Program-made: the position numbers and the translations under genes | Assembly: GCA_946540235.1 (NCBI GenBank) | Contig: CAMNID010000044.1 | Coordinates: 89,389 to 153,388 of the forward strand | Source of the DNA: an uncultured Lachnospiraceae bacterium | Lineage (GTDB): Bacteria > Bacillota > Clostridia > Lachnospirales > Lachnospiraceae | DNA: 64,000 nucleotides | Direction of reading: 5' to 3' | The notes under the pieces: model-generated | The model's input: only the letters and a program-made list of their open reading frames with translations | What the model was told of the DNA's origin: nothing | Database searches by the model: none | In this document: one piece after another, positions 1-64,000 of the stretch | Position numbering within the stretch: position 1 is the first letter of the stretch | How the letters are laid out: each line of letters opens with the position of its first letter

Positions 1-115
1 CCATGATCGCCAGATATTCTCCTTCATCGACTTTTAAGTTGATATCTTTCAGAACCGGAATTACAATCTTGTCCTGGAAATAATTTTTGTAGATATGTTT
101 TAATTCCAATAACAT
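1..115 (-). CDS. ABC transporter ATP-binding protein (MacB/LolD-like), 5' part only; runs off the window
   Basis: Manual translation from ATG at 115 gives MLLELKHIYKNYFQDKIVIPVLKDINLKVDEGEYLAIM(G), the typical ABC N-terminus just before Walker A. GAGGAGG RBS upstream; follows the adaptor gene. Confidence 0.85.
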   Translation of the reverse strand, partial: MLLELKHIYKNYFQDKIVIPVLKDINLKVDEGEYLAIM

Positions 116-146
116 GCTTATGATATCCTCCTCTGACGGATCCATC

Positions 147-2264
147 CTACTGGGACTGGTCCTGCAGCTGTCCGGAATCTATGACCACGCCGTCCTGGCC
201 TACAGGTCCGTCTCCTTCTACTACAGAATCATCACCCTCAAATTCTACATTTTCATCAATGCCGTCATAATCATCGTAGCCTTCCTCGAGCATTTTCAGA
301 TCTTCTTCGCTCTCAATCTGGTCGATATTATCTAATTCTCCCAGATCATCTTCATAGTCCTCACCGTCGCTGGTCTCAGTCTCAAAGAAGGGGTCTTCCG
401 TGGACTGGAGGAAGGTCTGTTCTGCCGATACCTTGACGCAGGTCATTCCGGCTTTCAGCCCGGACTGGCTGGCATTGGCGATATAGTCACCCTTTTCCAG
501 ACCCTTGGTTATCTCATATTCATCAAGGTCAGGATTATAATTATCCCCGACTGTAACTTTCTTCTTCTCCAGCCGGTCATGGCTGTCGGCCATCCATACA
601 TAGAACTCACCGTCCTCCTGGGCCAGGTAGGAAGAATTCAGCCAGATGCCGGTTCTTGTCACATCCTGATTATTATCCTCCTCAATCAGGACATGCTGCC
701 CCATCATAAGTCCTTCATCACTGTCTAAGTCAATATAGAAATTATAGTAGGAGGAGGATTCGCTGGAAGTTCCCTCTCCACCCATATAGTCGTCCATTTC
801 TGTGGAATCCTTGGCAGTCTGGTTGGTCTTGATCTCAGAGATGACTCCCTTCCAGATCTGGGTATTATCAATTCTGGAACGAACAATCACCCGTTCTCCC
901 TCGCTGATGTCAGACTGGTTCTGCTCGCTGATCTTACCTTCAATCCGGTAATCGCCGATAGCCAGAATGACCATATAGTAGCTGTTCTCATTTCCATCGG
1001 TTATGGGCATGGTCTCACTCTCAGAATCATCGCTGCTACCCTGGCCAAGGTTTTCATTAAGGCTCTTGACAACACCGTCGATCTTACTCTTAACCGTAGC
1101 GTTCTTGATGGTCTTTTTCAGCTTTTTAATCTCTTTTTTATCCTGCTTGATATCCAGTTCATTTCTCTTGATCTCGGCCTGGGCTTTCAGGATTGTGGTC
1201 TGAAGCTCCAGCTTCTCTGAAGAGCTGGCGCTATTCAATGCTTTCTCAGACTGTTCAATCGTCTGCTTATTCGTCTTATTGGCATTTTCCTTCTCCTGGA
1301 TATCCAATTCCAGTTTCTCCTGGTTAAGCTTAAGCTCATCTGTGTTATATTTGAAAAGCTTGTCGCCAACCTTAACCTGCTGGCCTACCTTGACGTAGCA
1401 CTTGGCCACTGTCATATTAGAATCAAGGGAGATATTCCAGGCATCCTGGGAAGCCACGATACCTGTATAGCGGTTGAGTACTCCACTGGAAGATCCGCTG
1501 TATTCCATAATCTGTCTTACAGAAGATACATAAACCTTACCTTCTCCGCCACTGTTGAGGTTTCGGAAAACAAAAGTAAGTACCACGGCCAGAACGGCAA
1601 CCGCAGCTATGGCAGCCGCGACAATCTTCTTTACAGGCAGCTTCCTGTCCATGTCATCAACGTATGTAATCTCGTCATCACCAAAACCACTGCCGCCGCT
1701 GACACTGGTCTTTTCAACAGAATTTCCAGGCACCGCTGCCGGCCCCTGGTCTTCATTATCATCTGGTCTGACTGTTTCTATTTCTTCACTGCCAGCCGTC
1801 TCTTCCGCCGGCAAAGGCTCTGCCGTCCCCGGAAGATTCTCTTCCTTGCCGGCATCTGCCACTGTCTGTCCAGCCCCTTCTGTCTGGTCATCTTTCTGAT
1901 CAACTGCCTGAATCTTCTCTTCTTCTGGCATCTCTTCTTCAAACTCCTCATCCATCAGATAGACAGGAGCTTCTTCTGGAAGCTTCTTCTTTCTGCTGAA
2001 GAGTTTTTTAAGGAAATTCACTTTCCCTTTGCCCTCCTGACCAGTTTTAGAAGAACTGTCCCCCGGAGCCAGATCTGGATCATCAGAAAGAAGCACTTCC
2101 TCCTGGTCATAATCATCCGCCATATCATCGGCCAAATCTATCATAAGATCCCCATCCTCAAGGTCTGAGTCATCCTCATCCTTATGTTCTATCAGATCCT
2201 GGATGTGATTTAACTCCTCCTCATATAATTGGAAATCTTTTTTATTCTTTTTTCTCCAAAACAT
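147..2264 (-). CDS. Efflux RND/MacA-type membrane-fusion (adaptor) protein with long acidic N- and C-terminal extensions
   Basis: One TM (IVAAAIAAVAVLAVVLTFVF). Lipoyl-like halves (VAKCYVKVGQQVKVGDKLF ... VKSKIDGVV) flank a coiled coil, followed by a beta-barrel. Adjacent to an ABC ATPase. Confidence 0.85.
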   Translation of the reverse strand: MFWRKKNKKDFQLYEEELNHIQDLIEHKDEDDSDLEDGDLMIDLADDMADDYDQEEVLLSDDPDLAPGDSSSKTGQEGKGKVNFLKKLFSRKKKLPEEAPVYLMDEEFEEEMPEEEKIQAVDQKDDQTEGAGQTVADAGKEENLPGTAEPLPAEETAGSEEIETVRPDDNEDQGPAAVPGNSVEKTSVSGGSGFGDDEITYVDDMDRKLPVKKIVAAAIAAVAVLAVVLTFVFRNLNSGGEGKVYVSSVRQIMEYSGSSSGVLNRYTGIVASQDAWNISLDSNMTVAKCYVKVGQQVKVGDKLFKYNTDELKLNQEKLELDIQEKENANKTNKQTIEQSEKALNSASSSEKLELQTTILKAQAEIKRNELDIKQDKKEIKKLKKTIKNATVKSKIDGVVKSLNENLGQGSSDDSESETMPITDGNENSYYMVILAIGDYRIEGKISEQNQSDISEGERVIVRSRIDNTQIWKGVISEIKTNQTAKDSTEMDDYMGGEGTSSESSSYYNFYIDLDSDEGLMMGQHVLIEEDNNQDVTRTGIWLNSSYLAQEDGEFYVWMADSHDRLEKKKVTVGDNYNPDLDEYEITKGLEKGDYIANASQSGLKAGMTCVKVSAEQTFLQSTEDPFFETETSDGEDYEDDLGELDNIDQIESEEDLKMLEEGYDDYDGIDENVEFEGDDSVVEGDGPVGQDGVVIDSGQLQDQSQ

Positions 2265-2586
2265 CTTTTGCCTCCTGCTACTTCCTCATCCTTCTTATGT
2301 AAAAATAAATAAAAAAAATGTAATTTCCAAAAATAACACCTAATTTTCTCTTATGATATCACACTCATTACAAAAAATCATCATCTGTTTTTTATAATTC
2401 ATACTTTTTTTTTAAATTATTTTGAAAAAAACATTCATTAGGACTTAGACGGGATAGATGTAGACAGGTAATTTTTATCCCGTAATTAAACATTTTTAAT
2501 TGTTCATTAAATACTTTTATATGATTAATACTTCCATTTAATCAAATATTTCTATTTATTGAACAGAGAGTCTGGCTGACTATTAT

Positions 2587-2626
2587 AAAAAACAGCAGTG
2601 CCTCTAATCTCCTGATCTGGCACTGC
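2587..2626 (-). terminator. Intrinsic terminator after dapL
   Basis: GCAGTGCC (2595-2602)/GGCACTGC (2619-2626) stem followed by a U-run on the minus strand. Confidence 0.7.
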
Positions 2627-2638
2627 CGCTACTTATCT

Positions 2639-3853
2639 TTATAAATTCCTGATTCTTTCCATAGCTTTTTTGGTATTTTCATGACTGCCAAAGGCCGTCA
2701 GACGGAAATAACCCCTGCCACTGGGTCCGAAGCCGGAGCCCGGGGTCCCCACCACATTAGCCTCACTCAGCAGGTAATCAAAGAAGTCCCATGAATCCAT
2801 GCCTTCCGGGGTCTTCAGCCATATATAGGGAGCATTGACCCCGCCGAAAACTTCATAGCCGCAGGCCGCCAGTCCTTCCTTGATGATCCTGGCATTCTCC
2901 ATATAATAATCAACCTGGGCCTTCAGCTGGACCTTACCTTCAGGGCTGTAGCAGGCTTCCCCTGCCCTCTGGATGATGTAAGGGGCACCGTTAAACTTGG
3001 TTCCATGTCTTCTGGCCCATAGACTGTTAAGGGAAACCTCTCCCGCCTTCAGGTCTTTTGGGACCACGGTGAAGCCCAGACGCACACCGGTAAAGCCGGC
3101 ATTCTTGGAAAAACTCCTGATCTCTATGGCACAGGTTCTGGCTCCCTGGCATTCGTAGATACTATGGGGAACATCGTCCTCTGTAATATAGGCCTCATAA
3201 GCGGCATCATAGATGATGACGGCCCCAATCCTGTTGGCATAATCCACCCAACCCTGAAGCTGACTCCTGGTCAGGGTTGTGCCTGTAGGATTATTGGGGA
3301 CACAAAGGTAAATGAGATCAGGATTCTCACTGGGAAATGCAGGTACAAAGTCATTTTCTGCCGTACATGGCATATAGATCACCCTGCTCCAGGTCTCTGA
3401 GGCGGGATCATAAGTTCCAGTCCTTCCTGCCATGACATTGGTATCCACATAGACCGGGTAAACCGGGTCACAGACCGCAATCCGGCAGTCTTCACTGAAG
3501 ATCTCCTGGATATTGCCGGAATCACTTTTGGCACCGTCACTGACAAAGATCTCATCTGCAGCGATCTGGCAGCCCCGGGCCTCGTAGTCCTCCCAGGCAA
3601 TGGTATTCCGGAGGAAGTCATATCCCAGGTCCGGTGCATAGCCCCGGAAGCTTTCCGCCAAAGCCATCTCATCCACTGCCTTATGAAGGGCGTCAATGAT
3701 GGCCGGTGCCAGGGGCTGGGTTACATCTCCGATACCAAGCCTGATGATCTCCTTGTCCGGGTGAGCCTCCTTGTAGGCAGCCACCTTTCTGGCTATCGTG
3801 GAAAAAAGGTAACTTCCCGGCAATTTTAAATAATTCTCATTCACTTTAAACAT
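2639..3853 (-). CDS. dapL: LL-diaminopimelate aminotransferase
   Basis: [23 protein letters not shown] and [14 protein letters not shown] (PLP lysine) motifs; next to dapF. Confidence 0.95.
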
Positions 3854-3972
3854 AGTTTTTCATCCTTTCTACAGACCATGCTCCGGACTGTCCGGACCAG
3901 AGTATGGTTTTTCATAAACAGGACCACTGCTGTCTCACTGCCCAGCTGCCGCCTCCGGGACCTGTTATCAGC

Positions 3973-4833
3973 TTATTCCAGATTGGCAGGGACTGTCAGG
4001 TCTCCGTCAAATACCACTGTGGCAGGCCCGGTCATATAGACCTGGTTTTCCTGCCGGTCCCAGAAGATCTCCAGGTCACCGCCCAGGAGATGTACTGTGA
4101 GCTTGTCTTCTGTAAGACCATTGAGCACACAGGCCACGCCCACGGCGCAGGCACCGGTACCACAGGCCAGGGTTTCTCCGGACCCTCTCTCCCAGACCCT
4201 CATATTAGCATGCTCTCTGTCCAGCAGCTCCACAAACTCCGTGTTGGTCCTCCTGGGGAAAAGGGAATGATTTTCAAAGGCAGGGCCCACGGCCTCTATA
4301 TCCAGATCACTGACCTTATCGATGAAAACCACCGCATGGGGATTGCCCATGGACACACAGGTCATCTCCCATTTCTTTCCGCCGGCTTCTATGGGTACCC
4401 TGACCGGAGGCTGGTCCGGAACATTTACGGGAATCAGGGCCGGATCCAGAATGGGCTCTCCCATATTTACCCTGACCTTGCTGACCTTGCCGTCTTCCAC
4501 AGTCAGCTTCAGATACTTGATGCCGGCCAGAGTCTCAACAGAAATCTCTGTCTGGTCTGTCAGACCATAGTCGTAGACATATTTGGCCACACAGCGGATA
4601 CCATTGCCGCACATTTCCGCCTGGGACCCGTCAGCATTGTACATATCCATACGGAAATCAGCCTTCCCAGAAGGACAGATCAAAATCAATCCGTCAGAGC
4701 CCACGCCAAAGTGGCGGTCGCTGACATAGCGGGAAAGGGCCGGGGCATTATCCACCTGCTCCTTGAAGCAGTTCACATAGACATAATCATTACCCAGGCC
4801 ATGCATTTTCGTAAATCTCATATTATCCTCCAT
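3973..4833 (-). CDS. dapF: Diaminopimelate epimerase
   Basis: FTKMHGLGNDY, EMCGNGIRC, GNPH and ERGSGETLACGTGAC, with both catalytic Cys. Confidence 0.97.
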   Translation of the reverse strand: MEDNMRFTKMHGLGNDYVYVNCFKEQVDNAPALSRYVSDRHFGVGSDGLILICPSGKADFRMDMYNADGSQAEMCGNGIRCVAKYVYDYGLTDQTEISVETLAGIKYLKLTVEDGKVSKVRVNMGEPILDPALIPVNVPDQPPVRVPIEAGGKKWEMTCVSMGNPHAVVFIDKVSDLDIEAVGPAFENHSLFPRRTNTEFVELLDREHANMRVWERGSGETLACGTGACAVGVACVLNGLTEDKLTVHLLGGDLEIFWDRQENQVYMTGPATVVFDGDLTVPANLE

Positions 4834-4922
4834 CTTCTAAAGAGCTTCTAAAGCTTTCCAATAATAAATGATATCATTTGAATCCAAAGGCGATTATCAC
4901 AAAATCTTTAAATCCATACTTG

Positions 4923-6254
4923 TCAATACTTAAATAGATACTGGTCCAGTTCCCAGCCGGATACCTGCCTGCTATAGTCCAGCCATTCCTGTCTTTTGGC
5001 CTCCAGGTATTTACGGCTGATATGATGACCAAGAACCTGGCTCATCAGCAGGTCCTCCTCAAAAGCCTGGCAGGCCTCCTGGAGACTGCCTGGCAATAAT
5101 TCTACATGAAGCTTACCGAGCTCCTCAGCGCTCATCTCATACATATTTTTCCCAATGGGGTCAGCTGCCGGCAACTCCCTCTCTATTCCATCCAGACCGG
5201 CCGCCAGACAGACCGCCATAACCAGATAAGGATTTGAGGAAGGGTCAGGACTGCGGAATTCCACCCTGGTCCCGACTCCCCTGGAATCAGGAATCCGGAT
5301 CAGGGGGCTGCGGTTCATGGCAGACCAGGAGACAGCAGTAGGCGCCTCGTAGCCTGGAACCAGCCTCTTGTAAGAATTCACAAGCGGATTACAGATCAAA
5401 GACATACCTCTGGCATGATTGAGAAGTCCTGCGATGAAATGATAGCATTCTTTTGAGAGCTTCATTCTGTCCTTTTTATCAAAGAAAATATTTTTTTCAT
5501 CTTTCTTCAGGGCCATATTAATATGAAGGCCGGACCCATCCAGACCGGCAAAGGGCTTGGGCATAAATGTGGCATGAAGGCCATTCTTTTTAGCCAGGAT
5601 CCTGACAGTCATCTTAAAGGTCATAAGAATATCGGCCATATCCAGGGCATTGGCCGGCTGGAAATCCAGCTCATGCTGGCAGGGTGCCACCTCATGGTGG
5701 GAGGCTTCGATCCAGAATCCCATCTTCTCCAGCATGTGGACCACCTCCCGCCTGGTATCTTCCCCGGCGTCCATAGGCTGTATATCAAAGTAGCCGGCAT
5801 GATCGTGACCATCTGTCACCGGCCTGCCTTCCTGGTCCTTCTGGAAAAGAAAAAACTCACACTCAGGCCCCACTTCAAAAGAATAGCCCATGGAGGCACA
5901 TTTTCTTAATACCTTCTTTAATATATAGCGACTGTCTCCCTCAAAGGGAATCCCCTCCGGCCGGTAAACATCACACATAAACCGGGCCTCCTTGGCCTGG
6001 CCATATCTCCAGGGAAAGATCTGGAAGGTCGCCAGGTCCGGATAGAGATACATATCCGACTCCTCAATACGGACAAAGCCTTCTATGGAAGAACCGTCAA
6101 AGGTACATTTATTATCCAGGGCCCGCTCCAGCTGGCCCGCAGTAATAACCACATCCTTGGGCATTCCAAAAACATCGGTGAACTGAAGATGGATAAATTC
6201 CACCTCTTCCTCTGCAGCCAAATGTATAATATCCTGTTTGGTATAATGTCTCAT
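4923..6254 (-). CDS. glnA: Glutamine synthetase type I
   Basis: FDGSSIEGFVRIEESDM, HHEVAPCQHE, FMPKP, YKRLVPGYEAP, NRSPLIRIP and RVEFRSPDP motifs. Start moved to the ATG at 6254 behind an AAAGGAG RBS. Confidence 0.93.
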   Translation of the reverse strand: MRHYTKQDIIHLAAEEEVEFIHLQFTDVFGMPKDVVITAGQLERALDNKCTFDGSSIEGFVRIEESDMYLYPDLATFQIFPWRYGQAKEARFMCDVYRPEGIPFEGDSRYILKKVLRKCASMGYSFEVGPECEFFLFQKDQEGRPVTDGHDHAGYFDIQPMDAGEDTRREVVHMLEKMGFWIEASHHEVAPCQHELDFQPANALDMADILMTFKMTVRILAKKNGLHATFMPKPFAGLDGSGLHINMALKKDEKNIFFDKKDRMKLSKECYHFIAGLLNHARGMSLICNPLVNSYKRLVPGYEAPTAVSWSAMNRSPLIRIPDSRGVGTRVEFRSPDPSSNPYLVMAVCLAAGLDGIERELPAADPIGKNMYEMSAEELGKLHVELLPGSLQEACQAFEEDLLMSQVLGHHISRKYLEAKRQEWLDYSRQVSGWELDQYLFKY

Positions 6255-6489
6255 GGGTAACTCCTTTGAAAAATTGAATGATTTAATTTTGCAAATTGCA
6301 AAAACTAAGGGATAAACCCAGTTAAATCCTAAAAATATCAAATTATTTGAATTTTACCATAAATAAAATGCAAACACAAGTCCACACTATGATATTGTGG
6401 TCTACTTGGGAACAAAATGGGCCCCGGCTTCTAATTTTGGAATAAAAATGATAGAATAGGGAGAAAACAAGTATGATAGGAGGAACAAT

Positions 6490-7152
6490 ATGGCTAACAA
6501 GAGAAACTACCAGCATGAACTGGACCGGCTCATCGGGTCCCTGGACCCCAAATCCCCCAGGCCCTCCCTTCTTCTTCATGTCTGCTGTGCTCCCTGCAGC
6601 AGCTATGTCCTGGAGTATCTGGCTGGGATTTTTGACATTACGGTCCATTTTTATAATCCCAATATCACACCTGAATCAGAATACCAGAAAAGGATCCAGG
6701 AGCTGAAGCGACTGATCCGGGAGGCCGGCTACAGCGGCAAGGTCCATTTCACCGAAGGCATCTACGAGCCGGATGCCTTTTTCCGGATGGCCCGGGGTAT
6801 GGAAGACCTGCCTGAGCGGGGTCAACGCTGCTACCACTGTTATGAGCTGCGGTTAGAGGAAGCAGCCATGACTGCCAGAGACATGGGGGCCGACTATTTC
6901 ACCACCAGTCTCTCTATCAGTCCCCATAAAAACGCCAGCTGGATCAATGAGATCGGAGAGCGGATGGCCAGCCGATACGGGGTCAGACACCTACCCTCTG
7001 ACTTCAAAAAAAAGAGCGGATACCTCCGCTCTATAGAACTCTCCAGGCAATATGATCTCTACCGCCAGGATTACTGTGGCTGTGTCTTCTCTAAAAAGGC
7101 CGCCGAAAAAGAAGGGGCTGCCAGAAAAGCAGGCACAGGCCAGTCTTCTTAA
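6490..7152 (+). CDS. queH: Epoxyqueuosine reductase QueH
   Basis: LLLHVCCAPCS, FYNPNI, RCYHCYELRL, FTTSLSISPHK and YRQDYCGC motifs. Confidence 0.92.
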   Translation: MANKRNYQHELDRLIGSLDPKSPRPSLLLHVCCAPCSSYVLEYLAGIFDITVHFYNPNITPESEYQKRIQELKRLIREAGYSGKVHFTEGIYEPDAFFRMARGMEDLPERGQRCYHCYELRLEEAAMTARDMGADYFTTSLSISPHKNASWINEIGERMASRYGVRHLPSDFKKKSGYLRSIELSRQYDLYRQDYCGCVFSKKAAEKEGAARKAGTGQSS

Positions 7153-7259
7153 GGGAATCAGCCCAGGATCGGTCTTCTTAAACGGCTCAGCCCAGAACCG
7201 GTCTTCTTAAACGGCTCAGCCCAGAACCAGTTTTCTTAAACGGATCTCAGGCCAGGACC
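7141..7259. repeat. ~29-bp degenerate tandem repeat x4 beginning across the queH stop codon
   Basis: GGTCTTCTTAAACGGCTCAGCCCAGAACC is exact at 7171-7199 and 7200-7228; diverged copies lie at 7141-7170 and 7229-7259. Confidence 0.9.
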
Positions 7260-7286
7260 GGTCTTCCCAGTCTCCGGCTGGTCTTG

Positions 7287-7727
7287 TCAGGCTTTCCGGA
7301 TAAACTTGTCTCCGCAACTTGGGCAGGTGATCTCCACTCTCCCTTTGCCGCGGGGCACTCTCAACTGCTGCCGGCACCCCGGGCAGACAAAAAAGCGGAA
7401 TGTCTTCTTCTGGTACTTCCTCTCCCTGCGTCTTTCCAGCGCCCTCCCAAAGGGGCCGGCGGCAGAGACAAGTATATCATTCTCCATCTCTCTCCGGTCC
7501 CGGTCTCTCGACAGCATCCTGAGGACGCAGAGAGCCATGGGGACAAAGCTGATAAAACCAAAGCGCCTGATCTCCTCATAGGGCAGCAGCAAAAGCAGCA
7601 GATCTATAAGGACTGTCAACAAAACCAGAACAGCGCAGACCGCGTCAAAACCATAGCGGCCCTTTAAAAATGTTCTCTCTTCTCCATGTCTGTCAGTCAA
7701 GTCTATCCCCTTCCTACCGGAAACCAT
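7287..7727 (-). CDS. Conserved membrane protein with C-terminal Zn ribbon
   Basis: GRYGFD, two hydrophobic segments, then CPGCRQQLRVPRGKGRVEITCPSC. Start uncertain (possible TTG near 7700). Confidence 0.75.
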   Translation of the reverse strand: MVSGRKGIDLTDRHGEERTFLKGRYGFDAVCAVLVLLTVLIDLLLLLLPYEEIRRFGFISFVPMALCVLRMLSRDRDRREMENDILVSAAGPFGRALERRRERKYQKKTFRFFVCPGCRQQLRVPRGKGRVEITCPSCGDKFIRKA

Positions 7728-7814
7728 ACAAGATAATCAATTCCCAGATTCAAATCATATCTGGTCAGAACCTACGTTCTTACCAAAGTTCTTGCCAATA
7801 CTCTTCTCAAGTAT

Positions 7815-7957
7815 CTATAATAATACCTGTGTTTTTATCTGAATTTTACTCTATAGCCATACCTGTTTTCTTATCTGAGTTTTAATCTATATCCATACCG
7901 GTATTCTTATCTGGATTTTTACCTATATCCATACCGGTACTCTTATCTGGATTTCAT
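7815..7957. repeat. 36-bp degenerate tandem repeat x4 (intergenic)
   Basis: Units start at 7815, 7851, 7887 and 7923; consensus approximately CTATATCCATACCGGTATTCTTATCTGGATTTTTAC. Confidence 0.85.
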
Positions 7958-8038
7958 CTATATTCTTATATGTATCCTTCCTGAAATCCTGTTCCAATAA
8001 AAACCCTCTTATTCCAGATGGTCATATCCTAATCAGAT

Positions 8039-8512
8039 TCACATTCTAATCAGGGTGAACAGTCCTGCACTTGCCGCCATCATAATGATACCGGCCAAAA
8101 GGACACCCAGCATGGCGGCCAGAACGCTGGACTTAAAGTCCATCTTCAAAAAGCTGGCGGCCAGGGTTCCTGTCCAGGCTCCGGTACCGGGCAAGGGGAT
8201 ACCAACAAAAAACATGAGAGCCAGAAAGAGACCATGGCCGGCCTTGGCCTGCAGCTTGGCTCCGGCCCGCTCTCCCTTATCGACGCAGTAGTCACAAAAA
8301 CGGCCGATCACTCCGGGGAAACTGCAGCCAATCTCCAGAACCTTTCTCGCAAAAAGATAGATGAATGGAACCGGAATCATATTTCCGATGATGGCGACAA
8401 TATAGGAAGGCAGGAGGGGCAGGCCTATGGCCTGGGAATAGGGAATCGCGCCCCTCAGCTCAACAATAGGCACCATTGAAATCAAAAAAACTGTTAAGTA
8501 CTTTTTCAGCAT
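8039..8512 (-). CDS. Small multi-drug export family membrane protein (COG2426-like)
   Basis: SMVPIVELRGAIP and FVGIPLPGTGAWTGTLAA motifs. Start set at ATG 8512 behind an AGAGG RBS. Confidence 0.85.
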   Translation of the reverse strand: MLKKYLTVFLISMVPIVELRGAIPYSQAIGLPLLPSYIVAIIGNMIPVPFIYLFARKVLEIGCSFPGVIGRFCDYCVDKGERAGAKLQAKAGHGLFLALMFFVGIPLPGTGAWTGTLAASFLKMDFKSSVLAAMLGVLLAGIIMMAASAGLFTLIRM

Positions 8513-8599
8513 AACTATTTCCTCTTTATATTTTTTTAGCACATGGCCCAAGGCCAGTCAATGATAGGACTACATGACCATTTACATTCATTTAACTGC

Positions 8600-10420
8600 C
8601 TAACGGCGGAGGGACTGTTTCATCACCTCAATAAACTGCTGGTTATTCTTTGTTTTCTTGAACATCTCCAGGATCTGTTCCATATTCTCATCAGCCCTTG
8701 ATCCTGACATTTCCCTGTGGAGAGCATAGACAACCTCCCTCTCTTCTTTGGTCAGGAGCAGGTCATCTCTTCTTGTACCAGACCGCTGGATATTGATTGC
8801 CGGGAAAATACGTTTCTCCGACAACTTTCTGTCAAGGACCAGTTCCATATTACCGGTTCCTTTAAATTCTTCAAAAACCACATCATCCATCTTGCTGCCA
8901 GTCTCCACAAGGGCAGTGGCCAGGATGGTCAGACTTCCTCCCTCTCTCATATTCCTGGCAGCTCCAAAGAACTTTTTAGGCATATGGAGGGCAGCTGGGT
9001 CAAGGCCGCCGGACAGGGTCCTGCCACTGGGCGGCACAATCAGATTATAGGCCCTGGCTAGTCTTGTGATGCTGTCAAGAAGAATCACGACATCCTGTTT
9101 GTGTTCCACCAGTCTCTTAGCTCTTTCCAGAACCATCTCAGACACCCGGCGATGATGGTCGGGAAGTTCGTCAAATGTAGAGTAGATTACCTCTGCGTTC
9201 GGGCCCTCAATGGATTCCCTGATATCGGTTACTTCCTCTGGTCTCTCATCAATGAGAAGAACAATGACCTTCATGTTGGGCTGGGTCTTTGTGATACTTC
9301 TGGCAATCTGCTTTAAGAGGGTGGTCTTACCAGTCTTGGGCTGGGATACGATCATCCCCCTCTGACCCTTGCCAATAGGTGAAAGCAGGTCCACCATCCT
9401 CATGGACACCGGTGCGTCATCTGTCTCAAGACGGATAAGTTCATTGGGAAAGATAGGAGTCAGGTCCTCGAAATTCTTTCTCTTCTGGGCCTCATTGGGC
9501 TTATAACCGTTGACCGATTCCACATAAAGCAGCGCAGAATACTTCTCATTCTGGGTTTTAATCCGGATATTTCCCACCAGGATATCCCCTGTCTTCAGGT
9601 TAAATCTCCTGATCTGGGAAGGTGATACATAGACATCGTTTTCTCCGGGCAGATAGTTTTCACATCGGATGAAACCATAATTATCAGGCATGACTTCCAG
9701 GATTCCATTGGCCTTTGCCCCACTGTCTAAGGCTGCCAGATCCGGCTTGATGTCACCGGTATTCTCTTCATGGTCACCGGTGCCAGAATCCTGCCTTTCA
9801 TTATTATAACGGCGGTCTGTCCTGTTTCCGCCCTCTTTCCAGTCCTGCCGGCCCTCATTTGTACGCCAATCCTGCCGACCCTCTCCTGGGCGCCAATCCT
9901 GCCGGTTCTCTCCTGGGCGCCGGTCCTGCCGGCCTTCTCCCGTCCTCCGGTCCTGCCGGGGCTCTGCCGGGCGCCAATCCTGCCGGCCTTCTCCCGTCCT
10001 CCGGTCCTGCCGGCCTTCTCCCGAGCGCCGGTCCTGCCGGCCTTCTCCCGTCCTCCGGTCCTGCCGGCCTTCTCCCGTCCTCCGCTCCTGCCGGCTCACA
10101 ACCACACGTTGGTCCTGCCGGTCCTCATTCATTTGCATATCCTGCCAATCTTCATTCACCTGTGCACCCTGTCGGTCTTCATTCACCTGTGCGTCCTGCC
10201 GGTCTTCATTCACCTGCATGTCCCTGGCAGCCACTCTCTGGTCAGACTGATTCTCAGCGGCCACCTGTCCGGCATCAGGAAATGTATTTGCCCTTTCCTG
10301 GCCTTCCAGCTCCTCCAATCTGGAGATCAGATCCTGCTTTTTCAGCCCTGTGAGACCGCGGTAGCCCTTCTTCTTGGCATAGTCGCGCAGCTCAAGCAAA
10401 GTCATCTCATTATATTCCAT
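8600..10420 (-). CDS. rho: Transcription termination factor Rho with N-terminal repeat insertion
   Basis: [26 protein letters not shown], Walker [36 protein letters not shown] and [10 protein letters not shown] motifs. Confidence 0.97.
9842..10216 (-). repeat. 27-bp/9-aa coding repeats in Rho: QVNEDRQDA-type x4 and RRTGEGRQD-type x9
   Basis: Read directly from the translation (residues 69-103 and 113-193). Confidence 0.95.
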
Positions 10421-10723
10421 GTTGTTCCTCCTGGGAATTATGATAAAGGATACTTCTTATATACATATCTGTACATTGCAGCAATAGAATACTATATGAT
10501 AATTAATAAATCAGAATTGTGTTTATCTATTATATACCAAATATTTCTTTTTTTACAACAACAATTTTATAGCGGCAGCCGGGGAGGGCGGATTATCTTG
10601 CCTTTTTACTGGGCCAATGATAAAATAACCCTTATATCAGCCGGGCTTCCCCGGCTTTCCAACGCCAGAAAACAGGCGATTTCCAACATTGAAATAACAC
10701 GAAACCGGAGTGAGAGATCTGCC

Positions 10724-11638
10724 ATGGAAAGGTACAAGAGCTACAGCAGCTTTATAAAAGAATACTTTGGCGAGAAAATGTATAAGATCTGCCTCGATGG
10801 AGGCTTCACCTGCCCCAACAGGGACGGAAGCCTGGCCCTGGGGGGCTGCACCTTCTGCAGTGAGAGGGGCAGCGGCGACTATGCGGAACAGGCCAGTCTC
10901 AGTATAGGAGACCAGATCAGTCTCGGAAAAAGACAGACCTCCGGCAAATACCGGGGAAACCACTATATCGCTTATTTCCAGGCCTTTACCAGTACTTATG
11001 CTCCCACGGACAGGCTCAGGGCCTTATACGAAGAAGCCCTGGCCAGGGATGAAATCGCAGGCCTGGCCATCGGAACCCGGCCTGACTGTCTCAGTGAGGA
11101 GACTTTAGACCTGCTGCAGGAACTGAACCGGACCAAACCTGTCTTTCTTGAGATGGGCCTGCAGACCTGCCATGACCAGACAGCCCAAAGGCTGAACCGC
11201 TGCTATCCCAGCAGTCTCTTTGCCGACTCCTGCCGGAGGCTTCACAGCCGTGGTATCCGCTGCTGTGCCCATGTGATTCTGGGTCTGCCCGGCGAGTCCA
11301 GACAAATGCAGTATGAGACCATTGATTTCCTGAACCACCTTCCTGTCTCCGGCATAAAAATATCCATGCTTTATGTTCTTAAGGGGACGGCTCTGGGCCA
11401 GTCCTACCAGGACAAGCCCTTCCCTCTTTACTCTCTGGAGGAATATGTAGATGTAGTGATTGGATGCCTAGAGCGGCTGAGACCAGATATCGTCGTAGAA
11501 CGCATGACCGGCGACGGTCCGGTTGATCTTCTGCTGGCTCCTGGATGGATCCCCCAAAAGGGCCGGGTTCTCAACCTTATCCACCACGAGATGAAGGTCA
11601 GGGATACTTACCAGGGCAGATATTATGAGGAGACGTGA
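10724..11638 (+). CDS. TIGR01212-type (YhcC/YtqA) radical SAM protein
   Basis: CPNRDGSLALGGCTFC, YFQAFTSTY, IGTRPDC and ERMTGD motifs. The real start is ATG 10724; the track's upstream extension is antisense to rho. Confidence 0.9.
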   Translation: MERYKSYSSFIKEYFGEKMYKICLDGGFTCPNRDGSLALGGCTFCSERGSGDYAEQASLSIGDQISLGKRQTSGKYRGNHYIAYFQAFTSTYAPTDRLRALYEEALARDEIAGLAIGTRPDCLSEETLDLLQELNRTKPVFLEMGLQTCHDQTAQRLNRCYPSSLFADSCRRLHSRGIRCCAHVILGLPGESRQMQYETIDFLNHLPVSGIKISMLYVLKGTALGQSYQDKPFPLYSLEEYVDVVIGCLERLRPDIVVERMTGDGPVDLLLAPGWIPQKGRVLNLIHHEMKVRDTYQGRYYEET

Positions 11639-12168
11639 TCAAGATGAATGAGAATACATTTACTCTTTATAAACTTATGATACTTTACATGCTGGGTAAT
11701 CTGGATTTTCCCCTGACCACAAGCCAGCTCAGCGAGTTTTTCATCAAAAGAGGCTACACCAGCTATTTTTCTTTCCAGCAGTCCTTAAATGACCTGGCGG
11801 AAAAAGAATTCATCATGGGAGAGACAGTCCGTAATTCCACCAGCTACCACCTGGGCAGCCTGGGTGAGGAAGCCCTGACTATGTTTGACAACCGGATTCC
11901 ACCAGCCATAAAAAACGATATCCGTAACTATCTGCAGGAACAGAAATACCAGCTCCGCAGGGAGCTGGATATCCATGCTGACTACTACCCCGTCAAAAGG
12001 GGGGAATACATGGTCACGGCCCACATAAAGGAAAGAGGCAGCCTGCTGATGGATCTGCAGCTCAATGTGGTATCCAGGGACCAAGCCATACAGATCTGCG
12101 ATTCCTGGAACCAGAAGAGCGAGCAGGTTTACGAAAAAATTATGGACATCCTGCTTTTTGATGACTGA
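11635..12168 (+). CDS. DUF4364-like winged-helix protein
   Basis: LYKLMILYML...FPLTTSQLSEF...YFSFQQSL pattern recalled for the family; GTGA overlap with the upstream gene. Confidence 0.7.
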   Translation: MIKMNENTFTLYKLMILYMLGNLDFPLTTSQLSEFFIKRGYTSYFSFQQSLNDLAEKEFIMGETVRNSTSYHLGSLGEEALTMFDNRIPPAIKNDIRNYLQEQKYQLRRELDIHADYYPVKRGEYMVTAHIKERGSLLMDLQLNVVSRDQAIQICDSWNQKSEQVYEKIMDILLFDD

Positions 12169-12201
12169 TTTAAAATATTTATAATCCCACTGAACTTCAA
12201 A

Positions 12202-12225
12202 ATCCCCGGCCTTTCGACCGGGGAT
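12202..12225. terminator. Hairpin between convergent genes (probable bidirectional terminator)
   Basis: ATCCCCGG (12202-09)/CCGGGGAT (12218-25). Confidence 0.6.
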
Positions 12226-12268
12226 CCCTTTATATTGAGGCTCTTTATATTCTTTAGTGCATTGCGAC

Positions 12269-13987
12269 CTAGTACATTACGACCGTTGTTCCGACTGGAC
12301 ACTCCTCATAGATGAAACGGGCATCTTCATTATAGCAGCGGATGCAGCCATGGGAGACCGGTCTTCCGATGGCCGGCGAACATACACTACCATCGTTATA
12401 AAGAGGCCGGGTATGGAAAGCATTCCTACCCTTATAGTGGCTGACATAAAGTTCCTTGGTATAATTGTAATACCAGCCTTTCTCCTTGTACTGGATCTGA
12501 TATGTACCGGTGGGGGTACGGTTTTCCGCAGTACCGCTTGCGATGTCAAAGCTGCGGATCAACTTCCAGTTTCCCTTTTCCCCCTCAAATATATTACACT
12601 GCTGGGTATAAAGGCTGACCCAGATCAGGTATTTGGTCTTACTCTTATATTTTTTATAATGCACAAAGGCCAGCCGGACTTCCTTGGGATATTTCTTGGT
12701 CGTGTAGGTAACCCTGCTTTTCCCATAGTGGACAGACCGTACCTTCAAAGCCAGCATCTTCCACTGGTTTTTACCCATATACTGGGAAGGTACAAAGGTT
12801 TTTACCGGCGAGGAAGTAAGGCTTTCATAAACCTGGCCCTGGCTCTTAGTACATGCATAAACCTTAATGGCATAACGGTTATCGGGCGACAGGTTTTTAA
12901 GTACCTTTTCTGTTTCCTTGGTAGTGCCAAACAGCCTGTAATCATCCATATCCGTGGTTTTGAAGTAAAGATGATAGAAATCTGCGTCGGGTACAGTACT
13001 CCAGCGGATCTTAATACTGCCGGACTTGTCAAGATCAAGGAGCAGCTTCTGGGGAGCGGACGCAATCTTGGGCATGGTCACCTGGACAATAGCATCCTTG
13101 CCTACAGAAACCTTTGTTCCGGCAGCATTGACAGCGGCGACTTTGAACCTGTAGATCTTTCCTCCTGTAAGCTTGGGAATCGTTATAGAAGTCCCCTGCT
13201 GGTTGGAGGCTATATCCACATAAGCACCAGTGTCTGTCTGCTGGGATACATTATAACCGCTGGCATCTGAAACTGCGTTCCATGACAAGGTCACTGAATC
13301 TGCATTGACTACAGAGTTCACACCGATTACCTGGCCCGGCTCTGTGGCATAATCATAGGGAATCACAACTCCCTCACCAAAGACTGCCTTGCCCTTATGG
13401 TTAAGCAGGCTGATCAGATGGACCTGATAGGTCCCGGTAGCCAGCTTGGTTCCAGGTATATCAATGCTGCTCTTACTACTGTCGGTCCTGACCTGGATAT
13501 CAAAAGCCGCGGCTGCCGGGTCGCTGGTCAGCCCAACGGCAAATACCTGATAAAGGCTGTCTTCCCCATTATTCCAGCGGAAGTTGAGAGAGCCGCTGCT
13601 GCTTTGGTTTATCATAAAATTATTGAGGTATTTCCCCGTAAAATAATAAACTGTCAGCTTCCTCTTGTTCTCTTTCCCTCTACCACATAGAACCAGCTTA
13701 TAAATAGTATCCTTGGTGTACTTGTCACCCAGATTAACCGCGAGTGTCTTCGCTCCGGATACCTGCCTTCCCTTCTTCACGCATACCTTCTTCTGGTATA
13801 CCTGCCAGGTGTAGCCTTTCTTGCTGAAATCTTCGTACTTGAGAACCAGTCTGCCGACAGAATCTACATATCCTATATGATTCACTTTCACTTCCGCGGC
13901 TTTGATCCTCACTGAACATCCCAACAGGAAAAGCATGACCAGGACCAGACAGAGAACTGCCGGATTAGCCTGATGCCTTCTTTCCAT
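12269..13987 (-). CDS. Secreted L,D-transpeptidase (YkuD) with fibronectin type III domains
   Basis: Signal peptide; FnIII repeats (VTLSWNAV..SGY, IRWSTVPDADFYHLY); catalytic AFH...VSHGCIR. Start at ATG 13987 with an AAGGAGG RBS. Confidence 0.9.
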   Translation of the reverse strand: MERRHQANPAVLCLVLVMLFLLGCSVRIKAAEVKVNHIGYVDSVGRLVLKYEDFSKKGYTWQVYQKKVCVKKGRQVSGAKTLAVNLGDKYTKDTIYKLVLCGRGKENKRKLTVYYFTGKYLNNFMINQSSSGSLNFRWNNGEDSLYQVFAVGLTSDPAAAAFDIQVRTDSSKSSIDIPGTKLATGTYQVHLISLLNHKGKAVFGEGVVIPYDYATEPGQVIGVNSVVNADSVTLSWNAVSDASGYNVSQQTDTGAYVDIASNQQGTSITIPKLTGGKIYRFKVAAVNAAGTKVSVGKDAIVQVTMPKIASAPQKLLLDLDKSGSIKIRWSTVPDADFYHLYFKTTDMDDYRLFGTTKETEKVLKNLSPDNRYAIKVYACTKSQGQVYESLTSSPVKTFVPSQYMGKNQWKMLALKVRSVHYGKSRVTYTTKKYPKEVRLAFVHYKKYKSKTKYLIWVSLYTQQCNIFEGEKGNWKLIRSFDIASGTAENRTPTGTYQIQYKEKGWYYNYTKELYVSHYKGRNAFHTRPLYNDGSVCSPAIGRPVSHGCIRCYNEDARFIYEECPVGTTVVMY

Positions 13988-14125
13988 AACATCCTCCTTT
14001 TGCTTGAGATTATTCAGCTGCCTCATGGCAGTCTGCTTTGTTACAGTGCAGAGCACTTAGGCATAAATCGTCGCGGAACTAACCCTTCCAAAACCCCATG
14101 TACAGGAAAGATTTTAGAAAGATTA

Positions 14126-14154
14126 TTGTATTATGCACCTTGTTATTATATAAT
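14126..14154 (+). promoter_or_regulatory. SigA-type promoter for the amino-sugar cassette
   Basis: TTGTAT-17 bp-TATAAT. Confidence 0.6.
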
Positions 14155-14186
14155 CATATAGAAAAATCGTCAAGGAGGGAAACCAT

Positions 14187-15317
14187 ATGATAAAGTTTAA
14201 TATCCCACCCCACACCGGAAAAGAGCCTGAATATATCGCCCAGGCCATAGCTAACCATAAGATTAGTGGGGACGGCGAATTCACAAAAAAATGTAATGCA
14301 TGGATAGAAGAGCATACCGGTACGTCCGCAGCCCTGCTGACGACCTCCTGCACCCATGCTACAGAGATGGCTGCGCTGCTCGCAGATATTAAACCTGGCG
14401 ATGAAGTAATCATGCCTTCCTATACCTTTGTATCCACAGCAGATGCTTTTGTCCTGCGTGGTGCCACAGCCGTATTTGTCGATATCCGGCCGGATACCAT
14501 GAATATTGACGAGACACTGATTGAGGACGCGGTTACAGATAAAACAAAAGCGATCGTTCCGGTCCATTATGCGGGTGTTGCCTGTGAGATGGACACGATC
14601 ATGGATATAGCAAAAAGACATGGTCTTCTTGTCATAGAGGATGCGGCCCAGGGCGTTATGTCCTCCTATAAGGGAAAGGCACTGGGTGCCATCGGGGATT
14701 ACGGCTGCTACAGCTTCCACGAGACAAAAAACTACAGCATGGGCGAAGGCGGGGCTCTTCTGATCCGCGACCCGGCCAACAAGGAGATGGCCGAGATTAT
14801 CCGGGAAAAGGGCACCAACCGGAGCAAGTTTTTCCGGGGAGAGATTGATAAATATACCTGGGTTGAGGCTGGATCCTCCTACCTGCCCAGTGACATGAAC
14901 GCCGCCTACCTCTGGGCCCAGCTGGAGCTTGCCGACCAGATCTACCAGGACCGGATGTCCTCCTGGAACAGCTATTATGCCCAGTTGAGCGACCTGGCCC
15001 AGGCCGGGCGTATCAGCCTTCCTGTCATTCCTGAAGGCTGTGTCCACAATGCCCATATGTTCTACATCAAAACCGCAGACCTGAAGGAAAGGTCTGCCCT
15101 GATCAGTTTTCTGAAGGAGAGGGGAATCTCTTCCGTATTCCACTATATCCCGCTGCACGGTGCTCCTGCCGGGAAGCGGTACGGCAGATTCCATGGCCAG
15201 GACCGCTTTACTACCAAAGAGAGCGAACGTCTTGTCCGCCTGCCTCTCTATTACGGCATTGAACCTGAAAAAGTGGACCAGGTATGCAGGGCCATTCACA
15301 CTTTCTTTGAGGCTTAA
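14187..15317 (+). CDS. rffA: dTDP-4-amino-4,6-dideoxygalactose transaminase (DegT/WecE family)
   Basis: SGDGEFTKKC, LLTTSCTHATEMAA, PVHYAGV, IEDAAQG and YSFHETKNYSMGEGGAL motifs. Confidence 0.9.
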   Translation: MIKFNIPPHTGKEPEYIAQAIANHKISGDGEFTKKCNAWIEEHTGTSAALLTTSCTHATEMAALLADIKPGDEVIMPSYTFVSTADAFVLRGATAVFVDIRPDTMNIDETLIEDAVTDKTKAIVPVHYAGVACEMDTIMDIAKRHGLLVIEDAAQGVMSSYKGKALGAIGDYGCYSFHETKNYSMGEGGALLIRDPANKEMAEIIREKGTNRSKFFRGEIDKYTWVEAGSSYLPSDMNAAYLWAQLELADQIYQDRMSSWNSYYAQLSDLAQAGRISLPVIPEGCVHNAHMFYIKTADLKERSALISFLKERGISSVFHYIPLHGAPAGKRYGRFHGQDRFTTKESERLVRLPLYYGIEPEKVDQVCRAIHTFFEA

Positions 15318-15443
15318 GTGGTCTGTCCACCAGTCTTTAAACCAGTATCATATGCCAGCGGGATCTGATGAAGCTGCTTCTGCCCCATTTTACGGACAGG
15401 CTCTTCAGCCTGGTCTCGCTGTATCTTTCGTTTAGGAGGAAAT

Positions 15444-16469
15444 ATGCTCCATTCAATAGTAGTACCCTGTTATAAGTCCAGTGCGACCATCAGAAAAGTC
15501 GTGGAAATGACCTCCGCAGAACTTGACCGGCTGGGCCGCCACGATTACGAGTTCGTCCTGGTGGATGACCGGTCCCCGGACGGGGGCAAGACCCTGCAGG
15601 CTCTGACAGATCTTGCCAGAGACTATCCCTATGTCAAAGTTGTATCCCTGGCTAAAAACGCAGGCCAGCATAATGCTGTCATGGCCGGTCTGAATTACAC
15701 CCAGGGAGACCTGATCATAGCCATGGATGATGATATGCAGACCCATCCCTCCCAGCTCCAGTATCTGCTGGCTGAGATTAAGAAAGGCTATGATATCGTT
15801 TACGGCTATTATCCGGAAAAAAAGCACTCCCCCTTCCGTAATTTCGGAAGCTATCTCAACTATATAACCGTCAGGATCCTGATCGGCAAACCCAAGGATA
15901 TGAAGACCTCCAGCTACTGGGTTATCCGCAAGTTTGTCCGGGATTATGTAATCCAGTATCGTAGTCCCTACACCCATCTTCAGGGTCTCTTTCTGAGAAC
16001 CACCCGGAACATCAGTTGTATCCCCATCAAGCATTTTGACCGGGAGGTGGGCCAGTCAGGCTATACATTTAAAAAGCTGGTTCAGCTTTACTCCAACATC
16101 ATGGGCTACTCGGTGGTTCCTTTGAGGATCTCCACCTACTGCGGTTATTTCTTCTCCCTTCTCAGTATCCTGGGAGCCATCTTCGTTATTATCAGGAAGC
16201 TGCTCAACCCCGCCATGGCCATAGGCTGGCCATCCATGATGGTAGCCATCTGCTTCTTCGGCGGATTGATCATGCTCTTCCTGGGCATGATCGGTGAGTA
16301 CTTAGGACGGATGTTCCTGGGTATGAACCAACAGCCCCAGTTTGTAGTCAGGGAAGTCCTGACCCAGACCAGTCTTATGGAGACCGGCGGCCAGACCTTG
16401 GAGAAAGTTCCTTTGGCTGAAGATTCAGCCCCGGACATTTACGGAAAAGAGGGACAAGTTACAGATTAA
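15444..16469 (+). CDS. GT2 polyprenol-phosphate glycosyltransferase (ArnC/GtrB-like)
   Basis: SIVVPCY, VDDRSPD, KNAGQHNAVMAG and MDDDMQ motifs; two C-terminal TM helices. Confidence 0.9.
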   Translation: MLHSIVVPCYKSSATIRKVVEMTSAELDRLGRHDYEFVLVDDRSPDGGKTLQALTDLARDYPYVKVVSLAKNAGQHNAVMAGLNYTQGDLIIAMDDDMQTHPSQLQYLLAEIKKGYDIVYGYYPEKKHSPFRNFGSYLNYITVRILIGKPKDMKTSSYWVIRKFVRDYVIQYRSPYTHLQGLFLRTTRNISCIPIKHFDREVGQSGYTFKKLVQLYSNIMGYSVVPLRISTYCGYFFSLLSILGAIFVIIRKLLNPAMAIGWPSMMVAICFFGGLIMLFLGMIGEYLGRMFLGMNQQPQFVVREVLTQTSLMETGGQTLEKVPLAEDSAPDIYGKEGQVTD

Positions 16470-16541
16470 CTAAAGAAAGCAAGTCCAGGACGGCGGCAGT
16501 GGAAAATCAGCCGCCACCTTATTTAAGGAGAAAGATAAACC

Positions 16542-17723
16542 ATGAAGAAGATTATGATTCTTGGTGCCGGTATCTACCAGGTTCCACTGATTAAAACAGC
16601 TAAAAAAATGGGCCTTTATACCATCGTTGTGAGCATACCGGGCAATTATCCCGGCTTCGCCCTGGCAGACAAGGTCTATTATGAGAATACCGTAGATGAT
16701 GAAAAGATTCTCGCTATAGCCAGGGAAGAAGGCATCGACGGTATCGTCACTACCGGCACCGATGTCTGTGTCATCACAATCGGAAGAGTCTGTGATGAGC
16801 TGGGGCTCTGCGGTCTCTCCTACGAGGCAGCCCAGATTGCCGTTGACAAAATGAAAATGAAGACCCGCTATGAGGAATACGGAGTCCGGACAGCCAGATT
16901 CAGAAAGGTGGCCCTCGATGACCCGGATATTCCCTCCACCGTAGCCGGTCTGGATTTCCCCCTGATCTTCAAGTCTGTGGATTCATCAGGAAGCCGGGGA
17001 ATCCGCCGGGTTGACAGTCTGGAGGAATTCGCCTCAGCAAAAGACTATGTCCGGGATAACACCCGCAAAGACTACTTCATCATCGAAGAGTTTGTAGAAG
17101 GAGAGGAATTCGGAGCCCAGGCCTTTGTCTATAACAATAATCTGGAATTTATCCTGCCTCACGGAGACTATGTCTTCCACGGGGACACCGGTGTCCCCAT
17201 CGGCCATTTTGCCCCCTACGACCTGAACCAGGAGGTGATTGCCGACGCCAAGGACCAGCTGAGAAAGGCTGCCCAGGCTATGGGTCTCAACAACTGTGCC
17301 ATCAATGCTGATTTCATTCTCAAGGACGGCAAGACCTATGTTCTGGAACTGGGCGGTCGCTGCGGAGCTACAGAGCTGGCTGAACTGACAGCCATCTACT
17401 ATGGTTTTGACTATTATGAAAAGATTCTTCGCACTGCTTTAGGAGAGAATCCGGACTTCACCATTGACGGACCCTACACCCCCAATGCCAGCCACCTGCT
17501 CATGAGCGACAAAGACGGTATCATCCAGACTCAGGCTGACCACAATGAGCCCAGTGAAAATATCGTCGAAGTCCAGTTTGATTACCAGCCCGGTGACCAG
17601 GTTCACAAGTTCCGGGTAGGTCCCCACAGGATCGGCCACATTATCACCAAGGGCCAGACCTTAGAAGAGGCTCAGAAGCTGCTCTTCGAGGCCATGGACA
17701 AGGTTGAGATCAAAGTACAATAA
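16542..17723 (+). CDS. ATP-grasp ligase
   Basis: ILGAGIYQVPLI, DKMKMK, PLIFKSVDSSGSRGI, IIEEFVEGEEF and VLELGGRCG motifs. Confidence 0.85.
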   Translation: MKKIMILGAGIYQVPLIKTAKKMGLYTIVVSIPGNYPGFALADKVYYENTVDDEKILAIAREEGIDGIVTTGTDVCVITIGRVCDELGLCGLSYEAAQIAVDKMKMKTRYEEYGVRTARFRKVALDDPDIPSTVAGLDFPLIFKSVDSSGSRGIRRVDSLEEFASAKDYVRDNTRKDYFIIEEFVEGEEFGAQAFVYNNNLEFILPHGDYVFHGDTGVPIGHFAPYDLNQEVIADAKDQLRKAAQAMGLNNCAINADFILKDGKTYVLELGGRCGATELAELTAIYYGFDYYEKILRTALGENPDFTIDGPYTPNASHLLMSDKDGIIQTQADHNEPSENIVEVQFDYQPGDQVHKFRVGPHRIGHIITKGQTLEEAQKLLFEAMDKVEIKVQ

Positions 17724-17735
17724 AATACAAACCGA

Positions 17736-17923
17736 GGCTGTCCCACTAAAGCGGACGCCTCGTTGACCTAAAAGGTAGGAACCCCTCATGTCCTGTGTTC
17801 TGTCCATTGCTGGCATCTGTTCGTCTGATGACGGACTGATACCAGGCAAATGCCAAACACATTGGACATTGAGGGATTCTTGCCATTATCCCTAAACAAT
17901 CTGTCCCCTTTAGCAGGACAGCC
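17736..17923. other. 188-bp structured intergenic element (long internal hairpin bounded by 21-bp imperfect inverted repeats)
   Basis: Terminal IRs at 17736-56 and 17903-23 match at 18/21. The internal rod (about 17774-17884) pairs over most of its length. Confidence 0.6.
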
Positions 17924-17994
17924 CATTTCCACTAGACAAGATCAGGAAAAGCCCGGTCCTTGATCAAGAGCAAAAGAACTGGTAAAACAGATAG

Positions 17995-18054
17995 AAAAAG
18001 CGTCACATGAGACCTGCCCATTTGAAAATGAATGGCTTATCCCATGTGACGCTT
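17995..18054 (-). terminator. Intrinsic terminator after the clp/lon/engB run
   Basis: Perfect 12-bp stem AAGCGTCACATG/CATGTGACGCTT followed by a U-run on the minus strand. Confidence 0.7.
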
Positions 18055-18102
18055 CTGTTTAATTCTGTTGATGATATTTATTCAATTAATAGTACATTTT
18101 CT

Positions 18103-18717
18103 CTATTCTGTTATGGGTTCCTCTTCTTCCCGGTCTAAAGCATAGGTCTCAATCAGATCCCAGATCTGGTCTCTTCCCTGCCTGGTGACCGCAGAAAAGG
18201 GTACAACCGGCACCCCGTCTATGACATGGAGGGTCTCCTTGACCAGCTTCAGCTGTTTGGAAAGCTGACTCTTTTTTATCTTATCAAGCTTGGTAGCTAC
18301 AATGACCGGTGAAAAGCCGTTGGAGAGAATCCACCGGTACATCTGGACATCATTGTCGGTCGGCTTATGGCGGATGTCTATAAGCAGGAAAACCATCCTG
18401 AGCTGTCTGGAAGTGTGTAGATAATTCTCGATCATGGGTCCCCATTTGGCAGAGACGGACTTGGAAATCTTTGCATAACCATAGCCGGGCAGGTCCACGA
18501 TATACATCTCATGATTTACATTATAGAAATTAATGGTCTGGGTTTTGCCTGGCTGACCTGAGGTCCTGGCCAGCTTCTTCCTGTTGACCATGGCATTGAT
18601 CAGGGAAGATTTACCCACATTGGACTTGCCGGCAAAGGCCACCTCCGGAAGCTGGTTGTCAGGCAGCTTGCTGGTGATCCCACAGACAGTCTCCAGACTT
18701 ACATCTTTAATAACCAT
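18103..18717 (-). CDS. engB: Ribosome biogenesis GTP-binding protein YihA/YsxC
   Basis: GKSNVGKSS, TSGQPGKTQ, VDLPGYG and TKLD motifs; follows lon. Start ATG 18717 with an AAAGGAG RBS. Confidence 0.95.
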   Translation of the reverse strand: MVIKDVSLETVCGITSKLPDNQLPEVAFAGKSNVGKSSLINAMVNRKKLARTSGQPGKTQTINFYNVNHEMYIVDLPGYGYAKISKSVSAKWGPMIENYLHTSRQLRMVFLLIDIRHKPTDNDVQMYRWILSNGFSPVIVATKLDKIKKSQLSKQLKLVKETLHVIDGVPVVPFSAVTRQGRDQIWDLIETYALDREEEEPITE

Positions 18718-18771
18718 ATATAACTCCTTTACAAGGGGCCGGCTCAAAAAGCCGGCCCTGACAGCTATCTG

Positions 18772-18870
18772 CTATTTTTCCTTCACCATGGCAATAAGGA
18801 TCACTTATTTTCCCTTCACCACGGCAATAGGGATCACTTATTTTCCCTTCACCATGGCAATAGGGATCAC
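18772..18870 (-). repeat. 33-bp in-frame triplication of the last 10 codons plus stop of lon
   Basis: Copies read VIPIAMVKGK* (18838-70), VIPIAVVKGK* (18805-37) and VILIAMVKEK* (18772-804). Confidence 0.95.
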
Positions 18871-21150
18871 TTCTTCCATGGAGTCCACATAGGTGACCAC
18901 CATGCCTTCTGTAATCTCCTCATCCAGTTCCAGCACATGCCTCTTGTTCTTCGACGGCACCAGAACCTCCTTCATACCGGCTGTCTTGGCCGCCAGAAGT
19001 TTCTCTTTAAGGCCTCCGATTGGCAGGACTCTGCCCCGGAGGGTCACCTCACCGGTCATAGCCAGGTCACCCCGGACCGGAATTCCGGTTATGGCTGACA
19101 GAATAGCCAGGGCCATGGTAATACCTGCCGAGGGCCCGTCCTTGGGAACAGCCCCCTCCGGAATATGGAGATGGATATCATGCATCTCAAAGAAATCTTC
19201 AGGGATATCATATCTTCTGGCAATAGACCGGATATAGCTTAGTCCGATCTCTGCCGACTCCTTCATCACGTCACCCATCTGGCCGGTCAGCTTCAGCCGG
19301 CCTTTCCCGGGCATAATATTCACCTCGATAGACAGGGTGTCACCGCCCACACTGGTCCAGGCCAGGCCGCGGACCACACCTACCTGGGGCTTTGTCGCCT
19401 GGTCATCTTCTTCATAAAGGGGAATACCCAGCAGCTCTTCCAGATTATCTTCCGTCACCAGCACCTGCTTCTCACCCTCGACGATCTTCCGGGCAGTTTT
19501 ATGCATGATCTTACCGATCTGTCTCTCCAGGTTACGGACACCTGCCTCCCTGGTATAAGAGCGGATGATTTTATAGATTAACTCATCGGGTATAGTGATC
19601 TGGTCTTTTTTTATGCCGCTGGCCTTCCTCTGCTTTTCCAGCAGGTACTTATCCGCGATATGGAACTTTTCGTTCTCCGTATAAGAGGACAGTTCAATAA
19701 TCTCCATCCTGTCCAGCAGGGGTCTGGCGATGGGGCCCAAATCATTGGCCGTGGCAATAAACAGGACATCACTCAGGTCCAGAGGCACCTCCAGATAGTG
19801 GTCCCGGAAAGCCACATTCTGCTCTCCGTCCAGAACCTCCAGCAGGGCAGAGGCTGTATCTCCCTTGTAGTCACTGCTCACCTTGTCAATCTCGTCAAGG
19901 AGCATAAGGGGGTTTCTTACTCCGGCCTGGCGGATTCCCTCGGCGATTCGTCCGGGCATGGCTCCGATGTAGGTCTTTCTGTGCCCGCGGATCTCTGCCT
20001 CGTCCCTGACACCGCCCAGGGAAATGCGGACATACTTTTTATTCAGGGCCCTGGCCACAGATTTGGCTACGGATGTCTTTCCCGTTCCAGGAGGTCCAAC
20101 AAGGCAAAGTATGGGTGGCTCACCCTCCTTGTTGAGGGCCCGGACAGCCAGGTAATCCATGATCCTCTCTTTAACCTTCTCAAGACCATAGTGGTCTTCC
20201 TCCAGGATCTTCATGGCCTGCTTCAAGTCCTTATTATCCCTGGAGGCTTTATTCCAGGGCATCTCCAGCATATTCTCGATATAGTTCTTCATCATGGCAC
20301 TCTCAGCAGCCATGATGGGGATGGATTTAAATCGCTTGATCTCTTTTCGAATCTTGTCCTTCACTTCCTTGGGAGCCTTCAGCTTCTCACATTTTTCCAG
20401 ATATTCTTCCGCCTCGGAGACGATGTCGTCCTCACCCAGTTCCTCCCGGATCACCTTCTGTTGTTCCCGCAGCAGGTAGTCTCTCTGGTTCTTGTCTACC
20501 CCTTTTTTGACCTTCTCCGCAATCTCGTTGCGGATATCACTGATGGCAGACTCCTCACTGAGAATAATCAGGAGCATCTCCGCCTGCTTCATGACATCAG
20601 TCTCCTCTAAGATCTGCTGCTTCTTATCAATCTCGAAAGGCAGCTGGGAAGCCAGTTCATTGATCAGGGGATAAAGCTTCTTCTCATCGATAGCTTTCTG
20701 GAGCTGGGGCGGCGGAAATCCTTTATTTCTCTCCCCGAAATACTCCACCTGCTCTTCTAAATCTCTGAGAAGAGCTGTCTCTGTGTTTGTATCTTCAGGA
20801 AAATGCTTCGGCAAAATCTCTTCCACCAGGGCCTTGGAAGAGTCTTCTCCCTCTATGTATTCCAGAATTCTGGCCTTGTACTGGCCTTCTACAAAAACAC
20901 GGAGCAGACCCTGGCCCGCCTTAACCATCTGAAGGATGGTTGCCACTGTCCCAACCCGGTAGAGATCTTCTTTACCAGGTTTGTCTAAAGAAGGGTCACG
21001 CTGGTTAACCAGGAATATCTGCTGGAAATGATTGACCGATTCCTCCAGTGCCTTGATGGACCTGGGCCTGGCAACTTCAAAGAAGGTTGATGTCTGCGGA
21101 TATACCATTTTCCCTCGCAAGGCTAAAAGTGGTAATAGCTTTTTCTCCAT
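18838..21150 (-). CDS. lon: Lon protease (endopeptidase La)
   Basis: LON N-domain, GPPGTGKTS, LLDEIDK, PKDGPSAG (Ser) and GGLKEK (Lys) motifs. Confidence 0.97.
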   Translation of the reverse strand: MEKKLLPLLALRGKMVYPQTSTFFEVARPRSIKALEESVNHFQQIFLVNQRDPSLDKPGKEDLYRVGTVATILQMVKAGQGLLRVFVEGQYKARILEYIEGEDSSKALVEEILPKHFPEDTNTETALLRDLEEQVEYFGERNKGFPPPQLQKAIDEKKLYPLINELASQLPFEIDKKQQILEETDVMKQAEMLLIILSEESAISDIRNEIAEKVKKGVDKNQRDYLLREQQKVIREELGEDDIVSEAEEYLEKCEKLKAPKEVKDKIRKEIKRFKSIPIMAAESAMMKNYIENMLEMPWNKASRDNKDLKQAMKILEEDHYGLEKVKERIMDYLAVRALNKEGEPPILCLVGPPGTGKTSVAKSVARALNKKYVRISLGGVRDEAEIRGHRKTYIGAMPGRIAEGIRQAGVRNPLMLLDEIDKVSSDYKGDTASALLEVLDGEQNVAFRDHYLEVPLDLSDVLFIATANDLGPIARPLLDRMEIIELSSYTENEKFHIADKYLLEKQRKASGIKKDQITIPDELIYKIIRSYTREAGVRNLERQIGKIMHKTARKIVEGEKQVLVTEDNLEELLGIPLYEEDDQATKPQVGVVRGLAWTSVGGDTLSIEVNIMPGKGRLKLTGQMGDVMKESAEIGLSYIRSIARRYDIPEDFFEMHDIHLHIPEGAVPKDGPSAGITMALAILSAITGIPVRGDLAMTGEVTLRGRVLPIGGLKEKLLAAKTAGMKEVLVPSKNKRHVLELDEEITEGMVVTYVDSMEEVIPIAMVKGK

Positions 21151-21320
21151 TCAATTCCTCCATAATCTGTCAGTTTAGCTGATGTGCAAAAGGCCGGCAC
21201 AAAATCGGGAATAGACACAGCTATTTCCCCGGGAAAAACTCGGTCATCCCCACACTTTGTGTCAGCCTGTATAGTTTTTATCCTGCCCGGTTCTAAGGAA
21301 AAGATCTCAATCTCCCGTCC

Positions 21321-22622
21321 TCAGGCAATCTCGTCATTATTTTTCTTTTTGCTGTGCTTCTTGGGCGCAGGCTTGGCCGCTACGGGCTCATCATGGAAAG
21401 TAAGCAGGGGCTCACCCTCTCCCCGCACAAGATCAGCCGTAATGGTACAGCTTGCCGTCAGCTCATCAGAGGGAATCTGATACATCAGGTCAAGGACCAC
21501 TGACTCCATGATAGACCTGAGTCCTCTGGCGCCGGTATTCCTGGCTATAGCCTTCTCAGCGATGGCAGCCAGAGCCTCATCCGTGAAGAAGAGCTCCACG
21601 CCATCCATCTCAAAAAGCTTCTGATACTGCTTTACCAGGGCACTCTTGGGCTGGGTCAGAATCTGGATCAGGGCATCTTCATCGAGAGGATTGAGGGAAA
21701 CATTTACCGGCACACGCCCGATAAACTCGGGAATCAGACCGAACTTCACAAAATCCTCCGGAAGTACCTGGGCCAGCAGGGCACCGAGATCCTTCTTCCT
21801 CTTCTCCACAATATCTGCCTGGAAACCGATGGACTTCTTGCCGATCCGGTTCTCGATAATCTTCTCAAGGCCGTCAAAGGCACCACCACAGATAAAAAGG
21901 ATATTGGTTGTATCAATCTGGAGAAACTCCTGATGGGGATGCTTTCTCCCACCCTGGGGCGGCACGGATGCTACCGTTCCCTCCAGAATCTTCAGCAGGG
22001 CCTGCTGAACTCCCTCACCGGAAACATCACGGGTAATGGATGTATTCTCCGACTTGCGGGTAATCTTATCAATCTCATCAATATATATGATACCGGTCTG
22101 AGCCCGCTCTATATCATAGTCAGCCGCCTGAATGAGCTTGAGGAGGATATTCTCCACGTCCTCACCCACATAGCCGGCCTCGGTGAGAGCCGTCGCGTCA
22201 GCTATGGCGAAAGGAACATTCAGAAGCTTGGCCAAAGTCTGGGCCAGCAGGGTCTTGCCGGACCCGGTCGGTCCCAGCATGAGGATATTGGACTTCTGCA
22301 GTTCAATATCATGGACATCTCCGAAAAGAATCCTTTTATAATGATTATATACCGCCACCGAGAGAACCTTCTTAGCCTTCTCCTGTCCGATGACATAGTC
22401 ATCAAGAAAGGCCTTCATCTCCTTGGGCTTCATCAGGTTAATCTCCTGGGAGTCCTCCGCAAACTCATCGAACTCATCCTCAATGATCTCTGAGCAGACC
22501 TCAATACACTCATCGCAGATGAATACCCCTTTGGGACCGGCAACAAGCTTTCTCACCTGGTCCTGGGACTTATTACAGAAAGAGCACCTGGGCTGTTTGC
22601 TGTTATCATACCTTCCTGCCAT
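21321..22622 (-). CDS. clpX: ClpX ATPase
   Basis: C4 Zn finger, [28 protein letters not shown] and GRKHP motifs. Confidence 0.98.
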
Positions 22623-22663
22623 CTGGTCACCTCAATTCTTTATTTGTGCCAAACCAGACGCGG

Positions 22664-23248
22664 TTACTGCCTTTTATCGACTACCTGGTCGATCAGGCCA
22701 TACTCGAGCGCCTGCTCTGCGGTCATATAGTTGTCTCGCTCTGTATCCTGTACGACCTTCTCGTAGGGCTGTCCCGTGTTCTCAGCAAGAATCCGGTTCA
22801 GTTTTTCTTTGGTCTGGATAATATGCTCTGCGGCAATCTCAATCTCCGTGGCCTGGCCCTGGGCTCCGCCCGAGGGCTGGTGGATCATGATCTCCGCATT
22901 GGGGAGAGCCATCCGCTTGCCCTTGGCACCGCCGGCCAGAAGGAAAGCTCCCATGCTTGCGGCCATACCCATACAGATCGTGGCCACGTCACATTTTACA
23001 AACTGCATGGTATCATAGATAGCCATACCTGCCGTAACAGATCCACCCGGGCTCATGATATAGAGGCTGATATCCTTGTCAGGATCCTCAGACTCCAGGA
23101 AGAGCAGCTGGGATACAACCAGGCTGGCTGTCACATCATTCACTTCTTCCCCAAGAAAGATGATTCTTTCCTTGAGGAGTCTGGAGTAGATATCATAGGA
23201 TCTCTCTCCGTGACTGGTCTGTTCAATGACATAAGGTACTAAACTCAT
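22664..23248 (-). CDS. clpP: ClpP protease
   Basis: [24 protein letters not shown] and IMIHQPSGG motifs. Start ATG 23248 with an AGGAGG RBS. Confidence 0.97.
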
Positions 23249-23329
23249 ATTTCCTCCTGTCAAGAATCCGCCGCCGTAAAAGACACAGCGACGGATCAAT
23301 ATGCATTATCTAAAGTGTCAATCGAGGGA

Positions 23330-24646
23330 TTAGTCCTCGAAATCAAGCTCCTCAGAAGGCTCCACGATCTTTGCCTGGTCGAGGATGAAATCAACGGCTT
23401 TCTGAACTGCCAGATTCTCGCGGATATTCTCCTTCTCCTCCTCCTGCATGTATGTGGAAAGCTGGGCAACGTCCATCTGGTACATGGTGGCCATACGCTC
23501 AAGCTCTGCCTGCAGGTCCTCATCGCTGACCTCGATACCCTCTGCTGCCGCGATGGCCTCCAGAACAAGACTGCCCTGGATCCGCTTCTCAGCGTCCGGT
23601 CTAAGGGACTCTCTGAGGGCGTCCATGCTCTGGCCGGAGTACTGCAGGTACTGCTCGAAGGTCAGACCCTGGTAGGAGATTCTCTGCTTGAACTCATCCA
23701 CCATACGGTCGATCTGGGTCTGCAGCATAGCGTCCGGGATATCAATCTCGGAAGACTCAACAATCTGGGCCAGGAGTTCATTCTCCATAGCGGACTTGGC
23801 CCGCTCTTCCTTACCCATGATCAGCTTGGCCTTAATATCTTCCTTGTACTCCTCAAGGGAATCAAACTCTGTAGTATCCTGTGCGAAATCATCATCGATC
23901 TCAGGAAGCTGCTTTTCCTTAATGCCGAGAATCTTCACATGGAAATTAGCCGGCTTTCCGGCAACCTCTGCGGAGTGGTACTCTTCCGGGAAGGTCACTT
24001 CCACATCCTTCTCATCGCCGATGTTGAGACCTACAAGCTGGTCCTCAAAGGTGTCGATGAAGGAGTGGGATCCGATCTCCAGTCTCTGGCTCTCTGCTGT
24101 TCCGCCATCAAAGGGAACACCGTCAACAGTTCCGGCATAGTTGAGAGTGATGATGTCACCTTCCTTGACCGGTCTGTCCTCGATGTCAACCTCAACACCG
24201 TTCTGCTCCTGGGCCTTCTTCAGTTCTGCCTCAACCTCGTCGTCAGATACTTCTACGGAATCCTTCTGGACTTCCAGTCCCTTGTACTCACCAAGGGTGA
24301 TCTCCGGCTTCAGGGCAACCTCTGCCGTAAACACCAGGTCTTTGTTCTTTCCGAAATCCGTCACAGCGATATCAGGGCGGGAAACAATATCAAGTCCGCT
24401 TTCCTTTACCGCCTCGTCGTAGGCGTCCGGAAGAAGATCGTTCACAGCATCCTCATAAAATACTTCCGGTCCGTAAACCTTCTCAACCATAGACATGGGA
24501 GTCTTGCCCTTGCGGAATCCCGGAATATTAAAGGAATTCTTCCTCCTGTTGTAAACCTTCTTCATAGCTGCGTTAAACTCTGCAGCCGGCACGGTAACGG
24601 TAAGCTTGGCCATATTGTGCTCTAATTTCTCAACCTGTACGCTCAT
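23330..24646 (-). CDS. tig: Trigger factor
   Basis: IPGFRKGK ribosome-binding motif and FKBP domain; tig-clpP-clpX-lon synteny. Confidence 0.97.
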   Translation of the reverse strand: MSVQVEKLEHNMAKLTVTVPAAEFNAAMKKVYNRRKNSFNIPGFRKGKTPMSMVEKVYGPEVFYEDAVNDLLPDAYDEAVKESGLDIVSRPDIAVTDFGKNKDLVFTAEVALKPEITLGEYKGLEVQKDSVEVSDDEVEAELKKAQEQNGVEVDIEDRPVKEGDIITLNYAGTVDGVPFDGGTAESQRLEIGSHSFIDTFEDQLVGLNIGDEKDVEVTFPEEYHSAEVAGKPANFHVKILGIKEKQLPEIDDDFAQDTTEFDSLEEYKEDIKAKLIMGKEERAKSAMENELLAQIVESSEIDIPDAMLQTQIDRMVDEFKQRISYQGLTFEQYLQYSGQSMDALRESLRPDAEKRIQGSLVLEAIAAAEGIEVSDEDLQAELERMATMYQMDVAQLSTYMQEEEKENIRENLAVQKAVDFILDQAKIVEPSEELDFED

Positions 24647-24858
24647 CTCAAAAATCCTCCTTGTACGATAAAGTTCCTGATTATCATCGCATATTCATCC
24701 CGCCTCAGGCAGGATATTAGTATGTGATCCGGAATCCTCTTGTCCGGGATCCGTCAACCGGTTGAACCGGATTGTATTCATTTATGGCATGAAAACACAT
24801 TTAGGTATTATAACACGGAAGAAGTCAACTGTCCATATCCTATTTCCGAGATTTGGGA

Positions 24859-24918
24859 CAGTATTTATTCCATCAGTATTTATTCCATCAGTTCTGATTC
24901 CACCAGTATTTATTCCAC
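24859..24918. repeat. 15-bp tandem repeat x4 spanning the HAD gene stop codon
   Basis: CAGTATTTATTCCAY units at 24859, 24874, 24889 (diverged) and 24904; the stop codon is at 24910-12. Confidence 0.9.
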
Positions 24919-25605
24919 CAGGACCTGCAGGAGACCTGCCGGCTCATCGATCAGCCATTCCGGCCCCAGCTCTTCCAGGAAAGCCCTGTCCCTGAAACCC
25001 CAGGAACAGGCCACACAGCAAAGACCTGCATTTTTCGCTGTTTCCAGGTCCACCTCTGAATCTCCTACATAGACAGCTTCCTCCGGCTTCCTGCCCAGCT
25101 GTCTCAAGGCCTCGAATACCGTATCAGGAGCAGGTTTCTTCCGGATCCCCTCACTCTCCTTCTCCCCGATTGCCACGGGAATATAGTCCTGGAAATATAA
25201 TCTGGCCAGCTCTTTCACGGCAAAATCACCCTTGTTGGACACGATGGCCATGGCCTTTCCCTTCTCCTTAAGGGCAGCCAGCATGTCCATGACTCCTGGA
25301 TAGGGCCTGGTCTTGTCATTACAATGAGCACCGTAATATTCTTTAAAGAGGGCCACCGCCGGCTCAAAATCCCGATCCTCCTTCCCTCCGGGAAGGCAGA
25401 GGGCCACCAGCCGGGCTATGCCATTACCCACGAAAGACCGGATCTCCTCCAAAGTCCTGGACCTGCAGCCAAATTGGGCCATGGTATAATTGGCCGCGTC
25501 CGTCAGATCCTCCAGGGTGTCCAGCAGGGTCCCGTCCAGATCAAAAACATAAGTGGTAAATGCTTCTTTCCTATCTTCCATTCTCTTGCCCATTTTATCT
25601 TCCAT
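24910..25605 (-). CDS. HAD-family hydrolase (phosphoglycolate phosphatase-like)
   Basis: FDLDGTLLDT, IVSNK, KKPAPD and YVGDSEVD motifs. Confidence 0.9.
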   Translation of the reverse strand: MEDKMGKRMEDRKEAFTTYVFDLDGTLLDTLEDLTDAANYTMAQFGCRSRTLEEIRSFVGNGIARLVALCLPGGKEDRDFEPAVALFKEYYGAHCNDKTRPYPGVMDMLAALKEKGKAMAIVSNKGDFAVKELARLYFQDYIPVAIGEKESEGIRKKPAPDTVFEALRQLGRKPEEAVYVGDSEVDLETAKNAGLCCVACSWGFRDRAFLEELGPEWLIDEPAGLLQVLVE

Positions 25606-25673
25606 GGTTTTCTCTCCTTATACCAGATATAATTGCTAATCAGCCCCTTGTGGAACCGGTCTTTTTTTCATCC

Positions 25674-25765
25674 GTTTTCCATTGTTTTCATAGTATCTTT
25701 TCCAGTTTCTGTCACTATTCTTTTCCAATTTCCGTCGCTACTCTTTTCCAGTTTTTATTACTATT
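25674..25765. repeat. 23-bp degenerate tandem repeat x4 (intergenic)
   Basis: Units of type CTTTTCCAGTTTCTGTCACTATT at 25674, 25697, 25720 and 25743. Confidence 0.75.
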
Positions 25766-25883
25766 CGTTTTTTAAGTTCTTTCCCGGCTTAATTCTTCTT
25801 TTTTCCTGCTGGGTTTTTCCTCATTTTCCCAGTGCTACCATTCTAAATTATGCCGGTGGCATCTGTCAATTCCCACATTATTA

Positions 25884-25912
25884 TTGACACTTCCCATAGC
25901 AATTTTTATAAT
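25884..25912 (+). promoter_or_regulatory. Consensus SigA promoter
   Basis: TTGACA-17 bp-TATAAT, perfect consensus. Confidence 0.85.
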
Positions 25913-26049
25913 AAAATCACGGAATAAAACCCTTTCACAGGGTGGAAATATTTACAGACAGAGCCCGGACCGGCCAGTCCACCTGCCGCCTTCAAAGGGG
26001 TTTACGGGCAGGTCCCGCCCCAGTCCCCGGCTCACTACAGGAGAAGCCT

Positions 26050-27438
26050 ATGAATAATGATTATGATGTAGCAATTATCGGCTGCGGAGAAGCCGGAATA
26101 TACGCAGGTTATGAATTATCCCTCAAAGCGCCTTCACTAAAGATCGCCGTCTTTGAAAAAGGTCAGGAAATCTATAAAAGAAGCTGCCCCATCGTGGCAG
26201 GCAAGGTAGACCACTGTATTCACTGCAAGGTCTGCGACACCATGTGCGGCTTTGGAGGAGCCGGTGCCTTCTCCGATGGAAAGTTCAACTTTACTACGGA
26301 ATTTGGCGGCTGGCTCACAGATTATATGAGCCGGGAAGAGGTTATGGACCTGATCCACTATGTTGATTCCGTCAATGTGGACCATGGAGCCACCAAAGAC
26401 TTCTTTTCTACATCTACACCCGAGGCAAGGGCCCTGGCCAAGCGGGCTCTGGAGTATGATCTCCACCTGCTGGAGGCCCGCTGCAAGCACCTAGGGACCG
26501 AAAAGAATCTGCAGATCCTGACCAATATCTATGAAGGTCTCAGAGATAAGCTGGATTTCTTCTTCAGCACCAGTGTAAAGACCATTGAACAGGAGGGAGA
26601 GGGTTACCGGCTGACCACAGAAGCCGGCCAGATCTATTCCTGCCACTATCTCATTGCCGCTCCCGGCAGGAGCGGGGCAGAATGGTTTTCCGGTCAGTGC
26701 AGGCATCTGGGACTGAAACTGATCAACAACCAGGTGGATGTCGGAGTGCGGGTAGAGGTTCCGGCAAAAGTTTTCGAACATATCACGGATGTGGTCTATG
26801 AATCCAAACTTCTCTTCCGGACCAAGCAATACGGAGATAAGGTCCGCACCTTCTGCATGAACCCTTACGGCTATGTGGTTGCTGAGAATGTGGAAGGAAT
26901 CAACACGGTCAATGGTCACTCCTATTCCGATGCCTCGCTGAGGAGTGAAAATACCAACTTTGCTCTCCTGGTATCCAACCATTTCACAGAGCCGTTTGAC
27001 GAGCCCCACCGCTATGGCAAGCACATCGCCTCTCTTTCCAATATGCTTGGAGGCGGTATCCTGGTCCAGCGTTTCGGCGACCTGGTAAAGGGTGTAAGGA
27101 CAAATGACCACCGGCTCAGCCAGTCCTTCGTCCACCCCACTTTAAAGGCGGCCGTCCCTGGCGACCTGTCCCTGGCCCTGCCCAAAAGACAGCTTGACGA
27201 TATCATAGAAATGATCTATACCCTGGACAAGCTGGCCCCCGGCACGGCCAACTATGACACTCTGCTCTATGGGGCGGAGGTCAAGTTCTACTCTGCCAGA
27301 CTGGAACTGTCCACCGAACTGGAGACCAAATTACCGGGCTTCTTCGCCGTAGGCGACGGGGCCGGAACCACCAGAGGTCTGGCCCAGGCTGGCGCTTCCG
27401 GCATCAGGGCCGCCAGAGCCATTTTAAAAAGACTCTAG
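26050..27438 (+). CDS. FAD/NAD(P)-dependent oxidoreductase (COG2509-like)
   Basis: IIGCGEAG Rossmann motif, GFGGAGAFSDGK, RTFCMNPYG and GDGAG. Start ATG 26050 with an AGGAG RBS. Confidence 0.88.
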   Translation: MNNDYDVAIIGCGEAGIYAGYELSLKAPSLKIAVFEKGQEIYKRSCPIVAGKVDHCIHCKVCDTMCGFGGAGAFSDGKFNFTTEFGGWLTDYMSREEVMDLIHYVDSVNVDHGATKDFFSTSTPEARALAKRALEYDLHLLEARCKHLGTEKNLQILTNIYEGLRDKLDFFFSTSVKTIEQEGEGYRLTTEAGQIYSCHYLIAAPGRSGAEWFSGQCRHLGLKLINNQVDVGVRVEVPAKVFEHITDVVYESKLLFRTKQYGDKVRTFCMNPYGYVVAENVEGINTVNGHSYSDASLRSENTNFALLVSNHFTEPFDEPHRYGKHIASLSNMLGGGILVQRFGDLVKGVRTNDHRLSQSFVHPTLKAAVPGDLSLALPKRQLDDIIEMIYTLDKLAPGTANYDTLLYGAEVKFYSARLELSTELETKLPGFFAVGDGAGTTRGLAQAGASGIRAARAILKRL

Positions 27439-27468
27439 CTCTGGCCCCATCCTACCACAAGAACCAAC

Positions 27469-27538
27469 AAGGCTGCCGTCCCACAGAAGCTGGCCGGGAC
27501 TGATGATCCTCCCCGGCCTGCCTGCAGACGACAGCCTT
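27469..27538. terminator. Long hairpin between convergent genes
   Basis: AAGGCTGCCGTC/GACGACAGCCTT (11/12 paired) enclosing GGCCGGG/CCCGGCC. Confidence 0.55.
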
Positions 27539-27612
27539 CTTATGTTTTCTTCATATATTTTCCATACATGCAAATATGACCATGCTTATGAATTGGTCCT
27601 GGTGGAATCTTC

Positions 27613-29790
27613 TCACTGGACTGATTTCCCTTCCTGCCGGTCCCCCTGGACTGGCTTTTCTTCTTCCTGGTCCTCCTGGGCGGGGTCAGTTTCTGTCTGA
27701 CCCTCCTCCGGCAAATCAACCTCCTCCTGATCATCCTCCCCCGGGAGCTTGTCCCGGATTCTCAGACTATCTTTATAGTAAATGTATTCACCGGATTCAT
27801 TAAGGGTAATCTTGTTGTTGGTCTTGCTGACCTGGTGGATCACCATCACGTCACCGTCCTTCAGCTTGGCTGAAGAAAGGGCCAGCTCTCCTCCGTCGGT
27901 CAGGTTGGAATGGACCTCCAGACCATTGACGTAAAGTCTGCTGTATTCATTAAACCTTTCCCCATAGACATAATAATCCCTGCCCCTCTTAATGATTCCC
28001 CGGATAGCCGGAGGATTCAGACTGAAGGTAATCTCCGTAGGCTGGGGCTCGGGTCCGCCTTCCCAGCAGTAGCCATTGCCATAGAGCATATCATAGGATA
28101 GCAGCTTAAGTCTTTTCTTATATTTCTTAGTCCCGTGCATGGTCTGATGAAAGATATTCAAAATCCCATCATGGATATTGACCTGCCTTAGGACCTTGGC
28201 AGCCAGCTGCCAGGCCTTGACTGACCCAGACTCTTTCTTCCGGTGGCTTTTATTATAACCAAAATTATCCCAGATCACATAGGGTGTGTCATACTTGGAC
28301 CCAGTCTCCAGGTCTTTGGTCTCCAGGTTGATTCCCGGCTGGTGGTCCCCGTAGATCACCAGAATCACATCCTCCGGGTAAAGCTCCAGCTTGGCCGTCA
28401 GCTCTCCTAAAAATTCATCCATCTCATGGATCTCATTGACATAATAGGCAAACTGGTTTACATAAATCTCTTCTATATTGGTGGAGGAGACCTTGATGGG
28501 ATAATCCGGATTATCCACTGTCGGATAGTCCCCATGACCCTGAACGGAAATCCCGTAAATCAGGTCCTTCCTGTCAGTCCTTTCCATAGTATCAAGGATA
28601 TATCTGGTGAGAATCTTATCCTTGGCCCAGCCTGCCTCATTGAATTCCCTGGCTTCCATATTTTCCAGGGTAATAAAATTATCAAAACCCAGATTGGAAA
28701 ATACATAATCCCTGTCGTAGAAGGAAGCATTGTTATTGTGGATCACCGAAGCCTCATAATCTTCATTTTTCATCCAGTAGGCCACGCTGTCACAGGTTCT
28801 CTTGTGAAGAATACTCCTATAGGGATACTCACCGGTGCCGAAATAGTCCATGGACATACCGGTCATCACTTCAAATTCCGTGTTGATGGTACCCGCCCCA
28901 TAGACCGGCACCCTCAGAAAACCGGAGCTGTATTCTTTGGCCATCCTGTGAAAATTAGGCAGAGGGTCCTCAGAGATGGACAGCCCCTTTACAATTTCCG
29001 GGTCGAAAAAGGATTCCAACTGCAGGAAAATGATATTAGGCTTCCTGGAATTCTTCTTATTTTCCCGGGCAAGCAGCTTCTTCTCTTTCTTTCTGACTTT
29101 TTTCAACAACTTTTCCACCTTGGTCTTGGAATAATCGATGGGCCGGTCGATTCCCGTATCGACGGCAGTGACAACAAAACCATAGGCAACCCCGTAATCC
29201 CTGTAGCCGGCAATCAGATTGTCAAAGCGGTTGATCAGCTGACCCTTACCAACCCCCACATAGGTGGCCAGAGCCAGGCAGGCCCAGATGACAGCGGTCA
29301 GCACAAAGCCACTTCTCTTGTCACAATTGGAACTGACCGGACCATAGAGAAAGAGTATGACTGCCCCCATAATCACCATGGTAAGCAGGAAGACAGCTCC
29401 CAGAATCTGCCAAACCGAAAGATAGGACCTGGCGATGGGCAGAATGGACTTGACGATCGTCAGGTCCACCGCCGTGAAAGGCGTCTTCCTGTTGGCCAGC
29501 ACAGCCGCGTTGGCCCCTCCGATGAGCAGCCAGCCCAGGATGATCATCACATAGGCAAAAATGCGCCGTTTGACAAGAAATACTAAAGAAAGGCTGGCAA
29601 AGATAATCAGACCGTTAAAAAGAAATACAAAGGTCCTGTCCTGAATAAAACGGACCACTTCTTCAAAGGTCCGCCTCTCCGTGTACTCCAGAAATATATT
29701 AATGCATAAAGTCAGCACGAGATTCATGGCTAACAGACGCAGATGCGCCCTGCTGAATATCCCCTGCCGGTAATTGTTCTTCTCAGTCAT
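27613..29790 (-). CDS. LTA synthase-family (sulfatase/alkaline-phosphatase fold) membrane protein
   Basis: Five N-terminal TMs; PNIIFLQLESF, GAGTINTEFEVMTG (catalytic Thr), HGDYP and YGDHQP motifs; acidic C-terminal tail. Confidence 0.9.
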   Translation of the reverse strand: MTEKNNYRQGIFSRAHLRLLAMNLVLTLCINIFLEYTERRTFEEVVRFIQDRTFVFLFNGLIIFASLSLVFLVKRRIFAYVMIILGWLLIGGANAAVLANRKTPFTAVDLTIVKSILPIARSYLSVWQILGAVFLLTMVIMGAVILFLYGPVSSNCDKRSGFVLTAVIWACLALATYVGVGKGQLINRFDNLIAGYRDYGVAYGFVVTAVDTGIDRPIDYSKTKVEKLLKKVRKKEKKLLARENKKNSRKPNIIFLQLESFFDPEIVKGLSISEDPLPNFHRMAKEYSSGFLRVPVYGAGTINTEFEVMTGMSMDYFGTGEYPYRSILHKRTCDSVAYWMKNEDYEASVIHNNNASFYDRDYVFSNLGFDNFITLENMEAREFNEAGWAKDKILTRYILDTMERTDRKDLIYGISVQGHGDYPTVDNPDYPIKVSSTNIEEIYVNQFAYYVNEIHEMDEFLGELTAKLELYPEDVILVIYGDHQPGINLETKDLETGSKYDTPYVIWDNFGYNKSHRKKESGSVKAWQLAAKVLRQVNIHDGILNIFHQTMHGTKKYKKRLKLLSYDMLYGNGYCWEGGPEPQPTEITFSLNPPAIRGIIKRGRDYYVYGERFNEYSRLYVNGLEVHSNLTDGGELALSSAKLKDGDVMVIHQVSKTNNKITLNESGEYIYYKDSLRIRDKLPGEDDQEEVDLPEEGQTETDPAQEDQEEEKPVQGDRQEGKSVQ

Positions 29791-29794
29791 ATTA

Positions 29795-30604
29795 TTAATC
29801 CTGTATGAGGGTAGCCTGAAGAATAAACCGCCCGTCCTCCGACGAGGAAGTGCAGGTAGACAAGGTCAGAATCCTGTCTGCCACCGTTTTCACACCCGTA
29901 TCATAGAGAGAGTCTTCCACAGCCTGGTCCAGGTAATCCCCAAAGCTCTGGTCTGACCCAAACTCGACTGTATAGACATCCTTGTCCTTCCTGGCACTGA
30001 TCTCCCTGGCAGAAAAAATCCGGTATTCCAGCTCCTCCCCGGGCCTGATGACCCAGACGATCTGTCTCCTCCTGAAATCCGCTTTTTCATTATAATTGGT
30101 ATCATAGTAGGTCTTCAGAAAACCAAACATTTCCCCGGATTTCAGATTATGGCCATAGACGATACTGTTGTCAGACTTAAAATCAGGCTGGCAGAGGGCA
30201 TCGAGAAATATGGCCCCGGTAAAATTCTTCTTTCCCTCAAAAGTGTAATTCAGATAATGATAATTATCCTCTCCCTGTACAATGGGATAGCTGATTTCAG
30301 AATCAGGAATATAGAGCCAGGCCACAAGCTGGGGATTTATCTCTTTCAAGGCATCGAAATCTACCTGAAGCGGACAGACGTCCGGACCGGCTTGCCCGGT
30401 CCCTCCATCCTCGTCCTTCTTTTCCCTGACAGTGACATGCTGCCTTAACTTCTCATATTCCTTCTCACCGCCATGGTAACCCTGGTACATACCCCAAAGC
30501 TTCCAGACGGCAAAACAGAAAATGGCGGCACAAACCAGCAGCATAATATCTGACAGAATATGGCCCCCGCTTTTTCTGTTGGTGTCACTTTTCTTTTTTC
30601 CCAT
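29795..30604 (-). CDS. srtB: Class B sortase
   Basis: VDFDALKEINP, YPIVQG, IVYGHN (His), LTLSTC (Cys) and GRF (Arg) motifs. Confidence 0.9.
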   Translation of the reverse strand: MGKKKSDTNRKSGGHILSDIMLLVCAAIFCFAVWKLWGMYQGYHGGEKEYEKLRQHVTVREKKDEDGGTGQAGPDVCPLQVDFDALKEINPQLVAWLYIPDSEISYPIVQGEDNYHYLNYTFEGKKNFTGAIFLDALCQPDFKSDNSIVYGHNLKSGEMFGFLKTYYDTNYNEKADFRRRQIVWVIRPGEELEYRIFSAREISARKDKDVYTVEFGSDQSFGDYLDQAVEDSLYDTGVKTVADRILTLSTCTSSSEDGRFILQATLIQD

Positions 30605-30617
30605 AGGCTGCCGCCCC

Positions 30618-31175
30618 CTATTTCAGGCGGAGGGGCAGACCGCTGACCGACAGGTAGACTTCATCGCTGAGCGAGGCCAGCACCTGGTTGGCCTTGCCGG
30701 CAATATCACTGAAAATCCTTCCCAGCCGGTAGGCGGGTACAAGACTCATTCCAACCTCATTGGTCACAATAATCAGATTCTTGTTCTCATCCCGGATTCC
30801 CTTGATCAGATCTGAGAGCTCCATGATAACCTCACTCTCCAGGTCCTCAATCTCCCTGCTGCTGATCTCATCAAAATTCCTTTCCTGGTCCTCAAACAAA
30901 AAATTAGTAATCATCACTGTCACGCAGTCAAGGAGGACCGTGGACTTCTCCGTGTGCCGGACGATCTGACCCAGATCCCGGTAGCCCTCATAGGTTCCCC
31001 ACTCCGCATCCCGTCTCTCCTGATGCCTGCGGATACGCTCCTTCATATCCTCATCCACCGGTATGGCAGTCGCCAGATATAGTACACTTCTGCCGCCGCA
31101 TTCCTTCGCCTTCTCCTCGGCGATCACACTCTTGCCACTGCGGCTTCCTCCTGTAACCATAATCACTTTAGACAT
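30618..31175 (-). CDS. cobU: Adenosylcobinamide kinase/phosphate guanylyltransferase
   Basis: TGGSRSGKS, YLATA, ERIRRHQERR, LLDCVT and VTNEVGMSLVP motifs. Confidence 0.92.
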   Translation of the reverse strand: MSKVIMVTGGSRSGKSVIAEEKAKECGGRSVLYLATAIPVDEDMKERIRRHQERRDAEWGTYEGYRDLGQIVRHTEKSTVLLDCVTVMITNFLFEDQERNFDEISSREIEDLESEVIMELSDLIKGIRDENKNLIIVTNEVGMSLVPAYRLGRIFSDIAGKANQVLASLSDEVYLSVSGLPLRLK

Positions 31176-31290
31176 AGATACCGCCTCCTAACAACATTAA
31201 GCCTAAGCCTGCTGATACTGCACTATATTCACTAAAACCTATTCATTAAAAAAACTAATATAAATATAAGAAATATAATAAAATTCTTAA

Positions 31291-32103
31291 CTAAGACCTT
31301 CCACCTGCTCCTGTATCTACTCCCAGTACAGCCCTCTCCGCCTTCATCATATAGTAGAGACTGACACCTGCCGAAAGCATATACATGACTGTCTCCCCTA
31401 TCAGCTGACCAAGGACCAGATTGATACTGGTAAATACAGCCATCAGAGTCCTGGCATAGATGGCGATCTGAAAGCCCTGGGACCAGGTCACACTCTTGCC
31501 ATCAGCCCCTCTGACAATGGTCTTGCCAATCAGAAGATAAAAGAAAGAAGTAATCAGATACTCTATAGCCGTCTCTACATAAGCCATAAGCAGGTAGAGA
31601 ACCATGGAAAAACGGAAAAGAGGTATGGCATTTACCAGGGTCTGATTATCATAAACCCCGTCACCCAGATCAGCAAGGGCAACACTCTGAACCGCCATCC
31701 CGTTTTTCACCAGGATAGATGTCTGACTAATCAGAACCTCCTGGACATAATCTGAGGACAGGTCCCCCTGTTCAAAACTTTCCACACCGGCATCCACCCG
31801 GAAATGAATGGTATTCCCAATCTGGAACTCCATGGGTTTCTCACAGCTGAGAACGCCTTCCTCCACCCGGAATTCCGGAATCCTCTCGGTAAAAAGCTTC
31901 TTAAGTCCTCCCACACTGGCATCCCAGGCCAGCAGGGGAATCGCATGACCGATGATCACCAGAACCATAACCAGAAAAAGAAGATAGGGCACCAGCCGCC
32001 TTTTTCCGTCCAGCAGCTTCCCGTAGGAGGAAGGCTGGAAACAGGCGATAAAATACTGATAGAAAAAGCCCACTCTATCTTCCTGATTCATAGTCCACTC
32101 CAC
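31291..32103 (-). CDS. Membrane protein (DUF1189-like)
   Basis: N-terminal TM, soluble domain, three C-terminal TMs; family by recall only. Confidence 0.55.
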   Translation of the reverse strand: MEWTMNQEDRVGFFYQYFIACFQPSSYGKLLDGKRRLVPYLLFLVMVLVIIGHAIPLLAWDASVGGLKKLFTERIPEFRVEEGVLSCEKPMEFQIGNTIHFRVDAGVESFEQGDLSSDYVQEVLISQTSILVKNGMAVQSVALADLGDGVYDNQTLVNAIPLFRFSMVLYLLMAYVETAIEYLITSFFYLLIGKTIVRGADGKSVTWSQGFQIAIYARTLMAVFTSINLVLGQLIGETVMYMLSAGVSLYYMMKAERAVLGVDTGAGGRS

Positions 32104-32668
32104 TCAGATACTGCTTACTGTAAAGAATCGACGAAGCCACTTTGTCAGCCATCTGCGGTCCTTCCAGCTTCTCAATCAGGGTAAGGGCAAAAGGAATCGC
32201 TGTTCCCACACCCCGGCTGGTAATCACATGACCATCTGTAACCACAGGCTCCTGGCAATATTCCCCCAGTTCATAGCCATCAAGACACCCCGGATAGCTG
32301 GTAGCCTTACGGCCCTTTAAAAAGGACAGCCCTGCCAGTACCGACGGAGCCGCACAGATGGCAGCTACATAACGTCCAGCCTCATACTGGGCCTTAAGAA
32401 GCCCGGCCAGTTCAGCCGACTCCCTGAGATAATTGGTCCCCGGCATACCACCCGGCAGCACCAGCATGTCCGCCCCGGCCGTATCCCCGCCAAGATCCGA
32501 AAGAAGCAGGTCTGTCTCCAGTCTGATTCCATGGGCTCCCTCAATGTTTTTCCTGCCCATAATGGAAACCATCTTCACATCAATCCCTGCCCTGCGCAAA
32601 AGATCCACACTGGTCAGGCCTTCCACTTCCTCAAAACCATCGGCAATAAACATATATACTAAACTCAT
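32075..32668 (-). CDS. DJ-1/PfpI (YajL/ThiJ) family protein
   Basis: ADGFEEVE, VLPGGMPG, AAICAAP and TSRGVGTA motifs. Confidence 0.92.
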   Translation of the reverse strand: MSLVYMFIADGFEEVEGLTSVDLLRRAGIDVKMVSIMGRKNIEGAHGIRLETDLLLSDLGGDTAGADMLVLPGGMPGTNYLRESAELAGLLKAQYEAGRYVAAICAAPSVLAGLSFLKGRKATSYPGCLDGYELGEYCQEPVVTDGHVITSRGVGTAIPFALTLIEKLEGPQMADKVASSILYSKQYLSGVDYESGR

Positions 32669-32923
32669 ATTTTACCTCCAGATTATAATCAGAATCTCTC
32701 CGGGTTCCACAAAAAATCTTTTAATGGGCGCCAGCCCAAAGATATAAGTATTGTAGCTTAAATAATTTTGATTATCAAGCACGGACATAATATTTTCATG
32801 CATTCACCCTCCATTTATGGTATACTGATTCAATACGATGTAAACTAGTCTATAAAGCAAGTTCAGAAGAACATGCATTTACTTCCGGATATCTTTCCGG
32901 CAGGGAAATTGGAGGGTGTGAAT

Positions 32924-33427
32924 ATGGAAATTGAAAGGAAATATCTAATCATCCAGCAGCCGGACTTAAACGGACTGACAGCCGCAGACCATCTTGAGCA
33001 GGCCTACATATCCACCTCACCAGTGATCCGGGTACGCAGGAAAAACTCTTCCTTTATCCTGACCATCAAATCAGAAGGGCTTTTGGCCAGAGAGGAATAT
33101 GAATTTCCCATCAGCCAGGAAGCCTACTACCACCTTCTGGAAAAAAGGGACGGCATTATCATAGAAAAAAACCGCTGGAACATACCCTGCCCCTCCGGAC
33201 TGACCATAGAACTGGATATCTTTGCCGGCCCCTACCAGGGCTTTATGATGGCCGAAGTGGAATTTCCCGACCTGGAGACAGCCAACTCCTACATAGCCCC
33301 GGACTGGTTCGGACCGGAGGTCACCCAGGACCCCCGTTTCCAGAATTCCTCCCTCTGCCAGCGAAACCCGGTAGAAATCCAGGAATTCCTGGAACTGACC
33401 GAAAAAATGAAGGGCGGCGGCCGGTAA
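32924..33427 (+). CDS. CYTH-domain protein
   Basis: MEIERKY (ExExK), IRVRRK, REEYE and AEVEF motifs. Start ATG 32924 with a GGAGG RBS. Confidence 0.9.
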   Translation: MEIERKYLIIQQPDLNGLTAADHLEQAYISTSPVIRVRRKNSSFILTIKSEGLLAREEYEFPISQEAYYHLLEKRDGIIIEKNRWNIPCPSGLTIELDIFAGPYQGFMMAEVEFPDLETANSYIAPDWFGPEVTQDPRFQNSSLCQRNPVEIQEFLELTEKMKGGGR

Positions 33428-33500
33428 AAAGTTCATAGAATTAACACAATTTTAAAATATACATAATAGAATCTTCTAATACATCGCCTATAATATCTTA

Positions 33501-33635
33501 GGTCTGTAGATTTGCTACTGATTCGGAAAGTCCATTATATCAGGCTTTTAGGACGGTCCTCATGCAGGACAGTTGTAACAATCCCCGGACAAGAAAGATT
33601 GTAACCGTCCTCATAGTGGAAAGCTGCAGCAGACC
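33501..33635 (+). ncRNA. Candidate multi-stem structured RNA or 5' leader (family unassigned)
   Basis: Begins 7 nt after TATAAT (33489-94). Nested stems include GGTCTG/CAGACC, GCTTT/AAAGC, AGGACGGT/ACCGTCCT and ACAATC/GATTGT. Confidence 0.45.
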
Positions 33636-33775
33636 GCATATAAGTCATTTAAAAAATGAGTCATTTATATTTTAAACAATGAGATTTAAATATAAGTCAT
33701 TTAAAAATATAAGTCATGAGATAGGACATATGACTTATTCAATATGCGAAATACGCTAAGAAAGGGTTCATATAT

Positions 33776-35596
33776 ATGTTAGAGAATAATACGAATGTTC
33801 CAGAAAATGAATCCGGGGCAAAGACCAGCGGTCCCGCTCCGGATAATATATCCATAGATCCTGTTACGTCATCAGAACCATCAGAAGCTGCCGGAACTTT
33901 GGCGGACCAGTCAACAACTTCATCGGCCTGGGACCCATCATCAACCGATACGGCTGCTGGCTCAGCAAGGAAAGATGCCTCTACGTCCGGTCCTGCTGCC
34001 GGTTCAGCAACGAAGGATGCCTCTACGTCCGGTCCTGCTGCCGGCTCATCAACGAAGGATGCCTCTACGTCCGGTCCTGCTGCCGGCTCATCAACGAAGG
34101 ATGCCTCTACGTCCGGTCCTGCTGCCGGCTCAGGCACTGACTCAGGAAACTATGACAGACTGTCAAATGAAGAGACAACAGTTGACCCACCAAAGCCTAA
34201 AAAGAAGAAAAAGAAAAACCGTGTCTGGAAAATCATCGTAGGCCTCCTAGTCCTCAGTGCGGTAGCAGCCTACGCTGTGGGAGTATATTTTTACAACACA
34301 CATTTCTTCCACAATGTCACTGTCAATGGGACCCACATCGGCGAAATGACCATCCCACAGGCAGAGAGAGTATTTACAGAAGATTTTACCTCCCATAGGA
34401 TTTCCATTATAGAAAAGGAACGAACAGAATATATTGACGCCAGGGCCGTTGGCACTGTCATCGATGTGGGAAGCCAGATCAAAGACCTGCAGGAATCCCA
34501 GAATCCCTGGCTCTGGTTCATGAATCTGACCGGCAAAGAAAATGATGACGTAACCCTCACCGTCAGCTTTGACGATAGCCTGCTCCGGCAGACGATCAGG
34601 AACCTTGACTGCTTTATTGAGGCAAACGTCACCCCACCGGCAGACACCTACATCACCCCAGGCCAGAACCAGTTTGAAATCGTTCCCGAAGTCCTGGGCA
34701 ACAAGGTCAAGCAAGTCGAACTTTACAAGATCATCTGTGAAGCCCTGACCAACGGCGTCACCAGCATTAACCTGGAAGACCTCAACCTTTATGAACTCCC
34801 TGTCTACTACTCCAAAGACGAAGTAGTCCAGAAAGCACTCGTAAAGGCAAATAAGTACACTTCAGGGACCCTCACCTACGACTTTGACTATAAACTGGAA
34901 ACTCTGGACTACCAGACCACCAAAGACTGGATCAACATTTCCGATAAATTCAAAGTAACCATCGATAAAGACAAGCTCGGCACCTATGTGGACAACCTCT
35001 GCAAGACCTACAACACTATGGGAGACGCCCACATATTCACCACTTCAGGAGGCCAGCAGATCCGCATCACAGACGGCGACTACGGTTGGAAGATAAACTT
35101 TGAAAAGGAAAAAGAAGCCCTCCTCAAAGACATCAAGGAAGGTAAAACAGAGAATCGCGAGCCCATCTACGAATACAGAGCCATGTGCCGTGAATCCGAA
35201 GACGATGACATCGGCGGCTCCTACGTAGAGGTAAGCCTCACAGCCCAGGAACTTTGGCTTTACGACAACGGAAGCTGCATCATGAACTCCTCCGTCGTCA
35301 CCGGCAATCCCAAAAAGAACGCCGGCACCACACCAGGCATCTACGGTATCACCTACAAGCAGAGCCCGGCCACCCTCACAGGCCCCAACGCCAACGGAAG
35401 CTCCTACTCTTCAGATGTTACCTACTGGATGCCTTTCAACGGCAACCAGGGCCTCCACGACGCCCCATGGCGAAACGATTTCGGCGGCAACATCTACCTG
35501 AGAAACGGCTCCCACGGCTGCATCAACTGCCCCTACGACACAGCGGAAACCCTCTACCAATACGTATCAACCGGTTTCCCCGTCATCATCTACTAA
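33776..35596 (+). CDS. Membrane-anchored L,D-transpeptidase with PG-binding-4-type domains and N-terminal repeats
   Basis: KKKKKK followed by a TM; VEVSLTAQELW, VVTGNP and GLHDAPW...GSHGCIN (catalytic Cys). Confidence 0.9.
   Translation: MLENNTNVPENESGAKTSGPAPDNISIDPVTSSEPSEAAGTLADQSTTSSAWDPSSTDTAAGSARKDASTSGPAAGSATKDASTSGPAAGSSTKDASTSGPAAGSSTKDASTSGPAAGSGTDSGNYDRLSNEETTVDPPKPKKKKKKNRVWKIIVGLLVLSAVAAYAVGVYFYNTHFFHNVTVNGTHIGEMTIPQAERVFTEDFTSHRISIIEKERTEYIDARAVGTVIDVGSQIKDLQESQNPWLWFMNLTGKENDDVTLTVSFDDSLLRQTIRNLDCFIEANVTPPADTYITPGQNQFEIVPEVLGNKVKQVELYKIICEALTNGVTSINLEDLNLYELPVYYSKDEVVQKALVKANKYTSGTLTYDFDYKLETLDYQTTKDWINISDKFKVTIDKDKLGTYVDNLCKTYNTMGDAHIFTTSGGQQIRITDGDYGWKINFEKEKEALLKDIKEGKTENREPIYEYRAMCRESEDDDIGGSYVEVSLTAQELWLYDNGSCIMNSSVVTGNPKKNAGTTPGIYGITYKQSPATLTGPNANGSSYSSDVTYWMPFNGNQGLHDAPWRNDFGGNIYLRNGSHGCINCPYDTAETLYQYVSTGFPVIIY
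33971..34132 (+). repeat. 42-bp/14-aa coding repeat x4 (KDASTSGPAAGS[A/S]T)
   Basis: Units start at 33971, 34013, 34055 and 34097. Confidence 0.95.
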
Positions 35597-35630
35597 AAAA
35601 GATCCGACTACAACAAGAAATAATACAACA

Positions 35631-35675
35631 AGACCCTGACCGGCAACCAAACCACCCGGCCAGGGTCTTCTCTTT
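35631..35675 (+). terminator. Intrinsic terminator after the L,D-transpeptidase
   Basis: AAGACCCTG(A)CCGG/CCGG(C)CAGGGTCTT stem followed by CTCTTT. Confidence 0.65.
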
Positions 35676-35869
35676 ACAAACACTTAAGATTTTCTGACCA
35701 TTGCTTTCGCGCCGGGCAGCTGCCCCCGCCTGCTTTAGCAGGCGAGTTGAGATCGAGGTGCGAACCATAAACTGCGATAGAAAATTCGCAGGTATAGCTG
35801 GTTCTATTTTCATGGGGACCACATCTGACTAGATAAACAATTTTTAGTTTCAGAAACCATACCCCTTAA

Positions 35870-38167
35870 TCAGCGGCGAACCTTACTTCCTTTGGCGTTC
35901 CTGTGGTTTATCTTCAACCTCCCAAAGGCCAGTTCCTTATCCTTATACATGATGGAATCCCCATCGCTGTAGTCTCCCCCGTAAAGGTAGACAGCCCGGA
36001 TCACATCATCAGCGGCCAGATTCATACCGGCCATGCCCAGAGCCCCCTTCTTCTTTTTAGAAATCTCTGAAAGAGCGAAACGCAGGAAGTATCCATCCTG
36101 GCTCTGCAGGACCAGATAACCCTCAGGCACATCCTTCCCGGAATCAGGGGAATCAGCCACTCCGGCAAAAAGGCGGATGGAGGCGAGCCGGTCACCCTCA
36201 TTGAGCTTGGTGGCGGCCACTGTCTTTTTCTGGACAATATATTCATCGCCCTCCACAAACTTGACCATACCAGTCTCCGTAACAAAGAGCATCAGACTGC
36301 CGGCCAGGTTTTCCTCCGCCGTAATCAGCAGAAGCTGTTCTGACCTGCTGTCGAAATTGCTGACATTGTCCAGGGGGATACCCTTATCCCGGAGTCTCCC
36401 CGCCGGAATATCCTTGACCTTGATCTGGTGCATGGTTCCCATGTCTGTAAAGAGACAGATCTTGCCCACATTCAGGCAGGGAACCAGCCAGCGGTAATCT
36501 TTCTCAGCCGCCTCCCGGTTTCTTTCTATGGTAGTGGCGTCGACAATCTTGGCATAGCCAAACCGGTCCATGACCAGAACGACCTCCTTCTCCTCCACCG
36601 GAACAGCCTTGACCACAGCGGCCCTGGCATTTTCCAGGAGAGTCCTTCTTTCAAAACCATATTCCTTTTTGATTTTAAGCAGGTCCTGCTTGAGGGTCCG
36701 GCGCATGGATTCCGGATTATGGAGAATGTCTTCATATTCACTGATTCTTTTCAGAATCTGGGCATACTCTTCCTGGAGGGCCAGGATTTCAAGACCGATC
36801 AGGCGGTAGAGGCGCATCTCCAGGATGGCCGTGGCCTGCTTCTCGGTAAACCGGAGTTTGGAAGCCTGTTTCTGGGACTTCTTGGTCTTAAACTTTATCT
36901 TGCCCGTATCTCCCTGGATCAGACAGGCCCTGGCTTCCTTCAGATTACTGCTGCCCCGGAGAATCTCAATAATAAGATCGATGATATCACAAGCCTGAAT
37001 CAGGCCCTCCTTAATCTCTTTTTGCTCCAGTTCCTTGGCCAGCAGGGTCTCATATTTCCTGCGGAGAACCTCATAGTGGAAGTCCGTATGCAGGCGAAGA
37101 ATGTCTTTCAAGCCCAGCAGCTCCGGCTTGCCATCAGCGATGGCCAGCATATTGACGCCGAAGGTATCCTCCAGCTTGGTTTTCCGGTAAAGGATGTTTT
37201 TAAGCCTGTCCACATCGGCGTTCTTCTTAAGCTCCAGAACGATCCGGATACCCTCCTTGGAGGACTCATTGGAAATGTCTACCACATCGCTGATAGTTTT
37301 GTTCTCGATAAGGCCTACCACATCGGAGATAAACTTGGCGATGCCGCTTCCAATCATGGTATAGGGAATCTCTGTGATTACCAACTTGTCCCTCATGGAC
37401 CTTTTCTTAGCCGGCTCAAATTCCAGCCTCCCCCGGAGCTTGAGCTTGCCGCTGCCGGTCTCATAGATTTCTTTTATATCCTTCTGATTAACCACCCTTC
37501 CCCCTGTAGGAAAGTCCGGCCCCGGAATATATTCCATCAACTGGTCTGTAGTGATGTCCGGATGATCCACATAGGCTATGGTTCCGTCAATGACCTCTCC
37601 CAGATTATGGGGAGGAATGTTGGTCACCATACCTACGGCGATACCCTCTGCCCCATTGACAAGGAGGTTGGGAATCCGGACCGGCAGAACCACCGGCTCC
37701 TTCTCCGTCTCATCAAAATTAGGCTGGAAATCCACCACATTTTTATCCATATCCTTCAAGTAGACATCCTGGGTGAATTTCTGCAGCTTGGCCTCTGTAT
37801 AACGCATGGCCGCCGCCCCGTCTCCTTCAATGGACCCGAAATTACCATGGCCATCCACCAGGGGCATCCCCTTTTTGAATTCCTGCTCCATGACCACCAG
37901 GGCATCATAGATGGAACTGTCACCGTGGGGATGGTATTTACCCATGGTATCTCCCACGATACGGGCACATTTTCTATGAGGCCTGTCCGCCGACAGACCC
38001 AGCTCCTGCATGGCGTAAAGAACCCTTCTTTGCACCGGCTTGAGACCGTCACGGACATCGGGCAGGGCCCGCTGGCAGATGACGCTCATGGCGTAATCAA
38101 TATAGGATTTCTGCATCACTTCAGAAAACTCACTTTTTATGATCTGTTCCGACATATTATCTATCAC
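35870..38167 (-). CDS. parC: Type II topoisomerase subunit A, probably topoisomerase IV
   Basis: [24 protein letters not shown] and AAMRYTE (catalytic Tyr); no canonical GyrA-box seen. Confidence 0.85.
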
Positions 38168-38191
38168 TCCACTTGCAAATATGAATTCTAT

Positions 38192-40105
38192 TTAAAGGTC
38201 AATGTCCGCATCCTGGGCATGGCTATGGATAAACTCCCGCCTGGGAGGAACCTGGCTGCCCATAAGCATGGATGTGACCTCAGAGGCCAGACGGCCGTCC
38301 TCGATCTCCACCTGCTTGAGGACCCGGGTCTCCGGGTTCAGGGTCGTCTCCCAGAGCTGGTCGGCATCCATCTCACCCAGACCCTTGAAGCGCTGCAGGG
38401 TAAAGCTGCCCTTGTGGGTCTTCCTGTATTTCTCTAAAGCCCTGTCGTCGTAGAGGTACTCCTCCTTGCCCTTTTTGGGTATGGCCTTATAGAGGGGCGG
38501 CGTAGCCAGGTAAATGTGTCCCTGGTAGATCAGGTCCGGCATAAAGCGGTAGAAAAAGGTCAGCAGGAGGGTAGCAATATGGGCTCCGTCCACATCCGCG
38601 TCGGTCATGATGACAATCTTATGGTAGCGTAACTTAGAGATATCAAAGTCATTGCCGTAGCCCTCGGAAAATCCGCAGCCAAAGGTATGGATCATGGTTT
38701 TGATCTCCGCGTTGGCCAGGACCTTGTCCATGGAAGCCTTCTCCACATTGAGGATCTTGCCCCGGATGGGCAGGATGGCCTGGGTCCGCCGGTTTCTGGC
38801 CGTCTTGGCCGAGCCGCCGGCCGAGTCTCCCTCCACGATAAATACCTCGCACTCCTCCGGCTTGCGGCTCTCACAGCTGGCCAGCTTGCCATTAGTGTCG
38901 ATGGAAAACTTGGACTTGCTGATCAGGTTGGTCCTGGCCTTTTCCTCAGCCTTACGGATCTTTGCCGATTTCTCCGCGCAGGACAGGACCTTTTTCAGGT
39001 CTTCTAAGTTCCGGTCATAGTAGAGGACCAGTTCCTCTCCCATCACCTCACTGACCGCCTTGCCCGCATCAGGATTATCCAGCTTGGTCTTGGTCTGCCC
39101 CTCAAAACGGGGCTCTTTATGTTTGATGGAGAGGACAGCCGTCATACCATTACGGACGTCCGCTCCTGTAAAATTCTTATCTTTTTCCTTGAGAACCCCG
39201 ATCTCCCGGGCATACTGGTTCATAACCTGGGTAAACTTGGTCTTGAAACCGGTAATATGGGTACCGCCCTCCATGGTGCAGATATTATTACAAAAGCCCA
39301 GGATGGTCTCCTGGAATTCATCCACAAACTGGTAGGCGGCTTCCACCTCAATCTCATCCACCTTTTTATGAAAATACACCAGGTCACCCACGGTCTGCCT
39401 GCCCTTATTCAGGTCCCTGACATAGGCTTCCAGGCCGTCAGGCTCGTGGAAAAGAACTTCCTCCTCCTCGCCGGGCCGGTGGTTTTCAAAATGAATATAG
39501 AGGCCGGGATTCAGATAGGCCGTCTCATGGAGCCGGCTTTTGATGGAGCTGGCCTTAAAATAGGTCTTGTCAAAGATCTCCCCATCGGGCAGGAAGGTCA
39601 CCGAGGTCCCGGTATCTGATTTTTTACAGGTCCCAATCACTTCTAAAGGAGCCACGGTATGGCCCTTCTCAAACATCTGCTCATAGACCTTGCCGTCAGA
39701 CTGGACCTTTACCTCCAGCCAGACAGAAAGAGCATTGACCACAGAGGCACCCACACCGTGGAGGCCTCCCGAAATCTTGTAGCCCTCCCCGCCGAACTTG
39801 CCTCCTGCATGGAGCATGGTAAATACTACCTCCACCCCGGGCAGACCGGTCTTCTCATTGATGCCCACCGGGATTCCACGGCCATTATCCCGGATGGTGG
39901 CCGTACCGTCCTCTCCCAGGATCACTGTGATATGGTCACAGAAACCGGCCAGGTGCTCATCGACAGAGTTATCAACAATCTCATAGATCAGATGGTTGAG
40001 TCCCCTGGTCGACACCGAGCCTATGTACATGCCGGGCCGCATCCTGACGGCCTCCAGACCCTCAAGAATATCTATACTGTTTCCGTTGTAAGTCTGTCCT
40101 TCCAT
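38192..40105 (-). CDS. parE: Type II topoisomerase subunit B, probably topoisomerase IV
   Basis: EAVRMRPGMYIG, DNGRGIP, HAGGKF, EGDSAGG, TDADVDG and QRFKGLGEM motifs. Confidence 0.85.
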   Translation of the reverse strand: MEGQTYNGNSIDILEGLEAVRMRPGMYIGSVSTRGLNHLIYEIVDNSVDEHLAGFCDHITVILGEDGTATIRDNGRGIPVGINEKTGLPGVEVVFTMLHAGGKFGGEGYKISGGLHGVGASVVNALSVWLEVKVQSDGKVYEQMFEKGHTVAPLEVIGTCKKSDTGTSVTFLPDGEIFDKTYFKASSIKSRLHETAYLNPGLYIHFENHRPGEEEEVLFHEPDGLEAYVRDLNKGRQTVGDLVYFHKKVDEIEVEAAYQFVDEFQETILGFCNNICTMEGGTHITGFKTKFTQVMNQYAREIGVLKEKDKNFTGADVRNGMTAVLSIKHKEPRFEGQTKTKLDNPDAGKAVSEVMGEELVLYYDRNLEDLKKVLSCAEKSAKIRKAEEKARTNLISKSKFSIDTNGKLASCESRKPEECEVFIVEGDSAGGSAKTARNRRTQAILPIRGKILNVEKASMDKVLANAEIKTMIHTFGCGFSEGYGNDFDISKLRYHKIVIMTDADVDGAHIATLLLTFFYRFMPDLIYQGHIYLATPPLYKAIPKKGKEEYLYDDRALEKYRKTHKGSFTLQRFKGLGEMDADQLWETTLNPETRVLKQVEIEDGRLASEVTSMLMGSQVPPRREFIHSHAQDADIDL

Positions 40106-40140
40106 ATGTCATCTCCGTTAACTATCGGCTGGTCAGCCAT

Positions 40141-41517
40141 CTATTTCGCCGTCAGCGCACTGACGATCTCACTTAATTTCATGCCGTTGGACCCCTTTAA
40201 GAGCAGGACATCCTCCGGGCAAATGCTTTCCATCAGATAATCCTTCATAGACTCCCTGTCCTCAAACCATCTGACAGCCATGGTCTTGTTGTGGTCTTTT
40301 ATACCCCTCTCAATCTCCCGGGCCAGGTCACCATAAAGGACCACCTCATCCAGTCTGAGTCCGGCCAGATAGCTGCCCACCTGGTAGTGGTACTCTTTCT
40401 CCTTGTCCCCCAGTTCCAGCATATCCGCCAGGCCGGCCACCCGTCTTCCCCTGACATCTTCCATGTCAGAAAGAACCTTGGCACTGGCCTTCATGGAATC
40501 AGGGCTGGCATTATAGGTATCATCGATCAGGGTACACCGGTCTGTGTAGAGGATCTTCAGACGCTGGCCGGAAAAGTCTTTAAGAGCCAGGGCCGCCTTA
40601 TCAAGGTCCAGGCCCATCCTGTGGGCGATGCCAAGACCGGCCAGGGCATTGCGGACATTGTGCTCACCTAAGGAAGAAAGTTCTACCGGCAGGCGCTTGT
40701 CCTCATAAAGAAAGTCAAAATAGGTCTTTCCCTTTTTCACAGAGATATTTTCCGCCCTGTAGTCACAGTGGTCACCCAGGCCATAAAGCCAGACAGGGTA
40801 AGAAAGCTTTTCTTTATAAGGGGCCAGGAAATGGTCATCTCCATTCAGGAAGACCTGGCCGTCCTCCTGCAGGCCTTTCACGATATCCATCTTTTCCAGG
40901 CAGATATTCTCCTGGGTCTTAAGCTGGGCGATATGACTGACTCCGATTAAGGTCACCACGGCAATATTGGGCCTTATCATGGTAGTCAGCTTCTCGATCT
41001 GTCCCCGCTCACTCATACCGATCTCCAGGACAGCCAGCTGGTCCTGGCTGCTGATCTGGGACAGGGTCAGGGGCACGCCGATCTGACTGTTCTGGTTGCC
41101 CCTGGTCTGGAAAACTCTTTTCTGGGAAGCCAGGACAGTGCTGATCATCTCCCTGGTCGTGGTCTTACCCACGCTGCCGGTGACTGCCACTACCGGCAGG
41201 TTCATCCGGTTCCGGTACCAGGTCCCCACCTTCTGCATGGCATCCACCGTGTCATCCACACGGACCCAGGGTTTTTGTCCTGCCGGCCCTTCTAAGGGTT
41301 GGTCATGCTCTGAAGTAAAGGTAGCCCCGTTAATGGCCAGAGCTCCTTCTATAAAGCGGTGGGCATCCACCCTCTCCCCGATGATGGGCACAAAAATACT
41401 GTCCTCATCCCCACTCCGGGAATCAATGGAAAAATTGCGGATTACTTTATTCTCATCGCCGCTAAGGAGGCGGCCTCCACATGCCTTAACTATATCCTTA
41501 ATGGTCGTATTCTCCAT
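40141..41517 (-). CDS. murF: UDP-MurNAc-tripeptide:D-Ala-D-Ala ligase
   Basis: TGSVGKTTT, GNQNSQIGVPLT, EIGMS, DDTYNASPDS, DMLELG and LKGSNG motifs. Confidence 0.93.
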   Translation of the reverse strand: MENTTIKDIVKACGGRLLSGDENKVIRNFSIDSRSGDEDSIFVPIIGERVDAHRFIEGALAINGATFTSEHDQPLEGPAGQKPWVRVDDTVDAMQKVGTWYRNRMNLPVVAVTGSVGKTTTREMISTVLASQKRVFQTRGNQNSQIGVPLTLSQISSQDQLAVLEIGMSERGQIEKLTTMIRPNIAVVTLIGVSHIAQLKTQENICLEKMDIVKGLQEDGQVFLNGDDHFLAPYKEKLSYPVWLYGLGDHCDYRAENISVKKGKTYFDFLYEDKRLPVELSSLGEHNVRNALAGLGIAHRMGLDLDKAALALKDFSGQRLKILYTDRCTLIDDTYNASPDSMKASAKVLSDMEDVRGRRVAGLADMLELGDKEKEYHYQVGSYLAGLRLDEVVLYGDLAREIERGIKDHNKTMAVRWFEDRESMKDYLMESICPEDVLLLKGSNGMKLSEIVSALTAK

Positions 41518-41663
41518 AGCTTCTTCCTTTCCTCCACCTGCTTATCTTATCCGGCAGGCAAAATAAAAACACTAAGAATAAAATAATATCTTTTATCCTT
41601 AGTGTCATTATCCTGTTATTTTATTCCTACAATCTTTAATATTACATCATCTTGCCGATTATT

Positions 41664-42944
41664 TCAAGCGAGCAATTTCTCCACGGCCGCCAGTTTGGCA
41701 CAGATGGTAAAGAGCTCTATGGCTTCCTCAATCTCAGAGAGGGGCGGCAGGGTCGGGGCAATCCGGATGTTGGAATCCTGGGGATCCTGGCCGTAAGGGT
41801 AGGCTGCTCCCGCGCCGGTCATGGTCACGCCGGCCTCCTTGCACTTGGCCACGATATTCTTAGCACAGCCCGGCATGGCATTAAAGGAAATGAAATATCC
41901 ACCTCTTGGTCTGGTCCACTCCGCGATACCCAGTCCGCCAAGCTCCTGGTCGAGAATACGGAGTACTGCCTCAAACTTGGGCCGGATTACCTGGGCATGC
42001 TTGCTCATATGGGCCTTAAGGCCGTCGAAATCTTTGAAAAAGCGGACATGACGCAGCTGGTTAATCTTGTCATGGCCGATGGTCTGCCACTTCATCTGGG
42101 ACTTGATATCCGCGATATTGGCAGGGGAAGCGGACATGGCCGCGATACCTGCACCCGGGAAGGTGATCTTGCTGGTGGAGCAGAACTGGTATACCATATC
42201 CGGATTTCCAGCCTTCTCACACTCTTCGAGAATGTTTAAAAGAGCCGGGTCTTCATCCTCGTAGAGGGTATGGATGGCATAGGCGTTATCCCAGAAGATG
42301 CGGAAGTCGCCAGCAGCCGGCTTTAAGGCCGCAAACCTTTTGATGGTCTCCGGGGAATAAACGATACCGCCGGGATTGGAGTAGGCCGGCACGCACCAGA
42401 TACCCTTTACTGCCGGATCATTATTGACATACTTCTCTACCAGGTCCATATCCGGACCGTTCTCATCGGTGGGGATGGAAATCATCTCCATACCAAAATG
42501 CTCTGTGATGGCAAAATGTCTGTCATAACCGGGAACCGGACAAAGCCATTTAACCTGGTCAAGCTTCATCCAGGGCGTGCTGCCCATGATGCCGAAAAGG
42601 GCTGCCCTGGCAATGCTGTCATACATGATATTGAGGCTGGAGTTACCAAAGATGATTACCTGGTCCTCCCTGGCTCCCATAACCTGTCCCATAAGCTTTT
42701 TCGCCTCAGGGATTCCGTCCAGGATCCCATAATTTCTCAGGTCTGTCCCGTCAGCCCCATGGAGGTCAGAATCCTCTGTAATCGTATTCAGCATGGGCAT
42801 GGAAAGGTCAAGCTGTTCACTGCCGGGCTTGCCGCGAGAGATATCCAGTTTCCTTCCCCGGACCTTCTCCTCCTCATATAACTGATTCAACTCGGCCTGA
42901 AGGGCCAATAATTCTTCTCTGCTTAAGTCACTATATTTTTTCAC
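41664..42944 (-). CDS. PLP-dependent class I/II aminotransferase
   Basis: ISRGKP, PVPGYDRHF, YSNPGG, WDNAY, STSKITFPGAG and IRIAPT motifs; GTG start with an AGGAGG RBS. Confidence 0.88.
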   Translation of the reverse strand: MKKYSDLSREELLALQAELNQLYEEEKVRGRKLDISRGKPGSEQLDLSMPMLNTITEDSDLHGADGTDLRNYGILDGIPEAKKLMGQVMGAREDQVIIFGNSSLNIMYDSIARAALFGIMGSTPWMKLDQVKWLCPVPGYDRHFAITEHFGMEMISIPTDENGPDMDLVEKYVNNDPAVKGIWCVPAYSNPGGIVYSPETIKRFAALKPAAGDFRIFWDNAYAIHTLYEDEDPALLNILEECEKAGNPDMVYQFCSTSKITFPGAGIAAMSASPANIADIKSQMKWQTIGHDKINQLRHVRFFKDFDGLKAHMSKHAQVIRPKFEAVLRILDQELGGLGIAEWTRPRGGYFISFNAMPGCAKNIVAKCKEAGVTMTGAGAAYPYGQDPQDSNIRIAPTLPPLSEIEEAIELFTICAKLAAVEKLLA

Positions 42945-43038
42945 AAGTACAGCCTCCTACTCATCCGTCATTACAAAACAACAGTTAACTCTGCCTCCTG
43001 CCGGAACTTATCATTCCCACAGACACTGCATTTCTCCT

Positions 43039-43067
43039 ATTGTATGTTATTTTTGAATTAATTACAA
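43039..43067 (-). promoter_or_regulatory. SigA-type promoter for the aminotransferase-murF-parE-parC side
   Basis: Minus strand TTGTAA-17 bp-TACAAT. Confidence 0.6.
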
Positions 43068-43076
43068 GCTATATTT

Positions 43077-43532
43077 TCAAAATAAACGGTCTGTAATCAG
43101 GGATGCATCCAGGAGAATATTGTTAAAAGACCTAGATAATTCAAGGTTATCCATGGATTCTGCCTCCATATCAAGATAAGTGACTAATTGAATAATCATC
43201 TCATTTCTCCTTCGTTTAAACAGGCCTTTTCTTTCGGCTTCCTTCTCTTCGGGCCGGCTGCACAGAAGACCGCTGCCCATCAGGTCTCCTTGGCCGGTAA
43301 AGAAATAGATCCTGGTCCCCGGCTCCGGGTCTCCCTTGACCAGTTGGCCCCGGAGCAAGAGCTTTCTCTCCTGCCGGTCCTCCTCCAGCCCTTCCTCCAG
43401 ATAGAATAAAAAGTCCGCCTGTTCATGGATATCCATGACCTTCCTCTTCCAGGGCTCCATATTCTCCTCCTGGTTCTGCCGGTAGGCCTCCATGGTCCTC
43501 TCATGTAATTTTCTCAATCCAGCAAACGGCAT
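43077..43532 (-). CDS. Hypothetical protein, possible EF-Tu domain-II-like beta-barrel; last gene of the accessory locus
   Basis: FLFYLEEGLE...LLLRGQLVKGDPEPGTRI resembles the F.VEDVF...VTGRVE.G.I..GD pattern; overlaps the upstream gene. Confidence 0.55.
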   Translation of the reverse strand: MPFAGLRKLHERTMEAYRQNQEENMEPWKRKVMDIHEQADFLFYLEEGLEEDRQERKLLLRGQLVKGDPEPGTRIYFFTGQGDLMGSGLLCSRPEEKEAERKGLFKRRRNEMIIQLVTYLDMEAESMDNLELSRSFNNILLDASLITDRLF

Positions 43533-44713
43533 AACTGCTCCTTCGCCTCACAGTAGCACTCCCCGCTCTCCAGCAGGAAGATCCTGAGGCCCTCTTTCTT
43601 CATCTTCAGAAAATCGTCCACCATTTTCTTTAAAATCTGATCATTCTTAAATCTTCCATCCAGCAAAATATAGAGCCGGTAGTCTCCCTTATGGTCCTGC
43701 TGTCTGGCCATATGGTCCGCCATAAGATCCCTGGCAATGACCAGGGCTTCGCCAAAAGAGTAATCCCTGATGTCCTGAGCCAGTTCAAAACGGAAACCAG
43801 CCGGGTACTCCCTGAAGTTTCTGGCCTCCACAACCTGGTCACCGTAAACAAAAGAGAACACTATGCTTCTGCCAGTCATCTCTCCCTCATTTTCCAGTTC
43901 CTCCAGCTGCTGGTAAAATATCTTTTCCAGACCTAAGGGGCGGTGGAGCTGGGTGCGCAGAAGAACAAAGCTGCAGTAGAGCGGTCCCTTATTACCAGAA
44001 GGCCGGCTCTCTAACTTTTCCTCCACCGGCCCGGGGCCGGCTTTGGCTGAAGCCTCCGCCTGGTCCAGCATCAGCTGTTTTTTCAGTTCATCAATGATCT
44101 GCAGGTGGGTCCAGACCTCATGATGCTCCAGCTTTTCCTTCCACCGGTCCGGCAGCTGCTGGTAAAAGACATGGGCGTAATCCACATCTGCCTTGGCCGG
44201 AGGAACCTTGATATTCCCTCTGCAGGAGCCGATGAGAATCCGGTAGATCAGTCGCTGATCAGAGAGCAGCTGCCTGGCCTCATCAAAAAAAAGCCCGTCT
44301 CCCAGAAGCCTCTCATCTTCAGGGTACCACTCATAATCCTGCTCAAAAAAGAGCAGCTGGAAACGGTTTGGGCGGACCAGATATACCGGGGAATCCTGGC
44401 TGGCCGGGTCGGTCATCAGGTCCTCCAGGTCCAGCAGGCCGGGATAGATATTTCTCTGGCGAAAACCCTCCAGGAGGGTAGCCACGGACAGAGCCATGGC
44501 ATAAAGCCGCCGCCTGTCCACGTGGTAATGGTCCATCATCTCCCTGCCAAAAAGGCACTTGAGGGAACAGGCCTGGTCTGGCAGCCGGCCCTCATCTCCC
44601 GGAAAAATGACCTGGGGAAGCTCCCGGAGCATCTTTATGACCGGATGGGAGGAGGCAAAGAGCTCCTCCTTGCTTGCGGGTGTCTGTCCCTGTGTATCAA
44701 TTCTCTCCATCAT
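43514..44713 (-). CDS. Pseudokinase-like N-domain plus degenerate vWA-like C-domain
   Basis: ALSVATLLEGFRQRNIYPGLLDLEDLMTD aligns by eye to the kinase helix E/catalytic loop but lacks HRD. The C-terminus has RLYILLDG (vWA strand-4-like). Confidence 0.5.
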   Translation of the reverse strand: MMERIDTQGQTPASKEELFASSHPVIKMLRELPQVIFPGDEGRLPDQACSLKCLFGREMMDHYHVDRRRLYAMALSVATLLEGFRQRNIYPGLLDLEDLMTDPASQDSPVYLVRPNRFQLLFFEQDYEWYPEDERLLGDGLFFDEARQLLSDQRLIYRILIGSCRGNIKVPPAKADVDYAHVFYQQLPDRWKEKLEHHEVWTHLQIIDELKKQLMLDQAEASAKAGPGPVEEKLESRPSGNKGPLYCSFVLLRTQLHRPLGLEKIFYQQLEELENEGEMTGRSIVFSFVYGDQVVEARNFREYPAGFRFELAQDIRDYSFGEALVIARDLMADHMARQQDHKGDYRLYILLDGRFKNDQILKKMVDDFLKMKKEGLRIFLLESGECYCEAKEQLCRLLD

Positions 44714-45408
44714 ATTCCTATGGACACTCCCTTCAGAAGATCCTTCAAAGGTTTGACAACATTATCCAAAAGGTCTGTACTGACCGGCTGCAGCAGTTTT
44801 TCAATGGAAATAAACATGGGGGACGCTTCTTCGTCATAGCCCCCGTCTTCCCTGACGAAACAAAAGCGGAAATCCTCCTGGCTCAGCTCATCAGTAGTAA
44901 AGAACACAGCTTGGCCTAAAGGAAAGTCCAGATACTCTTCGTAATCATTGCTGCCGTAGGCATCAGAAAATACAAAGACTGCCTTATTCCTGCCCGGGGA
45001 AGGGAACTTGGCCACAGACAAGGCTATGGCATGGTGGACAGACTCCCGGCCGTCATTGGAACCACCGTAGAGCTTGATGGCCCTGACCTGCTGCATGAAC
45101 TCGGTCACATCCTCTGTAAAGGACTCCCCGTCAGCAAAAAGCAACTGGTCCGTCTCCTCTCCTCCCTTCTCGTCCCGGATGACGGTAGCGCCCAGCATGG
45201 GGTGAATCTCATAGCGGGCCAGGCTTTCTATAAAATGCATGATTGCAAAATAGACGGCAGGGAATATGGTGTACATGGAGGCAGTGCCATCGATGACAAA
45301 GTCCAGGTAAAGCTTGAGTCCCTGCTTCTTCTCGCTTTCCATCTTCTCCCGCAGTCTTCCGGGCAGAGACGGATTATAATCGGTCCCCTGACTGTTATAG
45401 CTGTTCAT
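44710..45408 (-). CDS. vWA-domain protein
   Basis: MIDAS-like LDFVIDGTASM, GGSNDGRE and VFVFSDA motifs. Confidence 0.8.
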   Translation of the reverse strand: MNSYNSQGTDYNPSLPGRLREKMESEKKQGLKLYLDFVIDGTASMYTIFPAVYFAIMHFIESLARYEIHPMLGATVIRDEKGGEETDQLLFADGESFTEDVTEFMQQVRAIKLYGGSNDGRESVHHAIALSVAKFPSPGRNKAVFVFSDAYGSNDYEEYLDFPLGQAVFFTTDELSQEDFRFCFVREDGGYDEEASPMFISIEKLLQPVSTDLLDNVVKPLKDLLKGVSIGI

Positions 45409-46634
45409 TATCTCCTGTCCCTCCCCCTGATCTGCAGTACTTCTATCTCTGTGTCATGATAAAGAAATTTATCCCCTTCCGTGACCTGGCTGTCCCTCTG
45501 CAGGCTGACAGCCCTGCAGTCTTCATGGAGCAGAAGAACCCTTACCTGGTCATCCACCCGGTAAAAGGACAGAATATGGCCGCTGTAGGGCCCGTTCTTA
45601 CTTCTTTCCTGCCTGGTTCCGTAATAAATAGGGACAAAACGATAGTTGCGGATATAGGGACTGTACTTGATATCCCCCACCCTGTAAGTCAGACGGATGG
45701 TGTCCCTCTGGGACTCTGATTCCAGCTGCTCCGGAAAATCAGGCAGACGGCCTTCCTGTTCCAGGTAAGTCTCCATGTCCCTTATAACCGGCTCGATACT
45801 GTGGTAACGGTCCTGCTCAGGGGCAATCATTTTGGCCAGGATTCCTGTCAGGGCCGGATCAATACCCGGCATATCCTTGAGGGTGTAGGCATAGTCCGGG
45901 TCCTCCATATAGCGGTTGATCTCCTCTGCTCCAAAGAAATGGTGCTTGCCTGTATAAATAAAATAAAGGACCAGGCCCGCAGAATAGATATCCATCTCCG
46001 GCCGGCATACATAGGAATTCCAGTAGCCCGGGTCCGCATAGCCCGGCGTCCCCTTCTGCTCCCTGCGCAGATTGCAGGTCAGCACGGAATCATGGAGGTG
46101 AACCCAGTCAAAATCTATGATTTTTACGACAGACCCATCCCGGGCCGCCATAACATTCTCTGGTTTTAAATCCCTGTGAATAATGGGATCGTTCTCATAG
46201 CAGGACATATAATGACGGATACCGTAGAGAAACTTCATGGCGATCCGGTCACAGATCCTCAGTTTCTCCTGCCAGGTCTCCCCGGTGGTCTCTCTCCGCC
46301 TCATCAGATCCGAGAGATCAGGGACATCAATATATTCCACCAGGGTAATAAAACGGCGGCCTTCCACATCCAGCATACCTCCGTATATCCTGACGATATA
46401 AGGGGAATAAAGCTGAACCTTACTCTCCTTTTCCACGAAAAGCCGGTCCATGTCCTCGCAGAAGAGAATCTTGAGAAAATACCTTCTTCCGGTCCGGATA
46501 TCCTCAGCTACCATGGCCTGCTTGGTTCCCGAACGGTAATTCTCCCTGACCATCTTCAGGACCAGGCCCTCCCCAGGGAAGTCTCCTTCTCCCTTCCAGG
46601 TGAGAAAATCCCCTTCCTTAAAATACTGATACAT
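45408..46634 (-). CDS. Soluble Ser/Thr protein kinase with a C-terminal beta-domain (possibly degenerate FHA)
   Basis: YFLK, IIHRDLKPEN, IIDFD, GTPGYADP and DIYSAG motifs; no TM or PASTA domain. Confidence 0.9.
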   Translation of the reverse strand: MYQYFKEGDFLTWKGEGDFPGEGLVLKMVRENYRSGTKQAMVAEDIRTGRRYFLKILFCEDMDRLFVEKESKVQLYSPYIVRIYGGMLDVEGRRFITLVEYIDVPDLSDLMRRRETTGETWQEKLRICDRIAMKFLYGIRHYMSCYENDPIIHRDLKPENVMAARDGSVVKIIDFDWVHLHDSVLTCNLRREQKGTPGYADPGYWNSYVCRPEMDIYSAGLVLYFIYTGKHHFFGAEEINRYMEDPDYAYTLKDMPGIDPALTGILAKMIAPEQDRYHSIEPVIRDMETYLEQEGRLPDFPEQLESESQRDTIRLTYRVGDIKYSPYIRNYRFVPIYYGTRQERSKNGPYSGHILSFYRVDDQVRVLLLHEDCRAVSLQRDSQVTEGDKFLYHDTEIEVLQIRGRDRR

Positions 46635-46637
46635 AGT

Positions 46638-47606
46638 TTACTCCCCTTTGGTCCGTCCCCTGCCCCTTTGCAGTTTGGAGCGGAAACGCCTCAGCACAGA
46701 AGCCTGCTCCAGCTTCACATAGGCACAGTCATCCTCCAGACCCTGCAGTTCTTCCGGCTCCTTGTCTTTAGCCTCCCGGATCATATTCTCTTCATTGGTC
46801 TCGCGGTAAAGTCTTTCCGCAGACACATCCCGGACCGGCCGGTCATTCTTTTCCCGGACATAGAGGATGGCGGTCTGGTTATCCTCTTCTCCCCGCTCTC
46901 TGGCTTTATGAAAGAGCTGGAGCAGCCTGCGGGATTCTTTTCCCTCACTGGCCGCCTTACGGATCTCCTCCCTGTCCAGGTCAGAAAAAGCCCCGTCAGA
47001 TCCCATCAGAACCCAGTCCACCTTCTTGTCAGGTAAAAAGGAAACGGAAGGGCTGCATCCATTCCTTCCCCCCAGGTAGGATAAAATCCTGTTTTTAGTC
47101 TGGTAATAAAGGATGGAGCCCTTTTCCGTCTTGCCGGAACGGATCAGGCTCTCAGCCACATTCTGCACCTCACTGACCAGGCTGATTCTCCTGCCCTCTC
47201 CTACATAGATGGGACTGTCCCCGCAATTACTGAAGATAAAGATATCCCAGAAAGATATGACCGTGGACAGGGTTGTCCCTCCACGGTAGCCCCGGTCAAG
47301 TCCTGCCTTATAAATCTCCGGCTCCAGCTCTTCATAGACCTGGCCGGAAAAATCCTTTAAAAGTTCAATCTGGGTATCCAGAGCCTTGCCGCAGAAATCC
47401 GGGTCTGTCACCCTCCGGTAGAGCTTCTCAAACCATAATCTGACGGCCAGCTCTGAGAAGAAAGCGCCGCCGGCCATGCCGCCCATACCGTCTGCCACAG
47501 CCATGGCCCTGACTGTGGAATCATAGTTGACCCGGATCTCCATCTGCCGGCAGTAGTCCTGGTTCTCGGATCGTCTGTTGATATCGCTCAACATATAACA
47601 TGTCAT
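46638..47606 (-). CDS. PP2C-family protein phosphatase
   Basis: RSENQD, VADGMGG, GTT, NCGDS, GSDG and DN motifs; the metal ligands are present. Confidence 0.92.
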   Translation of the reverse strand: MTCYMLSDINRRSENQDYCRQMEIRVNYDSTVRAMAVADGMGGMAGGAFFSELAVRLWFEKLYRRVTDPDFCGKALDTQIELLKDFSGQVYEELEPEIYKAGLDRGYRGGTTLSTVISFWDIFIFSNCGDSPIYVGEGRRISLVSEVQNVAESLIRSGKTEKGSILYYQTKNRILSYLGGRNGCSPSVSFLPDKKVDWVLMGSDGAFSDLDREEIRKAASEGKESRRLLQLFHKARERGEEDNQTAILYVREKNDRPVRDVSAERLYRETNEENMIREAKDKEPEELQGLEDDCAYVKLEQASVLRRFRSKLQRGRGRTKGE

Positions 47607-47660
47607 AATTTCCGCACCTCCAGGTAAGGATCATCCTGCTCCCGGGGCTTCCCGCCCCGG

Positions 47661-47690
47661 TTGCAAATTAATTACCCATATGATACACTG
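47661..47690 (+). promoter_or_regulatory. Putative promoter for the opposite-strand kinase gene
   Basis: TTGCAA-18 bp-TACACT with an extended-10 TG at 47682-83, just after the CCGGGGC/GCCCCGG hairpin (47642-60). Confidence 0.45.
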
Positions 47691-47722
47691 ATTCACATAA
47701 AAAATCTACTGACGAGGTTTTC

Positions 47723-48448
47723 ATGTTTTTACAAGAACTGACGGCAGAAAGCCTGCTGCGCCGCAAGAAAGACCTGCGGATCTACCGGGCTCCCGGCCAT
47801 AAGAACAACTGCATATGGAAATGCTGCTCCATGTCCCGGAAAGACATGGTGGAAGCCTTCCGGGACGAGTTTGAGACCATGTCTTTGGTGGAACATCCTT
47901 CTGTCCCGGCTTATTTTGGTCACTGGGACAACTGTGTCATCGGGGACTCGGACCAGCTCTGGTCTGTCCTCTGCATGGAAGAGTGTCCCGGATTCCCCTT
48001 AAAGGACCTGGTCCCCCATATGTCCAACCGGCTTATGCTCCGTATCTTAATGGAAACCGGCCGGCTTCTTTCCTTCCTGCTCGGGGAAGGCCTGGTCTAC
48101 ACGGACCTGAACCTGACCAACCTTCTTCTGGACTCTCAGGAAAAGGGCAGCCGGCTCTATCTGGTGGACTACACCTGCAGCTATTACTTCCTGCGGAACC
48201 CCAATCCCTCCTACTCTCTTTGTTTTTCCTACGATCTGTCTCCTGATCTTAAGGGCCAGCAGCTTCTGGTCCAGGAGCTGGCCTGTCTCTTTGAGGATAT
48301 GATCAGGGCCAGGGGGGACGAAAAAAAGGACAGCCGGATGCCTTCTTCCGTGCTGCCCCTCTACGAGACAGGAAAGAATCCTTCTCCCTCCCTGTCTCTC
48401 CAGGACTATATCTGCCAGATTGGTCACTGCCTCAACAGCCAGGAATAG
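47723..48448 (+). CDS. Atypical protein-kinase-fold protein on the opposite strand
   Basis: IWK (beta3 Lys), EFETMSLVEHPSVP, LCMEECPG, VYTDLNLTNLLL (HRDLKPEN-like, Asp and Asn kept) and LVDY; overlaps the PBP 3' end by 25 nt. Confidence 0.8.
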   Translation: MFLQELTAESLLRRKKDLRIYRAPGHKNNCIWKCCSMSRKDMVEAFRDEFETMSLVEHPSVPAYFGHWDNCVIGDSDQLWSVLCMEECPGFPLKDLVPHMSNRLMLRILMETGRLLSFLLGEGLVYTDLNLTNLLLDSQEKGSRLYLVDYTCSYYFLRNPNPSYSLCFSYDLSPDLKGQQLLVQELACLFEDMIRARGDEKKDSRMPSSVLPLYETGKNPSPSLSLQDYICQIGHCLNSQE

Positions 48449-49791
48449 AGTTCCTCTATGACAGGTGCCATACTTTTGCCAATCTTATCCGTTTTCAGCC
48501 GGCAGGCCACCACCACATATCTGGGGTCATCTGCCGGGGCGAAACTGACCATCCAGGCATTGTTGGTCCCGTCACCCCGCTGGGCAGTCCCGGTCTTGGC
48601 CGCAATCCGGTACTCTTTCTCACCAATCAGCGATAATTCATAGGCCTCCCCGGCCTTTGTCATTACATCTTTCAGCCGGTAGGCTATCATCTCGCTCATG
48701 GTCCGGCCCAGAAGCCGGGTCTGGCCTGTGTAGGTATCCTTTCCCTTTCCATTTGTTTTTTTCAAAATCATATAAGGCTCAAGCATCTCTCCGTCATTAG
48801 CCACACTCTGGGTGATCATGGCCATATGAAGAGGAGTAAGCATGGTCTCCCCCTGGCCGAAAGCCGTGGAAGCCAGAACATTGTCCTCTCCGCTTCCCAG
48901 ACTGAAGGAAGACCGGAGCATCGTGAAATCAAGCGGGATATCCTGACCCAGCAGAAAGCGCTTTGCCGTAGCTTCCAGGCTCTCTCCCCCCAGCTTGACT
49001 GCCCGGTCCATAAAGTAGACATTGGAGGACTTGATAAAAGCATCCTCAAAGGAGATCCGGCCGTAGGCCTTGCCGTTATAATTCCGTATGGTCTGGCCAT
49101 TGACCTTGTAGGATCCCTGGTCATCCACCTCCTCATCCTCTATGCCCGCCTCCAGGATCTCTGTGGAGGTAACCAGCTTAAAGACCGATCCCGGCACAAC
49201 CGGATTCTTGTAGGCGTTGGCCAGGAGGGCTCCTTCCGTGGCATTTATTATATCCCAGTCCTCTTCCAGCCTGCCGGCATCGTAGGACGGGGATGAAGCC
49301 AGGGCAAGGATCTGCCCGGTTTTGACGTCCAGGACCACCAGGCTGGCTTCCATTTTCCTGATGGCCTTGTAAGCCTTTTTCTGAAGGTCCAGATCAAGAG
49401 TCAGACTGATATCAGTCCCCCTCTTATTCTCCGTCAGAGAGGAACTGTGAACCAGTTCATCATTAAAAGTATCCTCCAGGCCATAAGTCCCGTAGATTTT
49501 GGACCAGTAACCTATGACCCCGGCAAAGGACCGGGGAGCCGTATAAGTCCTGGTCCCTCCTGCTTTATCTGAGAAAGCCAGGACATTCCCATTCCGGTCC
49601 AGGATACTCCCTCTTACGTATTCCTTTTCATAGGAGGCATTCCTGGCAGCTTTCTTTTTCTGGTCTGCTTCCTTTGACACCCCAGGCAGGACCGCAGAAA
49701 TCCGGACCAGGCTTACAATCATTAAAATGACACAAACCAGGGAAATGCTCTGCAGCAGCTGGGCCCTTTTAAGTAATGACATTTTCTTCAT
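48424..49791 (-). CDS. Class B penicillin-binding transpeptidase (PbpA-like)
   Basis: N-terminal TM, RGSILDRNG, PGSVFK (SxxK), SSN (SxN) and KTGT motifs, all intact. Confidence 0.92.
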   Translation of the reverse strand: MKKMSLLKRAQLLQSISLVCVILMIVSLVRISAVLPGVSKEADQKKKAARNASYEKEYVRGSILDRNGNVLAFSDKAGGTRTYTAPRSFAGVIGYWSKIYGTYGLEDTFNDELVHSSSLTENKRGTDISLTLDLDLQKKAYKAIRKMEASLVVLDVKTGQILALASSPSYDAGRLEEDWDIINATEGALLANAYKNPVVPGSVFKLVTSTEILEAGIEDEEVDDQGSYKVNGQTIRNYNGKAYGRISFEDAFIKSSNVYFMDRAVKLGGESLEATAKRFLLGQDIPLDFTMLRSSFSLGSGEDNVLASTAFGQGETMLTPLHMAMITQSVANDGEMLEPYMILKKTNGKGKDTYTGQTRLLGRTMSEMIAYRLKDVMTKAGEAYELSLIGEKEYRIAAKTGTAQRGDGTNNAWMVSFAPADDPRYVVVACRLKTDKIGKSMAPVIEELYSWLLRQ

Positions 49792-51173
49792 TCTTCCATC
49801 CCGCCTTTCCAGGGGATATTACCCGAGACGGCAATAATCAAAGCCGTCATGATAAAGCATACCAGAAGGGAGCTTCCTCCGCTGGATATGAAAGGAAGAG
49901 TAATTCCGGTCAAAGGACAGAGACCGGTGCTGCCGGCAATGATGATTAGGGCCTGGTAGAAGACCAGGGTTCCGAAGCCGGCAGCGATAATCTGATGGTA
50001 TCTCTGCTTTTTTCTGATAAATACCTTCATCTCCTCTAACCAGAGGAGATTAAAGACGATGAAAATCAAGAGGGCAAAAACCAGACCGCAGCGCTCAATC
50101 AGGGCCGGATAGACCAGGTCACTGCTTTTTACAGGCAGGTCCGTCACAGAGGAAGTGCCGAAAAAACCACCCAGCAAAATAGACTCCTTGGCCTTGAGCA
50201 GCTGGTAGCCCAGCCCGGCCGGGTCCTTTTCCGGATTGAGCCAGTAGATAAAACGGTTACTTATCTTTGAATAGGCATCCAGATAAAAGCGGACCAGGGC
50301 TCCTGTCCTGGCTCCGGATCCATCCAGCTGCATCTGGGTCAGCTTTCTTCCTATGGCAGCCAGTATGCCTCCCCCTGCCGTCAGGGCAAGAACCACCCCC
50401 AGCAGCCAGGAAAGGTCTGACACAAACAGGAGGTGGAGGGACAAAAAGACCAGCAGCAAAAGGAGCAGGGTCCCAAACTCCCCCTGAACCGCCAGCAGCA
50501 GCAGGGACAGAAAAGTATAGCCGTAAAAGAAGGCCAGGGTCCTCCTGTCCGTCTCCCGGTCCCGGCCAAGGATATAGGCACAGACCGGTATATATAATAA
50601 TTTGCTGATTTCCGTTGTCTGCAGGGAAATCCCTGCCAGGCTGATCCAGTTCTTCACGCCGCCTACCCCTTCTGAAAAGACCAGAGTCAGGAGAGACAGG
50701 CCCACGGCAAGGGCTGCCATCAGGACAGCCGTCTTCTTCCTGGCAATGAAGTCTGTGCAAAAATAAACAATACCTGCAGCCAGGGCCGCAGCCAGACTGA
50801 CCAGATACTGCAGTTCCAGGGAGGCTATACCAGTCCGGGCCGGATCCCTGGTCCCGGTTCTGATTACCAGTTCCTCAATGAAGATACACTGGAGCATGGT
50901 TCCCACCGTCAGCAGAATCAGACTGTAGACCAGGACCTTCCTGTTGCCGTGGGCAACTGAGGTAAAGAGCCAGCCGGCCAGACTGATGAGCAAAAGCAGG
51001 GGCAGCAGATTCAGATAAATCCTGCCAGCTCCCTTTGCCCCCATAAAAAGGAGGGCTGCGATCTGCATCAGGATCACAGCCATAAGAGGTCCGGTCCAGA
51101 AGGAATAAAAGGCTCTGTGTATCTCCCACCGGATCCGGGTCATGCTAATAGTATGTTCTTGTTTTTCCCTCAT
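49788..51173 (-). CDS. FtsW/RodA/SpoVE (SEDS) peptidoglycan glycosyltransferase
   Basis: Multi-TM; KNWISLAGISLQTTEISK, GYQ, LPVKSSDL (catalytic Asp position) and PLTGITLPFISSGGSS motifs. Confidence 0.9.
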   Translation of the reverse strand: MREKQEHTISMTRIRWEIHRAFYSFWTGPLMAVILMQIAALLFMGAKGAGRIYLNLLPLLLLISLAGWLFTSVAHGNRKVLVYSLILLTVGTMLQCIFIEELVIRTGTRDPARTGIASLELQYLVSLAAALAAGIVYFCTDFIARKKTAVLMAALAVGLSLLTLVFSEGVGGVKNWISLAGISLQTTEISKLLYIPVCAYILGRDRETDRRTLAFFYGYTFLSLLLLAVQGEFGTLLLLLLVFLSLHLLFVSDLSWLLGVVLALTAGGGILAAIGRKLTQMQLDGSGARTGALVRFYLDAYSKISNRFIYWLNPEKDPAGLGYQLLKAKESILLGGFFGTSSVTDLPVKSSDLVYPALIERCGLVFALLIFIVFNLLWLEEMKVFIRKKQRYHQIIAAGFGTLVFYQALIIIAGSTGLCPLTGITLPFISSGGSSLLVCFIMTALIIAVSGNIPWKGGMEE

Positions 51174-51841
51174 CTTTTCATCTCCACCAGCATTTCTATG
51201 TTTCCAATGAAAAAACGCACTCCTGCCTCCAGGGGCAGCTGGTCATGCAGCTTACCGCCGGAAAATATCTTATTCTTGGTTCCCAGGTCCACAGCCACAT
51301 ACCTGTCCCCGGATCTTTCTATGGACACATGCTTTCTGGAAACACACAGGTCATCAAGAACCAGGTCATTATCATTGCTCCTGCCAATGCGGAAGGGAAT
51401 ATGGTCTACGGGGATGCGTCTGAGAATCCGCTTGTTTTCATCGAGCTCCAGCAAAAGCAAAGCGGGCCGGGACTCTTTCTGGTCCGGGAACCGGCGGGGC
51501 TGCTTCTGGCTGCCGGGATCTGCCTTTTGGTCCCGGACCGGGCCAGGCTGCTTTTGCCTGCCATCCCCTTCTTTCTTCCCCCGGCCCCGGTAGTCAGCTT
51601 CAAAAGCTGCCTGCTCCTGCCGGGCTTCTTCCATTTTCTTAAGTTCTTCTTCCCGGGCCTTTCTCAAGCGCCGCTTTTCTTCCAGTTTCTCTTCCCGCTC
51701 GGCCCATTCATCGACGAAATGCTCTCCCTCCTCCTGGGCTCTTGCCAGGTCATTATTGGCCCGGAAGAGAATAAAGATGATAAAAGCAATCAGAAGAATC
51801 ACGGCCGCCGCCGAAAGCAGGGTCATCCATTCAACAGCCAT
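51170..51841 (-). CDS. Membrane-anchored FHA-domain protein (FhaB-like)
   Basis: N-terminal TM, charged coil, and FRIGRS...VSRKH...DLGTKN pThr-binding motifs. Confidence 0.9.
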   Translation of the reverse strand: MAVEWMTLLSAAAVILLIAFIIFILFRANNDLARAQEEGEHFVDEWAEREEKLEEKRRLRKAREEELKKMEEARQEQAAFEADYRGRGKKEGDGRQKQPGPVRDQKADPGSQKQPRRFPDQKESRPALLLLELDENKRILRRIPVDHIPFRIGRSNDNDLVLDDLCVSRKHVSIERSGDRYVAVDLGTKNKIFSGGKLHDQLPLEAGVRFFIGNIEMLVEMKR

Positions 51842-53387
51842 GCAGTGAAATCACCCCATTCATAAGATCTGTTAAGGTAACTTGTTTTTTCTCTTCCTCG
51901 TTCCAGACCTTGACCAGCTGATCCATAAACAGGTCGCCGGTAAGGCCCTGTCTGTCCAGCTCCTCCTTCATCTGGTCCAGCATATCCTCCCATTTATCCC
52001 TGATAAAGCAATGGCCCGTCCACAGGGAAAAAAGCAGGGTGCTGTAAAAATACACATCATTGAACTGGAAATTATTGGATAGTCTTCCCGGTTTTCTCTC
52101 AAAACAGTAATCCTCAAACTTCTCCAGCTCTAAGGCGTCAGCCTCCTTGTTTTTATCAACGCAGAGTATGGGCAGGGAATCAAAGGCAGGAATATCTGCC
52201 AGGCCGGTCACCTGCTGGCTGCAGGCCACCGCGTTGTTGCGGAAGGATATACTCTTTTTACACCGGTTCACTTCCTCAAAGAGCACCCGGTCTACCACCG
52301 TATACCTGCAGTAACCATGTTTTTCATAGCCGTAATCATGGTCCTTGCGGCAGGCCCGGAGCTGGGCTCCCAGGCAGAGGGAAAACCAGCGTTTCTGACT
52401 GACGGAAAGCTCATAGGCCGCATGGTATTTCCTGCAGATATCCTCATCCATCTCATAGCCCTTTTTCCGCAGGCTGCCGGCAGCTGACTCGATCATCTGC
52501 CAGATCTGCTGGCTGTTGGCCGCCGAGTCAGACTTGTATTTGGCCACCATCTCTATGATGACCTCTGCGGGCGTTATGCCAAGAGGCTCCATCTGGGCCT
52601 TGGCCAGCAGCTTCTCAATAGACTCATAGGAGGGCTGGAGGGCTATCATAAAACGTAGCAGCCAGTCTCTGGTCACCACCGCCTTGCCGGCCTTGATCTT
52701 GGAGAACTGGGCCTCATAATGACCCAGTCCGATATCCCGGAGAAACCAGGATGCCTTGTCATAATAACCATATTCCTCCTCGATCACCTCAGCCAGGCAC
52801 TGGCCGAACTGGCGGTTGCCTGCCCGGAATTCCTCCCGGTAGGACCGGATCAGCTGGAAGAAATCTTCCAGGCTGCCCGCCTCTGACAGCAGAATCCAGA
52901 GGTCTGTAGTGGCCAGACTTCTGGCCTCATCCTCAGACTCCTCCGCAAGGATCTGCTCCACCTGACCCCGGATCTGGTCCATGCGGGAAATGTCAAAAAG
53001 GCCGTTAATGAGGGCAATCCAGAGGGCATCATCGATATTTTTGCAGTAGAGCCCATAGCCCATATAGGTCTCCAGGAGGACATGGTTGATCTCCTCGAGG
53101 GACATCTGAAAGGCCAGACCCAGGGTGACATAGATATCCCTGGAGGAGGGCAGGGCCCCCCGCAGCCAGGTCCCTATGGCCTGCCTTGTCACAGGCTGGT
53201 AGGGATTGCCCTGGTCTTTCCGTTTCTCAGACCTGTGATATACTTTTTTAGCCAGAGCCGTATTACTGTAATCAAATACATCCATTTTCTCTTCAAGAAA
53301 ACGGGCAAAAGGAATCTTGTTCTTCTGCCCCCTGGCCAGGGCTTCTTCAATCTGTCCGAGAAAATCTTCTGAATTATTCCAAATCAT
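51831..53387 (-). CDS. Putative DNA-binding protein with two Cro/C1-like HTH repeats
   Basis: VTRQAIGTWLRGALPSSRDIYVTLGLAFQMSLEEINHVL and AQFSKIKAGKAVVTRDWLLRFMIALQPSYESIEKLL. Confidence 0.6.
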   Translation of the reverse strand: MIWNNSEDFLGQIEEALARGQKNKIPFARFLEEKMDVFDYSNTALAKKVYHRSEKRKDQGNPYQPVTRQAIGTWLRGALPSSRDIYVTLGLAFQMSLEEINHVLLETYMGYGLYCKNIDDALWIALINGLFDISRMDQIRGQVEQILAEESEDEARSLATTDLWILLSEAGSLEDFFQLIRSYREEFRAGNRQFGQCLAEVIEEEYGYYDKASWFLRDIGLGHYEAQFSKIKAGKAVVTRDWLLRFMIALQPSYESIEKLLAKAQMEPLGITPAEVIIEMVAKYKSDSAANSQQIWQMIESAAGSLRKKGYEMDEDICRKYHAAYELSVSQKRWFSLCLGAQLRACRKDHDYGYEKHGYCRYTVVDRVLFEEVNRCKKSISFRNNAVACSQQVTGLADIPAFDSLPILCVDKNKEADALELEKFEDYCFERKPGRLSNNFQFNDVYFYSTLLFSLWTGHCFIRDKWEDMLDQMKEELDRQGLTGDLFMDQLVKVWNEEEKKQVTLTDLMNGVISLHGC

Positions 53388-53390
53388 TAC

Positions 53391-55418
53391 TTATCTATCC
53401 TTTCTGACGATCCGGAAGATCGTAATCAGCTGTGACAGCAGTGTCATTATACCCATAAACAGGAAAAAGAAAAGGCGGATTTTCTGGGAGGGCAGCAACC
53501 AGGCCGCCTGGGAGACGACAAATCCTTCCACCAGATTAAGACCAAGGACCATCCAGACAGGGAAGGTCTGGTTCTTCTCCAGAAGTTCCCGCTGGTAATT
53601 CGCCATAAGGATGGTCCATACTCCCGCCATACCGAGGGCGATCTTCCAATGACCGATCTTGATGGAGTAGAGGGAGAGAAACATCATACAGGCTGTCAGA
53701 AAGCCCTGGGGCAGGCTGCCCAGCAGAAAGGTCAGATAATGTTCCGCCTCCTGGTCTGTCTCCTCTTTGCTGAGACTCCTGGTCACAGCCACTAAACTGG
53801 CCCCTTTTCCTGCCTTCTCCATAGCCGGCCTTTCCTCCGGATCTGTTCTCCCGGTCATCTGCTCCTCTTTTCCGGTCTCCGCCATGGTCCTGCCGGCCCC
53901 GGCCTCTTCTTTCCTTTCGTCCATTTCACTGACTCCCGTTTTTTCAAAACTCTTTTCTTTCCCGGCCCCCAAATCTTCCCTTCCGCGCCGGTCCTCATCC
54001 AAAGGCCTTCCGGCCGGTCCTGTCTGACTTTGGTCCTTCCTTTCACTTGCAGCCAGGTCAGGCCGCCCTGGCCTCTCCAGGGCCAGAATCCAGGGATGGT
54101 CCTCCACAGAAGCAGAACTCTGTTCTTCCCCGGCCGGGTCTGTCAGGGCTCTGTAAATCTCCTTATGGCCCTTCTGCAGCTCCTTAAGTTCCTGTTGGCC
54201 TGCACCGGGATCCAGGGCCTTGATCATGTCCATAACCCTGGTCATCTCCGGCAGCATATCCTCCCGGGTCCGGCTGGTCATCCCGCCGGTCAGGTCTTTA
54301 AAATATCCGCGTAATTCCACCAGGGACAGCCGCAGCCCCCTCACCTGGCCCATGACAAATTGCAGCAGAGAGGCATCAATAAGACCGCCTGCCTTCCAGT
54401 AACACAGCTGGGGTACCGCATGGATCAGAATCTCATCCGGCAGCCGGTCTCCTCCCTCTTTGCAAAAATACTCATAGAAAATCCATGGCAGGGCAGCCAT
54501 GAAATCGGCAGAGGACTCCATCCTGTCATCGGTCATTTTTTCATCGACCAGACTGATAAAACGATCGTAGGCCTCATCCTCATGGTGGTCAAGCAATTCC
54601 GCCAGATGGAAACACATGTACCGCCAGGGACTGTCCCAGTCCCCCTCTCCGGAAGTAAATGACCGGCCAGCACCGGCCGGGGCGGTCCTTCCTTCTCCGC
54701 CTTCCCGGCTGCCAGGCAGGAAAAAGGCCCGTTCCAGGCCCTCATCCGTCTTTCCCGCCGGCCTGAAGTAGAAGGGGACATTGTCCCTGCCTGTCCTGGA
54801 AAAGGACAGGTAGCCGGCATACTGTCTGGCCTTCCTGGGCAGGAGCAGGTGGACTGCCAGCATAAGCTCCGCTCCCCGGATCCCATATTGGTCTTCCTCC
54901 CAGCCCCTGACGGCAAAACACCCGGCTTTGTTCTGGCCGATACAGGAAAATACCAGATCGAGGAAATCAGCCAGGGACCGGCCCTGCAGCTGGTATCTGC
55001 CAAGAAGCTCCTCCCGGCCAAGTCCCAGAGGCTTTACTTCCAGGGGAGCCAGACCCTTTCCCAGAGAATGGGGCCACTGGCTGTGGGGTGCCAGGTAAAC
55101 TTCCGGTCCACACTCTTTGTCCAGGCAATGGTACAGTCTTACCCGGACATTTTTCCTATGGTCTTTCCCCGGCCGGGCCGGCTCTGAAACCATTTTGACA
55201 AAACCAAGGCTCCCCTCGTACATTAACTCCTCAACGGGGACCCTTCCCCTGCTGTCCACACAGGCAGAAGCTGCCAGCTTCTCGAGCCGGTTCAGCAGGT
55301 CCCGGTCACCGGTTCTGGAAGAAGCCTTGATCCCCCAGCCTACCGGACTGCCTCCTATACCCTGGTCGGACCAGGTATACTCATGGCAGTCGAACTGGTA
55401 TGTCTGTGCTTCTCTCAT
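53391..55418 (-). CDS. GTPase-associated protein (GAP1-N2-like N-terminus) with C-terminal multi-TM anchor
   Basis: N-terminal EYTWSDQGIGGSPVGWGIKASS resembles the GAP1-N2 start as recalled. ATGA-coupled to the GTPase gene; acidic linker; about four C-terminal TMs. Confidence 0.55.
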   Translation of the reverse strand: MREAQTYQFDCHEYTWSDQGIGGSPVGWGIKASSRTGDRDLLNRLEKLAASACVDSRGRVPVEELMYEGSLGFVKMVSEPARPGKDHRKNVRVRLYHCLDKECGPEVYLAPHSQWPHSLGKGLAPLEVKPLGLGREELLGRYQLQGRSLADFLDLVFSCIGQNKAGCFAVRGWEEDQYGIRGAELMLAVHLLLPRKARQYAGYLSFSRTGRDNVPFYFRPAGKTDEGLERAFFLPGSREGGEGRTAPAGAGRSFTSGEGDWDSPWRYMCFHLAELLDHHEDEAYDRFISLVDEKMTDDRMESSADFMAALPWIFYEYFCKEGGDRLPDEILIHAVPQLCYWKAGGLIDASLLQFVMGQVRGLRLSLVELRGYFKDLTGGMTSRTREDMLPEMTRVMDMIKALDPGAGQQELKELQKGHKEIYRALTDPAGEEQSSASVEDHPWILALERPGRPDLAASERKDQSQTGPAGRPLDEDRRGREDLGAGKEKSFEKTGVSEMDERKEEAGAGRTMAETGKEEQMTGRTDPEERPAMEKAGKGASLVAVTRSLSKEETDQEAEHYLTFLLGSLPQGFLTACMMFLSLYSIKIGHWKIALGMAGVWTILMANYQRELLEKNQTFPVWMVLGLNLVEGFVVSQAAWLLPSQKIRLFFFLFMGIMTLLSQLITIFRIVRKDR

Positions 55419-56860
55419 TGAAGCCACCCTCTTTCCTGCATGTACTTCATGAGGATCCACATGAAGGGCTCCTCAACCCGGATCGGCCGCACTTTGCCTA
55501 CGGCCCGTATAAGCTGCTGGTCTCCGGAAGTCTGCTCCTCTGTCTCACAACCCAGGGCCGAGACTGCAAAGAGACTGGCAGCCTTATAATCGTTAAGCTT
55601 TCTCTGAAGCCGGAATACTTTCTGGTCAAAAATCTTGCGCAAAACCTGCTGTCTCAGGAAATGTCTGTCCATATCCATGAAACCGCAGGCCACCTGGCCT
55701 CTTTCAAATAGCAGGCTGCTGCCCTTGTATTCCAGGATTTCTCCCAGACCTTCCAGCAGGTCGCTTTTCCCTATGGTCAGGGCTATATATTTCTCTGACA
55801 GCAGCTTCTCCCCCAGGGTGGACCTGAGGGCATCGAGAACTGTATCAATCTTACGTTCATAAAAAAATTCATCCCTGGACGTCTGCTCCAGCAGATAATC
55901 CGATCCTCCAAAAACCTGTTTTTCGTTCTCATTGCTCAGCCTCTGGATGGACATCTGCTCCTCGAGGGTCATCAGATGGAGCCGGCGGAGCACCTGGTCT
56001 TCATCAGGCATCTGCCTGCTGAACAGGGCATGATTGAGATGCATCTGGGCCGGGTCCACCAGACAGATAAAGCCATCCATATGACGGACAAAACCCGTCC
56101 GGCCCATGCCCGTACTCTCCCTGATCAACTCGCCGGCCACATCATAGACGGCGACCAGCAGGAATATGGATGAGTCAGGCAGCCGGTAATTCAATTCCAT
56201 AAAAACCGGTTTACGGAAAATCTTGCTTGTGCCTGCCGGACATATACCATCCACAAAAAGCCTGTCCGCATTTTTTTCCATCTCCAGCCGCTCCGGGTCG
56301 GATGGATTGCCGGCGGCGCTCCTCACGGTCAGATTATCCCGCTGCATGACATCGTAATCATTCATCATGAGAGAGCACAGATAAACGGTCTTCCCGGAGG
56401 CCACACTGCCTGCCAGTCCCACCATGAGCATCTCATAGCGGAAAAAATTCTGGGGCAGTTCATTGTGACAATAGGGGCAGACCATGGTGTTGGAAAAGAG
56501 GGTGACGGCTCCCTCCTCGACAAGGAAGGTATAGCCGCAGCTGGCCTCGTCATACTGCTTTCTGGCCAGATCAGCCCCAGAGGAACTGAGCTCCTGGTTG
56601 AGGACTGTCAGGGCCTGGTTGTCAATAATACACCTCCGCCCGTCTATGCGGTCCTCCGGCACCCCCATGGCATTCCAGAAATAGATGTAGGGAAGGTCGG
56701 GCCTGACCGCAGCGAACTCATTGAGGGCCGGCGACTGGAAACGGGCCCCCTCAGTCTTCAGTAGAAATCCTACCTGGCTGTTGGAGACTTCCCGGAAGCA
56801 ATATGGACATTTTCTTTTAATATTACGAATTTTTGTCTCCTGCATCAAAGCCTCCGTCAC
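55415..56860 (-). CDS. TRAFAC-class GTPase with split Zn ribbon (double-GTPase-2-like)
   Basis: CPYC...CPYC; G1 GSVASGKT, G2-like GT, G3 DVAG, G4 GKSD, G5 SAL. Confidence 0.85.
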   Translation of the reverse strand: MTEALMQETKIRNIKRKCPYCFREVSNSQVGFLLKTEGARFQSPALNEFAAVRPDLPYIYFWNAMGVPEDRIDGRRCIIDNQALTVLNQELSSSGADLARKQYDEASCGYTFLVEEGAVTLFSNTMVCPYCHNELPQNFFRYEMLMVGLAGSVASGKTVYLCSLMMNDYDVMQRDNLTVRSAAGNPSDPERLEMEKNADRLFVDGICPAGTSKIFRKPVFMELNYRLPDSSIFLLVAVYDVAGELIRESTGMGRTGFVRHMDGFICLVDPAQMHLNHALFSRQMPDEDQVLRRLHLMTLEEQMSIQRLSNENEKQVFGGSDYLLEQTSRDEFFYERKIDTVLDALRSTLGEKLLSEKYIALTIGKSDLLEGLGEILEYKGSSLLFERGQVACGFMDMDRHFLRQQVLRKIFDQKVFRLQRKLNDYKAASLFAVSALGCETEEQTSGDQQLIRAVGKVRPIRVEEPFMWILMKYMQERGWLQ

Positions 56861-57432
56861 ATCCCCATAAATGCCCTCACTGAAATCTCATGCTTGGATT
56901 CCAGGATAATATAGTAAAGAATATCCTTCCGCAGCACTGCCTCATAAAGGATGGCACCCTGGTCCCTGCCCAGGCCGGCCTCCCTGATTTCAAAGGGGGC
57001 CTTGGCCGACCGGATCAGAATCTCATCCGGATAGTCTGTGGCACAGAAAAGAATGTCCTGGTCTTCTATAAAATAAGTGAAGTCCTTGCCGGAGGGATGT
57101 CTTCCAAACATGAGTATCCGGTCCAGAGGAAGACTGCCCTTTCTGAACCTGCCATCATTGAGAACAGCCGAGCAGCCGCCGAAGGCCGCCCCGTGGGTGA
57201 TCAGAAGATCCATCCTGAAAACCCTCCGGCTCTGAATCCTTTCTTCCTCCATCTTCTGGCGATGGACTCTCTCCCGCTCCCTGCGCTCCTCACCGGCAAG
57301 CTGGAGGGCCTGGCCGTACAGGTGGCTGGACCTCATCCCGCGGGACTGACTGATCACATAATAAATATATCCATATAAGGTCAGCAGGCTGGCTGCCGCC
57401 AGGCTGACCTGTGTCATAATCATCCATCCCAT
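56857..57432 (-). CDS. Membrane-anchored protein, TM-coil-degenerate FHA-like; first gene of the accessory locus
   Basis: N-terminal TM, ERRERER coil and ILMFGRHP; same layout as 51170-51841. GAGGAG RBS. Confidence 0.55.
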   Translation of the reverse strand: MGWMIMTQVSLAAASLLTLYGYIYYVISQSRGMRSSHLYGQALQLAGEERRERERVHRQKMEEERIQSRRVFRMDLLITHGAAFGGCSAVLNDGRFRKGSLPLDRILMFGRHPSGKDFTYFIEDQDILFCATDYPDEILIRSAKAPFEIREAGLGRDQGAILYEAVLRKDILYYIILESKHEISVRAFMGM

Positions 57433-57462
57433 CAGAATACTCCTCTGCTTTCAGCTTCGCTG

Positions 57463-57501
57463 CTTCCCGGCATTCCGGCTTTACCTTCCCGGCATTCCGG
57501 C
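57463..57501 (-). repeat. 17-bp direct repeat x2 (22-bp period) in the locus 5' UTR
   Basis: CTTCCCGGCATTCCGGC at 57463 and 57485. Confidence 0.85.
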
Positions 57502-57558
57502 CTTATGTCTTACAGACTGGGACCACCGGTCATACAGGCCCCTGTGCTTATGCTTATG

Positions 57559-57587
57559 ATACTACTGGTCCCGGTCCCGGGTGTCAA
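57559..57587 (-). promoter_or_regulatory. SigA-type promoter for the accessory locus
   Basis: Minus strand TTGACA-17 bp-TAGTAT. Confidence 0.7.
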
Positions 57588-57617
57588 ATTCTCACTTTAT
57601 CCGACTTTTCCGCAGGC

Positions 57618-58556
57618 CTAGCGGTCCTGCCGCCACAGGTAGTCAGGGTAAATGCTTCCCTTCATAGCCGTAATGGCTTCCGTCACGGAGGCCTTATCCT
57701 CCGGATAGGTCACACCAAACCACTTATCATCGGTCTCAAGAACCTCTACCACTGCCCGGTCTTCATTGAGGAGATCTTCTACCACACTGGGCAGAAAATA
57801 CTCACATTTGACAGGGTTTTCGGCAAAACCTTTTTCAAGAAAAGCGGGAAACTTTTCTTCCAGGGCGTCTAAAAAACTCCGGGAAAAGCCCCAGCAGTTC
57901 ATGGAAACCGGGGTACCGTCAGGAATGACAGTCCAGCTGGCCCCGTCATCCAGGGTATAGGCGGCTTCCCCATTGACCTTTTCAATCCGGGTACGCTCCA
58001 CAATCTCTGTCAGCCGGGACTCTTCATCAGTCTGGCAGACACCCCGGGACACATATCCGTTCTCTGTGACCGTATTTTCAATATGAAAACCAACCATGCA
58101 GTAGCGGTATTTCTCATCGTCCTGGTGGCTGGTCAGATAATCATAAAGAAGGGAAAATGCCTCCACTCCATAATAATCATCGGCATTGATGACCGCAAAG
58201 GGGCCGTCAACCAGATCTTTACAGCACAGAACCGCATGACCTGTCCCGTAAGGTTTCTGCCGGCCTTCAGGAATCTCAAAGCCTTCCGGCAGACAGTCAA
58301 GCTCCTGAAAGGCGTAAGCTACCTCCATGCTGCCTGCCATCTCCCTGCCGATTTTCTCCACAAATTCCTTCTCAATGGCATGCTTGATAATAAAAACCAC
58401 TTTTTTAAAGCCCGCCCTCTTAGCGTCGTAAACGCTGAAATCCAGAATAACGTGCCCCTGCTCATCCACCGGGTCCAGCTGCTTTAAACCGCCATAACGA
58501 CTCCCCATTCCCGCTGCCAGCACCAGCAGGGCCGGTTCTTTTCCATTTTTATTCAT
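57618..58556 (-). CDS. Sugar-phosphate nucleotidyltransferase
   Basis: LVLAAGMGSRYGGLKQ, KPYGTGHA, INADDYYG, SMNCWGF and WFGVTY motifs. Confidence 0.88.
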   Translation of the reverse strand: MNKNGKEPALLVLAAGMGSRYGGLKQLDPVDEQGHVILDFSVYDAKRAGFKKVVFIIKHAIEKEFVEKIGREMAGSMEVAYAFQELDCLPEGFEIPEGRQKPYGTGHAVLCCKDLVDGPFAVINADDYYGVEAFSLLYDYLTSHQDDEKYRYCMVGFHIENTVTENGYVSRGVCQTDEESRLTEIVERTRIEKVNGEAAYTLDDGASWTVIPDGTPVSMNCWGFSRSFLDALEEKFPAFLEKGFAENPVKCEYFLPSVVEDLLNEDRAVVEVLETDDKWFGVTYPEDKASVTEAITAMKGSIYPDYLWRQDR

Positions 58557-58817
58557 ATCTTGTCACTCACTTTCTTTTCCTCCTAAGAGGCCTTATCACA
58601 TTCATAAATGTATTTTCCCATATCACGGACAAAACATCAAGGGACTGTTGGGTCCTGGTCTGACATAAATTTTTTAATAATTCATTATTTATTTATAAAT
58701 ATTTATAGATTATTTATTTTTTTCTTAGGATAAATCCAAATTTTTATTATTATTTTGTTGTCTAAAAGTAAAAATACCTTTATAATAGAAGGAGAAATGT
58801 GGAGAGGGGAAAAGCAT

Positions 58818-59651
58818 ATGAAACAACTTCGATATACCATTCAGCAATATAATTTATTTTCTAAGACGCAGATTAAGTTGTCTCATGCCAACCTCTATCA
58901 CTGCGAAGACAATAATTACGACATTTTCCCAGGATACCCATATTCTAAGCTTCTCTATGTTCTTAACGGGTCCGGACAGTTTATCTGTGATGGTACCTGT
59001 GTTCCTGTAAAAGAAAAAGATTTTATCATCACCAACCCCCACAAACACCGTTTTTCCATAGAAGTTGACCATGACTCTCTTGACTTTGTCATCCTGGGTA
59101 TTGAAAACCTGAATTTTATTATTGATGACGAACCTATGAGAGAGGCCATCCGGGGAGTAAGTCTCGACAGTCCTGTTGCCGATGCTCTGATGACTTATCT
59201 GATTCAGGAGATCCAGGAACAGAAAAAAGAGTATGAGGCTATATGTAACTATTATCTGAATGTTATTCTGATTGAACTGCACCGCCATACCAACATTTTC
59301 TGCAATATATCCACCAAGGAAAAGAAGGCCAGGGATTGCCGTTTTGTCAGGGATTATCTGGACAAACATTTCCGGGAAAATATCACTCTTGATCTTCTCT
59401 CTGAAAAGAGCAGCATGAATAAGTATTATCTCGTTCATTCCTTTACAAAGAATTTCGGATGTTCACCCATCAATTACCTGAATGAAAAAAGAATTGAAGA
59501 GAGCAAAAGGCTTTTAGAGACCACCAATTACTCCATTGCGGAGATTGCAGACCAGATTGGTTTTTCTTCCCAATCTTACTTCTCCCAGTCCTTTAAGAAA
59601 AATACTTATATGACACCTAATGAGTACCGCCGGTCTACCCGGCTCCTGTAA
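58818..59651 (+). CDS. AraC-family transcriptional regulator
   Basis: Cupin N-domain; NITLDLL...NKYYLVHSF...RIEESKRLL...FSSQSYFSQSFKK. Start may instead be 58797. Confidence 0.92.
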   Translation: MKQLRYTIQQYNLFSKTQIKLSHANLYHCEDNNYDIFPGYPYSKLLYVLNGSGQFICDGTCVPVKEKDFIITNPHKHRFSIEVDHDSLDFVILGIENLNFIIDDEPMREAIRGVSLDSPVADALMTYLIQEIQEQKKEYEAICNYYLNVILIELHRHTNIFCNISTKEKKARDCRFVRDYLDKHFRENITLDLLSEKSSMNKYYLVHSFTKNFGCSPINYLNEKRIEESKRLLETTNYSIAEIADQIGFSSQSYFSQSFKKNTYMTPNEYRRSTRLL

Positions 59652-59720
59652 AATGGCGGTTTGACCGGTCCGGCTTAACAAGAAGCAGCGGGGTTTTAAA
59701 CCATAAATCCCCGCCTCACT

Positions 59721-59772
59721 TGAACTGACTCCCAAAAGTTAGAAACTCATCTAGCTTTTGGGGGTCAGTTTA
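59721..59772. mobile_element. Fused pair of IS3/IS150-like terminal inverted repeats (52-bp MITE-like remnant)
   Basis: TGAACTGACTCCCAAAAGTTAGA and TCTAGCTTTTGGGGGTCAGTTTA (20/23 match), separated by 6 nt. Resembles IS3-family ends by recall; no transposase. Confidence 0.55.
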
Positions 59773-59890
59773 TTCTTTCTATTTATTTTATAATCAGCAC
59801 TTTTTAAAAGCGGCACCCTTAAAAACCAGCATTATTAAAAGCATCCTTGCCGGCAGCTTCCTATCCTGATGAATCCCCACAGGCAAACAA

Positions 59891-60946
59891 TTACATCAGT
59901 TCTCTTGAAAGGGCAAAGGCCAGACATATGAGACAGCCGGTGACCATATGCCAGTCAGGCCCGGTCCAGCCAGGGACAGAAGGATCCTCCCCTGCCGCTT
60001 GGCCCTCCTTGCCCGTCGGAGTCTTCCCCAGGGTCTTCATCAAAAAAAGGATGGCAAGGAAACAGAGGACTGCCACAAGAAAACCTGTCCCTATGGAGGC
60101 AGGGAGCAGGTGCCCCTTTTCATAAAGAACCGGTGTCAAGGGATAATAGGAGCCTATATGGACGGACAGGAGTCCCTGGACCAGACTGCTTTCCAGCAGG
60201 CTTGTCACCAGGACGGACAGCCCGTTAAAGACAAAATGCATGCCCATAGTCAGGGTCAGGTTGCCAGTGACCAGGATTACGGTACTGAGCAGCATCCCCG
60301 CCGCAAAGGCATAGATCATCTGGTTAAAATTCATATGCATGAGAGCAAAAAGCAGGGCTGTCACCAGGGCCGCCTTCCGGCCGGCCCCCATGCCCTGGAA
60401 AAGAATTCCTCTGAAGAGAGTCTCTTCCATCAGGGCAGGCATGAGCGCAAAGATCAGCAGAGATCCCGGAATATTCTGACCGACTGCCGTCAGTGATTCG
60501 CCTACATAGTTTCTGAAAACCACCTCAGACCAGGCATTAAAATAGGCACAGAAAAAATACATGAGGCAGCCTGAAAGCAGCATGGCCATAAGCTGCAGGG
60601 GCCCCACTGGTCTGATCCGGCAATATTTTCCCAGGGAAATGTAATTCTTTGCCCGAAGCCAGAGAATCAGGTCCATCTCCACCATCAGCAAGAGCATGCT
60701 GGCCCTGTAGCCTGAAGGCAGTCCCCAGGTAACCAGGTAAAAGAAAAGCGGTACCGCTATCCCACCGGCTGCCGCCTGGTACCATTTTCCCCCTCCGGCC
60801 AGCCAGCCGGCCCCAAGGCCGATGCCAAGGCAGACCAAAAGGCTGCCCCCCGAGATAATCTGGGCATAAGCCGCCAGCAAAGACCCGCCGATATGGATCA
60901 GGACCGCCAGCAGCCATATTCTGTTAACATCTTTTATAGAAACCAT
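59891..60946 (-). CDS. CPBP (CAAX/Abi) intramembrane metalloprotease
   Basis: EETLFRG, FALMH and HFVFN motifs; multi-TM. Confidence 0.88.
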   Translation of the reverse strand: MVSIKDVNRIWLLAVLIHIGGSLLAAYAQIISGGSLLVCLGIGLGAGWLAGGGKWYQAAAGGIAVPLFFYLVTWGLPSGYRASMLLLMVEMDLILWLRAKNYISLGKYCRIRPVGPLQLMAMLLSGCLMYFFCAYFNAWSEVVFRNYVGESLTAVGQNIPGSLLIFALMPALMEETLFRGILFQGMGAGRKAALVTALLFALMHMNFNQMIYAFAAGMLLSTVILVTGNLTLTMGMHFVFNGLSVLVTSLLESSLVQGLLSVHIGSYYPLTPVLYEKGHLLPASIGTGFLVAVLCFLAILFLMKTLGKTPTGKEGQAAGEDPSVPGWTGPDWHMVTGCLICLAFALSRELM

Positions 60947-61944
60947 TATACTAACTTAATTCCCTCATCCGTAATCAGTATTTTCTTCATCTTGTAAAGC
61001 CGGCCTATGGCCCTTTTAAATTCATTCTTGCTCATGGCAAATTCCCCGCGGATCTCTTCCGGGGAGGACTTGTCATGGTAGGGAAGGCTGCCGCCGTATT
61101 CCTGCAGCTTCTCCATAATCTTCCGGGAATCCTCATCAATCTGCAGATAGGCTTTTTTCCTGAGGCTGAGGTTGAGCTTGCCATCCTCCCGCACATCCAT
61201 GACACGGCAGTCCACTTCCTGGCCGATATAGGTCCTGCGGACCAGCTCCTTCTGGGGAATCATACCCACATAAAGCCGGTCGACTGCCACAAAGCAGCCA
61301 TATTCCGGATTCATGCCAAAGACAATCCCCTGCACCTGGTCATCCGCCTTGTAGGGGGAATCTGTCCTGAGGAAATCATAAACCTTCATGGTCGCACAGA
61401 GCCTGTCACTTTTATCCACATAGAGAGACACTAGATACTTGTCTCCCTTCTGTACCTTTTTCGTCTGCTCACTGAAGGGCAGCAGCAGGTCTTTCTCCAG
61501 ACCCCAGTCCAGAAAAGCCCCGATTCCCGTAACCTCTCTAACCTCCAGGACTGCCAAGCCTCCCAGCTCCAGCATGGGCATTCTGACGGTGGCAATCAAC
61601 CTGTCCTCAGAATCCCTGTAGACGAAGACTTCTATCTGGTCCCCGACAGCCAGACCTTGAGGAACCTGTCTGGCCGGAAGCAGCACGCAGTTATCCTTTT
61701 TGTCCTGCTTTCCCGGTCTACTCTGGTCTGGTCTTCTTCCCTTGTTCCTGAACTCCTGTCCCGTCCTGGGGTCCCTGTCCCCGGCTCTTCTTCCCCTCCT
61801 GTCCCGGTCCCTGCCGGTCTCTTTTCTGTAGGAAACCCGTCCTGCGTCTGCCTGGTCTGCGTCCGGCAGACGGTCAGACAGGTATACACCAAAATCCGTC
61901 TTATGATCCATATAGAGGGTCTGCTTTCTTCCAAGTTCTATCAT
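60946..61944 (-). CDS. cvfB: CvfB-family S1 RNA-binding protein with an Arg/Asp-rich insert
   Basis: DFGVYL, VFVYRDSEDRLIAT, IGAFLDWGLEKDLLLPFSEQ and SKNEFKRAIGRLYK motifs. Confidence 0.88.
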   Translation of the reverse strand: MIELGRKQTLYMDHKTDFGVYLSDRLPDADQADAGRVSYRKETGRDRDRRGRRAGDRDPRTGQEFRNKGRRPDQSRPGKQDKKDNCVLLPARQVPQGLAVGDQIEVFVYRDSEDRLIATVRMPMLELGGLAVLEVREVTGIGAFLDWGLEKDLLLPFSEQTKKVQKGDKYLVSLYVDKSDRLCATMKVYDFLRTDSPYKADDQVQGIVFGMNPEYGCFVAVDRLYVGMIPQKELVRRTYIGQEVDCRVMDVREDGKLNLSLRKKAYLQIDEDSRKIMEKLQEYGGSLPYHDKSSPEEIRGEFAMSKNEFKRAIGRLYKMKKILITDEGIKLV

Positions 61945-61991
61945 ATTCTATCACCAATTTCTTTCTGAATTATTATCTTTACCCTATTTCC

Positions 61992-62738
61992 CTATCCCTG
62001 CTTTTCTGACTGGTCCTTCTTATAAAACTCCACAAGGCAGAGCAGTTCTCCGTCCTGATTGTGGAACTTAATCCTTGTCTTATCCTCTTCCTGGCAGCGA
62101 TAGACCCTGAGCTGGTCCCTGTATTGGGCAGCCTTCCTGTAATCGATCCGGACCCGGTCAGGAAACTCCCGGTCAGAGAGCAGGCTCTCGGCCCAGAGCA
62201 TATAGAAATTATTATTGACATGGTTGTTGGTATCCAGATAATACTTTGTCACTTCTATAATATCTTCTTCCTGCCAGTCCCCTTTGGCGTCGATTTTCCG
62301 GGAGATACTGCACTCATAGTCAACCGGTTCAGGGATATATCTTTTCTCCAGGTCCATGGGAATCTTACAGGGGAGCATATTCTCCGTATTCATGTAGATC
62401 CAGAGTGACTCCCCATCGGCTATGCAGGTCCCTTCTTTGTCCTGGAGAGTAAACCGCCGGTAGCCATAGTAGCGGCGCATACGAATTGCCTCGGTTGTGA
62501 TGACAAGATCCTCATGCAGCCGGGCTGTCCTGGAAAAACGAATATCGTAGCTTATCAGGTACCAGGCCCTGTTCATCTTGAACTCCTCATAAACCCCATC
62601 CCCCAGCAAGTCTGACTGCAGGGTACTGCAATCCTGGAAATAGTCCAGAATCTGGTGGGGCGGAACAATTCCGTGCCTGTTAACTTCACTGTATCTGACC
62701 TTGATAGGCATCTCAAATCTCATCTTTTTCTCCTTCAC
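61992..62738 (-). CDS. Acyl-ACP thioesterase
   Basis: VRYSEV, LDYFQDC, WYLISYDI and LDTNNHVNN motifs; double hot-dog layout. Confidence 0.88.
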   Translation of the reverse strand: MKEKKMRFEMPIKVRYSEVNRHGIVPPHQILDYFQDCSTLQSDLLGDGVYEEFKMNRAWYLISYDIRFSRTARLHEDLVITTEAIRMRRYYGYRRFTLQDKEGTCIADGESLWIYMNTENMLPCKIPMDLEKRYIPEPVDYECSISRKIDAKGDWQEEDIIEVTKYYLDTNNHVNNNFYMLWAESLLSDREFPDRVRIDYRKAAQYRDQLRVYRCQEEDKTRIKFHNQDGELLCLVEFYKKDQSEKQG

Positions 62739-62990
62739 TCATATTTTTTTAACCGGGCAGCCTTCAGAACAACAAGAAAAAGTACTCTTGCGGACTTTCG
62801 CCTCCTGCGCGGTCACGCCAATGCCATAATACCTATGCACCAGAGGGAACTTCCCGGATGGTATTTCATTTATGCTACTTCCCCTTTTGGTAATTCCCTG
62901 ATTTTCCACAAATAAAAAAGGACCCCGCAATGTTTATAACTGTAACAGAATCCTTTAAATAGTTCAACTATAAAATTAAGCATAAAACCT

Positions 62991-63308
62991 TTAAATAAAA
63001 CGGTTTTTCCTCTCCTGTTCCTCCTGGATCACCATCTTCATGGAAGTCTCAACAGCGGAGGTCTCTCCGAAGAAAGCAAGTGTAGTAATGTGCTGAGGAC
63101 AGCTTCCGTTAATCTCTACCGGATAAACGTTGCTGGTCTTGGCAACGCGGTCCGCATAATAGAGAATACTTGCCACAGTTGTCTGGAACAATCCAATCGC
63201 ATTAAACTTTCTCTCTTCCAGCTCTTTCCTGCTCTCGGCATTCATCTTACGGTAAAACATCTGTAAAGAAAGCTTTCCCGGATTATAAATAATACGTGCT
63301 TCAGCCAT
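62991..63308 (-). CDS. BMC-domain-like (microcompartment shell-type) protein
   Basis: AIGLFQ...YADRVAKTSNV..VEINGSCPQHITTLAFFGETSAVE matches, by recall, a BMC-H subtype seen in glycyl-radical microcompartment loci. Confidence 0.6.
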   Translation of the reverse strand: MAEARIIYNPGKLSLQMFYRKMNAESRKELEERKFNAIGLFQTTVASILYYADRVAKTSNVYPVEINGSCPQHITTLAFFGETSAVETSMKMVIQEEQERKNRFI

Positions 63309-63610
63309 AATTCAAACCCCTTCTACATTAAACCGGAAACCTTAGGTCCCCTTAAATCATATATTTATCATCCTTGTAAATTCTTGTTGTCAAAAAATTA
63401 TTTATAAAAATGATAGCATATAAGAATCAGTTTTTCAATGTACTTTATTGGTCACTAGAGCTTTTTTCTTAAAGCCCGGCCAGCGGGCTCAAAAAGCAGT
63501 GGCAATAACTGCCGGACCCGGCCTGGAAGCCTCCGTCTGGATTCGGAATGTCTCTGTCATAATCCGGAACTTCTCCATCTGAATCCGGAAATCTCCGGTT
63601 TCCGGGCAAA

Positions 63611-63650
63611 GAAAAAGGTCGTTTTCACGATAAATGGAAACGACCTTTCT
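63611..63650 (-). terminator. Terminator of the tRNA operon
   Basis: AAAGGTCGTTT/AAACGACCTTT stem followed by a U-run on the minus strand. Confidence 0.75.
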
Positions 63651-63652
63651 TA

Positions 63653-63724
63653 CAGCGCTACCAGGATTCGAACCTGGAAATGCCGGAATCAGAATCCGGT
63701 GCCTTACCATTTGGCGATAGCGCT
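63653..63724 (-). tRNA. tRNA-Gln (CTG)
   Basis: Cloverleaf: acceptor AGCGCTA/TAGCGCT, anticodon loop TTCTGAT, TTCGAAT T-loop. Confidence 0.97.
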
Positions 63725-63747
63725 ATACCTGAAATATGTTCAGGGAA

Positions 63748-63821
63748 CGTGGGCAAGAGGATTCGAACCCCCGACCTTCTGGTCCGTAGCCAGACGCTCT
63801 ATCCAGCTGAGCTATGCCCAC
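63748..63821 (-). tRNA. tRNA-Arg (ACG)
   Basis: Acceptor GTGGGCA/TGCCCAC, anticodon loop CTACGGA. Confidence 0.97.
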
Positions 63822-63835
63822 AAATATTTAAATGA

Positions 63836-63921
63836 TGCCGGTGATCGGAATCGAACCGATACGGGAGATTAGTCCCGCAGGATTTTAAGTCCTGTGCGTC
63901 TGCCAGTTCCGCCACACCGGC
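63836..63921 (-). tRNA. tRNA-Leu (TAA)
   Basis: Acceptor GCCGGTG/CACCGGC, anticodon loop CTTAAAA, long variable arm. Confidence 0.97.
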
Positions 63922-63927
63922 ATATAG

Positions 63928-64000
63928 TGGGACCTATAGGGCTCGAACCTATGACCCTCTGCTTGTAAGGCAGATGCTCTCCCAGCTGAGCTAAGATCCC
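63928..64000 (-). tRNA. tRNA-Val (TAC)
   Basis: Acceptor GGGATCT/AGGTCCC, anticodon loop CTTACAA. Confidence 0.97.

Follow-up and report, generated by a model that had tools for sequence, protein, structure and literature searches.

DO-GTPases and GAP1 proteins have been predicted computationally to form "GTPase-centric" conflict systems (Kaur, Burroughs, Iyer, Aravind, eLife 2020; PMC7159879), and the literature that we found on them is comparative genomics only, without experiments. In the third theme of the GAP1-N2 systems, described as restricted to actinobacteria, the additional components are a protein kinase, a PP2C phosphatase and a stand-alone vWA protein; an FNIII sensor component is said to typify GAP1-N2 systems, and membrane-anchored GAP1 proteins are called frequent (PMC7159879). 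Here we describe a GTPase/partner pair harbored by the gut and rumen genus Anaerobutyricum, in a 64,000-nucleotide stretch of DNA from an uncultured Lachnospiraceae bacterium (the window, to which all coordinates refer). Membrane-anchored GAP1 proteins being already known, what is unusual here is the operon context. The most informative feature is the co-inheritance of the pair with a SEDS-bPBP synthase and FHA, kinase, PP2C and vWA genes, which lies outside the coordinates of the first-pass annotation (53391-56860).

Layout of the operon

The GTPase and its partner lie inside a 13-gene operon (43077-57432, minus strand), in which genes overlap or abut throughout and the GC content is similar to that of the surroundings. 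From its 5′ end, the operon reads as follows.

57559..57587, minus strand: putative promoter TTGACA-17-TAGTAT (consensus scan, 10/12), in the 185-bp gap 5′ of the first gene
56857..57432, minus strand: p191, with an N-terminal hydrophobic helix, a charged coiled-coil segment and a C-terminal beta-rich domain
55415..56860, minus strand: DO-GTPase2-like TRAFAC GTPase, 481 aa from a GTG start
53391..55418, minus strand: partner, 675 aa
51831..53387, minus strand: p518, cytoplasmic; aa 64-290 match HTH_3 (XRE) proteins encoded beside FHA genes
51170..51841, minus strand: TM-FHA protein, with an N-terminal TM segment (aa 1-33) and a C-terminal FHA domain (PF00498, E 4e-12)
49788..51173, minus strand: accessory SEDS glycosyltransferase of the FtsW/RodA/SpoVE family (PF01098, E 4e-44)
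48424..49791, minus strand: class B PBP (bPBP) transpeptidase with a PbpA-type dimerisation domain (PF00905, E 4e-50; PF21922, E 6e-11)
47723..48448, plus strand: small atypical kinase-fold protein (Pkinase, E 3.6e-7, below cut-off)
46638..47606, minus strand: PP2C phosphatase (PF13672, E 6e-7)
45408..46634, minus strand: cytoplasmic Ser/Thr kinase with HRDLKPEN, DFD and a beta-rich C-terminal domain (PF00069, E 8e-20)
44710..45408, minus strand: stand-alone vWA-like protein (PF25106 VWA_4, E 1.8e-5, 24.8 bits, cut-off 27)
43514..44713, minus strand: p399, the second-last gene, no Pfam match
43077..43532, minus strand: p151, the last gene, no Pfam match

The first gene, p191, directly precedes the GTPase gene in each of the 10 loci compared. 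Its product has no match among Pfam, NCBIfam and PADLOC models, and its hhalign similarity to FHA is marginal (26 columns, 55% probability). The p518 protein itself has no direct Pfam match. It shares 26% identity (E 1.8e-13) with a Lachnospiraceae protein of 369 aa that contains PF01381 and whose gene precedes an FHA gene. The TM-FHA protein is, judged from its domains, of FhaB/FipA-like architecture, and it matches NF049868 (FhaB_Rv0019c) with E 4.5e-14 and 52.8 bits, below the cut-off of 125. The operon SEDS is the fourth and most divergent of the SEDS paralogues in the genome, and thus an extra synthase. The bPBP translation carries SVFK, SSN and KTG motifs, and its sequence relatives in PDB include chains deposited as "Penicillin-binding protein A" (3un7, 3lo7); the SEDS-bPBP pair is apparently catalytically intact. 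The atypical kinase gene converges on the PBP gene with a 25-nt overlap at the PBP gene end, and every locus compared has it in this place and orientation. Its product has YTDLNLTN in place of HRDLKPxN and is probably inactive. The Ser/Thr kinase has no TM segment and no PASTA domain; four kinase-domain matches in the genome exceed the Pfam cut-off, and this one scores lowest.

A divergent GTPase and its membrane-anchored partner

All the G motifs that had been proposed for the GTPase can be read on the minus strand, together with two CPYC knuckles.

56798-56809, minus strand: CPYC knuckle 1 (aa 18-21)
56468-56479, minus strand: CPYC knuckle 2 (aa 128-131)
56387-56410, minus strand: G1, GSVASGKT (aa 151-158)
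Minus strand: G2, Thr211 in PAGTSK
56129-56143, minus strand: G3, DVAGE (aa 240-244)
55760-55771, minus strand: G4, GKSD (aa 364-367), an xKxD variant of NKxD
55553-55561, minus strand: G5, SAL (aa 434-436)

Database orthologues begin five codons downstream, giving 476 aa. In an alignment of 32 sequences, which reaches canonical DO-GTPase2 proteins at 22-27% identity, C18, P19, C21, C128, C131, H132, N133, G151, G156, K157, T158, D240, G243, E244, D367 and S434 are invariant, and K365, A435 and L436 are kept in at least 90% of the sequences. The invariance of the motif columns indicates that the motifs are not chance matches. The knuckles are 110 aa apart rather than the roughly 90 first given, and as only four Cys residues are invariant, a single Zn site to which two distant knuckles contribute fits better than two complete ribbons. 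The suggested comparison with DO-GTPase2 bears out the family assignment, with alignment from end to end and retention of the hallmark Walker-B Glu; the match to PF19993 (E 1.4e-3, 18.8 bits) is below the cut-off of 27. A GTPase fold is confirmed by the confident AF2 model (pLDDT 81.9, pTM 0.81) and by its best Foldseek matches in PDB, which are to YcjX (E 6e-6), atlastin and Ras/Rab; a profile search against solved structures returned no match under E 0.1. The protein is, on this comparison, a divergent DO-GTPase2-family TRAFAC GTPase with a predicted four-Cys zinc site from two CPxC knuckles.

The partner follows in an ATGA stop/start overlap and is translationally coupled to the GTPase, as had been noted, and its start overlaps or abuts the GTPase end in most orthologous loci. 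Its predicted parts are as follows.

55415..55418, minus strand: ATGA overlap, GTPase TGA and partner ATG, read directly
55017..55418, minus strand: GAP1-N2-like domain (aa 1-134), beta-beta-alpha-beta-beta-beta-alpha order in AF2, matched by hhalign
54711..55016, minus strand: GAP1-M-like alpha/beta domain (aa 135-236), in the same hhalign alignment
54129..54629, minus strand: all-helical domain at the GAP1-C position (aa 264-430), AF2 pLDDT mostly >90
53760..54128, minus strand: disordered Glu-rich acidic linker (aa 431-553), pLDDT <50 over about aa 430-556
53391..53759, minus strand: four TM helices predicted by AF2 (aa 554-675 and stop)

The AF2 model (mean pLDDT 76.8; mostly >85 in the N, M and helical domains) bears out the globular N-terminal half and acidic linker of the first-pass annotation; the 130 residues of aa 431-560 include 23 Glu and have a net charge of -11. 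Its "about four" C-terminal TMs hold up as four helices in the model (554-588, 591-614, 621-640 and 645-674), but rest mainly on that model, since among their Kyte-Doolittle means (1.36, 0.47, 1.48 and 1.94) only the last passes a strict threshold of 1.6. Within Anaerobutyricum, the TM block and the N2 domain are equally conserved (42% identity), whereas the linker, helical and M parts show 14-29%, the linker being the least conserved at 14%. In a 13-sequence alignment, G589, H590, K592, N607, R648 and Q663 are invariant polar residues of the TM block. From this conservation, the membrane domain looks functional. The partner is thus membrane-anchored as first proposed, but the anchor is not a special variable end, given its 42% identity and the frequency of TM-bearing GAP1 proteins (PMC7159879).

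The GAP1 identity of the partner stands at the profile level. Pfam, NCBIfam and PADLOC models, PF20013 included, do not match the partner. In contrast, hhalign aligned the partner family (query 9-237) with 13 canonical GAP1 proteins (template 2-255, comprising GAP1-N2 at aa 1-139 and GAP1-M at aa 153-253) at 98.2% probability and E 3.9e-14. Over several runs, the match to GAP1-N2 plus GAP1-M ranged from 97 to 98.2% probability and from E 1.2e-10 to 3.9e-14, whereas the reversed sequence gave 0.1% and unrelated operon proteins at most 0.3%. A profile of partner aa 1-440 retrieved 122 proteins at E <=1e-3 from 1.84 billion sequences. Among the 56 distant matches, six contain GAP1-N2 (best E 5e-24) and one contains GAP1-M, the sole Pfam families there that match more than one protein or are related to GTPase systems. 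These results give a GAP1-family hit for 53391-55418, where the first-pass annotation had named the lack of one as evidence against its proposal. For GAP1-C, hhalign against the canonical post-M region and against one PF20052-positive GAP1 protein gave 0.1-0.4% probability.

It could be argued that the profile match arose by coincidence, through composition or at the level of the fold, and that the GTPase is an orphan P-loop protein whose partner is no GAP1, as zero curated models recognize the partner and the hhalign identity is just 18%. We regard this as very improbable. Profile-profile comparison and database retrieval agree independently with clean negative controls, one orthologue in a second Lachnospiraceae clade (clade 2) matches PF20013 directly at its N-terminus (E 0.02), and the order of GTPase followed by GAP1 is a family hallmark. 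The partner is, by remote homology, a divergent GAP1, consisting of GAP1-N2 and GAP1-M, a helical domain, an acidic linker and a four-helix membrane domain. Because ordinary family models fail, membership in the GAP1/DO-GTPase families holds only as a divergent subfamily.

Inheritance of the operon and its likely role

The partner is present in all 24 Anaerobutyricum genomes searched. Six genomes of the genus and three clade-2 contigs share an identical gene order from p191 through the Ser/Thr kinase (ten genes). The vWA and p399 genes are kept in clade 2 and in the four genus loci that extend that far, p151 is kept in the same four loci, and 12 of the 13 operon genes were found in one clade-2 genome (G556). 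The captured flanks of the six fetched genus loci carry counterparts of the window's flanking genes, with an NTP-transferase and an AraC-type regulator on one side and an aspartate aminotransferase or Mur ligase on the other; no mobile-element genes flank the operon. Judged by this synteny, the operon is vertically inherited and not a roaming element, and the pair is co-inherited with the HTH-related protein p518, the TM-FHA protein, SEDS-bPBP, the atypical kinase, PP2C, the Ser/Thr kinase and vWA. Among 201 sampled Lachnospiraceae genera, the operon occurs in two (Anaerobutyricum and one other), and this rarity suggests that it was acquired horizontally at some point.

On balance, we think it probable, with modest confidence, that the pair acts as a GTPase switch at the membrane and gates a private peptidoglycan synthase within this 13-gene, vertically inherited operon. 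The fixed association with a private synthase and a kinase/phosphatase set makes control of wall synthesis more likely than toxin delivery. On the inner side of the membrane, the N-terminal domains of the partner would bind to the GTPase and either control its nucleotide state or read that state out. The membrane and helical domains would couple this state to the peptidoglycan polymerase and cross-linker of the operon, either directly or via the TM-FHA protein. The kinase may write, and PP2C erase, phospho-threonine marks that the FHA domain reads, so that GTP state and phosphorylation jointly gate when or where the extra wall synthase works, for example in localized growth or envelope repair. 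We infer this action of the pair on the synthase; operon linkage alone falls short of showing it.

As that tie is known from operon linkage, the pair, p191 and p518 might instead signal to transcription or another cytoplasmic process, with SEDS-bPBP and the phospho-signaling genes just sharing the operon. The relationship of p518 to XRE-type HTH proteins would fit, but p518 itself scores no HTH model. Furthermore, orthologues of the GTPase, p518 and the operon SEDS co-occur in the same two genomes only among the 201 genera, the tight gene overlaps favor a single co-translated assembly, and the partner is predicted by its model to be membrane-embedded, like SEDS, PBP and the FHA protein. We therefore consider this possibility improbable.

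A conflict or defense system of the third GAP1-N2 theme (Kaur et al.) deserves more weight, though it too seems unlikely to us. The pair would then detect an invader at the envelope once a threshold is passed, with kinase/PP2C/vWA as a second checkpoint and SEDS-bPBP with FHA as a response arm acting through wall remodeling, blocked phage adsorption or injection, or suicidal mis-synthesis. The homologous family is predicted to comprise conflict systems, including those with a kinase, PP2C and stand-alone vWA. The operon is patchy across Lachnospiraceae (2/201 genera), its closest relatives in the out-group belong to sporadic tubulin/vWA-type systems, and of 401 genomes in the phylum only 6 have canonical GAP1-N2. 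The partner also evolves fast, with an almost unconserved linker. Between genomes it shows 22-31% identity, compared with 44-68% for the GTPase, and it is the fastest of the ten proteins from p191 to the kinase, a rate of change typical of conflict genes that counts against the wall-synthase reading. On the other hand, gene content and order are invariant in the compared loci, the partner occurs in every genome of the genus that was searched, with the same operon neighbors in the six fetched loci, and no mobile-element genes flank the operon. In addition, the operon has no toxin-like or variable effector gene, PADLOC defense models match none of the four proteins tested, and the FNIII sensor typical of GAP1-N2 systems was not found. 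Thus, the conflict-system framing of the first-pass annotation fits poorly.

Comparison with known systems

The nearest relatives of the pair are the tubulin/vWA-type GAP1-N2 systems of Firmicutes (the first theme), for the GTPase (22-33% identity) and for the partner too. GAP1 proteins in two such loci (L021 and L031) likewise end in multi-TM regions. However, these systems carry Tubulin_2 and vWA genes, lack SEDS, PBP, FHA, kinase and PP2C in 12 of the 12 loci examined, and are sporadic, whereas the present operon is fixed in one genus; its synthase is absent from the 13 out-group loci.

The actinobacterial growth and division cluster is composed of fhaA-fhaB-pstP-rodA-pbpA-pknA-pknB. Compared at the domain level, our operon shares with it a TM-FHA protein, SEDS, a PbpA-type bPBP with PBP_dimer_2, PP2C and Ser/Thr kinases, but its kinase lacks TM and PASTA, and its FHA protein falls far below the FhaB model cut-off. 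To our knowledge, the actinobacterial cluster includes no GTPase-GAP1 pair, HTH protein or vWA.

TagF, PpkA, PppA and Fha exert post-translational control of type VI secretion (PMC5995506), a membrane machine gated by a kinase, PP2C and an FHA protein; here the machine would be a wall synthase. TagF has two domains (alpha+beta and alpha/beta) and binds Fha (PMC5995506; 9T0N, bioRxiv 10.64898/2025.12.08.692957). Among PDB folds it ranks second in similarity to the partner model (probability 0.95, 256 columns), at a non-significant E of 0.046. TagF has no sequence similarity to the partner, no GTPase partner and no TM domain, and the likeness is only an analogy. Among solved structures, the YcjX stress GTPase (PDB 6NZ4-6NZ6) matches the GTPase model best (E 6e-6, about 410-430 columns); it is also a large TRAFAC GTPase with helical insertions, but with 10-12% identity and TM-scores of 0.23-0.28.

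Like the third-theme systems, the operon encodes a TRAFAC GTPase that has zinc knuckles at its N-terminus and a Walker-B Glu, a GAP1-N2 plus GAP1-M gene immediately 3′ of it with C-terminal TM helices, and, as neighbors, PP2C, vWA and an apparently active kinase whose C-terminal domain is beta-rich. Unlike them, it has one GTPase rather than two, both proteins of the pair are below Pfam thresholds, GAP1-C and FNIII-repeat protein are not detectable, and it resides in Lachnospiraceae, where it is neither mobile nor variable within the genus. It adds SEDS, bPBP, the TM-FHA protein, the HTH-related protein and the antisense atypical kinase, none of which is mentioned in PMC7159879. The operon would work like the "kinase-PP2C-vWA" theme of GAP1-N2, with a cell-wall synthase as its output instead of a variable toxin.

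The GTPase and its operon

The GTPase gene (55415-56860, minus strand) encodes 481 aa from a GTG start, and its database orthologues start at Met6, giving 476 aa. The G motifs (GSVASGKT, DVAG, GKSD, SAL) and two CPYC knuckles named in the first-pass annotation can all be read at this gene, with the correction that the knuckles are 110 residues apart rather than about 90.

Features of the GTPase read from the sequence
aa 18-21: CPYC knuckle 1
aa 128-131: CPYC knuckle 2
aa 151-158: G1, GSVASGKT
Thr211: within PAGTSK
aa 240-244: DVAGE (Walker B)
aa 364-367: GKSD
aa 434-436: SAL

We aligned 32 sequences, ranging from close orthologues (43-89% identity) to proteins of 22-27% identity that have Pfam DO-GTPase2 or DO-GTPase1 matches, and the GTPase aligns end to end with these DO-GTPase proteins. 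The TRAFAC-class G1-G5 motifs are invariant across all 32, canonical members among them. Invariant columns are found in the knuckles (C18, P19, C21, C128, C131, H132 and N133), in the P-loop (G151, G156, K157 and T158), in the DxxGE Walker B (D240, G243 and E244) and at D269, D367, S434 and R461, and K365, A435 and L436 are kept in at least 90% of the sequences. DO-GTPases have been defined as TRAFAC proteins that conserve a glutamate in Walker B and often bear one or two N-terminal zinc ribbons (Kaur et al., eLife 2020, PMC7159879), and both features are present here. As in the GAP1-N2-associated subtype, there are two CPxC knuckles, with four invariant cysteines (C18, C21, C128 and C131). 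Since only these four are invariant, we read the knuckles as a single predicted zinc site bracketing an inserted subdomain of ~105 residues. The GTPase itself misses the gathering threshold of the Pfam DO-GTPase2 model PF19993 (18.8 bits against a cut-off of 27, E 1.4e-3), and a precomputed PF19993 match is present in many of its orthologues at 43-62% identity. The best PDB folds for its confident AF2 model (pLDDT 81.9, pTM 0.81) in Foldseek are the YcjX stress GTPase (E 6e-6), then atlastin and Ras/Rab. Between the VDPxQ strand and G4, its clade has roughly 40-45 residues more than canonical members, an insertion that is poorly modelled. Searches of the PDB by sequence and by profile with the GTPase and its partner returned P-loop matches only, all of them sub-threshold.

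Both genes lie in a 13-gene operon (43077-57432), in which most genes overlap or abut.

Genes of the operon
1: p191 (56857-57432, minus), with TM, coiled coil and beta domain
2: GTPase (55415-56860, minus)
3: GAP1-like partner (53391-55418, minus)
4: p518 (51831-53387, minus)
5: TM-FHA protein
6: SEDS
7: class B PBP with PbpA-type dimerisation domain
8: atypical kinase (47723-48448, plus), opposite strand
9: PP2C
10: cytoplasmic Ser/Thr kinase with beta-rich tail
11: stand-alone vWA-like protein
12: p399, no family
13: p151, no family

A good promoter-like site (57559-57587) was found upstream of p191 in a consensus scan. The PBP retains SVFK, SSN and KTG, the SEDS protein retains the Asp of the SDL motif, and the FHA domain retains GR, SRKH and N. 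Three other SEDS genes, more typical than that of the operon, are present in the genome.

Several of the remaining genes have features of their own. In the small kinase-fold gene on the plus strand, which overlaps the end of the PBP gene by 25 nt, YTDLNLTN replaces HRDLKPxN; it is found at the same place and facing the same way in all compared loci, also those of the second Lachnospiraceae clade with the operon (clade 2), where identity is ~30%. The p191 protein, which always precedes the GTPase, has a TM, a Glu/Lys-rich coiled coil and a 110-aa beta domain with conserved GKHPSGK(E/D)FTY and ILESKHEI, and hhalign gives it a marginal match to the FHA core (26 columns, 55% probability). Identity with the ~225-aa protein upstream of tubulin-type DO-GTPases was ruled out (hhalign probability ≤0.8%). 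Residues 64-290 of p518 are related to XRE-type HTH proteins encoded beside FHA genes in other Lachnospiraceae, and identity of p518 with any canonical DO-GTPase neighbour was likewise ruled out (≤0.8%). The members of this wider HTH family are 340-390 aa long and lie directly upstream of FHA-domain genes (e.g., locus L080, 1213-2863), a pairing that exists in other Lachnospiraceae genera where no GTPase accompanies it. Just upstream of the operon, GC content falls to 0.37-0.42 at 58000-59500, compared with ~0.52 elsewhere, over an AraC-family regulator gene that has 27-28% identity in two of six genus loci versus 44-58% in the others. A Mur ligase gene, a wall-related housekeeping gene, lies near the operon (40141-41517, minus strand).

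The partner and the GAP1 family

The partner (675 aa) is translationally coupled to the GTPase: its ATG overlaps the TGA of the GTPase as ATGA at 55415-55418, just as the first-pass annotation had it. Like a GAP1 gene, it directly follows the GTPase gene in all orthologous loci. Single-sequence searches of Pfam, NCBIfam and PADLOC models gave no match for the partner, p191 or p518, Pfam gave none for each of 13 partner homologues taken separately, and a genome-wide search with PF20013 (GAP1-N2) left the partner unmatched even with the limit relaxed to E 10. Sensitive profile comparisons gave a different picture. When the partner family was compared by hhalign with canonical GAP1 proteins of tubulin-type and two-GTPase loci, first 8 and later 13 of them, probabilities of 97.0%, 97.1% and 98.2% were obtained (E 1.2e-10, 6.7e-11 and 3.9e-14), against 0.1% for the reversed sequence and ≤0.3% for unrelated operon proteins. 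The alignment spans residues 9-237 of the partner and 2-255 of the template. Pfam places GAP1-N2 at 1-139 and GAP1-M (PF20014) at 153-253 of the Mesobacillus template, so both domains are covered, the GAP1-N2 domain of the partner being recognised at profile level only and its GAP1-M domain in this same alignment. Independently, an HMM of partner residues 1-440 matched 122 proteins at E ≤ 1e-3 among 1.84 billion representatives. Of 56 distant matches, six carry GAP1-N2 (best E 5e-24) and one carries GAP1-M; the two other Pfam matches are single and marginal, and no other family occurs more than once or is tied to GTPase systems. One clade-2 orthologue (L030) matches PF20013 at E 0.02, and a shared N-terminal motif can be seen by eye (HEYTWS...GWGI.ASS in the partner, QQMYTRE...GFDTVAKS in canonical members). 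GAP1-C (PF20052) was not detected when helical residues 258-440 were compared by hhalign with the canonical post-M region and with a PF20052-positive GAP1 (0.1-0.4% probability). Two independent sensitive routes thus agree where curated models are silent, and we place the partner in GAP1 on these sequence profiles, as had been proposed at first pass.

The AF2 model of the partner was built on 27 homologues and has a mean pLDDT of 76.8.

Predicted domains of the partner (AF2)
aa 1-134: beta-rich N domain
aa 135-236: alpha/beta domain
aa 264-430: all-helical domain, after a short disordered loop
aa 430-556: disordered stretch
between aa 554 and 674: four long C-terminal helices

The expected globular N-half is therefore borne out by three modelled domains, and the acidic linker by 23 Glu and a net charge of -11 among the 130 residues analysed (aa 431-560). 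As for the roughly four C-terminal TMs, the model does have four long helices, only one of which passes a strict hydropathy threshold. Within the genus, the TM block is 42% identical, equal to the N2 domain, compared with 29% for M, 21% for the helical domain and 14% for the linker, and the block has conserved His, Lys, Asn, Arg and Gln. No homology was detectable between it and the TM tails of canonical GAP1 proteins. Most Anaerobutyricum species have a conserved segment (GIxLLNxxLF ... QWxxIL ... TACYxE) in the linker region, which in the subclade of the window gives way to a shorter acidic linker of low complexity (53760-54128, minus strand, aa 431-553).

Foldseek returned no significant PDB match for the partner model (none to E 1e-3, TM-scores ≤0.33). 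The head of its list, all below significance, is dominated by GTPase-regulator folds: DENND1A, the DENN GEF bound to Rab35 (E 0.016, 453 columns), TagF (E 0.046, probability 0.95, 256 columns), folliculin, Lst4 and Lokiarchaeal longin domains, most of the rest being LOV/PAS. The modelled N domain has the order beta-beta-alpha-beta-beta-beta-alpha, which is typical of longin domains, and this predicted order fits a longin or profilin-like fold. The DENN/TagF-like resemblance is suggestive, not established.

Distribution and gene neighbourhood

Our genome samples are draws, and absence counts refer to the genomes searched. The partner is present in all 24 genomes searched in Anaerobutyricum; 16 other families of the order gave no match. 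Both genes are carried by the cultured type strain A. hallii DSM 3353; human-gut metagenomes contain many copies, and a metagenome scan recovered almost only close Anaerobutyricum copies. Six genus genomes and three clade-2 contigs share one and the same gene order from p191 to the Ser/Thr kinase (ten genes). The clade-2 GTPase is ~45% identical to that of the window, and 12 of the 13 operon genes are present in a clade-2 genome. When 201 genera of the family were each represented by one genome, the same two genomes, and no others, contained orthologues of the GTPase, p518 and the operon SEDS paralogue; thus the whole operon behaves as one evolutionary unit. All captured flanks of six genus loci carry counterparts of the flanking genes of the window (an NTP-transferase and an AraC-type regulator at one end, and at the opposite end aspartate aminotransferase or Mur ligase). 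Given the 24 of 24 occurrence, the fixed gene order and the common flanks, a mobile neighbourhood with variable effectors was not seen.

These observations bear on the main rival explanation, that the operon is a conflict system with wall remodelling as its response. Its ancestry in the DO-GTPase/GAP1 family, the rapid divergence of the partner (22-31% identity versus 44-68% for the GTPase) and the patchy distribution at family level would all fit such a system. However, the gene content is invariant, the chromosomal context is conserved, effectors and an FNIII sensor were not found, and defence models gave no match to the four proteins tested. We consider the conflict explanation rather unlikely.

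Only 6 of the 401 genomes in the phylum sample have canonical GAP1-N2. Of 13 out-group DO-GTPase loci examined, twelve (22-33% identity) are of the tubulin/vWA type and one is of the two-GTPase type, and none has SEDS, PBP, FHA, kinase or PP2C beside the GTPase. Gene order in the tubulin-type loci (L021, L022, L031 and L164-L170) is constant: vWA, Tubulin_2, a 620-790-aa protein, a 222-236-aa protein, GTPase and GAP1. The Pfam GAP1-N2 model likewise misses the GAP1 proteins of several of them.

Proposed function and comparison with known systems

Beyond the established homologies, architecture, translational coupling and co-inheritance, all functional statements made here are drawn from sequence, predicted structure and gene context. 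We lean towards the GTPase pair being a switch that gates the extra peptidoglycan synthase of the operon. The N2 and M domains of the partner would keep the GTPase membrane-bound and either control its nucleotide state or sense it. Because its identity within the genus equals that of N2 and lies well above M, helical domain and linker, and because its polar residues are conserved, the four-helix membrane block would be a functional interface rather than a passive anchor. It would most plausibly contact SEDS, bPBP and TM-FHA, which are also membrane proteins encoded in the operon. The kinase and PP2C would set phospho-threonine marks to be read by the FHA domain, and the output would be the activity or placement of the extra synthase.

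In type VI secretion, which a kinase and a PP2C govern, the FHA protein is bound by the two-domain regulator TagF (PMC5995506). A joint reading, which we offer tentatively and regard as doubtful, is that GAP1 proteins are prokaryotic longin-DENN-like GTPase regulators, the one here acting TagF-like on the FHA protein and gating SEDS-bPBP. Domain by domain, N2 may be longin-like, M a DENN-like alpha/beta domain and the helical domain d-DENN-like. GAP1 would then be an exchange factor or activating protein of the DO-GTPase, and a GTPase cycle and a threonine-phosphorylation cycle would meet on a dedicated SEDS-bPBP synthase. If this is true, bacteria have a Rab/DENN-style membrane switch over wall synthesis, and the whole DO-GTPase/GAP1 family gains a biochemical mechanism and a non-conflict function. 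Confirmation of a DENN/TagF-like GAP1 fold would have implications for the prokaryotic ancestry of eukaryotic GTPase regulators.

In the GAP1-N2 systems described by Kaur, Burroughs, Iyer and Aravind (PMC7159879), the GTPase bears two N-terminal zinc ribbons. A second paralogous GTPase occurs in 38% of systems and is hence non-obligatory; here the operon has one copy, and no other convincing PF19993 match was found in the genome. A rapidly evolving FNIII-repeat protein is a feature of the GAP1-N2-type GTPase-centric conflict systems. An fn3-type match is absent from all 13 operon proteins, most of them searched down to E 1-5, and a very divergent FNIII-like beta domain is possible in p191, the kinase C-terminus or p151. 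The membrane anchor, which the first-pass annotation took for the special end of this GAP1, had already been described by Kaur et al. (PMC7159879). Their third theme, which accounts for 10% of cases and is described as confined to actinobacteria, combines a PP2C and a stand-alone vWA with an active kinase that often carries a fused beta-rich domain (PMC7159879). The same trio is found in our operon (Pkinase E 8e-20 with HRDLKPEN; PP2C_2 E 6e-7; VWA_4 E 1.8e-5, slightly under cut-off), and we infer from these motifs that the kinase and PP2C are catalytically competent. RodA, FtsW, penicillin-binding proteins, longin, DENN, or FHA in the GAP1-N2 context are not mentioned in PMC7159879. We found no experimental work on DO-GTPase/GAP1 in the literature, where later papers only cite the family; these systems are known solely from one comparative-genomics study. 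Here the pair comes without variable effectors, is fixed in a genus with a cultured type strain as carrier, and is tied to an output that can be recognised, namely an extra SEDS-bPBP peptidoglycan synthase controlled by FHA, kinase and PP2C; therefore the mechanism of the family becomes directly testable. On these results, some "conflict" GTPase systems may be regulators of cell-envelope growth or may have given rise to them.
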